Source: Fibrobacter succinogenes subsp. succinogenes S85
GTDB lineage: Bacteria; Fibrobacterota; Fibrobacteria; Fibrobacterales; Fibrobacteraceae
Assembly (NCBI RefSeq): GCF_000146505.1
Contig: NC_017448.1
Coordinates: forward strand, 1,260,001 to 1,292,000
Direction: 5' to 3'
DNA: 32,000 nucleotides
Shown here: piece by piece, positions 1 through 32,000 of the stretch
How positions within the stretch are numbered: the stretch's first letter is position 1
Layout: each line of letters opens with the position of its first letter
The notes under the pieces: generated by a model
Seen by the model: the letters and a program-made list of their open reading frames with translations, nothing else
Database searches by the model: none
What the model was told of the DNA's origin: nothing
Program-made: the position numbers and the translations under genes

Positions 1-680
1 TTGTGCGATGTAGCGTCTTCGGGCTTAATGTAATGGACATCGCCCACGGCAACGACTTCACGACCATACTTTTTCGCAAGTTCCACGTTGAATTCGTTCA
101 CGTGCTTTTGCTGCGGAATCCCGTTATCGCAAACCGAGATGTACAGGTGGTCGTGGTCAAAAATCTCGTTCAGGCGGTCCATGTACTCGAGCGCAAGGGA
201 ATCCCTGCCCGATGCCACATTCTGGCCGTAACAGCTAAAATAATCGCCCGCAATGGCGATAATGCCTTCCTTAAACTCGTTAATCGTCTCGAGCGGCACG
301 GACGGAATTTCTGCCCAGCGCTCCCCGTCTTCATAGCGGTAACTCACAATGCGGAGCAGATTGTAATAGCCCTTTTCGTTCTCGACGAGGAGCGTCAATC
401 GTTCAAAAGTAGTCGGATCTTTCTGGCTTGCGCTCGGCGTGTCCACGTAAATGTGACAGCCATAAACCGTCTTGACCGGCGGGAGCCCCTGCTCCTTGCG
501 CTTTTTGTTCAGTTCCTTGCCACGCGTCTGGATTTCAAGAATACCAAACATGGCACCATGGTCCGTCAAAGCAACAGCAGGTGCGTTTTCTGCTGCGGCA
601 GCCGCCAAAATATCATCAAGTCGGGCCGAAGCCTGCAAAATCGAAAATTCAGAATGAGTCTGTAAATGAACGAACGCCAT
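1..680 (-). CDS. dnaE: DNA polymerase III alpha subunit, N-terminal PHP domain (partial, continues past the left edge)
   Basis: Not in the supplied ORF track because it runs off the window. The reverse complement of 1..680 reads MAFVHLQTHSEFSILQASARLDDILAAAAAENAPAVALTDHGAMFGILEIQTRGKEL...IAIAGDYFSCYG...VGDVHYIKPEDATSH with no stop. The pattern is typical of a DnaE PHP N-terminus (HxH start, LTDHG, VxxxDxHY). The ATG is the complement of 678..680. The listed + ORF 3..665 is its antisense shadow. Confidence 0.8.
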   Translation of the reverse strand, partial: MAFVHLQTHSEFSILQASARLDDILAAAAAENAPAVALTDHGAMFGILEIQTRGKELNKKRKEQGLPPVKTVYGCHIYVDTPSASQKDPTTFERLTLLVENEKGYYNLLRIVSYRYEDGERWAEIPSVPLETINEFKEGIIAIAGDYFSCYGQNVASGRDSLALEYMDRLNEIFDHDHLYISVCDNGIPQQKHVNEFNVELAKKYGREVVAVGDVHYIKPEDATSH

Positions 681-709
681 GCTTGCAATTTAGTAAATAG
701 CTATGAGCA

Positions 710-1687
710 CTACTTATCTTGCAAGGGATATGAGGCAAGGAGTTCGCGGACTTTTCCCGCCACGTTCCCATATTTGCGTTCGTACTTTTTGCGGGTCGCC
801 CATTCCTTCGGGAGCGAAACCAAAGCCTCTAGCCAAGCCTTTGCAAGCGCCTTGCAAATAGCGACTTTCGAAAGCTTTTTCCCATCGCCAGACTGGCCGG
901 GAACACCGCCCTTTGCCATGTTCAGGTAACGCACAAAACCGCGCACCGGAAGCACCAGGATACTCCCCAACGGCAACAGACGAATCGCCGAACGCAAACG
1001 GTTGCGTTCCGAATAAAATAATTTCAAAGGAGAATAGCGCACCGTCGTCATCGAGCGTTCATGATACACTCTCGCCTCGGGGCAAAAAACGGTCTTGAAC
1101 CCCGCCAGATTGTGGCGGAAATACCATTCCGTCTCTTCAAAGAACAAGAAGAAGCTATCATCCATCTTGCCCGCCGCCTGTGCAGCCGCCTTGCGGAAAC
1201 TCATCACGGCACCATAGCAGCCAAAGACGTCCTTCTCGCGGATATCCGCATCAGATGCATCAAGACCACTGCCTTCATTTTTTGCAAAGAGGTCCGAGCC
1301 GAGCAAAACACCCACAGCATTCACAAAACCGCTCTTTTCCATCACGAGGCTTGCGACAGAACCCGCCTCCGGGTGGCGCTCAAAGCATTTGAGCAAATTT
1401 TCCGCCCACGTGGGGTCAAATTCCAAATCCATGTTGCAAAGCACCTGGATCTCGGAATCCATCTGTTCCAAAAGACCGTTACAGGCGCCCGCATATCCCA
1501 GATTCTTGGGGCATTGCGTAATCTGGCAATCCAGACCCTGTTTTTTCAGGAAATCAATGGAATCATCCGTCGAAGCGTTATCAAAAACAAAAACCCGAAC
1601 CGGACTAGACTGAGCCTTTAAACTCTTGACACATTCCGTAAGTTCCGATCCACCATTATAATTGATAATTCCAACGTCTATAACCAT
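710..1687 (-). CDS. Family 2 glycosyltransferase (rhamnosyltransferase-like)
   Basis: The N-terminus MVIDVGIINYNGGSELTECVKSLKAQSSPVRVFVFDNASTDDS is the classic GT-A/GT2 opening with a DNAS(T)DD motif. The ORF-track start at 1738 is a TTG. The first ATG is at 1687 (complement of 1685..1687) and lies downstream of a terminator-like hairpin, so I prefer 1687. Confidence 0.8.
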   Translation of the reverse strand: MVIDVGIINYNGGSELTECVKSLKAQSSPVRVFVFDNASTDDSIDFLKKQGLDCQITQCPKNLGYAGACNGLLEQMDSEIQVLCNMDLEFDPTWAENLLKCFERHPEAGSVASLVMEKSGFVNAVGVLLGSDLFAKNEGSGLDASDADIREKDVFGCYGAVMSFRKAAAQAAGKMDDSFFLFFEETEWYFRHNLAGFKTVFCPEARVYHERSMTTVRYSPLKLFYSERNRLRSAIRLLPLGSILVLPVRGFVRYLNMAKGGVPGQSGDGKKLSKVAICKALAKAWLEALVSLPKEWATRKKYERKYGNVAGKVRELLASYPLQDK

Positions 1688-1698
1688 AATAAACCCCC

Positions 1699-1736
1699 AA
1701 AAAAAGAAGGGCTCCCGAAAATCGGGGAGACCCTTC
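1699..1736 (-). terminator. Rho-independent terminator-like hairpin after the LamG lipoprotein gene
   Basis: The minus strand reads GAAGGGTCTCCCCGATTTTCGGGAGCCCTTC followed by TTTTTTT. This is an imperfect ~12-bp stem with two bulges plus a T-run, 28 nt after the stop at 1765. Confidence 0.5.
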
Positions 1737-1764
1737 AAATATACATTAAACCAGGAGTAAAAGA

Positions 1765-4425
1765 TTACTTTTCGAAGTAACGGATGTAATCGATTTCACC
1801 GACAAAGAAACGATCATGAATAGCCTGGTTCATGGCATCATAACCGATACCAATGTCGTAACCCAACTGAGACACATCGCCCTTAGCGGCAGCCTTAACC
1901 GTCAATTCGCCATCCTGGAACACCTTGATGGAATCAGCGCTGCGTTCTACGCGAATCGTGGTCCATTCATCAAGAGCAAGCTTTTTGCCATAAAGGGAAT
2001 TCCAAGTAGAGCCATCGGTGTTTTCATCGCGGAAATAAGCGTCAAGAACACCATCATCAAGACGGATAATCCAGCCGTCACCGAGGCGTCCAGGAGGTTC
2101 TGCCACGATGATGTTCTGCATGCCGCCAAACTTAGTCGGCTTTACGCGAGCTTCAACAGCGAAGGTATTGCGAATGAAGGTCGGAGAGAGATACACCTTC
2201 AAGCCAGAGTTGCCATCAAGCTTGACTGTCGTATCTTCGACCACCGGGGTTCCAACAAGGGCCTTCGTAGAATTGTTAGCCATTCTGTCAAGTCCCACAT
2301 AGGTCGGTTCGTTAAATTCCCAAGCGGCGAGAGGCTTCACTTCGGTCACAGAGGCATCATTAACATCGGAGAAACCTTCAAACTTGCCAAAGCGGATATA
2401 GTCCATTTCGCCAATGAAGTAGCGGTTGTGGAAAGCCTGTTTCATGGCATCATAACCAATACCCCAATCATAGCGCATCTGGGTCAAGTCACCTTCATAG
2501 GCAACAGAAACCGTAAGTACGCCATCCTGGAAGACCTTGAGGGAATCATTGCTGCGTTCAACGCGAACCGTGCTCCATTCACCGAGAGTCATTTTCTTGC
2601 CCGGGAAAATGTTCCAGTTATCGCCATCCTTGTCAGAATCGCGGAGATGAACCGTCAAAACACCTTCGTCGATGCGGAGCTGCCAACCATCAACACCGCG
2701 TCCAGGAGGTTCAGCCACAATGATATTCTGCATCGTACCGAACTGAGTCGGCTTTACGCGAGTTTCAAGCACGAATTCGTTGATGTTGATATCCTTAGCA
2801 AGGTCCACATAGAATCCAGACTTGCCGTTGAAAGCTGCGATACCGTCAATAGCGACAACCGAGCCTTCACCAATCAATGCCGTGTGACCGTTTCCAGAGA
2901 AATCACGGCCGACTTTGGCAGCGTCATTGAATTCCCATGCTGCAAGCCAATCACCTTCGACTTCAAAAACAGGTTCGACAACAGCAGTCGTATCAACAAC
3001 TTCTTCGACCGGTTTCTGTTCTTCGGGCTTCGGATCTTCAGACTTCTGTTCTTCCGGCTTCTGTTCTTCAACATCTTCCTTTACAGGGTCAACCTTTGCG
3101 GTTTCGGCAAGGTTTTCACCAAAGCGGATGTAGTCGATTTCGCCGTCAAAGTAGCGCTGATGGAGAGCCTGGTTCATGGCATCATAGCCAAGGCCCCAGT
3201 TATAGCCCAAGTCGCTGACATCGCCCTTGAAGTTAACAGTTTTCACCAAAGAGTCATTGATGAAGAAGCTGATTTCGTCACCAAGGCGTTCAACACGTGC
3301 AACCGTCCATTCGTTCATCGGAACAGAGGCGATTTCGAATTCAGACCAGCCTGTACCATTAGCGGCATCACGGATATTGAAATACAGCTTACCGTAGCCG
3401 AGGCGGAAAATCCAGCCATCGCCATAACGTCCAGGAGGTTCAGCAACCAAGATGTTATTGAAGCGAGAAGAGTTTGCCGGTTTGAAGCGGGATTCAACCA
3501 CGAAATCGTTAATCTTCAGATCCGGAGTCAAAGGAACGCTAAAGCCGGACTTGCCATCAAATTTGGCAACGCCATCGACAGTGGCAACAGCGCCTTCGCC
3601 GATAACAGCATTATGACCATTGCCAGAGAAATCGCGACCGACATTGGCAGCATCATTGAATTCCCAAGCGGCAATCCACGGACGGTCACCAAGAGTCGAT
3701 TTCGGATCTTCAGGCAACACTTCGCTGCTAGAAGATTCAACCGGAATGACGTAGATATCGAACGTGTATTCTACGCGGACAACGGCAATACGACCACTAT
3801 TGTTGCTACCGTCACCTTCCGTACGATCAAAACCAATGGTAAAATCACCATCCAAGTTCCCCAACTTGGTGGAATGCTTATAAGCACCGGCAATTTCACC
3901 ATTAACGATAAGGATGCTCAACGAGTCCACATGTTCCAAGCGAACATCGTTCCATTCCCCTTTCTGGACATCCTTATCGGCTTTAAGGACGCGCCATTCT
4001 CCTTCTTGACTGTCGCGCCACTTAAAGACGACTTCGCCATTTTCAACCTGAAGCGCCCATGCAGAGCCTGTGCCTCCAATACCCGCAGAAGCAACAGTAT
4101 ATGCATCAGCAGCATCCACCGCAACGTTTGCCTCAACGGCGAAGTTTTCTCCTTCAAAAGCAGAATCAGCAGAAACGGTCACCGCTTTCTGTTCAACTGC
4201 CGTTGTATCCATTTCCCACTGGTTCACCACAGCGTGGGAGCAGCGGGAAAGCTTCGTTTTAGCAGCGCTATAGCTCGTATTCGAAGCAACGATACCTGTT
4301 GCTTCGTTTGCAGACCCACCATCAACGTCACCAGCGACGAAAGACGATGTATTCGATTCCGAGCACCCCGCCAACACTCCAAACGAGGCCAGTGCTGCAA
4401 CGGAAGCTAATTTTTTTATTCTCAT
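1765..4425 (-). CDS. Secreted lipoprotein with four LamG/concanavalin-A-like lectin domains
   Basis: Signal peptide plus lipobox MRIKKLASVAALASFGVLAGC|SE, with GGAGGA 7 nt upstream of the ATG. Three clearly homologous ~200-aa repeats share AAWEFN(D/E)...VG.D.SGNGH...GKSGF.V.L...F..E.R.KP......NI.VAEPPGR..DGW..R...W...RVER....GYDAM.QA.H.R.F.GE.DYIR. One more divergent N-terminal copy is present. This matches my memory of the Laminin_G_3-type jelly roll. Confidence 0.8.
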   Translation of the reverse strand: MRIKKLASVAALASFGVLAGCSESNTSSFVAGDVDGGSANEATGIVASNTSYSAAKTKLSRCSHAVVNQWEMDTTAVEQKAVTVSADSAFEGENFAVEANVAVDAADAYTVASAGIGGTGSAWALQVENGEVVFKWRDSQEGEWRVLKADKDVQKGEWNDVRLEHVDSLSILIVNGEIAGAYKHSTKLGNLDGDFTIGFDRTEGDGSNNSGRIAVVRVEYTFDIYVIPVESSSSEVLPEDPKSTLGDRPWIAAWEFNDAANVGRDFSGNGHNAVIGEGAVATVDGVAKFDGKSGFSVPLTPDLKINDFVVESRFKPANSSRFNNILVAEPPGRYGDGWIFRLGYGKLYFNIRDAANGTGWSEFEIASVPMNEWTVARVERLGDEISFFINDSLVKTVNFKGDVSDLGYNWGLGYDAMNQALHQRYFDGEIDYIRFGENLAETAKVDPVKEDVEEQKPEEQKSEDPKPEEQKPVEEVVDTTAVVEPVFEVEGDWLAAWEFNDAAKVGRDFSGNGHTALIGEGSVVAIDGIAAFNGKSGFYVDLAKDININEFVLETRVKPTQFGTMQNIIVAEPPGRGVDGWQLRIDEGVLTVHLRDSDKDGDNWNIFPGKKMTLGEWSTVRVERSNDSLKVFQDGVLTVSVAYEGDLTQMRYDWGIGYDAMKQAFHNRYFIGEMDYIRFGKFEGFSDVNDASVTEVKPLAAWEFNEPTYVGLDRMANNSTKALVGTPVVEDTTVKLDGNSGLKVYLSPTFIRNTFAVEARVKPTKFGGMQNIIVAEPPGRLGDGWIIRLDDGVLDAYFRDENTDGSTWNSLYGKKLALDEWTTIRVERSADSIKVFQDGELTVKAAAKGDVSQLGYDIGIGYDAMNQAIHDRFFVGEIDYIRYFEK

Positions 4426-4548
4426 AGATCCTCCATTCTTGATATTATGAAAATAACATTTTCAAATATTCCAAGCAAGACCAAGCAACCCCCAACCTCA
4501 AAAAAAGTCAAAAAATTTTAAGATTTTTATGTCAAAATTAGACATTTT

Positions 4549-4597
4549 GTATCATCAGAATACACATCGTATCATGAGAATACAAATTTTATGATAC
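4549..4597. promoter_or_regulatory. GTATCAT repeat cluster in the divergent promoter region
   Basis: GTATCATcAGAATACA at 4549 and GTATCATgAGAATACA at 4569 match at 15 of 16 positions and are exactly 20 bp apart. An inverted GTATCAT copy lies at 4591..4597. Confidence 0.35.
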
Positions 4598-4660
4598 GCA
4601 TCACATTGACGCCGTTCAACAGAGCAACGCGGTCGCACACAAAATTCTATTTTATGGTCA

Positions 4661-5602
4661 ATGAAACAAGAAACGTCCAGTAGTAAGGTATTCGCCAAGC
4701 GTATCATCCAGCTTCTCGTAAGTATTGGCGGGTTCGCCTATATTTTCTATAAAATACCATTTAATGAAGTTGTTAAAAACTGGAATATAGGCATGACCCC
4801 GTGGGTAGTCGCGATGCTTATCGACGCAACGCTTGTCATGGCGATACAAGCTAACCGCTGGAAAGGTCTTTCCGTACAAGGTCCCGAGATACCGTTCAAG
4901 ACATACTATGCCTACACCGCCATGGGGTACTTTTTCAACAACCTTCTCCCCACTGGTTTTGGAGGCGATGCCGTCAAATCCCTTGCTTTTGGCAAGAACT
5001 ACAACCAGACAAGCCAATCCGTTTCAGCGGTGCTCATAGCCCGCATTCAGGGATTGCTCGCCATGTCCCTCTGCTTTTTTACCGCACTTCCCTTCGCCTT
5101 TAGCAAAGCGGACATCCCCTGGAGCTACACTTTAATCATGGCAGTGGCAAGCCTTGCCTGTATCATATTTATTTCACTTTGTCTGTTTTCGGATAAAATT
5201 CCTATTCCAGAGGCGATTTCAAACAAGCTTTCATTCATCCCCAAGTTGCAAAAGAGTCTTTCCATTTACCGCAAACATAAAAAACAGCTTTTACTTTCTT
5301 CGCTCGATTCCCTGTGGATCCAGTTTTTGACATTGTTTATAGCATACGCCTATTTCCGGGCAGTCGGAGTAGACATTGACATCAGCATTTTAGTTGTATT
5401 CATAAGCATCACTGTCGTCGTTTCGATGCTCCCGATTTCGCTCAACGGCATCGGGGTCCGCGAAGGAATCCATGTCGCATTGTTCACAGGGATTCTCGGG
5501 ATTCCTGCATCGATAGTACTTGCCGCAGGATTGCTTGGATACATTCCGGTACTTTTCCAGGCCGCCCAAGGTGCGGTCGTACTCATCGCCCGGAAGAAAT
5601 AA
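4661..5602 (+). CDS. Flippase-like / LPG_synthase_TM (UPF0104) family integral membrane protein
   Basis: Polytopic hydrophobic protein. Two pseudo-symmetric glycine motifs, LLPTGFGGDAVK and LPISLNGIGVREG, are characteristic of the lysylphosphatidylglycerol-synthase TM-region family as I remember it. Confidence 0.7.
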   Translation: MKQETSSSKVFAKRIIQLLVSIGGFAYIFYKIPFNEVVKNWNIGMTPWVVAMLIDATLVMAIQANRWKGLSVQGPEIPFKTYYAYTAMGYFFNNLLPTGFGGDAVKSLAFGKNYNQTSQSVSAVLIARIQGLLAMSLCFFTALPFAFSKADIPWSYTLIMAVASLACIIFISLCLFSDKIPIPEAISNKLSFIPKLQKSLSIYRKHKKQLLLSSLDSLWIQFLTLFIAYAYFRAVGVDIDISILVVFISITVVVSMLPISLNGIGVREGIHVALFTGILGIPASIVLAAGLLGYIPVLFQAAQGAVVLIARKK

Positions 5603-5621
5603 GATCAGACATTCAAGACAT

Positions 5622-5650
5622 AAAAAAAAGCCCCGCCGAGGCGGGAACTT
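5622..5650 (-). terminator. Rho-independent terminator between convergent genes
   Basis: CCCGC-CGAG-GCGGG hairpin (5632..5645). The A8 run on the + side gives T8 on the minus strand, so it is strongest for the minus gene ending at 5672. Confidence 0.6.
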
Positions 5651-5671
5651 TAAACTTCGCTTTTCGAAGAA

Positions 5672-6310
5672 TTATTCTTCGGCGAGGGCTTCCTTGTATT
5701 CATCGACGGTAGCGATATACTCGTCAATCATGTCTTGCTTGGAATCCAGGTAAGCAAGAATCTTTTCGAGGTGTTCCTTGGAGAACACGGTCTTGAGCTG
5801 GCGTGAAGCATGGCCCTTGTAGCCCCATTCCTTGAGAATTTCGTCGGTCACAACGAAAGAATCGTCGAGGGAAACAAAACGCATCGGACCGTAAACAGCC
5901 CAGTTGTGTTCCATCTGCATGCATTCCGGTTCTTCCATTTCCGGGTTTGCCATGTAGCGCTGCACGTGACGGGTACGCACATCCTTGATCTTATCGATAC
6001 GCATGTAACCCATGATGAGGTACTTGTTACGCATTTCGGAATCGCTCAAGCCTTCGTAGCGGGTACCGAAAAGAATGTAACGGCTTTTGCTCTTCACAAT
6101 CGTGTTGATTGCCTTCACATTGTAGCAGCTCATCAGACCATAGGTGCTGGTTTCGTAGTTCGGTTCGTAAAGAAAACCCTTTTCATTTTCATTCAGCTGG
6201 TCGCGGACAGGCATTTCGGACTGATGGCTAGTTTCGACATAAAGCAGGCTACCTGCCATGTTGCCACGGTAGTCTTGCCAACCTTCGAGATTGATCTGTG
6301 TTTTCGGCAT
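5672..6310 (-). CDS. Hypothetical cytoplasmic protein (212 aa), no family recognised
   Basis: Long ORF with native-like composition, its own terminator, and an acidic C-terminal helix (DEYIATVDEYKEALAEE). I recognise no motif. Confidence 0.55.
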   Translation of the reverse strand: MPKTQINLEGWQDYRGNMAGSLLYVETSHQSEMPVRDQLNENEKGFLYEPNYETSTYGLMSCYNVKAINTIVKSKSRYILFGTRYEGLSDSEMRNKYLIMGYMRIDKIKDVRTRHVQRYMANPEMEEPECMQMEHNWAVYGPMRFVSLDDSFVVTDEILKEWGYKGHASRQLKTVFSKEHLEKILAYLDSKQDMIDEYIATVDEYKEALAEE

Positions 6311-6412
6311 TTTATAAATCCACTCAAATAGTTTAAAGTTCGAAAATTAAAACGAGTACAAGCGGACCGAGTACGGTTCGTCAGTAACAATTATCAAAAT
6401 ACAATTTACTTA

Positions 6413-7222
6413 TTAAAAAGTCAACGACTCCGCCGAAATATTTTCCATTCCAAAGCGAAAAGCGCCTTTTTTGAAGAATTCTGCGGTATCGGTCGTCAAA
6501 TAATGCACTGAACCGCCCTTTGAAAGCCGATTTTCCATGTCCACATGGCGCTTGAGGTAGTCCAAAGTCTTGTCGGCGACGATATCGCCCTGGACCACCA
6601 AGCGGACATGCGGTGGAAGTGCGGCCCGAATTTCATCCTCGAGGAGTGGGTAATGTGTGCAGGCCAGTAAAACTGTATCGATTTCAGGGTCAGCCGCGAG
6701 CAGCTGGTCCACGTCCTTTTTCACGAAGAATCGGGCGCCCTCGGTCCCGCGTTCACCGTATTCCACAAGCGGCACCCACATCGGGCAGGCGTGCTGCGTC
6801 ACCTTCAAGTTCGGGAAAAAATGGCTGATTTCAAGAACGTAGCTGTTCGAAGAGACCGTCCCTGCGGTAGCAAAAATGCCAATATGCCCCGTTTTCGAGA
6901 AGTTCCCAATCTCTTCGGCGGTCGGGCGGACAATGCCCAAAACGCGACGGTCCGGGAATTCGACCGGGAGCACCTGTTGCTGGATGCTGCGGAGCGCCTT
7001 TGCCGATGCCGTGTTGCACGCGAGAATCACCAGCGGACATCCGCGGTGGAAAAGTTCGCGCACGGACTGGAGCGTATAGCGGTAAATCGTCTCGAAACTG
7101 CGGGAGCCATACGGCGCACGGGCATTATCCCCCAGATACAGGTAATCGTACTGCGGGAGCGTGTGGCGAAGCTTCTGCAAAATCGTGAGCCCGCCAAATC
7201 CAGAATCAAAGACGCCGATCAT
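6413..7222 (-). CDS. murI: Glutamate racemase
   Basis: MIGVFDSGFGGLTIL...YLGDNARAPYG...ILACNTASA...LLACTHYPLL shows both catalytic Cys motifs (ACNTAS and CTHYP) and the canonical N-terminus. Confidence 0.92.
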   Translation of the reverse strand: MIGVFDSGFGGLTILQKLRHTLPQYDYLYLGDNARAPYGSRSFETIYRYTLQSVRELFHRGCPLVILACNTASAKALRSIQQQVLPVEFPDRRVLGIVRPTAEEIGNFSKTGHIGIFATAGTVSSNSYVLEISHFFPNLKVTQHACPMWVPLVEYGERGTEGARFFVKKDVDQLLAADPEIDTVLLACTHYPLLEDEIRAALPPHVRLVVQGDIVADKTLDYLKRHVDMENRLSKGGSVHYLTTDTAEFFKKGAFRFGMENISAESLTF

Positions 7223-9440
7223 AAGCTTCTTCCATCATTTTTCTAACATACGGGAGCAGTTCATGACGCGGGTCCATTTCATCGCCGCCGTGAGTCTTCT
7301 TGAATTCGACCGTATCGATTGGTTCGAGAATCTTAATGTTGACCGGGTGGTGCTTGGAATCCTTGCGGTGTTCCCAAAGCAAGTCGGAACCACGAGTGAC
7401 CATCGGCAATATAATAGCGTTTGCCTCGACGGCAAGTCTAAAGCAACCGCTCTTGAAAGCGACCATGCCATCGCGCTTGCTGCGGGTGCCTTCCGGGAAA
7501 ACGAAGAGTCTCGGCATTTTGCCCGTCTGGAGCGCCTTCTGGATAATCGCGGCGCCACCGCCCTTTTCACGGTCGATAAAGACACAACCGAGCTTGTGCA
7601 TCCAGAAGTTCAGAATCGGGATGCACTGCAACTGAGTTTTGGCGATAAAGCCCACGGTTCGCTGCAAGGCGAGGAACGCCAGCGGGATATCCAGATACGA
7701 ACGATGGTTCCCCATCACGAACACCGGGCGTGTCCAGTCCACTTTTGCAAGTTGCGCCTGGTCTTCAATCGTCAAGTCCACACGCAAGACCTTCATGCAG
7801 AAGCGGGAGAAGACCTGTACCTTTTCTTCAAGCCATGGATCCAGGTCTTTACGACGGAAAATGTACATGAATGCAATCTTGAAAATATATTCGAGCATAA
7901 ACGCAAAAATTCTTGCCGCTCCATATATCCTAAATAACATCACTGGCATATTACACTCTGTTTTTGAACTTTCCTTGGGCAAAAAACGAGACCGTTTGAG
8001 TTTCGTAAGGCGCCCTTTCCAATATCTACGTTTGCAATATAGCAAAACCAAAAAAGATTCAGCCCGCGTGACCCCGACGTAAAACAATCGACGTTCCTCA
8101 TCGAGCTGTTTTTGGCGCTGTTTACGTGAGCCCAAGCACGAACCCGGCGTAAGTCCCTCGGACATCCCCGCATAATAGACCACCGCATACTGAAGCCCCT
8201 TGGACGCGTGGACCGTCTCGACATGAATTCCGTTTTCAAGGACCTCACCCTCCCCCTCTACGTTACCCGCCTCCGACACGACCGTCCCTGCGATCGGGAG
8301 ATGCGCATCGCGGAGAGCTTCTTCGTAATATAGGCGTTGCCTATTATAGCGCACGAGGATTGCAAAGTTTTTCCATTGGAGGTCATAGCTTTCTCGGAGC
8401 AACTTGATACTCGTGATGATTTTTTGCATTTCTTCGACGGGGTCTTCGCTCACCCAGATTTCGGGTTCACGGTTTTCCTTGAAAATCGGCGAGCCGCCCG
8501 AGCCGTTCATGTTTCCCGCACGCAAGACCTTCCGCAAGTGGATAGGCTTGTTTTCAAAAATCCTATTCGAAAAATGTAAAATGTTCGCGACCGAACGATA
8601 ATTCCATTCCAAGCGAATCAGAGAGCTCTCCTTGAAGTCATCGCGGAAACGGTTGATATTCCCGATATCGGCCCCACGGAATCCGTAAATAGCTTGGTCA
8701 TCATCGCCCACAACAAACAACGACTTGCGCTCACCCAGCAGCGCTTTGACAAGCCGATACTGCGACGGGTTGATGTCCTGATATTCATCAACAAGTATTT
8801 CCGTCCATTGATTTTGGAAATAGGCACGCGCCGACTCGTGATTTTCAAGCAGATTAATCGCCTGGTAGATGAGGTCTTCAAAAACAACTTGACCAGATTC
8901 CAGAATGCGATGACGCAATGGTTCAAGTTTTTTGAGGAGCTTCGCGGGATGCGCATCCGAGAAAAGCTCTTCGCGAGAAAAGCGGAATTTTCGACCGCCG
9001 ACTTTCGCGAGTTCCTGCATAAAAGTCTTGTCCGCCGATTCCGTCGGGACCGGCATTTTCTTGAATCCGACAAGTTCGTACGCAGGGCAAGAGCTGCAAG
9101 CGCCCGCCGCACAAGCCTCATCATACCCAACAGGAACCTTAGATTTAAGAACAAACAGCGCGAGCGAGTGGAACGTGCAGAGCCGCACACCAGCATTCGG
9201 GAAAAGCTTTTGCACACGCTCCCGCATTTCGGCAGCAGCCTTCGCCGTAAACGTGAGCGCCAAGATTTTCTCTGGTTCAACGCCCGACATAATCCGGTAC
9301 TGGATTCGCTTGGTCAAGACCGAAGTCTTTCCCGAGCCAGCCCCTGCTAGAATTAAAAGTTGTCCGTTCTTTTCATGATCGTGGAGTACCGCCGCACGTT
9401 GGTCGGAGTTCAGCCCGACCAAAAGACTTTCTACATCCAT
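7206..9440 (-). CDS. UvrD/PcrA-like SF1 helicase (aa 1-~497) fused in frame to a PlsC-type 1-acylglycerol-3-phosphate acyltransferase (aa ~498-744)
   Basis: Helicase motifs: AGAGSGKT, VDEYQD, GDDDQAIYGFRGA, NYRS, VHASKGLQY, YVGVTRA. A hydrophobic segment MPVMLFRIYGAARIFAFMLEYIF follows, then acyltransferase blocks NHRSYLD (Hx4D) and FPEGTR. One uninterrupted reading frame. The stop overlaps the murI start by 17 nt. Confidence 0.8.
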   Translation of the reverse strand: MDVESLLVGLNSDQRAAVLHDHEKNGQLLILAGAGSGKTSVLTKRIQYRIMSGVEPEKILALTFTAKAAAEMRERVQKLFPNAGVRLCTFHSLALFVLKSKVPVGYDEACAAGACSSCPAYELVGFKKMPVPTESADKTFMQELAKVGGRKFRFSREELFSDAHPAKLLKKLEPLRHRILESGQVVFEDLIYQAINLLENHESARAYFQNQWTEILVDEYQDINPSQYRLVKALLGERKSLFVVGDDDQAIYGFRGADIGNINRFRDDFKESSLIRLEWNYRSVANILHFSNRIFENKPIHLRKVLRAGNMNGSGGSPIFKENREPEIWVSEDPVEEMQKIITSIKLLRESYDLQWKNFAILVRYNRQRLYYEEALRDAHLPIAGTVVSEAGNVEGEGEVLENGIHVETVHASKGLQYAVVYYAGMSEGLTPGSCLGSRKQRQKQLDEERRLFYVGVTRAESFLVLLYCKRRYWKGRLTKLKRSRFLPKESSKTECNMPVMLFRIYGAARIFAFMLEYIFKIAFMYIFRRKDLDPWLEEKVQVFSRFCMKVLRVDLTIEDQAQLAKVDWTRPVFVMGNHRSYLDIPLAFLALQRTVGFIAKTQLQCIPILNFWMHKLGCVFIDREKGGGAAIIQKALQTGKMPRLFVFPEGTRSKRDGMVAFKSGCFRLAVEANAIILPMVTRGSDLLWEHRKDSKHHPVNIKILEPIDTVEFKKTHGGDEMDPRHELLPYVRKMMEEAYDRRL

Positions 9441-9506
9441 TTTTTATTTTGCGCCCCTTAAGCGCGAAGTTCATATAGCAAAGGATATAGGTAAAGATTT
9501 AGCAAA

Positions 9507-10517
9507 CTATTGAGCGTTCTTTGCTGGTTCTATAGGCGTGGGTTTCTGCCCCACCAAAAATGCGACCGCACCAAACAAGCTCAAAATCAAACTTACAAAA
9601 TAAGCGAGCAACTGAATCACAACCGATTCAAGTCCAGGCACGCCTGCACGCGCAAAAAGCGACTGTGCCAAAAATTCACGCGGACCAAAACCGCCAATCG
9701 AAATCGGGAGCGCACTCACAATGGCGACTAGCGGAATGTAATAGAAGTACCACGACATCGAGAGGTTCACGCCCACCGCAATCCCGCAGAAAAAGTGAAC
9801 AAAGATGCGGAGAGACTGGGTTACCATCGAAAGGCAAATGATGTTAATCCAAAGTTTCTTGGAGCGGAACTTCTGGAATCGGTCAAACATGCGAAGGAGT
9901 CGTGTTTCAAACTTCTCGGGCAGCACCTTCCCCGCCATACGGCAGAAGAACTTGCCTATGCGACGGCTCAAAAGCCCTGCAAACATCACGCAGAAGCCAA
10001 GAAAAATCCAGACGGACGGCCACATGAACGCACGCTGTTCCGGATCGTGAATAAAGAACAAGGCGCCCACGCCAAGAGCAAACAACGTGATAAAGAAAAG
10101 TCCAAACAAGCGATCAAACACCGTCGCCGTAAAGCCCGCGCCAACCGTATCTTGCCCGCCCTGCATGCGGATATCGTAAACCTTCTTGACGTCACCGCCG
10201 ACGTTACCGGGCATAAAGTTGTTGAAGAAGAGCCCCACATGATAAAGCTTGAGGAGCCTAGCGTACTTGAGGCGAACACCCTGTTTTTCGAGCAAGAGTT
10301 TCCACTGGAGGCAAGCTGTAAAGTTCGAAACCGCGAGGCAAAGGAGCGCAAGCACAAGCGGGAAAACGCTGTTTTTCTTGAACAAGTTATAGAGGTCGCC
10401 AACATCCCATTCCGGGTCGCTCACAATGTTACGATAGACAAAGTAAGCAGGAACGAGCGTTACCACCAGCTTTAAGCAAAAAATAATTACCGACTTGAGC
10501 TTCGGATTCAACTTCAT
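9507..10517 (-). CDS. Flippase-like / LPG_synthase_TM (UPF0104) family integral membrane protein, paralog of 4661..5602
   Basis: Motifs FMPGNVGGDVKK and LPISIGGFGPREF, polytopic. I prefer the ATG at 10517 because it forms an ATGA overlap with the GT4 stop (10514..10517). The ORF-track start at 10532 is also possible. Confidence 0.7.
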   Translation of the reverse strand: MKLNPKLKSVIIFCLKLVVTLVPAYFVYRNIVSDPEWDVGDLYNLFKKNSVFPLVLALLCLAVSNFTACLQWKLLLEKQGVRLKYARLLKLYHVGLFFNNFMPGNVGGDVKKVYDIRMQGGQDTVGAGFTATVFDRLFGLFFITLFALGVGALFFIHDPEQRAFMWPSVWIFLGFCVMFAGLLSRRIGKFFCRMAGKVLPEKFETRLLRMFDRFQKFRSKKLWINIICLSMVTQSLRIFVHFFCGIAVGVNLSMSWYFYYIPLVAIVSALPISIGGFGPREFLAQSLFARAGVPGLESVVIQLLAYFVSLILSLFGAVAFLVGQKPTPIEPAKNAQ

Positions 10518-11659
10518 TTTCGTACGCTCCAATCAACCGTACGTTCCAACAATTCCAACGTTTCGCGGGCAGAATTTTCCCAGCTGAACGATTCGGCGTA
10601 ATGCTTGGCATTCTTGCCAAGATTTGCGCGCAGTTCAGCATCGCTATAAATTTTTTCCATTGCAGAAGCGCACGCGGTCGCATCTCCCGACGGGAACAGA
10701 ATTCCCGTCTCGCCGTCACGGACGCTATCGCAGAGTCCCGGCACATCCGACGCAATCGTCGTCTTGCAGAGCTGCGCCGCTTCCATCACCGTGAGGCCCC
10801 AGCCTTCCTTGTAGCTCGTCTGCAACAGCGCAAGCGAAGACGAAAGCAGTTCGTACTTGCGAGCGGCAGGCACAAAGCCCGTCAGTTCCACCTTGCCATC
10901 CAGGCCATGCGATTTAATCCAAGCTGGGAGCTTTTTCAAAAGCGGACCACCGCCCACAATTTTCAACTGGACTTCGGGATGCGACTTCGAAAAAATTTCA
11001 AACGCTTCAAGCGCCGTCCAAATACCTTTGTAACGGTGCACGCGAGAAAGCCAGATGAAATACGGGTTCGCCGCAGTCTCACTAGATTCTGCAGTACCTG
11101 TCGCGAGGTCCGCGCATCCCGGGAAATTCGGCTTTTCAGAACCGTTATAAATCACGGAAATTCGGCTTTCGTCCACGCCAATTTCGGCAAGTTCTTTCTT
11201 GGTACTCGGACTCACCACTACAAAATTCTGCGTGCGGTAAAAGAACGGAATAATCCGCTCAAAGAACCAGACCATAAACGCAATCGGGAAAAACGCTTCA
11301 GCAAAAATTGACTTCCGCCACAAATGATGCATCTGCACCAGGAGCGGCTTGCGGACGAACCAGTGGGCAAAGACCGGTAACTTGTTCAAATCTTCAACAA
11401 CAACGTCAAAGTCAAATTCGCGGTCAAGCTTCTTCAGATTCAGCGCTACCGTGAGCTGGAACATCAAATCGCCACCCTTGCGGATGACCTGAATTCCATC
11501 GACAATTTCGCGTTCTTTGGCTCCCGGAAATGTCGTCGTAAACAGGACCACCGTGTGGCCCATTTCTACAATCTTCGAGAAAATGCGATGCAAATGCTTT
11601 TCGGCGCCGCCGGCAGCCGGATGCATGCGATCCCGGTAATTTACGACGAGAATTTTCAA
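10514..11659 (-). CDS. Family 4 (GT-B, group 1) glycosyltransferase
   Basis: MKILVVNYRDRMHPAAGGAEKHL... N-terminus. The C-terminal EGWGLTVMEAA plus GETG motif is typical of GT4 retaining transferases. Confidence 0.85.
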   Translation of the reverse strand: MKILVVNYRDRMHPAAGGAEKHLHRIFSKIVEMGHTVVLFTTTFPGAKEREIVDGIQVIRKGGDLMFQLTVALNLKKLDREFDFDVVVEDLNKLPVFAHWFVRKPLLVQMHHLWRKSIFAEAFFPIAFMVWFFERIIPFFYRTQNFVVVSPSTKKELAEIGVDESRISVIYNGSEKPNFPGCADLATGTAESSETAANPYFIWLSRVHRYKGIWTALEAFEIFSKSHPEVQLKIVGGGPLLKKLPAWIKSHGLDGKVELTGFVPAARKYELLSSSLALLQTSYKEGWGLTVMEAAQLCKTTIASDVPGLCDSVRDGETGILFPSGDATACASAMEKIYSDAELRANLGKNAKHYAESFSWENSARETLELLERTVDWSVRK

Positions 11660-11667
11660 GCAATCAC

Positions 11668-12444
11668 CTAAGGCTTACGACCGATCACGCCAATGCAAAG
11701 CTGCGTGTAGTGCATCACCGGCACAGACTGGAGGCTATCCAAAATCTTGTCCTTAATCTTTTGGTAGGCCGTTCCGTCAAGCGGATACTTCGGGAGTTCA
11801 ATACCGAACTTGAAGCAGAGCTCGCGCAGAATGCGGTAGAAAAGATTCGGGCGCATCCAGTCGCCATAGGCATAGACATATTCAAAGCCAGCGTCACGCA
11901 TGAGCTTCTTGAGTTGCCCCATCGTGAACTGTTTTTCCCAACCGGCAAACCACTTGTCCATCGCAATCAAGATATGCTTGATAACCGTGTACGGGTGGAC
12001 GGTCTGCGGCACATCGCAAAGGCAGCAACCGCCATGCTTGACGATGCGGAAGTTTTCTTGCAAGAGCGGGAGTGAATCCTTGAAATGTTCGGCCAAACCC
12101 TGATGGAACACCAAGTCAAATGTGTTGTCCGGGAACGGGGACTTGAAAGCATCGCCACGAACTAAGTGCAAATTTTTGAAGCCTTCACTCTCACGGAGCG
12201 AATTGACAATTTTCAAGCTATTTTCGGCATAATCGAGAACATACACATCGGCGCCCAAACGAGCGAGTTCGGCACTGTCGCGGCCGGTACCTGCACCGAC
12301 CTCAAGCACCTTTAGGCCCTCGAGCTTAAAATTCTTCTTAATAGCTTCTATAATAGACGGCGAAGACGGATAGACTTTGTCCATGTCGTTCTTGCGCTGC
12401 CAAAAACGGTTCCATACGGATTGATCAGGCTCTTTTATTGACAT
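11668..12444 (-). CDS. Class I SAM-dependent methyltransferase
   Basis: Motif I VLEVGAGTGRDS, followed by the acidic residue after beta2 (VYVLDY). Confidence 0.85.
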   Translation of the reverse strand: MSIKEPDQSVWNRFWQRKNDMDKVYPSSPSIIEAIKKNFKLEGLKVLEVGAGTGRDSAELARLGADVYVLDYAENSLKIVNSLRESEGFKNLHLVRGDAFKSPFPDNTFDLVFHQGLAEHFKDSLPLLQENFRIVKHGGCCLCDVPQTVHPYTVIKHILIAMDKWFAGWEKQFTMGQLKKLMRDAGFEYVYAYGDWMRPNLFYRILRELCFKFGIELPKYPLDGTAYQKIKDKILDSLQSVPVMHYTQLCIGVIGRKP

Positions 12445-12470
12445 AACGGGGAAAATATACGAAATTGATT

Positions 12471-12500
12471 AGACGAAAGACGAGAGACGAAAGACGAAAG
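12471..12500. repeat. Tandem heptamer array AGACGAR x4.3 (CTCGTCT-type on the minus strand)
   Basis: agacgaa agacgag agacgaa agacgaa ag. Read in the direction of the minus-strand methyltransferase gene it is YTCGTCT x4, ending 26 nt before that ATG. A second short repeat AGTGGTTA occurs twice at 12514..12538. Confidence 0.9.
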
Positions 12501-12833
12501 ATTATAGTAAACAGTGGTTAATGATTAGTGGTTAGTGTGTTTTGGGAAATAAGTATTCCAAAATGAAACATCGCCCACCGAAGGTATAGTTTCGATGTTC
12601 ATTATGAATACGCAAGAGCTCTTCGTTTTACATTTTCTTTCCTCTTCCGACCATTTACTGCCTTTTTTGAGAGATTCGTCGTCAGCCTTGTTGTCACGTT
12701 TTGAAAAATTTGTTATATTTTTACGACAATTTTACAAAATCACGACAAAAATAATGGGCTTTTTTGGCTCCGAAAACCGCAAAACCGACATTTAAAGGAC
12801 TTTTTGTAAAAAATTTGGAAAATTTTACACAAT

Positions 12834-12849
12834 TGGCACGCAACTTGCT
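12834..12849 (+). promoter_or_regulatory. Sigma-54 (RpoN) -24/-12 promoter
   Basis: TGGCACGcaacTTGCT matches the TGGCACG-N4-TTGCW consensus at every specified position with correct GG-GC spacing. The -12 GC lies 38 nt upstream of the sigma-factor ATG at 12886. Confidence 0.6.
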
Positions 12850-12885
12850 TTAAAAAAGCGATATTATAAGGGCAAGGTTTTTAAA

Positions 12886-13698
12886 ATGCATATTGATTCT
12901 ACCGATACTACTCTCAAAAGATACTTAGAAGACATCCGTCGTACCGCACCCCTATCACGCGAAGAAGAACAGATTCTTTTCCAGAAAGCTAAAGAAGGCG
13001 ACAAAATCGCCCGTAAAAAATTGATTTCTGCAAACATGCGTTTTGTGCTCAAAGTCGCCATCCAGTACCGTGGCTGCCCGATTCCGCTTCCGGACTTGGT
13101 CAGCGAAGGCGCTATGGGCCTCGTTCGCGCAATCGAATCCTTCGAACACACTCGTGGTCTTAAGTTCATCAGTTACGGCGTTTGGTGGATCAAGGCATAT
13201 ATTACTCGTGCTATTAACGAACAGGGTAACCTCATCCGCTTGCCGGCAAACCAGCACCTCCGCGTGCGCAAGGCTTTGCACGAACAGTCTCGCGGTAAGG
13301 AAATCAACGAAGAAATCCGTGAATTGATTCAGATCGGTCAGCGCGGCGTTTCGTTCGATAGCCCGCTCAAGGCAGACTCCAAGGCAACGTACGCCGAAGT
13401 CCTCCCGGACAGTGGCGCATCGAACCCGGAAGCCGATTCCGAAATCCAGAGCGTCGAAGCTTTGGCTCGCGACCTCATGGAACAGCTCCCGGAACGCGAA
13501 GCCCGAGTCATCACCGGCATTTTCGGTATCAACCAGGAAGCTCCGCAGACACTCCGCGAAGTGGGCGAATCTATGAACATCTCCCACGAACGTGTGCGTC
13601 AGTTGCGCGACCAGGCTCTCCGCCGTATCCGCAAGTACAACAGCAAGGACTTCTTGCAAGAAAAGAAGGACGCTTTCTTGGCCGCTATCAACAAGTAA
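12886..13698 (+). CDS. Sigma-70 family RNA polymerase sigma factor (short RpoD-like, regions 2-4)
   Basis: LISANMRFVLKVAIQY...LPDLVSEGAMGLVRAIESFEHTRGLKFISYGVWWIKAYITRAI covers regions 2.1-2.4. TLREVGESMNISHERVRQLRDQALRRIR is the region 4.2 HTH. It resembles the short primary sigma of FCB-group bacteria. Confidence 0.9.
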   Translation: MHIDSTDTTLKRYLEDIRRTAPLSREEEQILFQKAKEGDKIARKKLISANMRFVLKVAIQYRGCPIPLPDLVSEGAMGLVRAIESFEHTRGLKFISYGVWWIKAYITRAINEQGNLIRLPANQHLRVRKALHEQSRGKEINEEIRELIQIGQRGVSFDSPLKADSKATYAEVLPDSGASNPEADSEIQSVEALARDLMEQLPEREARVITGIFGINQEAPQTLREVGESMNISHERVRQLRDQALRRIRKYNSKDFLQEKKDAFLAAINK

Positions 13699-13719
13699 CC
13701 AAAAGCAAAACTTGTCATG

Positions 13720-13755
13720 TCCCGCTCCGGAATAATCCGTGGCGGGATTTTTTTT
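13720..13755 (+). terminator. Rho-independent terminator of the sigma-factor gene
   Basis: TCCCGCTCCGG-aataa-CCGTGGCGGGA (about 11-bp stem, 2 mismatches) followed by T8. Confidence 0.7.
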
Positions 13756-13763
13756 GAATCTAA

Positions 13764-14192
13764 CTAAGCATCCTTCACTATTTGCCAATAGCCATTTTTC
13801 CGGGCCCCCTTTTTTACAATGAGTTTCTTCTGTTTTAGCTGAGCGAATATACGTTCTGCCTGTCTTATAGTTATTGCTAATTTTTCAAACACCACGCCCC
13901 CAGTTTTCAATATACCCGGCACGATAAAAGACATTCGCAATATTGGGGTTGTAGGGTTAGATATTTCAAATAGATGAGATCAATGACCTTGTCGGCAATT
14001 TTTATGAGAGAGTCTTCAATCGTATTTTGATACTGCAGGTCAACCGCATTCGTAAACCGACCTATCTTCACATAACTACCATTTTGGATTACGCTAGGAT
14101 CGCTATAGAAAAGCGGAACTCCCCATGATAACTAACAGGATAAGAACTCGGATCAACGACGATTTGTATTCAACATTTTGGTTTTCAGGCAT
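13764..14192 (-). pseudogene. Degraded AlbA_2/Schlafen-type plus HATPase_c_4/wHTH putative regulator (often annotated RecG-like)
   Basis: Four fragments lie in three frames on the minus strand. (1) MPENQNVEYKSSL, starting at 14192 with a GGAG RBS. (2) NGSYVKIGRFTNAVDLQYQNTIEDSLIKIADKVIDLI. (3) PYNPNIANVFYRAGYIENWGRG. (4) EKLAITIRQAERIFAQLKQKKLIVKKGARKNGYWQIVKDA*, with the stop at 13764. Their order matches the domain order of that family, but about 430 nt remain of a gene that is normally several-fold longer. Confidence 0.5.
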
Positions 14193-14218
14193 AGGAACTC
14201 CTTGAAAAAAAAGAAAAA

Positions 14219-14238
14219 CATTTGATAATTATCAAATG
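14219..14238. promoter_or_regulatory. 20-bp perfect palindrome (candidate operator)
   Basis: CATTTGATAATTATCAAATG equals its own reverse complement. It sits 27 nt upstream of the pseudogene ATG at 14192. Confidence 0.4.
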
Positions 14239-14612
14239 CCTTCCTTATGTCCTAAAATTGGCAAGGGGCGTAACGAAATTTTACATGAGCGTTGCATGCG
14301 CTGAAGGATTCTTCCTTTTCCAACTATTTTATTTGCTTTTTTAGTTGGAAATGAAAGTCTCCTTTAACTCCTTTTACGGCATCAAGGTCAAAAAAATTGA
14401 CCTCCACAATATCAGAATCCTTTTTTTCTCGTCATTGCGAGCATAGCGAAGCAATCTCTACTCCGCATATTTATATATTTCATTACGACATAGCCCCGTA
14501 CCGAATGGTTCGGAGCGACCGGAAATTTTTGAGATTCGTCTCTTATTCTCACTATCGAAACTACCACTTTCAATGCATCTGAGGATAAGACGAACACTCA
14601 CGTCCCGCTTGG

Positions 14613-14692
14613 GGCGTGGGTCGTTTGTGCTTATTGGATGCAAGGGTGTGGTAGCCCGCGATAGCAGTAAGTACGCAAAGCGACTCCACGCC
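14613..14692 (+). repeat. Long-hairpin element, left copy (terminator-like, followed by T6)
   Basis: GGCGTGGGTCG...CGACtCCACGCC closing stem, extended by TTTGTG/CGCAAA, then TTTTTTGTTTTTT. Homologous to 17479..17555. Confidence 0.6.
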
Positions 14693-14763
14693 TTTTTTGT
14701 TTTTTGAAAAGACTTGGATCTGACCTTTGAATATAGACGGAGCTCGTAACAAAGGAAACCGTC

Positions 14764-17448
14764 ATGGCAAAGAGCATAGAAGAACAGGTCGAGGATTGGT
14801 GCAAAAACCAACTAGAAAACTACTTTACCAAAACAGAGAGCATCAACTCAGAAATCGACAAAGCTCTTAAAACTGCTCCCAGCAAAAAAGGCGGTTCGGG
14901 CCAAAACCTTCCCGATATCAAATGCTTTGTATCTGTTGGTTTCAGAAATATCCCTGTCATGATTGAATGCAAAGGAACTAAAGGTGATTTCGCCAAAACA
15001 GACGAAAACGGATTAATATCCAATACAAATAAAAAAGGAGAAACAGATTATACCGCCATTACAAAATACGCCGTTAATGGAGCTATTCACTATGCAAAAT
15101 CAATTCTCGATTTTACTGAAACATATAAAGAAACAATTGCCATTGGAGTAAATGGCTATAAACAAGATAACGACTTGCAACTAGAAATAGGTGTTTACTA
15201 TTTATCAAAAGACAATCTCGCAATACCTAAGAAAGTTGGAGATTTCTCAGACCTGAGTTTCCTAAAAAAGAAAAACTTGAAAGAATTCTTTGAAAAAATC
15301 GACGAACTTAAACTGACGTTAGAAGAGATAGAAAGCAGAAAACTTGCTCTCGAAGATGAAATCGAAACCAAATTGAAGCGTCTAAACCAAACAATGCATG
15401 ACGATTTAAGTATCACAGTCAAATCAAGAGTGATGCTCATCGTTGGACTAATTATGGCGGGGCTTGGCGTTGAAGATGTTTCTGAAGGTCTTAAAGTTGA
15501 AGAATTAAAGGGAGAATTAGGTCCAAAATCGAATGATGCTCAAAAAATCATCAATAAGGTAGAAGACTTTTTACGGATGAAAAATCTTCCTGAAGAAAAA
15601 CGTGAAGCTATAATGCACGAGCTTTCAAATGTATTCAAAAATGAGGATCTTTACAAACCGAAGAATGGAGAAAGCAAACTGAGAAAAGTTTACGTTATCG
15701 TCCATAAGGATATCCTACCATATCTCACATCTGATTTGCCCAATATTGATTTTACAGGAAGGCTTTTCAACGTTCTCAATGATTGGGTCGATGTTCCTGA
15801 TGGTGCCGAAAATGATGTTGTTCTGACCCCTCGATATGTAACAGAATTGATGGCAAAACTTACTGAAGTCAATATGAACAGTTATGTTTGGGATTATGCT
15901 ACCGGTTCTGCTGGTTTCTTAATTTCAGCGATGCATTTAATGATCGCAGATGCAAAAAACAAGATAAAGAGCCCTGAAGAACTACGAAAAACAATCGCAA
16001 AAATTAAAGCAGAAAAACTATTAGGCATTGAGAAACTTCCTGAAATTTACATTCTCGCTGTTCTGAATATGATTTTGATGGGTGACGGATCGTCAAACAT
16101 TATCAATGGAGATTCAACACAATTTGATGGGAAATATAAACAAGGAAAAATGAAAGACAAAGAATTTCCGGCAAATGTGTTCCTGTTGAATCCGCCCTAT
16201 TCTGCCCCCGGCAAAGGATTAAATTTTGTAGAGAAAGCTCTTTCGAAGATGAAAAGTGGTAAAGCAGCTGTTCTAATTCAAGAGAATGCTGGGAGTACAC
16301 AAGGTGACGGTTACACAAAAAAAATTTTGAACAAAAATACCTTAATTGCATCCATACACATGAGTACTGATTTGTTTATCGGCAAATCAAGCGTGCAAAC
16401 AGCTATTTACGTTTTTGATGTAGGTATTCCTCATGATACTGAAAAACTTGTAAAGTTCATAGATTTTTCAAATGACGGTTACGCTAGACAAAATCGTAAA
16501 AAGTCTAGTCAAAGTGTAAATCTAAAAGACGCCGATAATGCAAAAGAACGCTACGCAGAACTCGTGAATCTAGTGGTTCGAGGTAAAGGAAAAGACGATA
16601 AAAATCTAAACTACTACAAAGACTGTTATGTAGAAGACTATATAACTAGTGAAGGAAATGATTGGACATATAGTCAGCACAAGAAAATAGACATTAAGCC
16701 TACAGAGAATGATTTCAAAAAAATTATCAAAGAATACATGGCTTGGCAAATCAGCAATCTTATAAGAAATGAAGACATTTATCCATGGACAAATAAATCC
16801 CCAGAGCAAAGCAATTGCATTCTTTCTAAAAAAGAACGTGATTGTATTCAAATGAAGAACGCAACATTCAAAGCAATTACCATTGGATCCTTATTTGATA
16901 TCCATCCAACCAAAGCATACAAAGCAACAAATAAGGATTTATTTAAGGAAAAAGGCAAAGTTCCCGTTGTAGCCAATTCCTCTGTAGATAATGGTATTGG
17001 CGGATGGACAAACCTAAAAGCAACAGAAAAAGGCAACAAGGTAGTATTTAGCGATACCACAACATCTGATTCTATATTTTATCAACCCAATGATTTTGTG
17101 GGTTATCCCCATGTCCAAGGACTATACCCATATTGTAACAAATGGGATGAAAACAGCTTATTGTATTTTATTACTTGTTTTAGAAAAAGTGCTTCAGGAT
17201 TATTTAATTACGGAAATAAGTTTACTAGGAAAAATGCTCTAAAAATGAAAGTTTTTCTTCCCGAAAAAAATAAGGAAGATATAGATTTCAGTTTTATGGA
17301 AACTTTCATTTCTGCACAAAAGAAACTCATTATTCAAAAATTGTCTTGTTGGCTAGAACAACAAAAAATCAATAACGAAATATACATAATAGAGAAAGAG
17401 ATTCCTCAAGACACACTTTCCATGATTGCGGAAAAGAAACATCATTAG
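14764..17448 (+). CDS. Single-polypeptide restriction-modification enzyme: N-terminal PD-ExK nuclease, gamma-class N6-adenine methyltransferase, C-terminal HsdS-like TRD (Type IIG/IIB-like)
   Basis: Nuclease motif ...GGSGQNLPD(51)IK...VMIE(68)CK(70)G. Methylase motif I VWDYATGSAGFL and motif IV NPPY (nt 16189..16200). The C-terminal ~200 aa (FKAITIGSLFDIHPTKAYK...VPVVANSSVDNGIGGW...FSDTTT...) resembles one specificity-subunit target-recognition domain. A hand-counted 60-nt sample is 32% GC, against 52% in valS. Confidence 0.8.
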   Translation: MAKSIEEQVEDWCKNQLENYFTKTESINSEIDKALKTAPSKKGGSGQNLPDIKCFVSVGFRNIPVMIECKGTKGDFAKTDENGLISNTNKKGETDYTAITKYAVNGAIHYAKSILDFTETYKETIAIGVNGYKQDNDLQLEIGVYYLSKDNLAIPKKVGDFSDLSFLKKKNLKEFFEKIDELKLTLEEIESRKLALEDEIETKLKRLNQTMHDDLSITVKSRVMLIVGLIMAGLGVEDVSEGLKVEELKGELGPKSNDAQKIINKVEDFLRMKNLPEEKREAIMHELSNVFKNEDLYKPKNGESKLRKVYVIVHKDILPYLTSDLPNIDFTGRLFNVLNDWVDVPDGAENDVVLTPRYVTELMAKLTEVNMNSYVWDYATGSAGFLISAMHLMIADAKNKIKSPEELRKTIAKIKAEKLLGIEKLPEIYILAVLNMILMGDGSSNIINGDSTQFDGKYKQGKMKDKEFPANVFLLNPPYSAPGKGLNFVEKALSKMKSGKAAVLIQENAGSTQGDGYTKKILNKNTLIASIHMSTDLFIGKSSVQTAIYVFDVGIPHDTEKLVKFIDFSNDGYARQNRKKSSQSVNLKDADNAKERYAELVNLVVRGKGKDDKNLNYYKDCYVEDYITSEGNDWTYSQHKKIDIKPTENDFKKIIKEYMAWQISNLIRNEDIYPWTNKSPEQSNCILSKKERDCIQMKNATFKAITIGSLFDIHPTKAYKATNKDLFKEKGKVPVVANSSVDNGIGGWTNLKATEKGNKVVFSDTTTSDSIFYQPNDFVGYPHVQGLYPYCNKWDENSLLYFITCFRKSASGLFNYGNKFTRKNALKMKVFLPEKNKEDIDFSFMETFISAQKKLIIQKLSCWLEQQKINNEIYIIEKEIPQDTLSMIAEKKHH

Positions 17449-17478
17449 AAATCTATTTTTACCTCGAACGTTTCTTGT

Positions 17479-17555
17479 GGCGTGGGTCGATTGTATTTTT
17501 TTACGTTATAGGCTTACCAGTGCCTAGGTCATACAAATATAGTCGATACCACGCC
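17479..17555 (+). repeat. Long-hairpin element, right copy (terminator-like, followed by T5)
   Basis: GGCGTGGGTCGA...TCGAtaCCACGCC closing stem, extended by TTGTAT/ATACAA, then TTTTT. It lies 31 nt after the R-M stop codon. Confidence 0.6.
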
Positions 17556-17695
17556 TTTTTGCTATCATAAGCCCGGGGCGTTGCGGGGCGCGGCGATTGA
17601 GCGCCCGCTCGAAGGGGTAGCGAGCAACGCAGTGCGAGCGAGGGGAAGGCTTTCCCCCTCCTACCCTTTTTAATTGCTTTTTCAATTGCAATTCT

Positions 17696-17723
17696 CTCGT
17701 CTCTCGTCTTTAGTCTCTCGTCT
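17696..17723 (+). repeat. Tandem heptamer array CTCGTCT x4 upstream of valS
   Basis: ctcgtct ctcgtct ttagtct ctcgtct, ending 22 nt before the valS ATG. It has the same orientation relative to the downstream gene as the 12471..12500 array. Confidence 0.9.
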
Positions 17724-17745
17724 ATTTTACTAAATTTGGCGCATT

Positions 17746-20508
17746 ATGGAAATGGAAACTCGTTATAATCCGAAAATTGTAGAAGACCGTTGGCACGACC
17801 AATGGAACAAGAATAATGATTTTGCCCCGAGCGGAAAGGGTGAACCGTTCTCCGTCGTCATTCCGCCTCCGAACGTTACGGGTGCTCTGCACCTCGGCCA
17901 CGCTCTGAACGACACGCTGCAGGACATTCTCGTCCGCTATCGCCGTAAGACTGGCCGCGACACGCTCTGGATTCCGGGCACGGACCACGCCGGCATTGCC
18001 ACGCAGGCTGTCGTCGAAAAGAGACTTTTCCAGGACGAACACAAGACACGCCACGACATTGGCCGCGACGCCCTCGTGGAACGCATTTGGAAGTGGAAGG
18101 ACGAATACGAAGCCCGCATCACGAAGCAGCTCAAGAGCCTCGGCGTCAGCTGCGACTGGAGCCGTCAGCGCTTCACGCTCGACCCGGTTTGCGCAAAGGC
18201 TGTCCGCCACGCATTCTTCAACCTTTTCAAGAAGGGTCTTATCTACCGCGGCAAGCGTCTCGTGAACTGGGACACCAAGCTCCAGACGGCTGTGGCAGAC
18301 GATGAAATTTATTACGAAACTGTGAAGGGTCACTTCTGGACGTTCAAGTATCCTCTCGCCGACGGTTCGGGATTCATCCCGGTTTCGACGACTCGTCCGG
18401 AAACGATCATGGGCGATACGGCTCTCGCTGTGCACCCGAACGACGAACGCTACAAGCAGTTCATCGGCAAGATGCTCAAGGTTCCGTTCGTGAACCGCGA
18501 AATTCCGGTGATTGCAGACGCGATCCTCGTCGATATGGAATTCGGTACGGGTTCCGTGAAGGTGACTCCGGCTCATGACCCGAACGACTACGCTACGGGC
18601 CTCCGCCACAAGCTCCCGATGATCAACATCATGAACGACGACGGCAGCCTCAACGAGAATGCCGGTCCGTTCCAGGGCATGAAGGGTCAGGCCGCACGCG
18701 ACGCCGTGGTGAAGGGTCTCGAAGACTTGGGCCTCCTCATCAAGGTCGAAGACCACGAAATGCAGGTGGGTCACTCCGACCGTTCCAAGACTGTGATTGA
18801 ACCGTACTTGAGCGACCAGTGGTTCGTGAAGATGGACGTTCTCGCCGACAACGCCATGAAGGCTGTCACGAGCGGCGAAATCAAGATCATTCCGGAACGC
18901 TATGCAAACAAGTACCTCGACTGGCTCAAGGAAAAGCGCGACTGGTGCATCAGCCGTCAGCTCTGGTGGGGCCACCGCATTCCTATTTGGCACGCCGACG
19001 AAACGACGACCGAAGAGGACTTGAACAAGGCATTCGCAGGCCGTAACGACATTTACTATTACAAGGCTCAGAACGGCATCTGGCTCATCTGCTCCGAAGA
19101 AGAAAACTTGAAGGAAGATGCAGTTGCCGGTCACAAGATTGTGCAGGAAGAAGACGTGCTCGACACGTGGTTCTCCAGTGGTCTCTGGCCGCACTCCACT
19201 ATGGGCTGGCCGGAACAGACGGACACGCTCAAGAAGTACTATCCGACTTCTGTGCTCGTGACGAGCCGCGACATCATTACGCTCTGGGTCGCCCGCATGG
19301 TGCTCTTCAGCCAGGAAAACATGGGCACGGTTCCGTTCCACACGGTGTACATCCACCCGAAGATTTTGGACGGCAATGGCATGACCATGAGCAAGTCCAA
19401 GGGCAATGGCGTGGACCCGATGGATATCGAAAAGAAGTACGGCACGGACGCTCTCCGCTTCGTGATGGCAAGCCTCTGCACCGACAACCAGGACGTCAGA
19501 CTCCCGGTGAAGAAGGAAAAGCAGGAAGATGGTTCTGTCATCAACACGAGCGAAAAGTTCGAAATTGGTCGTAATTTCTCGAACAAGCTCTGGAACGCTT
19601 GCCGCTTCTTGTTCCCGCACTTGGAACAGGCTGGCGCACTTTCCAAGGATATGCTCCCGATGGATTCTTCGATCTTCGCTCTCGAAGACCGCTGGATTCT
19701 CTCTCGCTTGAACTCCACCATCCAGGACGCAACGAAGATGCTCGAAGAGTTCCACTTTGCTGAACTCGCCGGCTTCCTCTACCGCTTTGTCTGGGACGAT
19801 GTCTGCTCTAGCTACTTGGAAATCAAGAAGGCCGTAATCAACAGCGAAACGCTCACCGCCGAAAAGAAGAACGCTATGGCTATCCTCAGCCACGTGCTCC
19901 GCGGCGTGATTGACCTGTTGCATCCGGTGATGCCGTTCATCACGGAAGAACTGAACGCAACGCTCTTCCCGGGTTCTGAACGCGTGATCAACAGCGCTTG
20001 GCCGAAGGCCGACGCAAGCCTCATCGACGCCAAGATCGAAGCCGCATTCAACCAGGCATTCGCTGTCGTGGAAAGCGTGCGTGGCGTGCGCGGTCGCTAC
20101 AACGTAAGCCCGGCTACCAAGCTCAAGGCTGTCGTGAGCGTCGATACCGCCGAAACCGAAGCAAGCGTGAAGGATTGCCAGGCTATCATCACCGAACTCG
20201 GTGGACTTGAATCGTTCTCTGTGGCCGTGAAGGCTGCAAAGCCGAAGTTCAGCGCAAGCTCCGTGGTGCCGGGTGGCGAACTCTACATCCCGCTCGAAGG
20301 TATCCTTGACCCGGCTGCAGAAATTGCACGCCTCGAAAAGGAAATCGAAAAGGCCAAGGCTTTCGCTGCCAGCATCGAAAAGAAGCTCTCCAACGAAAAG
20401 TTCGTAAACGGAGCTCCGGAAGCAGTCGTGAACGCCGAACGCACCAAGCTCGCGACACAGCAGGACATCATCGCTAAGAATGAGGCCGCGCTGAAGGAAC
20501 TGCGCTAA
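17746..20508 (+). CDS. valS: Valine--tRNA ligase
   Basis: PPPNVTGALHLGHALN (HIGH motif), MSKSKGNG (KMSKS motif), WCISRQLWWGHRIP, and a C-terminal coiled-coil arm. The 920-aa length is typical. Confidence 0.97.
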   Translation: MEMETRYNPKIVEDRWHDQWNKNNDFAPSGKGEPFSVVIPPPNVTGALHLGHALNDTLQDILVRYRRKTGRDTLWIPGTDHAGIATQAVVEKRLFQDEHKTRHDIGRDALVERIWKWKDEYEARITKQLKSLGVSCDWSRQRFTLDPVCAKAVRHAFFNLFKKGLIYRGKRLVNWDTKLQTAVADDEIYYETVKGHFWTFKYPLADGSGFIPVSTTRPETIMGDTALAVHPNDERYKQFIGKMLKVPFVNREIPVIADAILVDMEFGTGSVKVTPAHDPNDYATGLRHKLPMINIMNDDGSLNENAGPFQGMKGQAARDAVVKGLEDLGLLIKVEDHEMQVGHSDRSKTVIEPYLSDQWFVKMDVLADNAMKAVTSGEIKIIPERYANKYLDWLKEKRDWCISRQLWWGHRIPIWHADETTTEEDLNKAFAGRNDIYYYKAQNGIWLICSEEENLKEDAVAGHKIVQEEDVLDTWFSSGLWPHSTMGWPEQTDTLKKYYPTSVLVTSRDIITLWVARMVLFSQENMGTVPFHTVYIHPKILDGNGMTMSKSKGNGVDPMDIEKKYGTDALRFVMASLCTDNQDVRLPVKKEKQEDGSVINTSEKFEIGRNFSNKLWNACRFLFPHLEQAGALSKDMLPMDSSIFALEDRWILSRLNSTIQDATKMLEEFHFAELAGFLYRFVWDDVCSSYLEIKKAVINSETLTAEKKNAMAILSHVLRGVIDLLHPVMPFITEELNATLFPGSERVINSAWPKADASLIDAKIEAAFNQAFAVVESVRGVRGRYNVSPATKLKAVVSVDTAETEASVKDCQAIITELGGLESFSVAVKAAKPKFSASSVVPGGELYIPLEGILDPAAEIARLEKEIEKAKAFAASIEKKLSNEKFVNGAPEAVVNAERTKLATQQDIIAKNEAALKELR

Positions 20509-20520
20509 TCGCTACTAGTC

Positions 20521-20562
20521 ATTCCCGGCGCCTGTCCTCGCTTGACGGGGATGACCGGGAAT
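20521..20562. repeat. REP-like intergenic hairpin
   Basis: ATTCCCGG ... CCGGGAAT forms an 8-bp stem with a 26-nt GC-rich loop. The GTCATT-prefixed style also appears at 14421..14450 (GTCATTGCGAGCATAGCGAAGCAATC). Confidence 0.4.
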
Positions 20563-20576
20563 CTCCTAAGACTTCA

Positions 20577-20610
20577 AAAGAGGCACTCCCCCGCGGAGCG
20601 CCTCTTTTTT
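20577..20610 (+). terminator. Rho-independent terminator of valS
   Basis: AGAGGCACTCC-cccgc-GGAGCGCCTCT (11-bp stem, 1 mismatch) followed by T6. Confidence 0.8.
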
Positions 20611-20620
20611 ATCCCTCAAC

Positions 20621-20648
20621 GTATCATAAAAAATTAAAACCGTATCAT
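20621..20648 (+). promoter_or_regulatory. GTATCAT direct repeat pair upstream of the lipoprotein cluster
   Basis: cGTATCAT occurs at 20621 and again at 20642, 21 bp apart and about 110-135 nt upstream of the ATG at 20757. Confidence 0.3.
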
Positions 20649-20756
20649 TTAGACAAAGTAATAAAAAATAAGTTTTTTAAGACAAAAATTCATTACACAA
20701 CTCCCTCAAATTATGTATTTTACAATTATCAAATTGAACTATCCGGAGGAAATCCA

Positions 20757-22298
20757 ATGCATTTGAAGAGTTGTGGATTATCACTGTTTGCACTCGCTGC
20801 AGCATCATTTACGTTTACCGCATGTACCGATTCCAATCCAAGCACGCCATTCGCAAACACGCCTGTCGCAGGCCCCACAGAATCAAGCTCTTCAAGCGAC
20901 GGCATTCCTACCTCCAGCGAAAACCTTTCTAGCTCAGAAATTTTCGCATCAAGTTCTAGCAGCGCGCAGTCCCCTATTATACAAGCCGGATTCCAGACCT
21001 GGCGCGGGACCGACAAAGCACAACAAATCATAACCGGTTACGATGCAGGAACAGGAACTTCTGGCTACTGGTACGAAGTCAACGATTCTGCGTTTAACGG
21101 CGCATCAAAAGTTATTTGGGTCGCAGCAGCTTCCGAGCAATGCGAAGGCATTTGCGGAACATTTGTTCTGGATAGAGCAAACATGACCTACAACCCGTTC
21201 GCAGCAGTCGCATTCGATTTAGCGGGCAAAAATGCACAAGGCGAGCTCGTAGCTATTGATGCGACAGACATGGGAGGCATTTGCATTACCTACTCCTCCG
21301 ATTTCGCCCCGACTCTGGAACTTTCACTTGGCGAAGCACAAAACGCCATCTACGAATACGCACTCCCTATCAAAAGTCTCAGAAAAACAGCAACACCCGA
21401 AACATTCAACATCAAGTGGTCTGAATTCCTACAGCCCGCTTGGGCGAAAAACAAAATCACAAGCGAAGAAGCCATAAAGAAACTCGTTTCTATTCAATTC
21501 AAAGTTCAAGCAACAACCGGCAGCGAATCCAGATTCGACATTATAGAAGTCGGCAGTTACGGGAATTGCACATACACACCGCCACCGACACCACCCATTG
21601 ACCAAAACCCAGATTCCGATCCGAACCCGAACTTGCCCAAGACTTCACCGTTTGAAACCTGGTATGGTAGCCTCGGAGATTATCGAATCATAACCGGCTA
21701 CGATGCAGGAACAGAAACATCCGGATACTGGTTCACTTACGGAGACGACCCTATCGCCGGAGCATCTTATATTGTTTGGCCTGTAGAAACAGACTATATA
21801 CCAGGCGAAAACGATTGGATGGACCCCATCATAGACCATTGCGAAGGAATTTGCGGAACAATCGAATTTAACAAAGGAAAAATGACCGAAAGGAGTCCTT
21901 TTATCGGGCTAGGTTTCAACATTGCCGGAGAAAAAAGTCTAGACGACGATATATATACGGGTGAACCGGTTGATGCATCCGCTATGGGCGGCGTTTGCGT
22001 CACCTACACCTCCAACAACGACATAGACCTCATATTAGGGCTCGGCGCAAAAGAGGAAGAATACGATTACAACCTTCCCACCAAAGTACTCCCAAAGAGT
22101 CAAACACCTATGACCAAGTACGTTGCATGGGCAGATTTCAAACAACCGAGCGAAGGAAACGGAAAAAAGATTTCCGGTGAAGGAGCCGCAAAAATCCTAA
22201 CCATGATTAAATTCGAGATACCTGGGGAACACGGCACGCAAGCATCTGTCAACATCAAGTCCGTTGGGCCGTACAACGGTGGCGATTGCCATCCGTAA
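20757..22298 (+). CDS. Lipoprotein with Ser-rich tether and two copies of an unrecognised ~200-aa four-Cys module (paralog 1)
   Basis: Lipobox LAAASFTFTAC|T and a GGAGG RBS. Ser-rich linker. Each module has ...(T/E)W.G...I.TGYD.GT.TSGYW..., C.GICGT, MGG(I/V)C(I/V)TY.S, a K/W...F.QP motif, and a terminal G..(C). Confidence 0.8.
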   Translation: MHLKSCGLSLFALAAASFTFTACTDSNPSTPFANTPVAGPTESSSSSDGIPTSSENLSSSEIFASSSSSAQSPIIQAGFQTWRGTDKAQQIITGYDAGTGTSGYWYEVNDSAFNGASKVIWVAAASEQCEGICGTFVLDRANMTYNPFAAVAFDLAGKNAQGELVAIDATDMGGICITYSSDFAPTLELSLGEAQNAIYEYALPIKSLRKTATPETFNIKWSEFLQPAWAKNKITSEEAIKKLVSIQFKVQATTGSESRFDIIEVGSYGNCTYTPPPTPPIDQNPDSDPNPNLPKTSPFETWYGSLGDYRIITGYDAGTETSGYWFTYGDDPIAGASYIVWPVETDYIPGENDWMDPIIDHCEGICGTIEFNKGKMTERSPFIGLGFNIAGEKSLDDDIYTGEPVDASAMGGVCVTYTSNNDIDLILGLGAKEEEYDYNLPTKVLPKSQTPMTKYVAWADFKQPSEGNGKKISGEGAAKILTMIKFEIPGEHGTQASVNIKSVGPYNGGDCHP

Positions 22299-22315
22299 AG
22301 CAGTAGGAGCGCCAT

Positions 22316-23944
22316 ATGCTTTGCTCGCAAAAATTTTTCAAGCCGTATATATTAGCAGCCATCGCAGTTTCTGCAACCTTTGTCGCTTGCGGAGACTCCG
22401 ATACCGTGGCGCCTCCGCCCTCGTTTGAATCAAGCTCTTCTAACGGCGGTATTTTTGCATCGTCCAGTTCCGTTATAATTGCAGGTTCTTCAAGCGATTT
22501 CGCCGTTTCGTCAAGTAGCGTAGCGCTATCCAGTTCGCAGATTGCTCCATCCAGTTCCAGCGCACAGCCGCCCATAATCAAGACCAAAGAGGCTATTTGC
22601 GGTGACATGTGGTGCGCTCGTAGAGACCGAGATTCCCGCGTCAATACCGGTTTCGATGCAGGCTTCGAGACTTCCGGTTATTGGTTTGATGAATCCGACA
22701 CGGAATATCAAACGGAAGGTTCCACAATCACTTGGGAGGGCTTCGACAACAGAGATTGCACCTTCGCTGACGACTGCTTTGCAGATATGATTGAGCAATG
22801 CGGCGGCATTTGCGTAACACAAACGCTCGTAAAGCGAGACCAAGTAAACAATCTATACGCGAGTATCGGATTTAACGTTGCCGGTGTTGACGAACAAAAT
22901 AAACGTATCGTCACCGACATTTCTGAACTAGAAGGACTCTGCGTTGTTTACACCTCCGACACAGAGGTTTATCTCGAAATGCACATAGACGATGTTTCGA
23001 ATAAATATCTCGCCCTCGATTTTCCTCGCGCCACGCTTCCCCAAGCATCCACCCCCGTCATGAAAGATTTCACTTGGAAAGATTTCAAGCAAGACGGAAC
23101 AGGCAATATGAGGATATCCGGTGAAGACGCCGCAAAGAGTCTAGTCTCGCTCATGTTCACATTAAAGGGCAGTCAAGATGCATCCAATCACTTCAACATC
23201 ATGTCCATAGGTCGTTACGGAACATGCAGAACAGTCGCCAACGTAGATTCCGTTGCACAGCTCTCTAAAAGTCCATTCCGAACCTGGCATGGTTCTAGAG
23301 ATTTCGAAATCAAAACCGGTTACGACAACGGGAGTAAAACATCGGGTATATGGTTCAGCATTTTCGATGACCAGCAAAATGGCGCTTCATCAATAACCTG
23401 GCCGATAGACCCACCTTATGACAACTTCAGCGAGGACTCCTTTGACAGTTGGAGAATGGAGCTTATAGAAGAATGTAAGGGAATTTGCGCGGAATACTAT
23501 CTTAACAAATTCCAATTCCCCGACGAAAAAGAGCCATTTGTAGGAATTGGCATCATTATAGCTGGAGAAGAAATCAATCCCGAGAGCAATATATCCTACC
23601 TGACAACAATAGATGCAACAAACATGGGCGGGGTTTGCGTTTCGTACACATCCGACAATGACATGTATATACAAATGGGACTCGGCGATAAGAAAGACGA
23701 AGAACTGAATTACGCGTTGCCAATCGTTTCGATTCCCGCAAGCAAAGAAGTCAACACGGTGTACGTGAAATGGTCGCAATTCCAGCAGCCCTCATGGTAT
23801 GATGGAGACAAAAAGATTACAGGAGCAGAAGCCGCAAAATCACTAGCCGCAGTTCATTTCCTAGCGCACGGTCAAAGCGGTTCTGCAGGCAAATTCAACA
23901 TCATGTCTATCGGCCCGTACAACAGAGGCTACTGCTACCCATAA
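22316..23944 (+). CDS. Lipoprotein, paralog 2 of the two-module family
   Basis: Lipobox SATFVAC|G and an AGGAG RBS, 17 nt after paralog 1. A very Ser-rich tether is followed by two modules with CGGICVT/CKGICAE, EGLCVVYTSD/MGGVCVSYTSD, and W.DFKQ/WSQFQQPSWY. Confidence 0.8.
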   Translation: MLCSQKFFKPYILAAIAVSATFVACGDSDTVAPPPSFESSSSNGGIFASSSSVIIAGSSSDFAVSSSSVALSSSQIAPSSSSAQPPIIKTKEAICGDMWCARRDRDSRVNTGFDAGFETSGYWFDESDTEYQTEGSTITWEGFDNRDCTFADDCFADMIEQCGGICVTQTLVKRDQVNNLYASIGFNVAGVDEQNKRIVTDISELEGLCVVYTSDTEVYLEMHIDDVSNKYLALDFPRATLPQASTPVMKDFTWKDFKQDGTGNMRISGEDAAKSLVSLMFTLKGSQDASNHFNIMSIGRYGTCRTVANVDSVAQLSKSPFRTWHGSRDFEIKTGYDNGSKTSGIWFSIFDDQQNGASSITWPIDPPYDNFSEDSFDSWRMELIEECKGICAEYYLNKFQFPDEKEPFVGIGIIIAGEEINPESNISYLTTIDATNMGGVCVSYTSDNDMYIQMGLGDKKDEELNYALPIVSIPASKEVNTVYVKWSQFQQPSWYDGDKKITGAEAAKSLAAVHFLAHGQSGSAGKFNIMSIGPYNRGYCYP

Positions 23945-23967
23945 ACGACACTATTCAACTTGAAAAC

Positions 23968-23996
23968 AGGCACTCCACATGGAGTGCCTTTTTTTT
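23968..23996 (+). terminator. Rho-independent terminator after paralog 2
   Basis: AGGCACTCC-acat-GGAGTGCCT (perfect 9-bp stem) followed by T7. Confidence 0.85.
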
Positions 23997-24290
23997 GCGC
24001 TTTTCCAGCGTCATATTTTTGAAAGCAAAAAATTACATTACCATTTTTGGCTCAAAAAGCATGTATCATAAAGCACACCAATAGCACTACAACTCGTATT
24101 ATATAGAACAACATTCTTGATATTTCAGCACAAGTTCACGTATTATATTGAATAACCCTTTTGTATTAAAAAGAAATTCAGTATAACAAACAAAGTAACA
24201 AATTCATCTTTTGTACAAAAATTAATTTTTCTTTTCAATTTTAACTTATATATATTTTCAGTACCAACTTAAACGAATAGGAGGAACCTT

Positions 24291-25886
24291 ATGAACAGAA
24301 AACAGAGAAAATCATTCGGCAAGGCATCGCTTTTCGCGTTGATTGCCGCATCACTTCCATTTACAGCCTGTAGCTACTTGGATGACATCATGCCCCCGGA
24401 ACACGACCCGGGCCATGACCACCCGATAATCAGAAGCTCGTCAAGCAATCTCGTTGAATCATCTTCATCCACCGTACGTCCCCACTCATCTTTTGAGACC
24501 TGGTACGGCTATGAAGGTATTCCGCAAATTGAAACCGGATTTGGCAACGAAACAGAATCATACGGTTACTGGCTCTCTAAAAATGATGAAAGCGAAGGCG
24601 GACTTTCTCAAATCTTCTGGCCAGCCGAAAAGGGCAACGATTACAGCGACGACGCGATGGACAATATTATTGAGCACTGCGGCGGTCTTTGCGGTACATA
24701 CTTGCTCAATAAAGGTTCTATGACCTACAATCCGTTTGTTAGCGTCGGTTTCAACCTGGTTGGCGAAAGGGTCTTCGGTGACCCGACACCAGCACCTGCA
24801 AACGCCACAAGCATGGGCGGTGTCTGCGTCACTTATGCATCTGACATGATAGTTTCGCTTGAAATGGGCCTCACCGATGAAATGGAAGAAAACGTCGGTT
24901 ACGCCGTTCCGAGCGCAACCCTCCCCAAGAGCGCTACAGGCACGACAAAGTTCCTCTCCTGGTCTGATTTCAAGCAGCCCTCCTGGTATAAGGGTTCATT
25001 CAAGATGCCCGGCGAGAAAGCAGCCCAGCAGCTCGTTTCTCTCAGATTCAAATTCCAGGGAACAAGCGGTTCTCTCGGCAGCTTCAACATTGCAGCGGTT
25101 GGCCCATACGATGGCTGCAAGGACTCCATGTTCCCGGTCTACAAGCCAACGCCGACAATCCCTGACCCGGTGGACCCGCCTGATCCGATTGATCCTCCGG
25201 CACCGACAACAAACGATTTCGAAACCTGGTTCGGTTACAACAGCATTTACCAGATTCAAACCGGTTACGATAACGGCTCCGCAACATCTGGCTACTGGTT
25301 CAGCTACGGCGACGACGTTGATGGCGGCGCTTCAAAAATCGTTTGGCCAGTAGAACTCGGCAACGAATACAGCGATGACGCCATTGATCCGGTTATTGAC
25401 TACTGCGGCGGCCTCTGCGGCACAGCAATTCTCTCCAAGGGAACTCTGACTTACAGTCCGTACGTTGGCGTAGGTTTTGGTTTGGCTGGTGAATCGAAGT
25501 ATGGCGACCTCGAACCAGCCGATGCCGCAGGCATGGGTGGCGTATGCATCTCGTACATTTCCGATGTCGCACCGGCCCTTGAAATGAGCCTCGGCGAAGA
25601 AATGGACGCAGCCATCGGTTACGCATTACCGGCAGCATTCCTCCCGAAGAGCACCGTCGGCACGACAAAGTTCCTCAAATGGTCCGACTTCAAGCAGCCC
25701 TCCTGGTACAAGGGCGCCACCAAGATCACTGGCGAACAGGCTTCTAGAATGCTTGCATCCCTCAAATTCAAGATGCAGGCAGCTCCGGGTTCCTACAACT
25801 TCAACATTCAAGCCATTGGCCCGTATAACGGAGGCACATGCAGTAACACCTTCACAGCGGGTTCCAACAAGAAGAAACGCCACTAA
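24291..25886 (+). CDS. Lipoprotein, paralog 3 of the two-module family
   Basis: Lipobox SLPFTAC|S and an AGGAGG RBS. The two modules are visibly more similar to each other than those of paralogs 1 and 2 (ETW(Y/F)GY...TG(F/Y)..., CGGLCGT, MGGVC(V/I).Y.SD, KF L.WSDFKQPSWYKG, FNI.A(V/I)GPY.G). They are joined by a Pro-rich PDPVDPPDPIDPPAP linker. Confidence 0.8.
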   Translation: MNRKQRKSFGKASLFALIAASLPFTACSYLDDIMPPEHDPGHDHPIIRSSSSNLVESSSSTVRPHSSFETWYGYEGIPQIETGFGNETESYGYWLSKNDESEGGLSQIFWPAEKGNDYSDDAMDNIIEHCGGLCGTYLLNKGSMTYNPFVSVGFNLVGERVFGDPTPAPANATSMGGVCVTYASDMIVSLEMGLTDEMEENVGYAVPSATLPKSATGTTKFLSWSDFKQPSWYKGSFKMPGEKAAQQLVSLRFKFQGTSGSLGSFNIAAVGPYDGCKDSMFPVYKPTPTIPDPVDPPDPIDPPAPTTNDFETWFGYNSIYQIQTGYDNGSATSGYWFSYGDDVDGGASKIVWPVELGNEYSDDAIDPVIDYCGGLCGTAILSKGTLTYSPYVGVGFGLAGESKYGDLEPADAAGMGGVCISYISDVAPALEMSLGEEMDAAIGYALPAAFLPKSTVGTTKFLKWSDFKQPSWYKGATKITGEQASRMLASLKFKMQAAPGSYNFNIQAIGPYNGGTCSNTFTAGSNKKKRH

Positions 25887-25915
25887 AGAAAGTCCCATAG
25901 ACATCTCCTGATATA

Positions 25916-25955
25916 AAAAAATCCGGCCTCGCATGAGGTCGGATTTTCAATTTCA
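25916..25955. repeat. Left copy of the 40-bp perfect direct repeat (bidirectional terminator hairpin)
   Basis: AAAAAATCCGGCCTCGCATGAGGTCGGATTTTCAATTTCA is identical to 29195..29234. It contains the TCCGGCCTC-gcat-GAGGTCGGA hairpin, flanked by an A-run and a T-run. Confidence 0.95.
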
Positions 25956-25972
25956 CCATGAATGAAATTTTT

Positions 25973-26812
25973 TTATTTAGACAATTCAATTTCACGACAT
26001 TTACAACCCGAATAAAGGCCTGAAAAATCAGGATCTATATTCAATTTAGCATCCTCTAAAACCTGCTTTAATTCCTTTTCGTATTTTGATTCGGCTTTCT
26101 TATCTTTTTCACTATTTTCATCATCTTCAAACGAATCAAGCCTCGGATCAAAAGTCATACGTTTGATTAAGTTATTAAAAGATTTTTTATAGGAAACAAA
26201 AACAACTTTATTTTTATCAAAGTCTTTAATTTTTTTTGAGTTTTTATCCCAAACAATAAACAATCTCAATTCTTGCTCGTAACTAAAAGCTTTTCGCTTC
26301 AGAGACATTAAGCTAACATACGAACGTTCAAGTTTATCTTCAGTAAAATTTCGCTTTTTATGAACATTTTTTATTTCGTGTTCAAATTCATATTTAGCAG
26401 CAGCAAAATATATTCTAGCACTATGTTTATCAGCAAAAGAATTTAAAGCATCCAAAAGTTCATACAAATCAAATACTACACGAATATACGGTTCATCGGA
26501 AGTTTTGCTTCTACTCCAAAAAGCTTCAGCATTTTCACTTGAGGAACTTGTAAAGCAAAGACACGCCATGTTCGGTAAAGCAACGGACTCTTTAGGCTTC
26601 CCCTCCTTATTCTTCACAACCTTAACATCGTAGAAACGTTTTTCAAAAGGATCCTCCCACAATTCTGGCGACACAAAAGCAATTTGTCGATTTTTCAACA
26701 TTTCACAAACGCGGGAAAAAGGCATATAACGACAAACTTTAGGATTTTCCCAGTCAAGAGACAATTCACCAACGAAATGAACGTTATTCCAAATAAAAGG
26801 GGATTTCTTCAT
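25973..26812 (-). CDS. DUF2971-like protein (function unknown)
   Basis: Remembered DUF2971 pattern: an early helix plus F.SP..(W/F).DPFE (here QIAFVSPELWEDPFE), a mid C..(F)T....E....W..(Y/S) block (ACLCFTSSSSENAEAFWS), and a late K...(F/W)..E.E.R (KRKAFSYEQELRLF). I prefer the ATG at 26812, which has AAGGTG 8 nt upstream. The ORF-track start at 26821 is a GTG. Confidence 0.65.
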   Translation of the reverse strand: MKKSPFIWNNVHFVGELSLDWENPKVCRYMPFSRVCEMLKNRQIAFVSPELWEDPFEKRFYDVKVVKNKEGKPKESVALPNMACLCFTSSSSENAEAFWSRSKTSDEPYIRVVFDLYELLDALNSFADKHSARIYFAAAKYEFEHEIKNVHKKRNFTEDKLERSYVSLMSLKRKAFSYEQELRLFIVWDKNSKKIKDFDKNKVVFVSYKKSFNNLIKRMTFDPRLDSFEDDENSEKDKKAESKYEKELKQVLEDAKLNIDPDFSGLYSGCKCREIELSK

Positions 26813-26836
26813 TACTAACACCTTGTGTTTATAAAA

Positions 26837-28582
26837 TCAATTGAACAGGGCGTTAATTTCATCTGCAGTGAATTGACCTTCTGCAAACATATCCGTTATT
26901 TTGGTTCCCTGTTTCCATTTGCTTGCAATGTTCCACTTGGAAATATCACCATGGAAGGAAGATTCTTGAAACATACTTTCCATATCGGTAACATTGGAAA
27001 CATTCCACTTGGAAATATCACCGCTAAAGGTTGTTTTCATAAACATCTTCTTCATATCCTTTACATGGGACACCTCCCATTGAGACAAATCCGAAGATAC
27101 GTTACATCCCCAAAACATATAACTCATATCTTCTGCCTTGGAAACATTCCATTTACTGACATCGCCACTGAATTTCGATGCAGAGAACATCGCACTCATA
27201 TCTTTTACATTAGCAACATTCCAGTTGGAAACATTACCAGAAAACGTTGTCCCATGGAACATACTTTCCATATTCGTTACACTTGAAACATCCCACTTTG
27301 AAACATCACCATCAAAATTTTCGCATTTATCAAACATTCTTTCCATATTTGTGACTTTTGACACATTCCATTGACTGATGTCACCATTGAATTTGGAGCA
27401 AGCAAACATGCTACTCATATCCTTCACATTCGAAACATTCCAGTTCGAAATATCACCCGTAAATGAGGATCCGTAAAACATCTTCATCATATTCTCAACA
27501 CGAGAAACATTCCATGTAGAAATATTCCCATTAAATTTTGATTCAAAGAACAAACTGCGCATATTGGTTACATTAGAAACATTCCAATTGCTGATATTAC
27601 CATTAAAAATAGAGCCAGAAAAGCATCCTTCCATATCGGTAACTTTGGACGTATTCCACTTACTAATGTCCCCACTAAATTTGGACTTACGGAACATTCT
27701 ATACATTCTCGTTACATTAGACACATCCCAGTTGCTGATATCACCATTAAATTCGGACTCTTCAAACATGTTACTCATATTCGTCACACTAGAAACATCC
27801 CACTTGCTGATATCACCTTTGAATTTCGAACCATCCGCGAAATTCTGACCAAACATATTACTCATATCAGTCACACTTGATACAACCCAGTTGCTAATAT
27901 CTCCATTGAATTTGGAGCTAGCAAACATGTCACTCATATTCGTTACCTTTGAGACATTCCATTTACTGATATCGCCATTAAACTCCGACTCTCCAAACAT
28001 GTTATTCATATTCGTCACATTTGAAACATTCCACTTGCTAATATCTCCATTGAATTTGGAGCTAGCAAACATGTTACTCATATCCGTCACATTTGAAACT
28101 TTCCATTTGCTGATATCGCCATTAAATTCGGAGTGTTTAAACATTCCACTCATATTCGTCACATTTGAGACATTCCACTTACTGATATCACCATTGAATT
28201 CCGATTCACTATCGGAAAAATCATCGTCAACGCAACCAAACATATTACTCATATCAGTCACACTTGATACATCCCAATTGCTAATATTTCCATTGAATTC
28301 GGAGCCAGCAAACATGCTACTCATATCCTTCACATTCGAAACATTCCATTTACTGATATCGCCATTAAACTCCGACTCTTTAAACAGATAGCTCATATCT
28401 GTAATTTGAGATACATCGATATAATTCAAATCACAATTCGGCCCTTTACTTTCAATCGCCCTTTTGATCAACGATTGAAGTTCTTCCTTTCTTTTAGGAT
28501 GGTTTGCCAATCCAGCAATCATGCTATCAAAATCGTCCATGCGATCACGTTTTTTAAATAATCTGCTAAAAAAAGACATCAT
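26837..28582 (-). CDS. BspA-type leucine-rich repeat protein (DUF285 repeats), no signal peptide
   Basis: About 20 tandem 24-25-aa repeats of F..S.FNGDIS.WNVS.VT.M..MF. The N-terminus MMSFFSRLFKKRDRMDDFDSMIAGLANHPKRKEELQSLIKRAI is hydrophilic, with no Sec or lipoprotein signal. Confidence 0.85.
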   Translation of the reverse strand: MMSFFSRLFKKRDRMDDFDSMIAGLANHPKRKEELQSLIKRAIESKGPNCDLNYIDVSQITDMSYLFKESEFNGDISKWNVSNVKDMSSMFAGSEFNGNISNWDVSSVTDMSNMFGCVDDDFSDSESEFNGDISKWNVSNVTNMSGMFKHSEFNGDISKWKVSNVTDMSNMFASSKFNGDISKWNVSNVTNMNNMFGESEFNGDISKWNVSKVTNMSDMFASSKFNGDISNWVVSSVTDMSNMFGQNFADGSKFKGDISKWDVSSVTNMSNMFEESEFNGDISNWDVSNVTRMYRMFRKSKFSGDISKWNTSKVTDMEGCFSGSIFNGNISNWNVSNVTNMRSLFFESKFNGNISTWNVSRVENMMKMFYGSSFTGDISNWNVSNVKDMSSMFACSKFNGDISQWNVSKVTNMERMFDKCENFDGDVSKWDVSSVTNMESMFHGTTFSGNVSNWNVANVKDMSAMFSASKFSGDVSKWNVSKAEDMSYMFWGCNVSSDLSQWEVSHVKDMKKMFMKTTFSGDISKWNVSNVTDMESMFQESSFHGDISKWNIASKWKQGTKITDMFAEGQFTADEINALFN

Positions 28583-28595
28583 AAGCCCCTAGTAA

Positions 28596-29105
28596 TTAAC
28601 GTTTATTCTGCGAATCAAATTTTTCGGCTAATTTTTTTTGTCTAATAATATATTCTCTACCTTTTGTATTTTGACATCCAAAACACATTTTCTTAGAGGA
28701 TTTTTTTCGTTCAACATGAGCGCCATCCACATACTCATACGAGAAAGTTTTTATTGGATTTTTGTCCTCCAAAAAAAATTTATGGCAGCAACAGCACAAA
28801 GCATACGATTGCAAACAATCATTACACAATGGCTTACCTAAAGGGCTCTTAACAGCAGAAAGCCCCTGTTCTTCATTAAATGTAGCCTCACAACGAAAAC
28901 AGGTAAACGTTTTCAATCCCGCAATACGTTTTGCTTCGGCGGCTTCCCTCAAAGCTCTAGCAGAGTCTTCAGCAGCTTGACGCTGAAGTTCTTCCATCCG
29001 TTCGCGATGTTCTTCTTCTTCAATTTTTTCGTTATAACAATCCTGACATAGCCCATCAGATAAATAACCTTCTTCCCGAACTCCACACCTTCTACACAGA
29101 GCCAT
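28596..29105 (-). CDS. Cys-rich zinc-ribbon / coiled-coil protein (169 aa, function unknown)
   Basis: N-terminal CRRC-x14-CQDC, followed by an acidic/charged helix EEEEHRERMEELQRQAAEDSARALREAAEAKR. The C-terminal part has CFRC-x22-CNDC, then a CCCCH cluster and CFGC. GAGGA RBS. It lies 13 nt upstream of the LRR gene. Confidence 0.65.
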   Translation of the reverse strand: MALCRRCGVREEGYLSDGLCQDCYNEKIEEEEHRERMEELQRQAAEDSARALREAAEAKRIAGLKTFTCFRCEATFNEEQGLSAVKSPLGKPLCNDCLQSYALCCCCHKFFLEDKNPIKTFSYEYVDGAHVERKKSSKKMCFGCQNTKGREYIIRQKKLAEKFDSQNKR

Positions 29106-29194
29106 AATATTTCCTCGTTTAAAGAATGAATTTATACTAACATGCTACATAGTAAGCAGCAATAAGCATAATTGAACTGTTAAAATATACTAAT

Positions 29195-29234
29195 AAAAAA
29201 TCCGGCCTCGCATGAGGTCGGATTTTCAATTTCA
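29195..29234. repeat. Right copy of the 40-bp perfect direct repeat (terminator of the purF-like gene)
   Basis: Identical to 25916..25955. A separate 14-bp perfect palindrome GCGGGCATGCCCGC lies at 29244..29257, between this repeat and the purF stop. Confidence 0.95.
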
Positions 29235-29275
29235 ATCAAACGTGCGGGCATGCCCGCGACATTTCGAATTGCGGA

Positions 29276-30748
29276 TTATTCCTTATCCTTTTCCTTATCG
29301 TGGCAATGGCACGGGCAATGATAGCAGTCACCCGTTTCGGCGTAGTCCTTGCCAGTCCAGCAGTAGGTGCAAAGGTCTTCTTCCGGGAGGCCGATAGCCT
29401 GAATCAAGTCGTCAATGCGCTGGAACGCAAGCGACGTGAGGTTCAGCTTCTTGCGGATGTATTCGACCATGTCCTTGTACGGCTGGCCATTCGGATCGGT
29501 GTACTTGTCCAAATCGGCGTTTTCGCCTTCCTGGTCGCGAATGTAACGGCGCGTGATGAGGTCGTATTCATTCTTGGAGCGAGAGAAGTTGATGAACTTG
29601 CACGGATAAACGAGCGGCGGGCAAGCGATACGCATGTGCGTTTCCTTGCAGCCCATTGAATAAAGTTTCTGGGCCTGCTTACCGAGCTGCGTTCCGCGAA
29701 CGATGGAGTCATCGCAGAAAACGAGGCGACGGTCCTTGATGAGACCCGGAATCGGGATGAGCTTCATCGAGGCGACATGTTCACGCTGGCGCTGGTCCTG
29801 CGGCATAAAGGAACGAGCCCAAGTCGGCGTGTACTTCACGAACGGGCGAGCAAACTTGATGCCGGCTTCGTGTGCATAGCCCAAGGCGTGAGACGTACCG
29901 GAGTCCGGAATACCGCAAGCGGCATCGGCTTCGGTCGGGGTGCGCTTCGCAAGAGCGGAACCGCAACGGTAACGGGTCATTTCCACGTTACGACCTTCGT
30001 AACTGGAGGCCGGGTAACCGTAATACACCCAGAGGAACGAACAAATTGCCATCTTCTTGCGCGGCGGAACAAGCGTCGTATCGCCATCCGGCGTGAGCTC
30101 GACCACTTCACCCGGACCAAGATCACGGACGTATTCGTAACCGAGGTTCGGAAGTGCGCAGCTTTCTTGCAAGGCGATCATGGCGCCATCCTTCTTACCA
30201 AGGATTACAGCCGTACGGCCCCACTTGTCACGGCACGCATAAAAACGCCCCGCGCTATCCATAATCAGCACGGAGCAACTTCCCTTCACCTTGTCCTGAA
30301 CGTACTTGAGACCGTCAATAATTGAATCCTGCGTAGCGATAAGCGCTGAAACAACTTCGGTCGGACCGACCATGCCACTCGTTGTAGAGAACTGGAGCTG
30401 CATGCAGTTGTTGCGGAAAAGTTCGTTCTTAATATCTTCGATGTTCGTGATGAGGCCAACAGTCACAATCGCGAACGTTCCCAGCTTGGAGGTCATGACG
30501 AGCGGCTGCGGGTCCGTGTCAGAGATGACGCCTAAGCCAACCTTGCCGGAAAAATGTGTTAAATCGTGTTCAAACTTACTGCGGAACGGAGTGTTCTGGA
30601 TGTTATGAATCGAGCGATGGAAAACACCATCCGATTTCAAAACAGCCATACCGCCGCGGTGAGTGCCAAGGTGAGAATGGTAGTCGGTTCCGTAAAAGAG
30701 ATCGCAAACGCAATCTTCTTTGGAAATAACACCACAAAAGCCGCCCAT
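29276..30748 (-). CDS. purF: Amidophosphoribosyltransferase-like class II (Ntn) glutamine amidotransferase
   Basis: The MGGFCGVIS N-terminus carries the Cys nucleophile. PRPP-binding loop VFCDDSIVRGTQ. The C-terminal C.YCWTG.DY is typical of PurF. I prefer the start at the second Met (30748) over the ORF-track start at 30787. Confidence 0.72.
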   Translation of the reverse strand: MGGFCGVISKEDCVCDLFYGTDYHSHLGTHRGGMAVLKSDGVFHRSIHNIQNTPFRSKFEHDLTHFSGKVGLGVISDTDPQPLVMTSKLGTFAIVTVGLITNIEDIKNELFRNNCMQLQFSTTSGMVGPTEVVSALIATQDSIIDGLKYVQDKVKGSCSVLIMDSAGRFYACRDKWGRTAVILGKKDGAMIALQESCALPNLGYEYVRDLGPGEVVELTPDGDTTLVPPRKKMAICSFLWVYYGYPASSYEGRNVEMTRYRCGSALAKRTPTEADAACGIPDSGTSHALGYAHEAGIKFARPFVKYTPTWARSFMPQDQRQREHVASMKLIPIPGLIKDRRLVFCDDSIVRGTQLGKQAQKLYSMGCKETHMRIACPPLVYPCKFINFSRSKNEYDLITRRYIRDQEGENADLDKYTDPNGQPYKDMVEYIRKKLNLTSLAFQRIDDLIQAIGLPEEDLCTYCWTGKDYAETGDCYHCPCHCHDKEKDKE

Positions 30749-30971
30749 ATAAGACTCCTGGATAGAAAAAGGATTTTCCACGCACAAAAATAGAAATCTT
30801 AAGCAATATTCAAGCCCTAAAAAGCGAAAATTTTTATTTCAACCACTGGGCAGGCCCGCAAATGGCCATATTTTTTGCTTACGCTCCCAATTGGAATAAT
30901 GCCCCATTTTGATTTGGGACCATTTAAGTATATATTGATATAAAAGCATACATTTTCAGAAGGGGAAGCAT

Positions 30972-31721
30972 ATGGAAATTAAAGCCGTACGCATGTTTGA
31001 CCATGGTTTCATGAACCAGGCGTTTGCCTTTGGCGGTGAAGAAGGCAAGGACAAGTTTGACGAACAGATTATCTACCGCAGTAGTCTGCAAAACTTTCTC
31101 ATCGACACCGGGAGCGAAGTCATCCTCGTTGATACGGGGTTCGTCAACGACTTTGCAGCACCCGAAAAGAAGCTTGGCGCACCGCTTTACATGGGAGAAA
31201 AGCTAAAGGACTACACCCAAGCTTTTGCGGAACTCGGTTACAAGCCCGAGCAAGTCACTAAAATTCTCATCACGCACAAGCATCCGGACCATTCCGCGGC
31301 CATCCAATACTTCCCGAATGCGAAGGTTTTCGTTTCGCCTGAAGATGCCGACGCCATGAAACTTGAAGGCGCAAACATCGTGCGCTGCACTTACAAGGAC
31401 GGACCTTATCACAACTTCCCGAAATGCGAAAAAATCGCAAACGGAATCTATTTCATTGAAGCGAAGGGACACACCAAAGGCAACAGCATCATCGTCGTCG
31501 AAAACGACGGACTCTTCTACATGATGCATGGCGATGTGACCTACTGCGATGCCGCCCTCAAGGCGAACAAGTTAAGCATCGTTTTTGAAGACATCACTGC
31601 CGCCCGCGAAACGCTCGACTGTGTCCGCGAATTTGTCGCCAACAACCCGACCGTTTACCTCTCGACGCATTGCCCCGAAGGCTACGAAAATCTCGAAATG
31701 AAGCGCGTGATGAAACTGTAG
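30972..31721 (+). CDS. MBL-fold metallo-hydrolase
   Basis: ILITHKHPDHSAAI matches the HxHxDH motif. GHTKGN and the later H/D ligands (MMHGD, STHCPE) are spaced as expected for a beta-lactamase fold. Confidence 0.85.
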   Translation: MEIKAVRMFDHGFMNQAFAFGGEEGKDKFDEQIIYRSSLQNFLIDTGSEVILVDTGFVNDFAAPEKKLGAPLYMGEKLKDYTQAFAELGYKPEQVTKILITHKHPDHSAAIQYFPNAKVFVSPEDADAMKLEGANIVRCTYKDGPYHNFPKCEKIANGIYFIEAKGHTKGNSIIVVENDGLFYMMHGDVTYCDAALKANKLSIVFEDITAARETLDCVREFVANNPTVYLSTHCPEGYENLEMKRVMKL

Positions 31722-31752
31722 AAAGTTCCGCAGTTAAACCAGCAACTTTGTC

Positions 31753-31779
31753 GCCCCGGACGCCGTTCCGGGGCATTTT
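31753..31779. terminator. Bidirectional terminator between convergent genes
   Basis: GCCCCGGA-cgccgt-TCCGGGGC (perfect 8-bp stem) followed by ATTTT. Confidence 0.7.
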
Positions 31780-31798
31780 CATTTAATTTTTCATTTAA

Positions 31799-32000
31799 TT
31801 ATTCACCGAGGACAAACGCGACGGCTTTTTCGAGGTCCTCTTGCTGGCGTTTATGCACTTCGCCGTAACGAGCAACACCGCGAGAAGCGTACATTGCGTA
31901 AATGTCCGGATCCAGCAATTGAATCATGCGGTTCTTGATTTCGCTCACGGAATACGGGTCAAAGTAAAGTGATGCATTTTCGCAGACTTCAGGCACTGAC
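31799..32000 (-). CDS. Glycosyltransferase (GT4-like) C-terminal fragment, continues past the right edge
   Basis: ...S(V)PEVCENASLYFDPYSVSEIKNRMIQLLDPDIY...GVARYGEVH matches the (S/G)LPEV.GDAA.YFDP C-terminal region of GT4 enzymes. The reading frame stays open to position 32000, and the M in the ORF track is a GTG. Confidence 0.6.
   Translation of the reverse strand, partial: SVPEVCENASLYFDPYSVSEIKNRMIQLLDPDIYAMYASRGVARYGEVHKRQQEDLEKAVAFVLGE

Follow-up and report, generated by a model that had tools for sequence, protein, structure and literature searches.

SF1A helicases of the UvrD family are built from four subdomains, 1A, 1B, 2A and 2B, and whether 2B acts as an autoinhibitor or as an activator has been debated for decades. 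To our knowledge, the role of 2B has been probed only through engineered deletions, in which unwinding was gained, in vivo function was lost and the outcome was sometimes harmful. Once 2B is deleted, monomers of Rep and of mycobacterial UvrD1 gain helicase activity that the subdomain had masked; the unbridled UvrD1-delta2B harms the cell and overexpression slows growth, Rep-delta2B fails in protein displacement and accessory-helicase function, and UvrD1-delta2B fails in NER (PMC6158625, PMC13646824). The acyltransferase PlsC has been described as monotopic, with an N-terminal two-helix motif as its anchor (PMC10146087).

The window, by which we mean the whole 32,000-nt stretch of Fibrobacter succinogenes S85 DNA analysed here, contains a gene in which both kinds of protein are joined. 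Its helicase part has the same 1A/1B/2A composition without 2B as Rep-delta2B and UvrD1-delta2B. Those two are laboratory deletions, whereas here the 2B-less state, known from sequence, is natural, ancient, conserved and, in one bacterial family, covalently tethered to the acyltransferase. Its second part shares the HX4D, GFxAK-type and FPEGTR motifs with PlsC of T. maritima (5kym) and other bacterial LPLATs and is predicted to have an N-terminal helix pair at the place of their anchor. It differs from them in having a 497-residue stretch with the helicase in front of the predicted anchor and in scoring below the TIGR00530 cut-off.

Results

The initial annotation had described an in-frame fusion of a UvrD-like helicase with a PlsC acyltransferase, and this description holds. 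A single 744-aa open reading frame comprises an SF1A helicase core (residues 1-488), a 9-residue linker and a PlsC/LPLAT part (residues 498-744), with Pfam matches to UvrD-helicase (PF00580, residues 10-270, E = 8e-64), UvrD_C (PF13361, residues 399-470, E = 3e-27) and Acyltransferase (PF01553, residues 566-681, E = 1.5e-24). Translation places AGAGSGKT, DEYQD, NHRSYLD, FPEGTR and the internal ATG where that annotation had put them (Table 1), and Pfam agrees with the neighbours that it had named, a methyltransferase, a GT4 glycosyltransferase and a flippase-like protein (LPG_synthase_TM-type by Pfam) upstream and murI downstream. The first 17 nt of murI coincide with the 3' end of the fusion gene, and this gene order is kept in several genera. 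The upstream order is kept in g1, g11, g12, g17 and g18, and synteny is lost in g8, g9, g10, g14 and the sister family (G019) while the fusion persists.

Table 1. Features of the fused gene and of its neighbours (positions refer to the window, residues to the 744-aa product)
Feature	Residues	Positions	Strand	Basis
Whole fused gene, 744 aa + stop	1-744	7206..9440	(-)	ORF list; Pfam and NCBIfam domains; open full-length orthologs in the family
Helicase module: 1A, small 1B, 2A, no 2B; ends at conserved RSRFLP	1-488	7977..9440	(-)	phmmer against PDB; Foldseek; AF2
Walker A / motif I, AGAGSGKT	32-39	9324..9347	(-)	translation; A34-T39 invariant in 85 fused proteins
Variable loop with Cys-rich insert, VGYDEACAAGACSSCP	104-119	9084..9131	(-)	alignments, indel-rich and unconserved; AF2 pLDDT ~77
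Motif II, DEYQD	218-222	8775..8789	(-)	translation; D218, E219, Q221, D222 invariant in 85
Motif III, GDDDQAIYGFRGA	245-257	8670..8708	(-)	translation; invariant in 85-protein alignment
Motif V, TVHASKGLQ; motif VI, EERRLFYVGVTRAE	409-417; 448-461	8058..8216	(-)	translation; positions invariant in 85
2B stump, 21-residue loop or hairpin	384-404	8229..8291	(-)	gap in PDB alignment
Linker, KESSKTECN	489-497	7950..7976	(-)	alignments
Internal ATG, first codon of PlsC module	Met498	7947..7949	(-)	translation
Predicted two-helix membrane anchor, one hydrophobic and one amphipathic helix	499-552	7785..7946	(-)	AF2; hydropathy; 5kym alignment
PlsC/LPLAT catalytic domain	553-744	7206..7784	(-)	PF01553
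HX4D motif, NHRSYLD	578-584	7689..7709	(-)	
FPEGTR motif	648-653	7482..7499	(-)	
murI, Asp/Glu racemase family, downstream		6413..7222	(-)	ORF list; Pfam PF01177
LPG_synthase_TM-type membrane protein, upstream, co-directional		9507..10532	(-)	Pfam
GT4 glycosyltransferase, upstream, co-directional		10514..11659	(-)	Pfam
Class-I methyltransferase, upstream, co-directional		11668..12444	(-)	Pfam

The helicase module has motifs I-VI and Ia, the RecA-like 1A and 2A cores and the small 1B in common with UvrD, PcrA and Rep (1pjr, 2is1, 3lfu, 1uaa), which are its best matches by sequence (E = 1e-54 to 7e-60) and, in a Foldseek search, by fold (E = 1e-32 to 1e-28). It does not have the four-subdomain 1A/1B/2A/2B architecture of SF1A. 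By phmmer against the PDB, residues 4-383 correspond to PcrA 6-378 and residues 387-488 to PcrA 540-639, so that in place of PcrA ~379-539 (2B) 85 diverse fused proteins have a stump of only 2-29 residues (column conservation 0.24), and the PlsC module stands where PcrA has its C-terminal tail. The PcrA alignment and the AF2 model agree that 2B (~160 aa) is missing as a whole, as is the C-terminal tail found in PcrA/UvrD. The module had initially been seen as a short helicase with a complete SF1 motif set; the motifs are indeed complete, and its compact size is due to the absence of the entire 2B subdomain and of the tail.

Motifs I, Ia, II, III, IV, V and VI are invariant in the 85 fused proteins, and motif III aligns to GDADQSIYRWRGA of PcrA, with Y252 and F254 of the fusion at the retained aromatic ssDNA-stacking positions. 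The helicase core is more conserved than the PlsC core (0.76 vs. 0.65), indicating that it is not a decaying passenger. With all catalytic and DNA-contact motifs kept, the module is predicted to act as a minimal SF1A ATP-driven ssDNA motor; DNA-dependent ATPase and 3'-5' translocation or unwinding, as in UvrD, PcrA and Rep, would be expected from its motifs. It scores well below the NCBIfam equivalog cut-offs for PcrA (302 bits vs. 911), Rep (279 vs. 951) and UvrD (257-277 vs. 965-1144). The stretch ACAAGACSSCP, thought at first to come directly after motif Ia, actually follows the TFHS motif and is an unconserved, lineage-specific expansion of a variable loop, which has 8 residues in most of the 85 proteins and reaches 13-47 residues, unrelated in sequence, solely in near relatives of the window species.

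The compact size of the module is also that of Gabija GajB, a UvrD-like anti-phage protein of ~490-500 aa, and PADLOC reported a GajB match (best E = 1e-67). GajB chains in the PDB align only over residues 193-297 (59 bits, vs. 206 bits for PcrA). A Gabija defence function was rejected: there is no GajA/OLD-type nuclease partner, the neighbours are envelope genes, the chromosomal site is conserved, and the PADLOC match reflects generic UvrD similarity.

In the PlsC module, the HX4D, GFxAK and FPEGxR motifs are invariant in the 85 fused proteins, including N578, H579, D584, F648-G651 and R653. The module scores 87.6-90.4 bits with TIGR00530 (cut-off 102.95) and 39-42 with PRK15018, the E. coli PlsC equivalog (cut-off 501), slightly below a stand-alone paralog in the NCBIfam PlsC models. 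Since the genome contains six PF01553 ORFs, the fusion among them, this PlsC need not be the housekeeping LPAAT. Residues 512-714 align to residues 21-221 of T. maritima PlsC (5kym). The AF2 model of the full chain (pLDDT 87.1, pTM 0.80), built on the alignment of 85 diverse homologs after a model from 24 close homologs with pLDDT 55.6 had been discarded, has helices at 500-528 and 530-551, where PlsC carries its membrane anchor. The hydropathy maximum of the chain, taken over 19-residue windows (KD19 1.5-2.35), falls in the first of these helices, as it does in all 19 orthologs. On this predicted topology the protein would be membrane-bound and, PlsC being monotopic, both modules should face the cytoplasm at the inner membrane.

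Comparison of orthologs showed that the fusion is conserved and not split by a stop codon. A match was found in 149 of 150 other species genomes of the family, covering 12 genera at 47-98% identity and free of internal stops; complete matches all consist of a single open frame of ~700-825 aa, and truncated ones lie at contig ends. The one exception, G138, is without the conserved gene upstream as well, so its assembly is missing the entire region and is uninformative about the fusion. Within the genus, all 100 other species genomes and 18 of 18 sampled genomes have the fusion as an uninterrupted, full-length frame. The sister-family genome (G019, one genus) is also fused, at ~34% identity. The best 240 database matches to two different fused queries all carry both domain sets; these include the best 120 matches to a divergent fused protein (P0123), all of them fused. 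Across the junction the linker sequence varies (conservation 0.35), the reading frame is always kept in the alignments with never a stop, and the L487-to-F503 spacing stays within 12-22 residues in the 85 proteins. We conclude that the fusion is real and under selection.

Several apparently broken copies were examined. A "244-aa stand-alone PlsC" (P0138/L040) is a contig-edge fragment whose frame is open through the junction, a "frameshift" in L041 is a stretch of N within a scaffold, and L123 comes from an error-prone assembly in which neighbouring genes are also fragmented. After this sorting, the only lesions left were an in-frame TAG at the Tyr468 codon (L039) and a frameshift near residues 265-280 (L122), both in the helicase half and both on metagenome scaffolds of uncertain accuracy; if real, they imply that the helicase is dispensable in some strains. 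Not a single clean split of the fusion was found across at least 12 genera and the sister family.

The fusion helicase falls within a well-supported clade of compact helicases that has its own long stem (SH-aLRT 100) and includes stand-alone members of ~500 aa elsewhere in the phylum. Such 2B-less helicases occur untethered in other families (f4 and f6), from which it follows that loss of 2B alone needs no tether. Nearly all matches in a search for related loci with one of the stand-alone helicases (P0132) were canonical UvrD genes of unrelated phyla; the sole compact one (L042) came from an uncultured Fibrobacterota bacterium. Around the stand-alone compact helicases of five genomes, no PlsC was found within ~4 kb. 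Those of f4 and f6 also have no flanking lipid genes; next to them lie TPR/SLH, S41 peptidase, transposase-like and unknown genes. Gene context around the stand-alone helicases thus does not independently connect the two functions. Likewise, the 200 nt preceding the free-standing PlsC gene of G022 contained no helicase. The S85 genome also encodes other, full-length UvrD-like helicases.

Discussion

We favour, with a probability of about 0.55, the reading that the gene encodes one bifunctional protein, a 2B-less SF1A motor held at the membrane by an intact PlsC-type acyltransferase. In such a protein, a helicase motor lacking both the regulatory 2B and the C-terminal partner-binding tail would lead through the 9-residue linker straight into the two-helix anchor of the acyltransferase, and would lie within a few nanometres of the inner membrane on its cytoplasmic side. 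The tether would confine a helicase left unregulated, with no autoinhibitory 2B, to membrane-near DNA, and the acyltransferase would act in lipid synthesis; from the motifs retained, both activities are expected to work. The fusion probably originated within the order Fibrobacterales, its parts having been a compact helicase and a PlsC that each stood alone, and essentially every member of the family has kept it. A genuine membrane-tethered helicase was among the explanations offered by the initial annotation. Gene structure, conservation and predicted topology support a genuine fusion, and the tethering itself is predicted.

That annotation had also considered a lost stop codon or an assembly artefact, which would leave the two genes separate in this organism. 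We regard this as hardly credible, and for this genome it is refuted: the window belongs to a single-contig genome of 3,843,004 bp that is 99.99% complete, the identical frame is open in every other species genome of the genus, and the seeming stand-alone PlsC copies are contig-edge fragments or a scaffold gap. Nothing in this genome speaks for it, and the rare broken copies elsewhere lie in metagenome scaffolds. A frozen accident deserves more weight and is possible at well below even odds. Two unrelated genes would have been joined and would go on doing separate jobs, the union being hard or costly to undo and the tether having no function of its own. This is what one might read from the stand-alone compact helicases of f4 and f6 with no lipid genes nearby, from the stand-alone PlsC of G022 with no adjacent helicase, from the short and poorly conserved linker, and from the other PlsC-type genes and full-length UvrD-like helicases of the genome, which make neither module unique. 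A literature search found no paper describing a helicase-PlsC fusion and none linking the two functions. Moreover, splitting the gene would require a stop codon, a start codon and a ribosome-binding site to appear together, so its conservation is weaker evidence of coupling than it appears. Against an accident, though not decisively, stand the retention of the fusion, with no clean split, in at least 12 genera whose copies are as little as 47% identical and in the sister family (34%), the narrow range of junction spacing, and the whole-chain pTM of 0.80, a hint that the modules are arranged in a defined way and are not beads on a string.

A further alternative, tentative and compatible with either a coupled protein or an accident, is that one gene yields two products, the fusion and a free PlsC of ~28 kDa initiated at Met498. 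This methionine is invariant in 24 Fibrobacter sequences, is found at the corresponding position in 16/19 genomic orthologs and 62/85 fused proteins, and lines up with the initiator Met of the free-standing G022 PlsC; in L039, the stop in the helicase half leaves a PlsC ORF beginning at Met498. The missing ribosome-binding site is no argument against initiation here, because genuine starts in the window also lack clear Shine-Dalgarno motifs. However, there is no excess of synonymous-site conservation upstream of Met498 (z at most 1.5), the upstream nucleotides are not conserved among genomic orthologs, and no sigma-70-like promoter matches just upstream of 7949 on the coding strand, the consensus being weak evidence for this phylum. 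In addition, no Met occurs within three residues of the boundary between the modules in 17 of the 85 proteins, which means that an internal PlsC start is not general to the family. Several of them carry Arg or Ser at that place, so that this PlsC can be produced only within the fusion in those lineages. A separate start at the internal ATG, raised by the initial annotation, may thus be used in Fibrobacter and is not a family-wide feature. Judging from the alignments, Met498 is probably a relic of the ancestral PlsC start.

Returning to the bifunctional protein, a stronger version holds that the tether is the point, with a constitutively "unlocked", naturally 2B-less UvrD-family motor restricted to membrane-proximal DNA by a lipid-synthesis enzyme. 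We consider this doubtful, more so than an accident. The DNA concerned could be single strands on their way into or out of the cell, or envelope-attached chromosome regions, and the arrangement could link DNA transactions to envelope growth. If true, it would define a new class of membrane-anchored SF1A helicase and provide a natural experiment on the role of 2B. DNA translocases at the cytoplasmic membrane are known in FtsK/SpoIIIE, a concept akin to a tethered helicase. Those enzymes are hexameric RecA/AAA+-type dsDNA pumps with N-terminal transmembrane domains; they are neither monomeric SF1A motors nor fusions to lipid enzymes.

The locus represents a natural, ancient clade of 2B-less helicases that, in one family of major fibre-degrading gut bacteria, is tied covalently to a membrane enzyme. 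Because free and tethered forms exist in related organisms, one can compare directly what follows from the loss of 2B and what follows from the tether. The conserved envelope operon and the presence of the gene in essentially every family genome suggest that it is probably important. Should the pairing be a frozen accident, the finding would shrink to an annotation note. The architecture, which the initial annotation did not recognize, has no describing paper that we could find and is present in public databases under automatic names. The labels given there to the fused protein vary among helicase, acyltransferase and hypothetical protein.

A helicase and a PlsC-type acyltransferase share one reading frame

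The ORF list contains a single uninterrupted 744-aa ORF carrying both Pfam domain sets: a UvrD/REP N-terminal helicase domain (residues 10–270, E = 8e-64), UvrD_C (residues 399–470), and Acyltransferase PF01553 (residues 566–681, E = 1.5e-24). This bears out the claim of the initial annotation that helicase and PlsC lie in one frame, and all the motifs quoted there were found in the translation at the positions assigned to them. In NCBIfam, the PcrA, Rep, and UvrD models match the fusion protein partially and far under their equivalog cut-offs, and the AGP-acyltransferase domain model matches slightly under its cut-off.

A lost stop codon or an assembly artefact had also been considered. Orthologs checked for a stop splitting helicase from PlsC have open frames, at full length and without internal stops in 18/18 sampled genomes of the genus, and without internal stops also among the family matches. 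The window genome is a single contig (3,843,004 bp, 99.99% complete), which together with the open frame across genus and family rules out an artefact.

An order-wide search matched the fusion in 100/100 other genomes of the genus and in 149/150 other genomes of the family Fibrobacteraceae (12 genera, 47–98% identity), with open frames of ~700–825 aa; the few shorter family matches stop at contig edges. In the one family genome with no match, the conserved upstream neighbour is missing as well, so that assembly does not contain the region. A sister-family genome (G019) has the fusion at ~34% identity. Both domain sets are present in all of the best 120 database matches of the window protein and in all of the best 120 of P0123, a divergent fused protein. 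Source names of fused matches include Fibrobacter, Fibrobacteraceae, 'Fibromonadaceae', and Fibrobacterales, and the products are called helicase in some entries and acyltransferase or hypothetical protein in others. An exhaustive search across 1.84 billion representatives turned up no more than a handful of clusters of fused proteins at 50% identity; its other matches were canonical UvrD-like proteins, compact helicases standing alone, and fragments.

Each domain is well known, and the architecture is already in databases under automatic names; a literature search found no paper on a helicase–PlsC fusion. The fusion is best classed as a natural UvrD-family clade lacking 2B, the ~160-aa subdomain of PcrA, UvrD, and Rep, and covalently tethered to PlsC throughout one bacterial family.

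Of the sequences that look like stand-alone close kin of the PlsC module, nearly all lie on contigs <2 kb. One candidate stand-alone PlsC, P0138, was rejected as a fragment whose frame is open across the junction. Two apparent splits were also rejected, the break in locus L041 being a scaffold gap and locus L123 an error-ridden assembly. Two lesions fall in the helicase half and leave the PlsC ORF from its Met: a frameshift near residues 265–280 in locus L122, and, in the metagenome scaffold L039, whose synteny matches that of the window, a TAG in frame at codon Tyr468. Such lesions may be sequencing errors or mark rare strains in which the helicase is gone. The TAG replaces the Tyr codon of LLYCKRR, truncating the helicase ~30 codons before the PlsC Met, and is a natural null allele of the helicase if it is not a sequencing error.

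The helicase lacks the 2B subdomain

Alignment to PDB sequences pairs residues 4–383 with PcrA 6–378 and residues 387–488 with PcrA 540–639. The window protein has a stump of 21 residues in place of 2B and no counterpart of the PcrA C-terminal tail. The helicase is thus short, as had been noted against UvrD/PcrA, and its shortness is now traced to these two absences. Across 85 diverse fused proteins the stump is 2–29 residues long and weakly conserved. AF2 modelled the protein poorly from a shallow alignment (pLDDT 55.6); a second model, from the 85 homologs, was good (pLDDT 87.1, pTM 0.80), with PcrA, UvrD, and Rep as top structural matches.

A helicase-module tree groups the compact helicases on a long stem, apart from the canonical enzymes (SH-aLRT 100 for the clade). 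Fused forms are nested in this clade beside stand-alone forms of family f4 and a single stand-alone protein of metagenomic origin, a mixture that requires two or more changes of the label 'fused' along the tree. Stand-alone compact helicases of ~500–515 aa are patchily distributed across many other families of the phylum. Canonical long UvrD-like genes are also present in the window genome, so the fused helicase is an extra paralog.

Junction, predicted membrane anchor, and conservation

A conserved RSRFLP marks the C-terminal end of the helicase in the fusion and in stand-alone orthologs. Nine variable linker residues follow before Met498-Pro begins the PlsC module, where AF2 predicts two long helices. 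Hydrophobicity peaks in helix 500–528, both in the window protein and in 19/19 tested orthologs; helix 530–551 is amphipathic. The alignment of T. maritima PlsC to the module starts at T. maritima residue 21. A passage in PMC10146087, citing Robertson et al. 2017, describes PlsC as a monotopic membrane protein with an N-terminal two-helix anchor motif. Only a monotopic anchor, we infer, would keep the ATP- and DNA-dependent helicase and the acyl-donor-dependent transferase both cytoplasmic.

The 85-sequence alignment spans 40–97% identity to the window protein. In it, helicase Walker A and motifs Ia, II, III, IV, V, and VI are invariant, as are HX4D, GFxAK, and FPEGxR of the acyltransferase. 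Conservation is highest in the RecA-like helicase cores (0.76–0.77), followed by the PlsC core (0.65) and the linker (0.35). The pattern points to selection on both halves.

Possible roles of the fusion

We favour, with a probability of about 0.55, a bifunctional, monotopic inner-membrane protein with a functional tether. In this view an active acyltransferase would, through its anchor, keep at the membrane a minimal SF1A motor for single-stranded DNA that has no autoinhibitory 2B. Rep stripped of 2B is hyperactive in unwinding and can neither displace proteins nor act as an accessory helicase (PMC6158625); in mycobacterial UvrD1, loss of 2B unmasks helicase activity and abolishes NER, and overexpression of the deletion variant slows growth in an ATPase-dependent manner (PMC13646824). 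From these results, an enzyme that naturally lacks 2B should unwind DNA without regulation and be poor at removing proteins, and tethering would confine it. Untethered members of the compact-helicase clade exist, which counts against a functional tether. So does the fact that difficulty of splitting can explain the persistence of the fusion; that it persists for this reason merely, as a frozen accident, we regard as rather unlikely.

The functional tether is compatible with a further, doubtful proposal, that Met498 also starts a separate PlsC in Fibrobacter. Met498 is invariant in 24 Fibrobacter sequences and aligns to the start of a stand-alone PlsC from a sister-family genome. Met occupies this position in 62/85 fused proteins; 17/85 have none within three residues, several of them carrying Arg or Ser at position 498. 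Upstream of Met498 we found no excess of synonymous-site conservation and no conserved sequence. Genuine starts in the window also lack Shine-Dalgarno motifs, so a missing motif here says little. We read Met498 as a probable relic of an ancestral PlsC start. Internal initiation may occur in Fibrobacter and cannot be general in the family.

Neighbourhood and acyltransferase paralogs

The flanking genes are as initially annotated, with a methyltransferase, a GT4 glycosyltransferase, and an LPG_synthase_TM-type membrane protein (LPG_TM) upstream and murI downstream; the murI start overlaps the end of the fusion gene by 17 nt. The order methyltransferase, GT4, LPG_TM, fusion, murI, 212-aa protein is conserved in closer genera and lost in more distant genera and the sister family, where the fusion is retained. 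No PlsC within ~4 kb and no neighbouring lipid genes were found for stand-alone compact helicases of families f4 and f6, so these loci give no support to an origin of the fusion from adjacent genes. With GT4 and LPG_TM next to it, the acyltransferase could as plausibly serve a glycolipid or another envelope lipid as phosphatidic acid.

The window genome has five PF01553 ORFs other than the fusion. One stand-alone paralog scores slightly above the fused module on LPAAT models, and none reaches the curated cut-off. Two long ORFs with PF01553 domains resemble acyl-ACP--phospholipid O-acyltransferase (Aas-type) fusions, so the genome would hold several multidomain acyltransferases.

The 212-aa protein has no Pfam match and accompanies murI in several genera. 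It is much better conserved than its neighbours, with 88–91% identity within the genus and 67–74% in other genera, vs. 53–68% for the fusion protein. In three distant fused loci, from genera g9 and g14 and sister family f2, another protein without a Pfam match is encoded one or two genes upstream of the fusion; its copies are 40–62% identical, that of L032 being in two ORFs. The two LPG_synthase_TM-type paralogs of the window lie ~4 kb apart and share 25–31% identity.

Coordinates of the fusion gene and associated features
Feature	Sequence	Position	Strand
Fusion gene	window	7206..9440	-
TFHS loop	window	9084..9131	-
Ortholog with TFHS loop (example)	G007:C142	4380-6689	
212-aa protein, downstream of murI	window	5672..6310	-
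LPG_synthase_TM-type paralog	window	4661..5602	+
LPG_synthase_TM-type paralog	window	9507..10532	-
~390-410-aa protein	L031	3639-4805	-
~390-410-aa protein	L011	4405-5643	-
~390-410-aa protein	L032	3890-5040	+
Long ORF with PF01553, 1179 aa	G000:C1 (window genome)	660740-664276	
Long ORF with PF01553, 1141 aa	G000:C1 (window genome)	52060-55482	
In-frame TAG region	L039	2840-2975	

A variable Cys-rich loop

The Cys-rich insert ACAAGACSSCP is present as first described; it lies in the loop after the TFHS motif and not directly after motif Ia. This loop has 8 residues in most family members; it is expanded, to 13–47 residues whose low-complexity sequences are unrelated, only among near relatives of the window's species. 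The Cys-rich stretch is not a conserved metal site. Within the genus the loop is a hot spot of low-complexity insertion, and in several species the insert splits the match in two and the open frame reaches 774–825 aa.

Follow-up and report, generated by a model that had tools for sequence, protein, structure and literature searches.

A predicted sigma-54 promoter with an upstream enhancer-like array ahead of a conserved sigma-70-family gene in Fibrobacter succinogenes S85

The window analysed in this work is a stretch of 32,000 nucleotides of DNA from Fibrobacter succinogenes subsp. succinogenes S85 (contig NC_017448.1, positions 1,260,001 to 1,292,000 of the forward strand). Within this window, a plus-strand gene for a 270 amino acid (aa) protein of the sigma-70 family is separated by an intergenic region from a minus-strand operon, and the features identified at this locus are listed below by their positions in the window, those of other genes being given as genome coordinates with the prefix C1.

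12444, minus strand: ATG of a methyltransferase / glycosyltransferase / flippase-like operon that forms the opposite flank of the intergenic region
12445-12885: intergenic region between the minus-strand operon and the plus-strand 270-aa open reading frame
12691-12698, plus strand: distal half-site TTGTCACG with a reverse-oriented GACAA core, 143 nt 5' of the -24 box
12723-12729, plus strand: half-site ACGACAA; counted from the T of TGGCAC, the GACAA core is at -109, compared with -108 in other species of Fibrobacter
12742-12748, plus strand: half-site ACGACAA, located 19 bp after the copy at 12723; the GACAA core is at -90, compared with -88 in relatives
12785-12791, plus strand: weaker half-site CCGACAT, its GACAT core at -47 as in other Fibrobacter species; absent from the first-pass annotation
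12823-12829, plus strand: TTTTACA, a conserved promoter-proximal element 4 nt 5' of the -24 box (more than 1 bit at -10 to -7 in 34 sequences)
12834-12849, plus strand: predicted sigma-54 -24/-12 promoter TGGCACGCAACTTGCT, with GG at 12835-12836 and GC at 12847-12848
12859-12865, plus strand: CGATATT, located at the predicted transcription start and preceded by a run of A at 12852-12857; the block is conserved both in family f1 and in one genome of f2
12874-12877, plus strand: AAGG, a ribosome-binding-like site 9 nt before the ATG and inside the predicted 26-nt leader
12886-13698, plus strand: monocistronic sigma-70-family gene of 270 aa, with regions 1.2, 2, 3 and 4 and without region 1.1 by its Pfam domains

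The 270-aa protein matches PF00140 (23.9 bits; cut-off 22), PF04542 (50.5 bits), PF04539 (27.4 bits; cut-off 25.3) and PF04545 (52.5 bits), and the presence of regions 1.2, 2, 3 and 4 places it among the group 1/2 (RpoD/RpoS-like) sigma factors. Its best relatives of solved structure are SigA of the Firmicutes and RpoS. However, its score against the RpoS model (TIGR02394 / NF004207) of 193.9 bits is below the family threshold of 378.7, and against the RpoD model TIGR02393 it reaches 153-158.4 bits (cut-off 354), compared with 189 and 181 bits for the other two small sigma factors of the genome. The RpoH model TIGR02392 gives 126 bits against a cut-off of 323.1 (241-323 among the RpoH models) and an RpoH box is absent from the protein, which is neither a flagellar nor a recognisable RpoH factor. 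The sequence of its region 2.4, WWIKAYITR, corresponds to WWIRQAITR in sigma-70 of E. coli, a difference that suggests that the -10 element is read in a modified way. Annotations of its orthologues in public databases are inconsistent (viz. RpoD/SigA, "primary sigma factor" or RpoH).

The sequence TGGCACGCAACTTGCT, which is located 52 nt 5' of the ATG of the sigma gene, is a perfect instance of TGGCACG-N4-TTGCW (as TGGCACG-N4-TTGCT), and its GG and GC dinucleotides lie exactly 10 bp apart in the arrangement TGGCAC-N5-TTGC, facing the sigma gene. The first-pass annotation had reported a perfect sigma-54 match at 12834-12849; our analyses confirmed these coordinates and found no other -24/-12 match in the window, even with up to one mismatch allowed. 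Considered alone, the window gives weak support for a promoter, as at least one match with up to one mismatch was present in 25 of 100 shuffles, and this is what speaks for the reading of TGGCACGCAACTTGCT as a chance match or a relic that does not function as a promoter in S85. We regard this reading as extremely improbable, since the box is perfect, correctly oriented and at the correct distance from the gene, and since the genome-wide enrichment of such sites and the invariance of the diagnostic bases in relatives, which are described below, also argue against it.

From the geometry of the promoter, with C12848 taken as -12, transcription would start near position 12860 (12858-12862), leaving a leader of about 26 nt. 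The leader is unstructured (its fold of -3.1 kcal/mol is weaker than those of 199 of 200 shuffles), an Rfam search of positions 12400-12950 gave no match, and the sigma gene is considered monocistronic because the next gene is convergent in relatives; on these three grounds, the intergenic region offers no rival RNA element. The TTTTACA and CGATATT blocks that flank the box are absent from the other S85 sigma-54 promoters that were examined. Further copies of TTTTACA are present in the window at 12626 and 12730 and, in inverted orientation, at 12805, and this element resembles a half-site of the nitrogen-regulon enhancer TTTACA-N5-TGTAAA. At the other end of the intergenic region, just 5' of the divergent methyltransferase gene, an array of three to four AGACGAA heptamers is located at 12471-12498; similar short tandem arrays (of the TTCTAAG / GAACTTA type) are found directly 5' of the genes for bacterial enhancer-binding proteins (bEBPs) at C1:2688088 and C1:3443951.

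The machinery on which a sigma-54 promoter depends is encoded in the S85 genome. It contains one rpoN gene (C1:1974551-1976182, 543 aa, PF04552 at 172.9 bits) that appears intact, with an N-terminal region I and the RpoN box ARRTVAKYR, and eight strong bEBP genes, identified by Sigma54_activat domains (PF00158), of whose products seven also carry HTH_8. Genome-wide, TGGCACG-N4-TTGCW has 12 perfect sites, compared with about 0.8 expected from base composition and none for the reversed pattern, which corresponds to an enrichment of about 15-fold. All 12 are located 20-125 nt upstream of the start of an open reading frame on the same strand, hence ahead of genes and not inside them. The spacing is also distinctive: TGGCAC-N5-TTGC occurs in 29 copies, whereas most other spacer lengths give 4-15 (20 at spacer 0). 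Genes that are preceded by perfect sites include those for nitrogen assimilation of the glnA/gltB/PII type, dnaK, groES, htpG and clpB, and grpE is preceded by a TGGCAT-type box. Judged by the number and placement of these sites, the -24/-12 motif class is functional in S85.

Several other observations were made during this survey. Consensus sigma-54 boxes precede two unusual targets, viz. a secA-like gene (C1:2218555, 53 nt from the ATG) and a purF-like gene (C1:496536, with a leader of about 100 nt). Three identical copies of TGGCACGAAGTTTGC (C1:1233473, 2234910 and 2828440) are located far from called open reading frame starts, and they are probably parts of a repeated element or an rRNA operon and not promoters. 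One GAF-AAA+-HTH_8 protein of the bEBP family (C1:2767321-2768850) carries GALVGV where the GAFTGA loop is expected and may lack the contact with sigma-54; this protein is retained in genomes that are stripped of most other bEBPs.

The conservation of the box was examined in two families of the class Fibrobacteria, for which 34 distinct upstream sequences of orthologous sigma genes were available. In family f1, 28 of 30 orthologous loci retain TGGYAY-N5-TTGC at 51-109 nt before the ATG, and in family f2 the box is retained in 6 of the 7 loci of genera g13 and g16 (6 of the 8 f2 loci examined). No change is seen across the 34 sequences in the GG, in the A at +4 or in the TTGC (2.0 bits each), whereas variation is found at the five bases of the spacer and in the flanks, and the invariant bases are exactly those that are read by sigma-54. 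This pattern, in which diagnostic bases persist in two families while their neighbours change, is difficult to reconcile with a chance or relic match.

The box is not universal among the relatives. It is lacking in genera g2, g6, g8 and g10, in two genomes of genus g4, in one f2 genome and in the single f3 genome, and these lineages carry a sigma-70-like sequence, TTGCC-N~16-TATATTT, ahead of the orthologous sigma gene. As several lineages have a sigma-70-like promoter at the same gene, sigma-54 control of this gene must be dispensable. In two of the genera that lack the box, g10 and g8 (loci L098-L104), the orthologous sigma gene starts with GTG. In five genomes of family f2, a block akin to TTGCC-N~16-TATATTT, GGCTATATTT, precedes the sigma-54 box.

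The occurrence of these sigma-70-like promoters at the sigma gene lends some weight to an alternative in which a sigma-70 holoenzyme mainly transcribes the S85 gene as well, for example from TTGTCA-17-TATATT (12691-12719, with a start near 12726), and the box acts as an inactive sigma-54 roadblock or occlusion that damps read-through. The TTGTCA-17-TATATT sequence scores 10 of 12 and has a TG extension, the distal TTGTCA also fits a -35 element, and sigma-54 holoenzyme can bind DNA stably without activation. However, this sequence is S85-specific, with no conservation across other Fibrobacter species, and the number of sigma-70-like matches is near chance (4 found, 2.5 expected). We consider this alternative very unlikely, and two further observations that it leaves unexplained, viz. 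a palindrome and an activator gene that are seen together with the box, are described below.

Sigma-54 promoters require a bEBP that is bound roughly 80-150 bp upstream, and the first-pass annotation had proposed upstream activator sites for this promoter in the form of three copies of ACGACAA. The positions that it gave are right and two of the copies, at 12723 and 12742, are exact; the inverted site, CGTGACAA, shares only GACAA with them. The window shows no enrichment of ACGACAA (6 found, 4.9 expected), so that only the comparison with relatives makes the half-sites convincing. In the relatives, TGACAA is the most over-represented hexamer between -200 and -30, being present in 22 of 28 promoter-positive loci where 3 are expected, a figure that is inflated by the relatedness of the genomes. 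Its usual form is a GTCAT-N6-ATGAC palindrome located 70-190 nt upstream of the box, after which many Fibrobacter species have forward GACAA half-sites at -108, -88, -67 and -47, a spacing of two helical turns. The counterpart of the TTGTCACG site in relatives is the left arm of this palindrome, the arms of which have been pushed apart in S85, and the reverse half-site is found at -143 in loci of the S85 type and at -123 in other Fibrobacter species. The palindrome and the phased GACAA half-sites thus extend from 47 to 190 nt 5' of the -24 box, in keeping with the interval of -80 to -200 that is expected of upstream activator sites, and they are degenerate in S85. The proposal of upstream sites is therefore upheld as a conserved array that is linked to the promoter, while its core must be redefined as GTCAT-N6-ATGAC with phased GACAA half-sites and not as ACGACAA.

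The linkage between array and box is seen in their distribution. Palindromes of the form GTCA-N7-9-TGAC are present at 18 of 35 promoter-positive loci and at none of 14 promoter-negative loci, and the latter contain a single TGACAW in total; six promoter-positive loci are without any GTCAT/TGACA motif. The element is also nearly unique within each genome. Whole-genome searches of five relatives for TGTCAT-N6-ATGACA, with up to one mismatch, recovered the site at the sigma gene and a background-level handful of others, and in S85 GTCA-N8-TGAC is under-represented (21 found, 58 expected). The other sigma-54 promoters of S85 do not carry the enhancer motif, and TGACAA-type clusters elsewhere in this genome form no coherent regulon. 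On this comparison, the S85 half-sites are a local degenerate form of a conserved, promoter-linked and nearly unique enhancer-like element. A roadblock would leave unexplained why a palindrome situated 70-190 nt upstream is seen only together with the box.

Related motifs were observed upstream of a paralogous sigma gene, C1:1499605. The region C1:1499155-1499605 and its counterparts (loci L048-L077) contain ATGACA(A) direct repeats and a promoter-like TTGCMC-N16-TGACAC motif that are conserved across genera, and the S85 sequence TTGCACGCACCATTCT upstream of this gene is identical to the sigma-54 box at 12 of 16 positions, with the GG and GC destroyed. A third tier of the cascade that would act through a TTGCMC-N16-TGACAC regulon was considered and rejected, as the genome has no other intergenic copies of this motif.

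Taken together, we consider it highly probable that the 270-aa sigma gene is transcribed by sigma-54 RNA polymerase from the box at 12834-12849 through a bEBP that is bound upstream, which would constitute a two-step relay. RNA polymerase with sigma-54 would start transcription of the sigma gene near 12860 from the -24/-12 box, and formation of the open complex would need an AAA+ enhancer-binding protein, which is predicted to bind the GACAA-type array (12691, 12723, 12742 and 12785), whose half-sites recur about every 20 bp along one face of the helix. The output would be a second sigma factor, giving a signal-gated relay from sigma-54 to a factor of the sigma-70 family. We infer the sigma-54 initiation at the box, the position of the start, the binding of the half-sites by a bEBP and the identity of this bEBP. 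A cascade of this kind had been suggested by the first-pass annotation, and it is supported by the presence of rpoN and bEBP genes, by the genome-wide enrichment of sigma-54 sites, by the footprint of the box across two families and by the enhancer-like array that co-varies with it.

No activator gene adjoins the sigma gene in S85, and none is linked to it at the two loci that were examined in deeper relatives, one of which has GTCAT palindromes and a -24/-12 box whose spacing is one base short. In order to identify a candidate partner by its distribution, the bEBPs of four promoter-negative and four promoter-positive genomes were assigned by BLAST to the eight S85 proteins, and the two candidates with a matching pattern were then searched for in 61 genomes of the family. 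One of these, C1:3442584-3443951, which encodes a protein of 455 aa with GAFTGA and HTH_8 and is unlinked to the sigma gene, has orthologues in all 29 promoter-positive genomes and in none of 12 promoter-negative genomes of family f1. The match between activator and promoter also holds inside genus g4 (G004, G015 and G030 compared with G021 and G026), and a GAFTGA-type loop is present in all 20 orthologues that were fetched (19 GAFTGA, one GSFTGA). On the strength of the 29/29 and 0/12 distribution, this protein is the best candidate partner, and the sigma promoter may be its only or main target. The second candidate, C1:1166530, was rejected, as the promoter-positive genomes G003, G004, G015 and G007 yielded no match to it and the promoter-negative genome G026 carries it.

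Other characteristics of the candidate are as follows. No Pfam match was obtained for its N-terminal 130-135 aa, even at E<=5, its gene lies in the order rho - proC - activator - YhhN-family membrane protein, and this neighbourhood contains no sensor kinase. A search for GACAA/GTCAT sites before the eight S85 bEBP genes, which would indicate autoregulation, gave nothing convincing. When recognition helix and enhancer are compared, genus g4 differs in both, whereas in genus g12 GTCAT is retained alongside a different helix. The 29/29 and 0/12 pattern rests perhaps on few independent evolutionary events, two or three, and the promoter-negative genomes have lost most of their bEBPs (3-7 per genome). 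On balance, we lean slightly towards C1:3442584-3443951 being the activator of the sigma promoter, on the basis of these genome comparisons.

The identity of the upstream regulator is also where the main competing explanation applies. The box could be a working sigma-54 promoter while the GACAA/GTCAT elements serve as binding sites for a regulator other than a bEBP, or for one of the two universal bEBPs, C1:902739 (REC-type) or C1:2146408 (AAA+-HTH only), the 3442584 protein having some other role. We consider this explanation rather unlikely, with a modest share of the probability. All promoter-positive genomes encode the universal bEBPs, and family f2, in which the promoter also occurs, yielded no clear orthologue of the 3442584 protein. 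A non-bEBP regulator must also be kept in consideration because TGACA(A) repeats are found before C1:1499605 without an intact -24/-12 box, which would fit a classical transcription factor that acts at both genes. On the other hand, the palindrome co-varies with the sigma-54 box (18/35 compared with 0/14 loci), it is located at a typical enhancer distance, and the 3442584 protein is the only bEBP that is coextensive with the promoter. The co-occurrence of this GAFTGA activator with the box is the second observation that a sigma-54 roadblock would leave unexplained. A bEBP acting on a sigma-54 promoter from the upstream array therefore remains our preferred reading.

The sigma factor that would be produced by this relay is unusual in its conservation. 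The S85 genome encodes three small RpoD-like sigma factors and no long RpoD, and of these three, the 270-aa protein is the least RpoD-like by model score, yet the best conserved among relatives, as indicated by the following identities.

270-aa sigma (12886-13698): 97 % in the G048 group, 92 % in genus g12, 71 % in genus g10
Sigma C1:2852830: 90 % in the G048 group, 83 % in genus g12, 63 % in genus g10
Sigma C1:1499605: 68 % in the G048 group, 66 % in genus g12, 54 % in genus g10

Orthologues of the 270-aa sigma (at least 67 % identity) are distributed over three families, all within a single class of the phylum, with matches in 48 of the 101 genomes searched, and none were found in the other classes among these genomes. 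Its standing as the best conserved of the three RpoD-like factors, its phylum specificity and its altered -10-reading region raise the idea that it is a principal or co-principal sigma factor of the class Fibrobacteria and not a minor alternative factor, an idea that we hold to be doubtful. If it were a principal or co-principal factor, a dedicated single-target enhancer-binding protein and sigma-54 would gate much of the transcription programme in Fibrobacter and several neighbouring genera, and sigma-54, which already heads chaperone and nitrogen genes, would stand at the top of the regulatory hierarchy.

F. succinogenes is a main rumen degrader of cellulose, and to our knowledge almost nothing is known of its transcription control. 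A literature search that paired Fibrobacter with sigma-54 or RpoN returned no paper on a Fibrobacter sigma-54 regulon, and within the literature searched, a relay from sigma-54 to a second sigma factor has not previously been reported in this phylum. The present work provides a testable wiring, consisting of a candidate sensor-activator, a unique palindromic enhancer, a sigma-54 promoter and a very conserved sigma factor. As chaperone and nitrogen genes are also located behind sigma-54 promoters, it suggests that sigma-54 is unusually central in this lineage. Further, the sister lineages in which the sigma-54 promoter has been replaced by one of the sigma-70 type and the activator has been lost represent a natural experiment on the gain and loss of relays.

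The placement of sigma-54 upstream of a sigma-70-family gene is a recurrent design. It is seen in the flagellar hierarchies of Vibrio and Pseudomonas-type bacteria, in which sigma-54 acts upstream of FliA, and in the P6 promoter of E. coli rpoH, which is sigma-54-dependent; the Fibrobacter gene differs from these cases in being neither flagellar nor a recognisable rpoH. A survey published in 2025 found that genes of COG0568 (sigma-70/sigma-32) are consistently associated with predicted sigma-54 promoters across phyla, and it also covers such promoters before sigma genes of the FliA type (COG1191); Fibrobacter is not mentioned in it (PMC12316311).

The closest known system is the Rrp2-RpoN-RpoS pathway of Borrelia burgdorferi, in which sigma-54 directly transcribes rpoS (PMC3037356, PMC1976401, PMC2940757), and the Fibrobacter relay, as predicted here, is a new instance of this known type of cascade. 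In both systems a -24/-12 promoter directly precedes a monocistronic gene for an RpoS/RpoD-like sigma factor, an NtrC-family AAA+ activator encoded away from its target is required (a prediction in Fibrobacter), and the end product is a second sigma factor that controls a regulon of its own (likewise a prediction in Fibrobacter). The TTTTACA element beside the Fibrobacter promoter also recalls the BosR sites at Borrelia rpoS. The two systems belong to different phyla, the Fibrobacter sigma scores below the RpoS threshold, and the Fibrobacter relay is a prediction from sequence. Borrelia Rrp2 is reported to act without a defined upstream enhancer, whereas a conserved palindrome and phased half-sites are found upstream of the Fibrobacter promoter. 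Within this recurrent design, the Fibrobacter relay would thus be distinguished by an unlinked and apparently single-target activator, a distinctive enhancer, an exceptionally conserved sigma factor and the natural replacement of its promoter in sister lineages.

Follow-up and report, generated by a model that had tools for sequence, protein, structure and literature searches.

Tandem lipoproteins of Fibrobacter succinogenes with paired modules of a divergent CBM11/CIA30-like family: candidate glycan binders of the cell surface

The region analysed here is a 32,000-nt stretch of Fibrobacter succinogenes subsp. succinogenes S85 (NC_017448.1:1260001-1292000, hereafter the window), in which three adjacent genes, designated P1, P2 and P3, code for proteins with two copies each of the same module. 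Judging from the sequences and the structural models, we consider it probable (roughly 60%) that P1-P3 are lipid-anchored envelope proteins displaying putative non-catalytic glycan-chain binders at the surface. Structural matches and a sequence bridge through relatives appended to GH8 enzymes place the module in the CBM11/CIA30 superfamily, of which it forms a new and strongly diverged branch; its fold is thus not unplaceable.

The proposed arrangement is as follows. P1-P3 would be attached by their lipid and most likely face outwards from the outer membrane. There, some 40-70 residues of flexible stalk rich in Ser may hold out two independent beta-sandwich modules connected by a short Pro-rich linker. 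Each module is most likely a non-catalytic type-B carbohydrate-binding module (CBM) which would grip a single glycan chain, with beta-glucan, amorphous cellulose and hemicellulose as the candidate ligands, and the presence of two modules per protein could provide avidity. The cell or its vesicles might be held on plant fibre in this manner, or the released chains might be kept beside secreted glycanases. Strains carry differing numbers of such lipoproteins, as very old divergent alleles, in one slot.

Gene organization and lipid anchor

Three + strand ORFs with lengths of 513 aa (P1), 542 aa (P2) and 531 aa (P3) were called in the window. P1 shares 41% full-length identity with P3 and 36% with P2 (BLASTP), and P2 is the most divergent of the three, with four extra Cys residues in its module a. 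The features of the locus are:

20580..20611, + strand: likely intrinsic terminator 3' of valS, an imperfect GC hairpin followed by a T-run, read by eye
20745..20749, + strand: P1 ribosome-binding site GGAGG, with 7 nt between it and the ATG at 20757
20757..22298, + strand: P1, 513-aa lipoprotein with two modules (ORF; no Pfam/NCBIfam match)
20757..20825, + strand: P1 predicted signal peptide and lipobox (..SFTFTAC), lipidated Cys23 at nt 20823-25
20826..20990, + strand: P1 Ser-rich tether, 53% S/T/P; the P3 equivalent is disordered in the AF2 model
20991..21569, + strand: P1 module a, aa 79-271 (family HMM E 2e-70, with the profile covered in full)
21651..22289, + strand: P1 module b, aa 299-511 (family HMM E 2e-76)
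22305..22309, + strand: P2 ribosome-binding site AGGAG, within the 17-nt P1-P2 gap
22316..23944, + strand: P2, 542-aa lipoprotein (lipobox ..ATFVAC) with two modules, Cys25 at nt 22388-22390
22601..23227, + strand: P2 module a, aa 96-304 (family HMM E 1e-67)
23276..23935, + strand: P2 module b, aa 321-540 (family HMM E 9e-72)
23968..23989, + strand: intrinsic terminator 3' of P2, a 9-bp stem, of which 6 pairs are GC, followed by a T-run (terminator scan)
23990..24290, + strand: AT-rich spacer 5' of P3, presumed site of P3's own promoter
24280-24284, + strand: P3 ribosome-binding site GGAGG, inside the AT-rich spacer
24291..25886, + strand: P3, 531-aa lipoprotein (lipobox ..LPFTAC) with two modules, Cys27 at nt 24369-24371
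24492..25118, + strand: P3 module a, aa 68-276 (family HMM E 4e-88)
25218..25841, + strand: P3 module b, aa 310-517, the AF2-modelled module (top Foldseek matches CBM11 and CIA30)

An earlier reading of the same DNA, made from the sequence only, had proposed three adjacent + strand lipoprotein genes between 20757 and 25886, and the ORFs, the lipoboxes, the tethers and the paired modules were all recovered there, as was the 17-nt spacing between P1 and P2, which contains a ribosome-binding site. No + strand terminator was found in this gap by the terminator scan, and P1 and P2 are probably co-transcribed. The hairpin downstream of valS, which likely separates the P1-P2 unit from valS, is absent from the output of the consensus terminator scan because of a mismatch in its stem. 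The same reading had assigned P3 an AT-rich promoter region of its own: the P2-P3 intergenic region (23945-24290) is indeed AT-rich, with 346 nt and 29% GC, but the promoter-like hexamers upstream of P3 did not exceed shuffled expectation in the promoter scan, so no P3 promoter is claimed.

The lipoboxes of P1, P2 and P3 (FTAC, FVAC and FTAC, respectively) follow a basic n-region and a hydrophobic h-region. They were assessed by pattern inspection against [LVI][ASTVI][GAS]C, and the signal peptides are predicted ones. Phe at position -3 is the norm in lipoboxes of the family, where FTAC accounts for 27, MVAC for 22 and LTAC for 9 of 98 cases, and by their lipoboxes P1-P3 appear to fit signal peptidase II lipoproteins. 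The tethers contain 42-53% of Ser, Thr and Pro across the three proteins. The type IX secretion system (T9SS) tail Por_Secre_tail (PF18962), present in many paralogs, was absent from P1-P3 in the Pfam scan.

Module repeats and searches against named families

The six modules, two in each protein, are about 205 aa long and 29-56% identical in pairs; 27 columns of their alignment do not vary, those of the four Cys among them. Internal-repeat BLASTP gave E-values as low as 3e-53, far past chance, and the family HMM matches the window modules at 1e-67 to 6e-94. The sequence landmarks earlier described as invariant do not all hold without exception, since P2 module a reads GDMWCA and LEGLC.

The proposal of two disulfides per module is not supported by Cys covariation across 341 non-redundant modules, which supports one disulfide per module instead. 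Only the CxxxC pair is lost jointly, in 7 modules against about 0.3 expected. For the Cys of MGGVC and the terminal one there are 36 and 31 single losses and 3 double losses against about 4 expected, so their losses are independent, and a disulfide between these two was rejected on this basis.

No match to a Pfam family was obtained for P1-P3 (0 at E<=1), and nothing real was found for them in NCBIfam, the SslE match at E 0.017 being noise aligned over the Pro-rich linker. A profile search of PDB sequences yielded no real match for the window module; McyG (E 0.1) was a chance one. P1-P3 do not reach the 27-bit threshold of CBM11 (PF03425), which matched 1 of 69 family modules with E 0.08, and the window proteins and their close relatives remain under every Pfam CBM threshold. 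CIA30 (PF08547, threshold 24 bits) matched no window module and 5 of the 69 family modules below threshold (best E 0.0015), being the commonest weak Pfam match judged genuine in this set. Weak matches to OprF (6 modules) and OMP_b-brl (2 modules) were regarded as compositional or beta-strand noise, because the AF2 model is a soluble sandwich. Neither Fib_succ_major (TIGR02145 / PF09603) nor fibro-slime was matched in P1-P3 in Pfam or NCBIfam, in agreement with the earlier statement that the module is neither of these. Pfam, NCBIfam, CAZy and the PDB all lack an entry for the family; the related claim that the module lies outside any named family holds for these sequence searches but not for the superfamily level considered below.

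Predicted fold and the GH8-appended relatives

The AF2 model of P3 module b is a beta-sandwich with a pLDDT of 97.5 and a pTM of 0.92. In the full-length P3 model (pTM 0.47), two domains with pLDDT >90 alternate with disordered residues 1-64, 289-306 and 520-531, so that the protein is predicted to look like a string of beads on a tether that is itself disordered. Foldseek against the PDB placed CBM11 (1v0a) at the top with E 2e-5 and a probability of 1.00; 1v0a/6r3m is CtCBM11 from Clostridium thermocellum Lic26A-Cel5E. The superposition on 1v0a (TM 0.40/0.47, rmsd 8 A, about 13% identity) indicates the same fold class but does not amount to a close structural fit. The second distinct match was CIA30/NDUFAF1 (7zkp_A) with E 3e-5 and the highest TM of 0.54, followed by CBM29, laminarin-binding X584, CBM61 and CBM30 with E from 4e-4 to 1e-2. 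Apart from CIA30, all these best matches are sandwiches that bind glycan chains. The TM-scores are modest overall (0.40-0.54, at about 10% identity). A lytic polysaccharide monooxygenase (LPMO) was rejected, as the mature N-terminus is Phe and not His and the bacterium lives strictly without oxygen.

The bridge to known families is provided by endoglucanases with the architecture GH8-InlB repeat-module-T9SS from Fibrobacter and Chitinispirillaceae (P0425-P0427, P0424), which match the module HMM at 1e-16 to 1e-18. Their modules score 23-24 bits with Pfam CBM_11, below the 27-bit cutoff, and up to 25.3 bits with CIA30, one bridging protein (P0427) thereby passing the 24-bit cutoff. An hhalign comparison of the window-type and GH8-appended module groups gave a probability of 99.2% with E 7e-20. 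These are true homologs sharing WF.Y.D..DGG.S, Y.PFVGVGF and W..F.QP.W; they belong to the phylum of the T9SS-type paralogs and are secreted in the same way. They differ from the window modules in having about 28% identity to them, none of the four Cys and no helix/CxxxC insert, and in occurring as a single copy joined to a catalytic domain. In the bridging proteins the module lies C-terminal to a GH8 catalytic domain, which is complete, and is separated from it by a spacer; this is the classical position of a CBM on an endoglucanase. The resemblance to CBM11 and CIA30 noticed earlier from the sequence is therefore borne out by both the two best distinct PDB matches and these relatives.

Family architecture and the T9SS-type paralogs of S85

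When clustered at 50% identity the family falls into 1,051 clusters; its proteins contain 1-5 modules each, and it appears restricted to Fibrobacter/Fibrobacterota. Every member is marked for export in one of two ways, by a lipobox or by a signal peptide together with a T9SS C-terminal domain, and the anchor is accordingly a lipid or a T9SS tail. No catalytic-domain fusion was found by Pfam in close members (240 listed homologs and 16 long representatives); the fusion partners in long members are of the adhesin type, namely Fib_succ_major (PF09603, as a separate domain), PKD, beta-helix and Cthe_2159. The module core and the aromatic motifs that are candidates for the surface are conserved across >1,000 clusters. 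A scan for related loci with a single protein returned 8 loci.

The GH neighbours and the expression values given next belong to T9SS-type paralogs of S85 and not to the lipoprotein type. Three tandem single-module family genes lie between the GH5 cellulase FSU_1685 and a GH8, and four further family genes adjoin three GH43+CBM6 genes. In the consulted parts of S1 and S3 Tables of PMC4668043, Fisuc_1223 (FSU_1684) is listed with 8,203 RPKM on cellulose vs 1,818 on glucose, Fisuc_1222 with 97 vs 29, Fisuc_1221 with 113 vs 53 and Fisuc_2620 with 98 vs 65, and the value for FSU_1684 is the highest among the table rows compared. According to published S85 proteomics, Fisuc_1223 was detected in the outer-membrane and extracellular fractions and also in the periplasmic one. 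The envelope proteome on cellulose vs glucose (PMC6851124) quantified the neighbouring FSU_1685 but not FSU_1684, and neither FSU_1684/1683/1682/3189 nor the UniProt/GenBank identifiers occur in the supplements of PMC6851124 and PMC6204037; a full-text literature search with these locus tags and accessions returned no paper. Fisuc_1223 is annotated throughout as a 'hypothetical protein'. The F. succinogenes cellulase FSU_0382 carries CBM30 and CBM11 (PMC6851124, Table 1).

Anchoring, GH neighbourhoods, cellulose induction and the fraction proteomics of S85 make the earlier suggestion of a surface carbohydrate-binding family plausible, although still putative. A further-reaching version is speculative and on balance doubtful: the family might be a major but overlooked non-catalytic part of the Fibrobacter cellulose machinery, acting as an abundant, cellulose-induced, surface- or vesicle-displayed chain binder, with lipoprotein cassettes tuning the substrate or niche of each strain. 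If so, it could combine adhesion with the passing of single glucan chains to neighbouring endoglucanases and would constitute a new CAZy CBM family made up mainly of stand-alone multi-copy surface proteins.

A variable slot between conserved genes

The window lipoprotein genes form a mosaic, recombination-prone slot between conserved housekeeping genes. Between valS and an amidotransferase gene there are 1-3 family genes, in combinations differing among strains. The flank proteins are 98.5-99.5% identical between strains, whereas the slot genes are 55-70% identical with one case of 90%, the P2 ortholog in the same slot of Fibrobacter sp. UWB12. For P3 and its L002 counterpart, dN is 0.19 and dS 0.86, compared to 0.011 and 0.12 for valS, and this contrast points to old alleles exchanged by recombination; the dN/dS of 0.22 for P3 means that there is no overall positive selection. 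Type IIG R-M, PDC-S31, McrB and AIPR defence genes are found by the slots. In the loci examined, the lipoprotein-type members have housekeeping flanks and no adjoining CAZyme genes.

Such a locus would also be expected of variable surface antigens or coat proteins, diversified under pressure from phages, predators or antibodies of the host, with the sandwich serving as a scaffold or receptor and allele swaps allowing escape from recognition. Besides the changing gene content, the allele divergence, the defence genes and the lack of CAZyme neighbours, this explanation is favoured by a viral Foldseek search, in which phage tail-fibre receptor-binding domains appeared at a similar distance. It is at odds with the dN/dS value, with the conservation of the module core and aromatic motifs throughout the family, and with the occurrence of the same module on GH8 enzymes and in proteins co-located and co-induced with S85 cellulases, and we regard it as rather unlikely, though the strongest of the alternatives. 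The two explanations are compatible, because one protein can serve as a glycan-binding adhesin and as a variable antigen at once.

Other possible functions

The modules might bind a non-plant glycan, such as the capsule or lipopolysaccharide of the cell itself, those on other microbes during co-aggregation or host mucus, and so organise the envelope or biofilm. The window and the UWB12 slot adjoin glycosyltransferase and surface-polysaccharide genes, the fusion partners are adhesins and not enzymes, and high allelic diversity would suit variable glycan targets. We nevertheless consider this improbable, since the S85 paralogs are cellulose-induced and located beside GH5, GH8 and GH43 genes, and plant beta-glucans or mannans are the ligands of the nearest relatives in structure and sequence, namely CBM11, CBM29, CBM30 and the GH8-appended modules.

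An enzymatic role, for example that of a new and so far overlooked glycanase or lyase built on a jelly roll as in GH11, GH12 or GH16, has very little likelihood. Jelly rolls do host glycoside hydrolases, one S85 member without an assigned function is very highly expressed on cellulose, and the module alignment contains conserved acidic residues, e.g. D32 and D102; but no catalytic jelly roll is found among the significant Foldseek matches (GH12 appears only at a probability of 0.33 and TM 0.22), no ExDxxE-type catalytic motif was seen on sequence inspection, and the bridging proteins hold the module where a binding module is expected.

Equally hard to sustain is retention in the inner membrane facing the periplasm, with a CIA30-like role in the assembly or chaperoning of envelope complexes: Asp at +2 after the lipidated Cys, which in the E. 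coli rule means inner-membrane retention, is present in 55 of 98 family lipoproteins, CIA30 recurs in both the structural and the Pfam matches and Fisuc_1223 also reaches the periplasmic fraction, but the +2 residues of P1, P2 and P3 are T, G and S, the T9SS paralogs carry the module and were detected in the outer-membrane and extracellular fractions, long stalks rich in Ser and multi-module adhesin fusions suit extracellular display, and acidic residues after the lipidated Cys are a surface-export signal in Bacteroidota, from which Fibrobacter may differ.

Comparison with known systems

F. succinogenes is among the most effective rumen cellulose degraders, and its way of binding and attacking cellulose has long been a question; to our knowledge, it has neither cellulosomes nor known processive cellulases. 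The reading of P1-P3 as surface-displayed chain binders makes them, on the sequence and model evidence, good candidates for how Fibrobacter grips plant material. A large genus- or phylum-specific family of exported CBM11-like modules is defined here with its 1,051 clusters, and it could add an adhesion or substrate-capture component as well as a new CBM family. The mosaic slot of ancient alleles offers a clean system for studying the diversification of gut bacterial surface proteins.

CBM11 is a beta-jelly-roll of similar size, the top PDB match and linked through the GH8 intermediates. CBM11 is characterised by binding beta-1,4 and beta-1,3-1,4 glucan chains in a Tyr-lined cleft; for the window modules, a single-chain mode of beta-glucan binding is likely by analogy. 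They differ in having an extra helix with CxxxC, a conserved Cys in a buried strand and a terminal Cys, in ending with FNIxxxGPY where CBM11 has a (W/F)IDD(I/V) strand, and in being not attached to enzymes but carried by multi-copy lipoproteins or T9SS cargo. CAZy defines a CBM as part of a carbohydrate-active enzyme, a definition that applies to the distant GH8-appended branch only and not to the window proteins and close members. CBM29, CBM30, CBM61 and X584, all type-B modules, have the same sandwich topology with weaker Foldseek matches and no sequence signal.

CIA30/NDUFAF1 gives the highest TM and the recurrent weak Pfam match, yet it is a mitochondrial/cytoplasmic complex I assembly factor, whereas the window proteins are exported, tandem-repeat and predicted to be surface-anchored; an intracellular role in complex I assembly does not suit a family with export signals on every member.

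The SusE/SusF-type surface glycan-binding proteins (SGBPs) of Bacteroidota have no sequence or specific fold relationship to P1-P3, and the window genes lie outside any SusC/SusD locus, with no SusC/SusD-type genes in the window or any related locus examined. They are still the working analogy: also from fibre- or starch-degrading bacteria of the FCB group, they are non-catalytic proteins with an N-terminal lipid and tethered tandem CBM-like sandwiches, and the window proteins, as modelled, are likewise lipoproteins with CBM-like sandwiches in tandem.

Three tandem lipoproteins and their modules

The window contains three + strand ORFs, P1, P2 and P3, each coding for a lipoprotein with a lipobox, a Ser-rich tether (S+T+P make up 42-53% of tether residues across the three proteins) and two copies, a and b, of a four-cysteine module of about 205 aa. 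The family HMM marks all six modules with E-values from 1e-67 to 6e-94.

Features of the lipoprotein gene cluster (window positions; modules as marked by the family HMM)
20757-22298, +: P1, 513 aa, signal peptide ending ..FTFTAC, lipidated Cys at nt 20823
20991-21569, +: P1 module a
21651-22289, +: P1 module b
22316-23944, +: P2, 542 aa, signal peptide ending ..ATFVAC, lipidated Cys at nt 22388
22601-23227, +: P2 module a
23276-23935, +: P2 module b
23968-23989: strong intrinsic terminator after P2
24291-25886, +: P3, 531 aa, signal peptide ending ..LPFTAC, lipidated Cys at nt 24369
24492-25118, +: P3 module a
25218-25841, +: P3 module b

P1 and P2 are separated by 17 nt holding an AGGAG site, and the AT-rich region before P3 is a 346-nt spacer with 29% GC. 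The three proteins match each other over their full length (BLASTP E-values 1e-95 to 1e-128), the internal repeat is detected with an E-value of 3e-53, and pairwise identity among the six modules is 29-56%. Coordinates, lipoboxes, tethers, repeats, HMM-marked modules and spacing thus confirm the observation made in the sequence-only reading. Its module landmarks, described there as invariant, hold in part: 27 columns including the four Cys are invariant, but not all of the listed landmarks are strictly so because the first module of P2 deviates.

This module, in the N-terminal part of P2 (22316-23227), contains four additional Cys (C95, C100, C148 and C154) and starts with GDMWCA in place of FETW.G. 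A CGD(L/M)WC start is also present in some distant homologs, as in P0076 and P0088 modules, so that modules with this start may form a subtype with extra disulfides.

Two disulfides per module had been proposed, which is not borne out by Cys losses among 341 non-redundant modules. Both Cys of the CxxxC pair are lost together seven times, in at least three lineages, with about 0.3 joint losses expected by chance, whereas losses of the MGGVC Cys (36 on its own) and of the terminal Cys (31 on its own) are independent of each other, with three double losses versus about four expected. These counts speak for a single putative disulfide at CxxxC or for some other function of its two Cys as a pair.

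Predicted fold and relationship to CBM11/CIA30

Pfam gave zero matches at E ≤ 1 for P1, P2 and P3, NCBIfam gave no real match, and nothing was found among PDB sequences with a profile of the six modules, in agreement with the earlier failure to place the module in any named family; likewise, neither Fib_succ_major nor fibro-slime domains are present in P1-P3.

With 69 diverse modules aligned as input, AlphaFold2 predicts that P3 module b folds into a beta-sandwich that includes a few short helices (pLDDT 97.5, pTM 0.92). The Foldseek matches in PDB are headed by CBM11 (1v0a, E 2e-5, TM 0.40/0.47) and CIA30/NDUFAF1 (7zkp_A, E 3e-5, TM 0.54), the very resemblance suspected from the module layout, and also include CBM29, laminarin-binding X584, CBM61, CBM30 and CBM-like N-terminal domains of GH50 agarases; matches in the viral library, similarly distant, were limited to phage tail-fibre and spike sandwiches. 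Since the superpositions are modest, with about 10% identity, the PDB matches show the fold class without demonstrating membership of a family. The full-length P3 model (pTM 0.47) has two confident domains, with residues 1-64, 289-306 and 520-531 disordered, so the modules are predicted to resemble beads on a flexible string.

A lax-threshold scan of the 69 modules gave weak matches to CIA30 (5/69, best E 0.0015), Sde0182_C (3/69) and CBM_11 (1/69). Among the relatives from reference genomes, the most divergent is P0424 from a digester Fibrobacter MAG (L008), for which the module HMM gives E-values of about 1e-17 to 1e-18, Pfam CBM_11 gives 8e-5 (23.1 bits, below the cutoff of 27) and CIA30 gives 0.006. 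Its full-length homologs P0425-P0427, from Fibrobacter and Chitinispirillaceae, consist of GH8, an InlB-type repeat, the module and a T9SS tail, with the module occupying the classical CBM position on endoglucanases; the source name of one is endo-1,4-beta-D-glucanase Y, and the P0427 module exceeds the CIA30 cutoff (25.3 bits versus 24). Aligned with hhalign, the family and the P0424-type modules give 99.2% probability (E 7e-20, 156 columns, 28% identity). Together, these profile matches place the window module in a diverged branch of the CBM11/CIA30 superfamily. Unlike the window module, the bridging modules possess none of the four Cys and no CxxxC-bearing helix, so the Cys and the helix are elaborations specific to the window module's branch.

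Family size and architecture

A word-indexed search with P3 returned 450 matches, all named ones being from Fibrobacter, and when 1.84 billion representatives were searched exhaustively with the HMM, 1,051 clusters reached E ≤ 1e-3 and 437 reached E ≤ 1e-30. All eight loci from species-representative genomes belong to Fibrobacter MAGs. The HMM-found proteins contain one to five modules; in the first 120 homologs, two modules occur in 94 proteins, one in 15 and three in 11. Members are anchored either by a lipobox (lipoprotein-type) or by a T9SS C-terminal domain (T9SS-type), and the long ones also carry Fib_succ_major, PKD, Listeria-Bacteroides repeats, beta-helix repeats or the Cthe_2159 carbohydrate-binding beta-helix. 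Catalytic domains are absent from the close family members.

T9SS-type paralogs in S85

Two loci of F. succinogenes S85 contain T9SS-type members. At the first (L009, CP001792 1501839-1518768), where 12 called genes match Fisuc_1219-1230 one-to-one, Fisuc_1223 (FSU_1684; 309 aa, one module and a T9SS tail) is the first of a tandem trio of single-module genes flanked by the GH5 cellulase FSU_1685/Fisuc_1224 and the GH8 Fisuc_1219, with an adjoining Opp-type ABC importer. The second consists of three GH43+CBM6 genes followed by Fisuc_2620 (FSU_3189; two modules and a tail) and three single-module genes.

According to S1 Table of Burnet et al. 2015 (PMC4668043), Fisuc_1223 reaches an RPKM of 8,203 ± 869 on cellulose, the highest among the rows examined, and 1,818 ± 97 on glucose (q 2e-34), while the values on cellulose and glucose are 97 and 29 for Fisuc_1222, 113 and 53 for Fisuc_1221, and 98 and 65 for Fisuc_2620. 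The Fisuc_1223 protein was detected in three cell fractions; the CAZy column is blank for these family genes in the tables of that article, and its text does not discuss them by name. FSU_1685 was reported to be up on cellulose and part of an OMV complex (Raut et al. 2019, PMC6851124), though its neighbour FSU_1684 is absent among the quantified envelope proteins there. No mention of the S85 family genes was found in other searchable literature, where Fisuc_1223/FSU_1684 appears to be uncharacterised and undiscussed.

No GH genes lie beside lipoprotein-type family genes at the loci examined. GH adjacency and expression are evidence on the T9SS-type paralogs and would extend to P1-P3 only via module homology.

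Hypervariable slots

P1-P3 occupy a slot between valS and an amidotransferase gene, whose products in related Fibrobacter genomes are 98.5-99.5% and 94-99% identical, respectively, and the genes in between vary in number and identity. Four loci (L001, L002, L004 and L007) contain a single P3-like gene (56-70% identical), L003 a P1-like gene (65%), a one-module gene and a P3-like gene (57%), and UWB12 a P2 ortholog (90%), a 168-aa gene and a P3-like gene (55%). Compared with L002, valS has dN 0.011 and dS 0.12 and the MBL gene dN 0.010 and dS 0.36, whereas P3 has dN 0.19, dS 0.86 and dN/dS 0.22. The slot alleles are therefore far older than the flanks, a pattern compatible with recombinational cassette replacement or with balancing selection but not with simple acceleration.

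A second slot, between S41 peptidases with AIPR and acetyl-CoA carboxylase/SprA genes, holds one or two lipoprotein-type members of about 600 aa. At about 5800-11800 of L015 and L016 there are two family genes and one, respectively; these members have an extra Cys-containing N-terminal region. The slot adjoins the AIPR abortive-infection gene, with acetyl-CoA carboxylase and the T9SS translocon gene sprA downstream.

Directly downstream of P3 there is a low-GC (36%) three-gene insertion, missing from the corresponding slot in L001-L004, L007 and L014.

Genes of the insertion (25973-29105, - strand)
282-aa protein: PADLOC candidate defence family PDC-S31, E 9e-27
581-aa protein: eight DUF285 (BspA-like) repeats
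169-aa ORF: no match

Just upstream of valS, a 35% GC segment contains the gene (14764-17448, +) of an 894-aa Type IIG restriction-modification enzyme (PADLOC REase_MTase_IIG, E 3e-187); other genomes hold different genes there, e.g. a McrB-like one in UWB12. Given the variable content upstream and downstream, both sides of valS look like variable or defence islands. In MAG RUG14562 (L007, 1227-7339) valS is seemingly duplicated or fragmented upstream of the slot into two partial copies with 83-99% identity, which reflects either a genuine rearrangement at the edge of the slot or an artefact of MAG assembly.

Proposed function

It is reasonable to suggest, with a probability of about 0.6, that a lipid anchor would hold P1-P3 in the envelope, probably at the surface, where a flexible stalk would present the two non-catalytic, type-B CBM-like modules of each protein for binding of plant glycan chains, leading to adhesion or substrate retention. 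A less likely alternative, compatible with plant-glycan binding, is that the lipoproteins are variable antigens on the cell surface or targets of phages. Binding of non-plant glycans seems unlikely. That the module is an unrecognised enzyme is highly improbable, and the same holds for a periplasmic CIA30-like factor, a role that the CIA30 resemblance would allow.

As to location, of the 98 family members with a lipobox, 97 have an Asp or Glu among the five residues that follow the lipidated Cys, and in 55 the +2 residue is Asp. In Bacteroidota, acidic residues after this Cys are a surface-export signal, and in E. coli Asp at +2 causes inner-membrane retention; by analogy, the acidic residues may be either signal in Fibrobacter.

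The family is unnamed in Pfam, NCBIfam, PADLOC-independent libraries and PDB, while its fold class is already known, as is the broader concept of CBM-like proteins at the cell surface. It is distinguished by the CxxxC helix insert, the stand-alone multi-copy architecture, two alternative anchoring systems and mosaic hypervariable slots. The role proposed for P1-P3 would be analogous to that of the SusE/F-type surface glycan-binding lipoproteins, although the window proteins are without a PUL.

Follow-up and report, generated by a model that had tools for sequence, protein, structure and literature searches.

A three-gene islet between two identical terminator hairpins in Fibrobacter succinogenes S85

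The chromosome of Fibrobacter succinogenes S85 carries a 3,239-bp islet of three genes (positions 25956-29194 of the window, i.e., the 32,000-nucleotide stretch analysed here) between two identical 40-bp terminator hairpins. The insertion is confirmed as real, and it is old and strain-variable rather than recent. As a tentative reading, held at somewhat less than even confidence, we propose that a cassette-borne hairpin and a resident one underwent Campbell-type recombination through an enzyme acting in trans, leaving the two repeats as attL/attR-like products. The islet probably serves phage defence, a function that we infer from its genes.

Structure of the islet in S85

An earlier note on this DNA had described a perfect direct duplication around an AT-rich insert, and both elements of that description were confirmed. 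The 40-mer AAAAAATCCGGCCTCGCATGAGGTCGGATTTTCAATTTCA is identical at 40 of 40 positions in its two copies (Table 1); exactly two copies are present in the 32-kb window, a third being absent even at three mismatches, and 100 shuffles yielded 0 matches. Compared with the empty site of contig L005, which has a 6-A run, the duplicated stretch grows to 42 bp (TA plus the 40-mer). The GC content is 0.29-0.39 within the insert (about 36% overall) vs 0.52-0.59 in the flanks, and the insert contains, as had been proposed, only three open reading frames, all on the minus strand. The 40-mer folds into a 13-bp hairpin (near -20 kcal/mol, z roughly -3.4 to -4) that has an A-run and, on the opposite side, a T-run, and it carries eight non-palindromic bases (CAATTTCA) on one side. 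An Rfam search returned only a chance-level match to P9 (E = 0.98). The 89 nt upstream of the first cassette gene, which are about 95% conserved in the occupied contigs L037 and L039, presumably constitute the cassette's promoter or leader.

Table 1. Positions of the islet, its repeats and the neighbouring genes in the window
Feature	Position	Strand	Basis or remark
Left flank gene: 531-aa predicted lipoprotein, third of three tandem paralogues	24291-25886	+	
Left 40-bp hairpin copy	25916-25955	.	Repeat search and fold; terminator for the lipoprotein gene (+ strand)
Left hairpin copy, minus strand	25916-25955	-	Cassette-operon terminator: hairpin, then 7 U
AT-rich insert, 3,239 bp	25956-29194	-	Composition; missing from empty-site strains
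279-aa DUF2971-type protein, DarT-like ADP-ribosyltransferase fold (predicted); last cassette gene	25973-26812	-	PADLOC PDC-S31
581-aa DUF285/PARCEL repeat protein, 72-bp repeat units	26837-28582	-	Pfam DUF285, E = 3e-202; NCBIfam PARCEL
169-aa protein: N-terminal zinc ribbon, coiled coil, C-terminal Cys-rich domain; first cassette gene	28596-29105	-	
Cassette upstream region, 89 nt	29106-29194	-	Starts directly after the right hairpin's T-run
Right 40-bp hairpin copy	29195-29234	.	Flanked by the proximal hairpin of the purF-like gene and by the cassette upstream region
Proximal terminator-like hairpin of the purF-like gene, GCGGGCATGCCCGC	29244-29257	-	Fold
Right flank gene: purF-like class-II glutamine amidotransferase, 490 aa as annotated	29276-30748	-	Pfam GATase_7

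The 40-mer had also been taken as the terminator common to the two convergent flanking genes. It is common to them in a loose sense only: the purF-like gene has a proximal terminator-like hairpin of its own, so that the 40-mer comes second among the hairpins that follow this gene. The spacer next to the purF-like gene contains different REP-like hairpins in other strains, and the terminator of the upstream lipoprotein paralogue bears no relation to the 40-mer hairpin. The purF-like protein scored 184.7 bits against TIGR01134, under the cut-off of 350.

Empty sites and occupied relatives

Deletion of one repeat copy together with the insert was predicted to yield a natural junction, and contig L005 corresponds to this reconstructed empty site save for one A (within an A-run) and one G>T. 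The search for unoccupied junctions recovered six independent contigs that are empty and retain one hairpin (L002, L003, L005, L034, L035, and L036); another, L004, breaks off shortly beyond the hairpin, where its sequence continues as in L002. L005, L002, and L003 are k=141 assemblies or scaffolds. A scan of 185,579 representative genomes recovered the exact 40-mer pattern once, in a Fibrobacter MAG and at the syntenic position; JGI metagenomes gave it twice, and viral contigs not at all. As all three matches are syntenic, we rejected the possibility that the 40-mer is a high-copy dispersed repeat; for S85 itself, the copy count rests on the 32-kb window. Other zinc-ribbon/DUF285 or DUF2971-like islands and about 178 kb of Fibrobacter DNA were searched for related hairpins by fuzzy matching and with a covariance model built from seven variants, and only the known copies scored.

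The same three-gene islet occupies the same site in contigs L037-L040. L037 and L039 were aligned over the two junctions, and their repeats depart from those of S85 at four positions: the right copy has three substitutions in its cassette-proximal half, and the left copy has one, shared by L037-L040, at its cassette-proximal end. In the stem of the right copy of L037, a C-G pair has become T.G, with pairing kept. Relative to S85, the cargo of L037 and L039 outside the repeat gene is 94-100% identical and the flanks are 91-100% identical. The earlier argument that the insertion is probably recent, since its repeats have not diverged, consequently fails: other strains share both islet and site, their repeats have diverged, and their cargo has diverged as the flanks have.

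Presence of the islet does not follow the similarity of the flanks. On the purF side, the empty L005 is 98.9% identical to S85 vs 95.8% for the occupied L037, an incongruence that implies repeated gain or loss, or recombination. Identity along the purF-like gene is itself mosaic, ranging from 91% to 99%, and we consider that the islet probably also spreads between strains via homologous recombination in the conserved flanks.

A second genomic context

Contig L059 (k=141) contains a diverged cassette whose 279-aa gene has 93.5% nucleotide identity to that of S85. A hairpin copy matching at 38 of 40 positions lies 21 nt after the stop codon of this gene and is followed by an unrelated flank, and the homology between L059 and S85 stops at the exact nucleotide of the S85 repeat's outer edge. 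The hairpin travels with the 3' end of the cassette into this second context. Both variant positions are in the cassette-distal half of the hairpin, where a stem change from G.T to A-T keeps pairing. The flank gene of L059 has an 88% identical counterpart in L060, which contains no such hairpin; because its intergenic region is unalignable, L060 was unusable as an empty site of the second context.

L025 contains exactly the predicted junction of a circle (279-aa gene, hairpin, 169-aa gene) but was set aside as proof of one: it is a Logan assembly with k=31, shorter than the 40-mer, so that a graph chimera is possible, and its source is probably an RNA-seq run (one of ten consecutive accessions, probably ten RNA-seq samples of SRP097575). 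L029 joins a cassette identical to that of S85 over 885 of 885 bp to an L034-type purF flank, and it was set aside as proof of transfer between backgrounds because it, too, is a k=31 assembly.

Search for a recombinase

The statement that the insert contains no integrase or transposase was upheld by searches of its three proteins against Pfam, PADLOC, PHROGs, and NCBIfam. A fold search of the two non-repeat cargo proteins found no cryptic recombinase, their folds being DarT-like and zinc-ribbon, and the other scanned proteins of the window included no recombinase candidate. We likewise agree that there is no convincing terminal inverted repeat: the ends of the insert show only a weak subterminal match (19/25 nt, 25967-25991 vs 29170-29194), which overlaps a stop codon and was judged to be due to chance; pairs of this kind number 112 in the AT-rich stretch. 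A phage or plasmid origin was also rejected, as neither the 40-mer pattern nor the two non-repeat proteins had a match in IMG/VR. The zinc-ribbon protein gave no tblastn match in phage or plasmid collections, and cassette DNA matched plasmids solely via generic DUF285 repeats.

Origin of the repeats

Under our tentative reading, the hairpin would have a double role, terminating transcription at the empty site, where it is resident, and also at the 3' end of the cassette, to which it belongs, and it is this double role that leads us to read the two flanking copies as attL/attR-like rather than as a target duplication produced by staggered cutting. The incoming cassette would presumably be circular and carry the hairpin, and the crossover would fall inside the hairpin, between the cassette's copy and the homologous chromosomal one. 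The catalyst would be encoded outside the islet: either a site-specific recombinase of the host would act in trans, or general recombination would use the 40 bp of identity. A crossover between the flanking copies would remove exactly the islet and leave an empty site again. The confinement of variant bases to one half of the hairpin (L037/L039, L037-L040, and L059) weakly suggests hybrid sites arising from a crossover inside the hairpin; by our estimate, chance would produce this pattern in roughly 1 in 16 cases. Of the three mechanisms that the earlier note had offered, the one best supported, by L059, is recombination with a donor that had this terminator too. Several considerations count against an att-like reading: (i) neither the islet nor the other genes of the window yielded a recombinase candidate; (ii) the one contig with the predicted circle junction is the k=31 assembly L025; (iii) 40 bp of identity exceeds what site-specific recombinases need and would also support RecA-dependent recombination; (iv) only two hairpin-cassette contexts are known, and the second, L059, lacks both the other end of the cassette and a clean empty site; and (v) the search of other islands and about 178 kb of Fibrobacter DNA recovered no further hairpin copies.

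A single ancient insertion, possibly illegitimate, could instead have been followed by vertical inheritance, exchange among strains through homologous recombination in the flanking genes (as for minimal mobile elements), and repeated RecA-dependent loss between the 40-bp repeats, with no dedicated mobility today. Much of the comparative evidence agrees with such a history, namely the common site in S85 and L037-L040, the divergence of the non-repeat parts at the level of the flanks, the mosaic flanks, the incongruence between islet presence and flank similarity, and the lack of both a recombinase and hairpin copies at other loci. Nor is the identity of the two S85 copies surprising on this account, given that we estimate about two differences under neutrality at the S85-L037 divergence and fewer than two under selection for terminator function. 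We nevertheless consider it unlikely, as it leaves the origin of the 40-bp duplication unexplained and makes L059 a coincidental rearrangement, despite a breakpoint placed exactly at the outer edge of the repeat. The link between hairpin and cassette in L059 also bears on a target-site duplication, in which an enzyme would nick the two strands on opposite sides of the hairpin, perhaps extruded as a cruciform, foreign DNA would be joined in, and gap repair would copy the 40-42 bp; this process does not predict the link unless the cassette later moved with one repeat. What was duplicated corresponds almost exactly to the palindrome of the terminator plus its A- and T-runs, the repeats abut the insert at both ends, and every empty site has a resident hairpin, all as a target-site duplication would have it, and by the same logic Cas1 integrases duplicate the CRISPR repeat and casposases make 14-15-bp duplications. 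We regard it as improbable, however, since the eight non-palindromic bases are part of the unit, the islet has neither an integrase or casposase nor convincing terminal inverted repeats, and we know of no bacterial transposition system that makes a 40-bp duplication. Finally, assemblies made with a short k are indeed broken or wrongly joined at the 40-mer (L006-L010, L012-L018, L025, and L029), as they would if the duplication or the insert were an artefact of assembly or annotation. The chance that either is unreal is negligible: the structure is present in the finished S85 chromosome, the insert recurs in three independent long-k metagenome assemblies (L037, L038, and L039, with both hairpins in L037 and L039), and the empty sites derive from k=141 contigs, so that independent assemblies refute this explanation.

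Comparison with known systems

Among known systems, the islet resembles the CIMEs (cis-mobilisable elements), which are integrase-less derivatives of integrative elements, such as, in Streptococcus thermophilus, those of the ICESt1/ICESt3 family, which reside at the 3' end of fda. As in those elements, accessory genes lie between direct repeats that resemble att sites, present at both ends, next to a conserved gene, in its 3' end or terminator region; no recombinase is encoded inside, and the empty sites have one repeat copy. Unlike CIMEs, the S85 islet has no known cognate integrase-bearing element, its repeat is a complete 40-bp terminator hairpin, and it is only 3.2 kb long, with no remnant of an integration or conjugation module. 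With no recombinase gene found inside it, the islet does not match a genomic island, IME or ICE that encodes a tyrosine or serine recombinase. Nor does it conform to a DDE transposon or insertion sequence, having no transposase, only the weak 19/25 inverted repeat, and a duplication of 40-42 bp (vs 2-15). A non-autonomous element of the IS200/IS605 type (PATE) has subterminal hairpins of its own at its two ends, takes them along when it departs, and makes no duplication; here, the empty sites retain one complete hairpin, and the window contains no TnpA.

Integron cassettes are also recombinase-less, with a hairpin-forming site always at the 3' end and a catalyst encoded elsewhere, and insertion beside a resident site likewise leaves a hairpin on both sides. 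Unlike an attC, a site defined by R''/L''-L'/R' boxes and a conserved GTTRRRY core, the 40-mer has no RYYYAAC/GTTRRRY core, containing neither GTT nor AAC on either strand; at 40 bp, it is shorter than attC sites, which range from 57 to 141 bp, and the S85 cassette has three genes plus an upstream region. No integron integrase was detected among the scanned proteins of the window, and no attC array was seen, with only two hairpin copies in 32 kb. IMEX elements and pdif modules are Xer-dependent and flanked by dif-like sites; they resemble the islet in having no recombinase of their own and direct repeats of an imperfect palindrome, and host recombinases move them. Such elements would have a dif-like 28-bp XerC/XerD site at the replication terminus; the 40-mer is dissimilar by eye to Escherichia coli dif. 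The cumulative GC skew falls steadily through the site with no switch, making it unlikely that this is the chromosome's dif. The minimal mobile elements of Neisseria are cassettes between conserved genes that are exchanged by flanking homologous recombination. The islet shares with them its presence or absence between two conserved genes, the lack of a mobility gene, and mosaic flanks, but those elements lack a flanking duplication, and here only one type of cargo or an empty site was seen rather than alternative cassettes.

Small defence-gene islands without mobility genes are common, and their entry and exit are mostly unexplained. This locus provides an unusually clean set of states, i.e., exact repeats, natural empty sites, diverged occupied sites, and a hairpin with its cassette at a second locus, which opens the recombination step to direct testing, through PCR or read mapping, in a type strain that can be cultured. 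If the hairpin truly acts as an attachment site, then an intrinsic terminator doubles as a recombination site; if it does not, the locus is a well-documented islet kept by flanking homologous recombination and repeat-mediated deletion. We think it quite improbable that Fibrobacter has a system of cassette mobilisation, in which recombinase-less operons would use their own terminator hairpin as an attachment site, for both insertion into and excision from a matching chromosomal terminator by an enzyme encoded elsewhere. If true, such a system would follow an integron-like logic without attC or an integron integrase, and each insertion would restore terminators for both neighbouring genes.

Cargo of the islet

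The cargo suggests a candidate defence operon. The product of its last gene would lengthen to 282 aa if translation began instead at the GTG at 26821. As called, the 279-aa protein matches PADLOC PDC-S31 (E = 8.9e-27) and, weakly, Pfam DUF2971 (19.5 bits, below the 22-bit cut-off), and its plasmid homologues carry the DUF2971 annotation. An ExE motif (E179 and E181) is invariant in our alignment (A2), and the AF2 model (pLDDT 73) has DarT as its best PDB matches (probability 0.98, E = 2e-3). The protein thus has both the family profile match and the ADP-ribosyltransferase ExE motif of the DUF2971/PDC-S31 (Aristaios-like) antiphage ADP-ribosyltransferases. DUF2971 ADP-ribosyltransferases of this DarT-like kind confer abortive-infection phage defence (PMC12522546, PMC11381338), and on these similarities of sequence and predicted structure we propose the 279-aa gene as a candidate abortive-infection defence gene. 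Aristaios is a single-gene DUF2971 antiphage system (PMC11381338), whereas the gene studied here is the third of an operon with the zinc-ribbon and DUF285 proteins; unlike DarT, it is accompanied by no DarG-like antitoxin in the islet, and its function is a predicted one.

The DUF285 gene has 16 repeat copies, and its product shows, by eye, neither a signal peptide nor a lipobox at the N-terminus. The repeat region is hypervariable, with 60-80% identity to L037 and L039, where the gene lengths are 569 and 593 aa. Only ten homologues of the 169-aa protein were found; in their alignment, the CxxC pairs are conserved, and the E/R-rich linker varies in length. Its AF2 model (pLDDT 78) gave only weak fold matches, to zinc ribbons (eS26-like). 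The pair formed by a zinc-ribbon protein and a DUF285 repeat protein recurs beside candidate defence genes.

Structure of the islet in S85

The earlier note on this region had described direct repeats enclosing an AT-rich three-gene insert that contains no recombinase, and the S85 sequence bears this description out. The two copies of the 40-mer, AAAAAATCCGGCCTCGCATGAGGTCGGATTTTCAATTTCA, are exact, and the 3,239 bp between them have a GC content of 29-39%, compared with 52-59% in the flanks, and hold three genes, all on the minus strand, with no recombinase present among the cargo. At up to three mismatches, no third copy of the 40-mer was found in the window, and none occurred in 100 shuffles. 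The window belongs to the Fibrobacter succinogenes S85 chromosome: a search for identical proteins located the 531-aa lipoprotein on CP001792.1, among genes in the same order. The 40-mer can form a hairpin of about -20 kcal/mol, with 13 bp in the stem and 4 nt in the loop, preceded by an A-run and followed by a T-run. Minus-strand transcripts should be terminated well by this hairpin, since 6-7 U come after the stem on that strand; on the plus strand there are only 4 U. An 11-mer, TTCAATTTCAC, is present both at the inner end of the left copy and, 30 nt into the insert, in the final codons of the 279-aa gene; the pair may reflect microhomology or simply chance, the DNA being AT-rich.

Coordinates of features in the S85 window and in contigs from other assemblies
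Feature	Sequence	Position	Strand	Remarks
Laminin-G/concanavalin-like domain protein	S85	1765-4425	-	886 aa; repeated domains; internal DNA repeats of 612-732 bp
Type IIG restriction-modification enzyme	S85	14764-17448	+	894 aa; PADLOC REase_MTase_IIG, E = 3e-187; ~9 kb upstream of islet
Three tandem predicted lipoprotein genes	S85	20757-25886		513, 542, 531 aa
40-mer, left copy	S85	25916-25955		Exact
11-mer, first copy	S85	25945-25955		
11-mer, second copy	S85	25986-25996		
DUF285/PARCEL gene	S85	26837-28582	-	581 aa
Zinc-ribbon gene	S85	28596-29105	-	169 aa
40-mer, right copy	S85	29195-29234		Exact
Spacer, hairpin to purF-like stop	S85	29235-29275		
purF-like gene	S85	29276-30748	-	
DUF285/PARCEL gene	L037	8267-9976		569 aa
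DUF285/PARCEL gene	L039	1427-3208		593 aa
One-hairpin junction	L025	1440-1620		Logan SRR5194755_34
Zinc-ribbon/DUF285 pair	L047	4944-8230		
Zinc-ribbon/DUF285 pair	L041	10001-11486		
Zinc-ribbon/DUF285 pair	L052	10001-11073		
55-nt direct repeat	L047	9085-9139, 9240-9294		Perfect; 155 nt spacing

Empty and occupied sites

Contigs covering the junction were found in two ways, either as encoding exactly the same lipoprotein or by a scan for the hairpin pattern. The insertion is real: six contigs cross the junction with no insert, three from ENA assemblies (L005, L002, and L003; k=141 or scaffolds), two from JGI metagenomes (L034 and L035), and one from a Fibrobacter MAG (L036). Each carries a single hairpin, as does L004, a contig that ends just beyond the hairpin and whose continuation is L002-like, and in all of these the hairpin is conserved at 36/36 positions save one variable stem position. 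The empty junction that had been reconstructed from S85 exists in other strains; L005 departs from the reconstruction only by a single substitution and by one A in the A-run. Apart from these junctions, the exact hairpin pattern was absent from 185,579 representative genomes, JGI metagenomes, and IMG/VR, indicating that the 40-mer is not the high-copy dispersed repeat it might have been, at least in these sets and in the window.

Four contigs (L037-L040) were reached through a homologue of the final cassette gene that is 98% identical; this islet occupies the site in all of them, and L037-L039 come from independent long-k assemblies. Compared with S85, all four show a single substitution in the left repeat, close to its inner end, and L037 and L039 show three in the right repeat (CCGGCTTCGTAAGAGG). 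Identity between S85 and L037 is 98-100% on the lipoprotein side, 91-100% in the purF-like gene, and 94-100% in the non-repeat parts of the cassette. Diverged repeats, together with cargo divergence like that of the flanks, indicate that the islet's age in the population is roughly that of the divergence among these strains, and the identity of the two S85 copies does not argue strongly for a young insertion. Thus, while the structural part of the earlier note stands, its suggestion from the undiverged repeats that the insertion was recent was mistaken, as L037-L040 are occupied, with substituted repeats and diverged cargo. On the purF side, identity to S85 is 98.9% in the empty L005, compared with 95.8% in the occupied L037; presence or absence of the islet does not track flank similarity, which implies either that recombination has occurred or that the islet has been gained and lost repeatedly. 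It is well delimited and polymorphic.

The cassette in a second genomic context

Another contig, L059 (k=141; sample ERZ27256983), contains a more diverged cassette, the 279-aa gene of which is 93.5% identical in nucleotide sequence. A 38/40 copy of the hairpin starts 21 nt past the stop codon of this gene, and beyond it lie another terminator hairpin and then a convergent gene unrelated to the window or to other loci. Homology between L059 and S85 breaks off where the A-run begins, at the nucleotide that marks the outer edge of the repeat in S85. The hairpin travels with the cassette. We dropped a further contig, L060, as a clean empty site of this second context because its intergenic region, in which the L059-type hairpin is not present, is unalignable; it carries an 88% orthologue of the L059 flank gene, with a ferredoxin gene downstream.

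Origin of the flanking repeats

The best reading of these data, which we hold tentatively and at slightly less than even confidence, is recombination between a cassette-borne hairpin and the resident one. A cassette molecule with one hairpin would recombine with the resident hairpin to give two flanking copies, and the reverse recombination between the copies would remove the islet precisely, the catalyst being either (i) a trans-acting site-specific recombinase, or (ii) general recombination on 40 bp. Such a model accounts for the S85 structure, its precise reversal, and L059. The variant bases of the hairpin are cassette-proximal in both L037-type copies and cassette-distal in L059, and two of the changes preserve stem pairing; this placement would fit hybrid sites, and is suggestive at best, with only six variant positions and a chance probability estimated at about 0.06. 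The main rival, a single old insertion that was then shuffled by homologous recombination in the flanks and lost through repeat-mediated deletion, fits most of the data, but it leaves both the origin of the duplication and L059 unexplained, and we consider it less likely. Unlikely is a third reading, in which staggered cuts on either side of the hairpin made a true target duplication of 40 bp; it draws no support from L059, and we know of no bacterial enzyme for it.

Two k=31 contigs were not counted, as the 40-mer is longer than k and a mis-join is possible. One, L025, links the end of the 279-aa gene through a single hairpin to the start of the 169-aa gene, the junction that an excised circle or tandem copies would produce, and may be a graph chimera; its run is one of ten consecutive runs that are probably the ten RNA-seq samples of SRP097575. 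The other, L029 (Logan SRR21780871_133533), has a cassette identical to that of S85 (885/885 bp) joined at the hairpin to an L034-type purF flank, which is an empty-site haplotype, and represents either movement of the islet from one background to another, with the crossover inside the hairpin, or a metagenome mis-join.

Of the systems described so far, those closest to the islet in how it works are CIMEs (integrase-less, att-flanked elements) and integron-style cassettes; by their defining tests, it is not an integron, a DDE transposon, an IS200/IS605 derivative, a Xer-dependent element, or a minimal mobile element.

Cargo proteins

The 279-aa protein matches the PADLOC candidate PDC-S31 (E = 8.9e-27) and, weakly, Pfam DUF2971, the annotation given to its plasmid homologues. 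Its ExE motif is conserved, and DarT toxins are top among the PDB fold matches to its model (pLDDT 73). DUF2971 has been grouped with DarT/AbiGi-like ADP-ribosyltransferases (PMC12522546), and Aristaios, a DUF2971 protein, has an abortive-infection phenotype (PMC11381338). A role of the cassette in defense is plausible. Cassette genes were also found in contigs from runs that are probably RNA-seq, which suggests transcription in culture.

The 581-aa protein consists of DUF285/PARCEL repeats (Pfam, NCBIfam), and its length differs among strains. Its repeat region is 57-80% identical between S85 and L037 where the neighboring cassette genes are 94-100% identical, and the gene is evolving fast or being reshuffled. 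The 169-aa protein has a coiled coil in addition to its zinc ribbons, and the only fold matches, to ribosomal proteins of the zinc-ribbon type, are weak; between S85 and L037 the length of its E/R-rich linker differs by ~90 bp. Among the homologues P0002-P0010, this coiled-coil linker is highly variable in length and the Cys motifs are invariant, with full-length proteins ranging from 169 aa in S85 up to 221 aa elsewhere.

The zinc-ribbon/DUF285 pair is conserved and recurs at other loci (L047, L041, and L052), where the DUF285 partner shares the N-terminal domain. One such pair adjoins genes for an FRG-domain protein (PADLOC PDC-S15 match) and a PDDEXK_2 protein (Rpn-like nuclease family), and another is placed after a radical-SAM gene; the pair may constitute an undescribed defense module. 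The 55-nt repeat in L047, not found in the otherwise similar L048, is either a small tandem duplication altering the gene call or an assembly artefact.

Neighboring features

A small palindromic REP-like element that differs by strain occupies the stretch from the hairpin to the purF-like stop codon: GCGGGCATGCCCGC in S85 and L005, GTCATTCCCGCCTCCGAGCGGGAATC in L002, L034, and L035, and CGTCATCCTGAGCGAATAGCGAAGGACC in L036; an element resembling that of L036 is also found downstream of the L060 flank gene. This junction is a hotspot of small-hairpin turnover. The purF-like protein scores 184.7 bits against a purF equivalog cut-off of 350, and is probably not a canonical amidophosphoribosyltransferase; it has a C-terminal tail rich in Cys/His and in K/E/D, the last codons of which vary among strains.

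The three tandem predicted lipoproteins are paralogues that contain internal duplications and match nothing in Pfam. In L035 and L036, identity of the third is just 68-80%, compared with 91-97% for ValRS and purF, and in L002-L005 it shows 19-22 nt differences, all synonymous. Opposite the gene for the 886-aa protein, the other strand also carries a long ORF.

Follow-up and report, generated by a model that had tools for sequence, protein, structure and literature searches.

A 32,000-nt stretch of DNA from Fibrobacter succinogenes subsp. succinogenes S85 (NC_017448.1, positions 1,260,001 to 1,292,000; hereafter the window) contains a horizontally acquired cassette of AT-rich foreign DNA, placed at the terminator of a purF-like gene. 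We consider it fairly probable that this cassette combines two units that are separable from each other: 1) gene 3, a PDC-S31/DUF2971-family gene that functions by itself; and 2) a gene pair coding for a Zn-ribbon protein (ZnR) and a DUF285 repeat protein. The two-unit reading is preferred to that of one new three-gene system because gene 3 is likely to be stand-alone, while the ZnR-DUF285 pair, judging from its sequence relatives, is probably a separately conserved and undescribed two-protein module restricted to Fibrobacter.

All three genes are carried on a discrete insertion of 3239 bp (~3.2 kb) bounded at each end by a perfect 40-nt direct repeat, termed R (Table 1). The two copies are perfectly identical, against a chance expectation of 0 matches. 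R is the purF-like gene's own intrinsic terminator, duplicated on both sides of the cassette; its right copy begins 17 nt past the gene 3 stop codon and, with its adjoining sequence included in the fold (25908-25960), gives a hairpin (dG -18.4, z -3.75). A related Fibrobacter MAG (L028) displays the empty site, in which purF is followed by a single R and then by the downstream gene, and in which the cassette-internal 89-nt 5' stretch is also missing. Profile searches recovered no recombinase gene inside the 3.2-kb cassette, there is no tRNA gene near it, and an Rfam search over 25500-29600 detected no RNA family. An integron-cassette interpretation of R was dropped because R is only 40 nt long and no integrase is present; R is a terminator hairpin of that length and not an attC-type site. 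One Logan contig (L006) shows the order gene 3, single R, ZnR, which resembles a circular or tandem junction; this interpretation was rejected because other Logan contigs end exactly 30 nt into R, i.e. at a k=31 graph branch, and because none of the S85-type contigs has an excised empty site. A search around the islands that carry ZnR-DUF285 in other lineages revealed no long direct repeats at their flanks. The filled and empty sites with their 40-nt terminator duplication should be of use in studying the mobility of small cassettes that lack a recombinase in Fibrobacter.

The three ORFs of the cassette (25973-29105) lie on the minus strand in a single orientation, separated by gaps of 13 nt and 24 nt (the second being 15 nt if gene 3 begins at its alternative GTG), and each start is preceded by a purine-rich RBS-like motif. 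The GC content of the cassette is 35.4% (genes 0.33-0.38, GC3 0.26-0.41), as against 0.54 in the purF-like gene, 0.52 in the 531-aa neighbour and 0.50 in the window after removal of its two AT-rich islands. The original prediction had described an AT-rich set of closely spaced, co-oriented minus-strand genes, each with its own RBS, and had known of no named system of such composition; all of this agrees with what we find, namely a foreign, operon-like cassette that is not a named system. The literature holds no report on the S85 locus tags of the cassette. In the proposed arrangement all three genes would be transcribed as a single operon from the 5' region listed in Table 1; because a consensus promoter scan did not flag that region, its assignment as the promoter is one that we infer. 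Among the F. succinogenes strains seen, the three genes are present or missing as one block, and S85 and its very close relatives L020-L022 all carry intact copies of the three ORFs.

Table 1. Features of the cassette and its junctions (positions in the window)
Feature	Position	Strand	Description
R, right copy	25916..25955	-	right junction; acts as terminator of the cassette operon
Gene 3, Fisuc_0704/FSU_1141	25973..26812	-	279 aa from ATG; PDC-S31/DUF2971-family predicted ADP-ribosyltransferase-like protein
DUF285/PARCEL repeat protein	26837..28582	-	581 aa: N-cap ~65 aa, 20 x 24-aa repeats, C-cap ~40 aa
Hypervariable repeat core of DUF285 gene	26960..28387	-	65.7% nucleotide identity between S85 and L020
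ZnR, FSU_1143	28596..29105	-	169 aa: N-terminal Zn ribbon, long charged helix, double Zn-ribbon beta domain, C-terminal helix
Cassette-internal 5' region, 89 nt	29106..29194	-	presumed operon promoter and 5'UTR; possible extended -10 TGTTAGTAT; RBS GAGGA
R, left copy	29195..29234	-	terminator hairpin and U-tract of upstream purF-like gene; left junction of the insertion

Gene 3, for which a GTG at 26821 would yield an alternative product of 282 aa, matches the PADLOC HMM PDC-S31 (PDLC04993) with E=8.9e-27 over residues 26-250, and the same HMM is matched by 14 of 14 members of its family (best 5e-50). Its score with the Pfam DUF2971 model (PF11185) is 19.5 bits (E=0.0026), short of the 22-bit gathering threshold, and 9 of the 14 relatives likewise show weak matches, all of them sub-threshold. 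Homology to DUF2971 is nevertheless solid, because hhalign with an annotated Klebsiella DUF2971 protein returns 99.8% probability (E=2.9e-29), aligning the motifs VSPxLWxDPxE, a Tyr and KRxAFxxExExR. The initial assignment to a DUF2971-like family thus stands, in agreement with the NCBI name 'DUF2971 domain-containing protein'. Two accompanying statements do not: the view of DUF2971 as a family with no assigned function is outdated, the family having been predicted to be DarT-like or ART-like with a Tyr and an ExE motif (PMC12522546), and the claim that no enzymatic motif is visible is wrong, as Y135, Y141 and E179-x-E181 (ExE) are invariant in the alignment of the gene 3 family.

Foldseek searches with the AF2 model of gene 3 (pLDDT 76) recovered DarT as all of the top seven matches (among them 7yk3, 7omw/x/v/y and 8baq), which represent three organisms; ART domains of pertussis-like toxin and PARP come next. 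The match scores are marginal, with a best E of 1.2e-3 and TM values of 0.29-0.44 (large helical inserts lower the TM-score), and a search of PDB sequences with the gene 3 profile gave chance matches to PUF60 only and no DarT. Relatives detected by tblastn occur on 190 plasmids, with E-values reaching 3e-11; one relative resides on an ICE-like element beside ParB-HEPN, and others adjoin a kinase similar to PD-T4-6/mad6 or a helicase of the XPB type. GenBank phages yielded no match to gene 3. A sensor-effector or defence module had been suggested for the cassette as a whole, and of this suggestion a defence-type role remains plausible for gene 3, given its PDC-S31 similarity, its DarT-like predicted fold and the plasmid, ICE-like and defence-gene surroundings of its homologs, whereas the coupling of three genes is not supported. 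It is likely that gene 3 encodes a stand-alone anti-phage enzyme of the DarT-like ADP-ribosyltransferase type.

ZnR contains 14 Cys residues in six CxxC knuckles, which form three conserved CxxC...CxxC pairs flanking the charged helix (AF2 pLDDT 78.5). This bears out the expectation of at least three CxxC pairs around a charged coiled coil; the 'CCCCH cluster' proposed alongside is not conserved, with relatives showing only a CxxC (CDFC). No family in Pfam, NCBIfam, PADLOC or PHROG matches ZnR, no relatives were found in IMG/VR or among GenBank phages, and a word-indexed profile search added none. Fold searches returned generic eS26-type Zn ribbons only (E>=0.07) and were uninformative. Identification as a zinc-binding anti-sigma factor was dropped, as the ribbons are of the Cys4 type rather than HxxxCxxC and no sigma gene lies closer than 13 kb; a TRIM-like RING/B-box was dropped too, since the best fold matches of the predicted structure are simple Zn ribbons. 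The family is tiny, and all contigs on which it was found, whether metagenomic or genomic, resemble Fibrobacter. In relatives the ZnR module has one of several different parts attached at its C-terminal end, namely membrane domains (polytopic in seven proteins), beta-helix repeats, or DUF285.

Sampling of ZnR covers about five independent lineages. Wherever a locus extends far enough, a DUF285 ortholog comes ~20 nt after the ZnR homolog; the two genes stand side by side in four or more loci and are fused in two other proteins, which represent distinct architectures. In the first (L033/P0055) Cys4 Zn ribbons are joined directly to DUF285 with no TM segment, and in the second (P0061) a TM helix intervenes between the two. 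The DUF285 partner in a pig-gut lineage has a variant that ends in a ribosomal bL12 C-terminal domain, and the ZnR-DUF285 island of this lineage includes a gene of the ART clan (DUF3990). Outside F. succinogenes, the pair is trailed by tightly coupled small genes, among them a 115-aa gene that overlaps the DUF285 stop codon (ATGA) and a gene for a recurrent 'WRTENWGT' protein. Since the neighbours of the pair change from lineage to lineage, its partnership with gene 3 is not obligate; gene 3 is in fact missing from all ZnR-DUF285 loci and fusions outside F. succinogenes (at least four other lineages). Conversely, gene 3 relatives lack ZnR and DUF285 in every lineage outside F. succinogenes; no conserved partner accompanies the homologs P0014, P0015 and P0021 or those on Klebsiella plasmids. 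The trio itself was seen beyond S85 only in L020-L022, so that the refuting condition set in the original prediction, no co-occurrence of the three genes outside this strain, essentially applies above strain level. The original prediction of one three-component system is therefore not supported, as each unit is found apart from the other, and neither is an obligate three-gene sensor-adaptor-effector system.

Within the F. succinogenes lineage the three genes may still be functionally coupled, which is conceivable because they share one promoter region and one terminator, have gaps of only 13 and 24 nt, and are inherited as a block. In the fullest version of such coupling the DUF285 solenoid would sense a phage component, ZnR would relay the signal or oligomerise, and a gated DUF2971-like ART would be the effector. 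Besides the operon structure just described, this integrated defence system could explain how a lone DarT-like toxin, which needs control, is kept in check where no macrodomain antitoxin is encoded: no DarG gene is adjacent, gene 3 being bordered by the gene for the DUF285 protein and by a lipoprotein gene in convergent orientation. The tightly coupled small genes that trail the pair in other lineages are reminiscent of swappable effectors, and the fusions of the ZnR module to polytopic membrane domains point in the same direction, as does the presence of an ART-clan gene in the pig-gut island; the latter, however, is on the opposite strand. We regard the integrated system as unlikely, because both units occur without each other in the lineages listed above, the PADLOC family is a single-gene candidate, and Aristaios, a DUF2971 protein, functions as a single gene.

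The DUF285 protein is matched by Pfam DUF285 (E=3.2e-202) and by the TIGR02167 PARCEL repeat (E=8e-76), and scores 377 bits with NF045896, below the cut-off of 500. Its repeats are W-anchored, and the count of about 20 that had been predicted is exact. The N-cap, starting with MSFFSRLFKK, and the C-cap are both conserved, and orthologous caps are present in the DUF285 partners of all ZnR homologs. A sequence scan confirmed the predicted lack of a signal peptide and lipobox and also found no hydrophobic N-terminus or TM segment (maximal Kyte-Doolittle hydropathy over 15 aa of 0.51 for the whole protein and -0.10 within residues 1-40); the S85 ZnR likewise lacks a signal peptide, lipobox or TM segment. 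Together with the TM-less fusion to Cys4 ribbons and the bL12 C-terminal domain of the pig-gut partner, this suggests a cytoplasmic location. The alternative is that the pair forms an envelope or surface-variation module, serving in adhesion or antigenic variation as in the PARCEL lipoproteins of mycoplasmas, with an unrecognised mode of anchoring or export and with gene 3 as an unrelated hitch-hiker. DUF285/PARCEL proteins are indeed best known as variable surface lipoproteins (PMC2996958), and hypervariability in repeat number and sequence is typical of surface proteins. The TM helix of P0061 and the seven polytopic ZnR relatives imply that some family members may place their repeats outside the cell, and the conserved N-terminus MSFFSxLFKK may contact the membrane because its hydrophobic moment is high. 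Against this stand the absence of any targeting signal in either S85 protein, the TM-less fusion, and the fact that the bL12 C-terminal domain is a cytoplasmic interaction domain, and we hold a surface module to be quite doubtful.

The repeat core is hypervariable (66% against 95-99% identity) beside near-identical ZnR genes and flanks. Between S85 and L020 its nucleotide identity is 65.7%, against 87-99% in the flanks and caps, and L020 and L022 differ in the core solely by a clean 72-nt indel, equivalent to one repeat. The gene also has dyad-symmetric DNA with repeat-shaped antisense ORFs. That the cassette has no cellular function at present and is either selfish PARCEL DNA or cargo in decay, its repeats varying only by tandem-repeat recombination, is highly improbable: PARCELs reportedly derive from the mobilome and are readily shuffled within a genome (PMC2996958), the one-repeat indel resembles simple slippage, and the pig-gut lineage also holds a frameshifted 622-aa variant, but the ORFs are intact in S85 and L020-L022, the caps and ZnR Cys ligands are kept across lineages at 40-60% identity, and both modules are preserved in independent fusions.

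Returning to the two-unit reading, gene 3 would act as a PDC-S31/DUF2971 enzyme with a DarT-like ADP-ribosyltransferase core, most likely alone in the manner of Aristaios; upon phage infection it might abort the infection by transferring ADP-ribose from NAD+ to a protein or nucleic acid. ZnR, with its zinc ribbons and coiled coil, might dock on a DUF285 beta-solenoid, located in the cytoplasm or near the membrane, by way of the solenoid's conserved caps; the hypervariable repeat face of the solenoid would bind a fast-changing ligand. The hypervariability and the fusion partners are compatible with the DUF285 protein being an intracellular ligand sensor. A bolder proposal, to which we assign a low probability, is that ZnR-DUF285 is an unrecognised cytoplasmic hypervariable solenoid receptor of Fibrobacter with a constant Zn-ribbon/coiled-coil hub and interchangeable modules, in S85 sensing a product of a phage or mobile element and controlling the DarT-like enzyme. 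The interchangeable modules, associated by adjacency or fusion, may include DUF285 or beta-helix repeats, polytopic membrane domains, the bL12 C-terminal domain and neighbouring ART-type toxins. The literature contains no link of DUF285 to defence, the one apparent match being to DUF2859.

If gene 3 is active, it would be a rumen-bacterial addition to the emerging DUF2971/PDC-S31 single-gene ADP-ribosyltransferase defences, which have one tested member, Aristaios. The ZnR-DUF285 module is the more original part of the finding. 'Untargeted' PARCEL/DUF285 proteins have been without explanation since 2010; a fusion-backed Zn-ribbon partner, conserved caps, a hypervariable core and membrane or bL12 C-terminal fusions now offer handles on them, and the receptor proposal, if true, would give them a function.

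Among known systems, PDC-S31 is a single-gene 'phage defence candidate' (Payne et al., bioRxiv 10.1101/2024.01.29.577857), one of the PDC systems found by guilt-by-embedding. Gene 3 and all 14 aligned relatives match the HMM, and the relatives are stand-alone in mobile or defence contexts, whereas in S85 two unrelated genes belong to the operon that contains gene 3. Aristaios is a 316-aa DUF2971 protein of a Lactococcus plasmid and a validated single-gene abortive-infection (Abi) system (PMC11381338); it has in common with gene 3 the DUF2971 superfamily, a predicted ART fold and a location on mobile DNA. It differs in that the Pfam DUF2971 match of gene 3 is sub-threshold and that none of the 190 plasmids matched by tblastn is from Lactococcus, the presence of the Aristaios plasmid in the collection searched being unconfirmed. 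DarT, the DNA ADP-ribosyltransferase of DarTG, supplies the best fold matches of gene 3, which has an ExE-type motif, and DUF2971 has been placed beside DarT in the literature (PMC12522546); gene 3 departs from it in the lack of an adjacent DarG macrodomain antitoxin and of a PDB sequence match, and in its large helical inserts.

The PARCEL/DUF285 repeat proteins, above all the 'untargeted' category H (Röske et al. 2010, PMC2996958), resemble the S85 protein in their 24-aa W repeats, dyad-symmetric DNA, antisense ORFs, mobile AT-rich context and lack of a targeting signal, but the S85 protein additionally has conserved caps and a dedicated conserved Zn-ribbon partner (sometimes fused), neither of which features in that description. 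From the BspA-like/PARCEL surface lipoproteins it differs in having no signal peptide, lipobox or membrane anchor. Avs/STAND NLR-like anti-phage proteins are repeat-sensor immune proteins with swappable modules. The ZnR-DUF285 pair has neither an NTPase nor a recognisable effector domain, and we do not claim membership for it; by analogy, it might be likened to them as a hypervariable solenoid set on a constant module with alternative C-terminal parts.

The three co-oriented genes of the cassette, each with a purine-rich RBS-like motif upstream of its start codon, are separated by gaps of 13 and 24 nt on the minus strand, much as the original prediction had described. Their AT-richness is likewise borne out: the cassette has a GC content of 35.4% (GC3 0.26-0.41), as against 54% in the purF-like gene upstream, 52% in the 531-aa lipoprotein gene downstream, and about 50% in the window without its two AT-rich islands (source record CP001792.1). 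The cassette is bracketed by two copies of a 40-nt direct repeat, R, for which the chance expectation is 0. At the RNA level R forms a strong hairpin with a U-tract behind it (dG -18.4, z -3.75), which makes it the duplicated terminator of the purF-like gene. In the Fibrobacter MAG L028 the purF-like gene (94% nucleotide identity) is followed by one R and then directly by the downstream lipoprotein homolog. This arrangement is the empty site of the cassette, which comprises 3239 bp of unique DNA and one additional R. Closely related F. succinogenes strains of metagenomic origin (L020-L022) have the same site filled, with the left R differing at 3 of 40 positions. The filled and empty states could reflect either insertion or a precise R-by-R deletion; profile matches recovered no recombinase inside the cassette, and no tRNA gene was found near it. 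The contig L006 (Logan SRR5194755) shows the order DUF285 3' end, gene 3, single R, ZnR and DUF285 5' end, which is the junction predicted for a circular or tandem form. As other contigs end 30 nt inside the repeat, however, the likeliest explanation is an assembly path at k=31 that runs through R.

Features of the cassette, its surroundings and related loci
Feature	Sequence	Position	Strand	Description
Type IIG enzyme gene	window	14764-17448	+	894 aa
Tandem lipoprotein genes	window	20757-25886	+	513, 542, 531 aa
R, right copy	window	25916-25955		40 nt, AAAAAATCCGGCCTCGCATGAGGTCGGATTTTCAATTTCA, perfect match to other copy
Gene 3 (Fisuc_0704/FSU_1141)	window	within 25973-29105	-	279 aa, or 282 aa from upstream GTG
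DUF285 protein gene	window	within 25973-29105	-	581 aa
ZnR (FSU_1143)	window	within 25973-29105	-	169 aa, Cys-rich
ORFs antisense to DUF285 gene	window	26825-27286; 27891-28391	+	regular repeats
MSFFS(K/R)LFKK	window	28548-28582		DUF285 N-terminus
R, left copy	window	29195-29234		40 nt, AAAAAATCCGGCCTCGCATGAGGTCGGATTTTCAATTTCA, perfect match to other copy
Junction-like order	L006	1400-1660		single R between gene 3 and ZnR
FRG remnant	L012	1451-1603		50 aa
Duplication	L015	9085-9139; 9240-9294		55 nt, perfect, 155 nt apart
'WRTENWGT' family	L016	8342-8749
'WRTENWGT' family	L044	11753-12061
'WRTENWGT' family	L033	4879-5748		within 289-aa ORF
DUF3791, 79-aa and DUF3990 genes	L044	12062-13009	-	convergent
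Double DUF285 unit with bL12 domain	L046	1452-3563		likewise in L045, L047-L051

The other AT-rich island of the window (GC 0.35), located about 9 kb from the cassette, encodes a Type IIG restriction-modification enzyme (PADLOC REase_MTase_IIG, E=3e-187; Pfam N6_Mtase), indicating that the region has received more than one foreign defence-type insertion. The paralogous tandem lipoproteins share an FTAC/FVAC lipobox, 35-40% identity and an internal duplication, and match no Pfam family; only about 2.3 kb separates R from valS in L028, so that their copy number varies among strains.

Gene 3, whose product already bears the NCBI name DUF2971, is an additional member of PDC-S31 (E=9e-27), a recognized family of single-gene candidates in PADLOC that the 14 aligned relatives of gene 3 all match as well; PDC families are phage-defence candidates only. 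Its Pfam DUF2971 score of 19.5 bits falls slightly under the 22-bit threshold, and when its profile was compared with that of a DUF2971 protein annotated by PGAP on a Klebsiella plasmid, the probability was 99.8% (E=3e-29), with the VSPxLWxDPxE motif, a Tyr and the KRxAFxxExExR motif aligned. The top seven PDB matches of its AlphaFold model (pLDDT 76, pTM 0.78) are DarT DNA ADP-ribosyltransferases from three organisms, albeit with marginal scores (best E=1.2e-3), followed by pertussis-like toxin and PARP1 ART domains. These matches agree with the placement of DUF2971 in the ART superfamily beside DarT and AbiGi, with conserved Tyr and ExE (PMC12522546). Furthermore, Aristaios, a DUF2971 protein, has been experimentally validated as a single-gene abortive-infection system (PMC11381338). 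The earlier view of gene 3 as lacking an assigned function or enzymatic motif is thus superseded by its PDC-S31 match, putative DarT-like fold and family Tyr and ExE motifs, and we predict that it is an NAD+-using ART acting as a self-contained abortive-infection effector.

Gene 3 is independent of the other two genes. Relatives with 49% identity are located after an unrelated Fib_succ_major gene, in one case with an XPB-type helicase gene following; a 32%-identity relative adjoins a PD-T4-6/mad6-like kinase; those of Sphingopyxis lie in an ICE-like element, flanked by a relaxase on one side and a ParB-HEPN pair on the other; and a homolog occurs on 190 plasmids, the majority large conjugative Klebsiella plasmids. 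At all of these loci, ZnR and DUF285 are missing from the neighbourhood.

The conserved unit is instead the pairing of ZnR with the DUF285 protein, along with fusions of the two. ZnR belongs to a small family (10 clusters in a word-indexed search; 1.8 billion proteins yielded 12 representatives at E<=1e-10) that appears limited to Fibrobacter-like contigs from rumen and pig gut, and it matches no model in Pfam, NCBIfam, PADLOC or PHROG. At every locus with sufficient sequence a DUF285 gene lies about 20 nt downstream of the ZnR homolog, and these partners share with the S85 protein the conserved ends, or caps, MSFFSxLFKK...NGPNCDLNFIDVS at the N-terminus and HGDxxKWNxAxKWKxGTxITxMF...EINALF at the C-terminus. 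Two independent fusions unite the modules in a single polypeptide: P0055 (contig L033, 682 aa), with a ZnR part 44% identical to that of S85 (E=7e-31), a DUF285 part (E=1e-51) and no TM segment, and P0061 (692 aa), in which a single TM helix separates the two modules. ZnR is a reusable N-terminal module, since it also precedes TM or beta-helix parts (P0053, P0054, P0056, P0057, P0059, P0062, P0074, P0063, P0067); seven of its relatives have 3-8 predicted TM helices and two have right-handed beta-helix repeats.

At these other ZnR-DUF285 loci, fusions included, gene 3 is absent and different genes take its place. A pig-gut lineage has a 102-aa gene followed by a convergent DUF3791/DUF3990 group, which in L044 lies in the same AT-rich island as the pair; DUF3990 is a member of the Pfam ART clan (PMC7955679). 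In another lineage the pair is preceded by an FRG/PDC-S15 gene and followed by genes for proteins of 115, 137 and 135 aa. The 102-aa and 135-aa proteins and the N-terminal portion of an L033 ORF with a DUF285-cap-like tail constitute one family (E=2e-23; 102-135 aa, 'WRTENWGT' motif), a recurrent neighbour of the pair in three lineages that is absent from S85 and matches nothing in Pfam or PADLOC. Directly upstream of ZnR in L012 is a remnant that differs by 3 substitutions from the C-terminal end of L015's FRG-domain protein (PADLOC PDC-S15), the remainder of the gene being replaced by an uncharacterized 246-aa gene, which points to gene turnover at that position. The duplication in L015, where the 135-aa gene is truncated relative to L016 and L017, may be real or else an assembly artefact. 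As the pair and gene 3 each occur apart in other lineages, an obligate three-gene system is not supported, and within the F. succinogenes lineage the integrated sensor-effector or defence module of the original prediction is unlikely.

ZnR is organized as a Zn ribbon, a charged coiled coil and a double Zn ribbon. Its six CxxC knuckles form three conserved CxxC...CxxC pairs flanking the long charged helix, in keeping with the pairs first noticed, but the supposed CCCCH cluster is plain CxxC in relatives. In the model (pLDDT 78.5), a knuckle at the N-terminus is followed by a helix (residues 21-62), a Zn domain rich in beta structure and, at the C-terminus, another helix; fold searches with it retrieved only generic Zn ribbons. 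The partner matches Pfam DUF285 (E=3e-202) and the TIGR02167 PARCEL repeat; as anticipated, it comprises 20 repeats, each 24 aa long, and lacks a hydrophobic N-terminus, lipobox or other export signal. Its repeats form a hypervariable core: S85 and L020 share 65.7% identity there, versus 97% in the N-cap, 98.7% in gene 3 and 95-99% in the flanks; one 72-nt repeat is the sole difference between L020 and L022; and pig-gut contigs whose ZnR is identical carry partners 622, 655 or 703 aa long. Variation is mainly at repeat positions 1, 3, 5, 15, 20, 21 and 24. The antisense ORFs reflect the dyad symmetry of PARCEL repeats rather than additional genes. At the end of the 703-aa pig-gut partner lies a C-terminal domain of ribosomal bL12 (E=3.5e-13 to PDB 1dd3). 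In L046 and its counterparts two cap-repeat-cap units precede this L7/L12 domain, and the 622-aa variant of L044 has a frameshift immediately ahead of it. The bL12 C-terminal domain is cytoplasmic and recruits translation GTPases.

This domain, the absence of export signals and the TM-free P0055 fusion all favour a soluble protein, and make it quite improbable that the pair is an envelope or surface-variation module, a role for which the P0061 TM helix, the seven polytopic ZnR relatives and the N-terminus of the DUF285 protein speak. The MSFFS(K/R)LFKK segment, kept in all stand-alone partners, has a hydrophobic moment in the top 1-6% of windows within each protein and is therefore a possible membrane-binding amphipathic helix. 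The same three features suggest that the pair, even if intracellular, is possibly membrane-proximal. We propose that the DUF285 solenoid is bound by ZnR and itself binds a fast-evolving ligand through its variable face.

The insertion boundaries, empty site and family assignments are clear, as are the pairing and fusions of ZnR with DUF285, the hypervariability and the separateness of gene 3, and the cassette is best explained as a small foreign islet in which two units, the pair and gene 3, share one operon in F. succinogenes without forming an obligate system. Across a sample of only about five lineages the neighbourhoods have a defence flavour, with PDC-S15 and PDC-S31 genes, a weak GmrSD-like match in L033, an ART-clan gene and the Type IIG enzyme. 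While gene 3 joins a family already recognized, the ZnR-DUF285 module is undescribed as far as the searchable literature goes, and it offers a first way to approach, through structure and genomics, the PARCEL proteins that were described as 'untargeted' in 2010.
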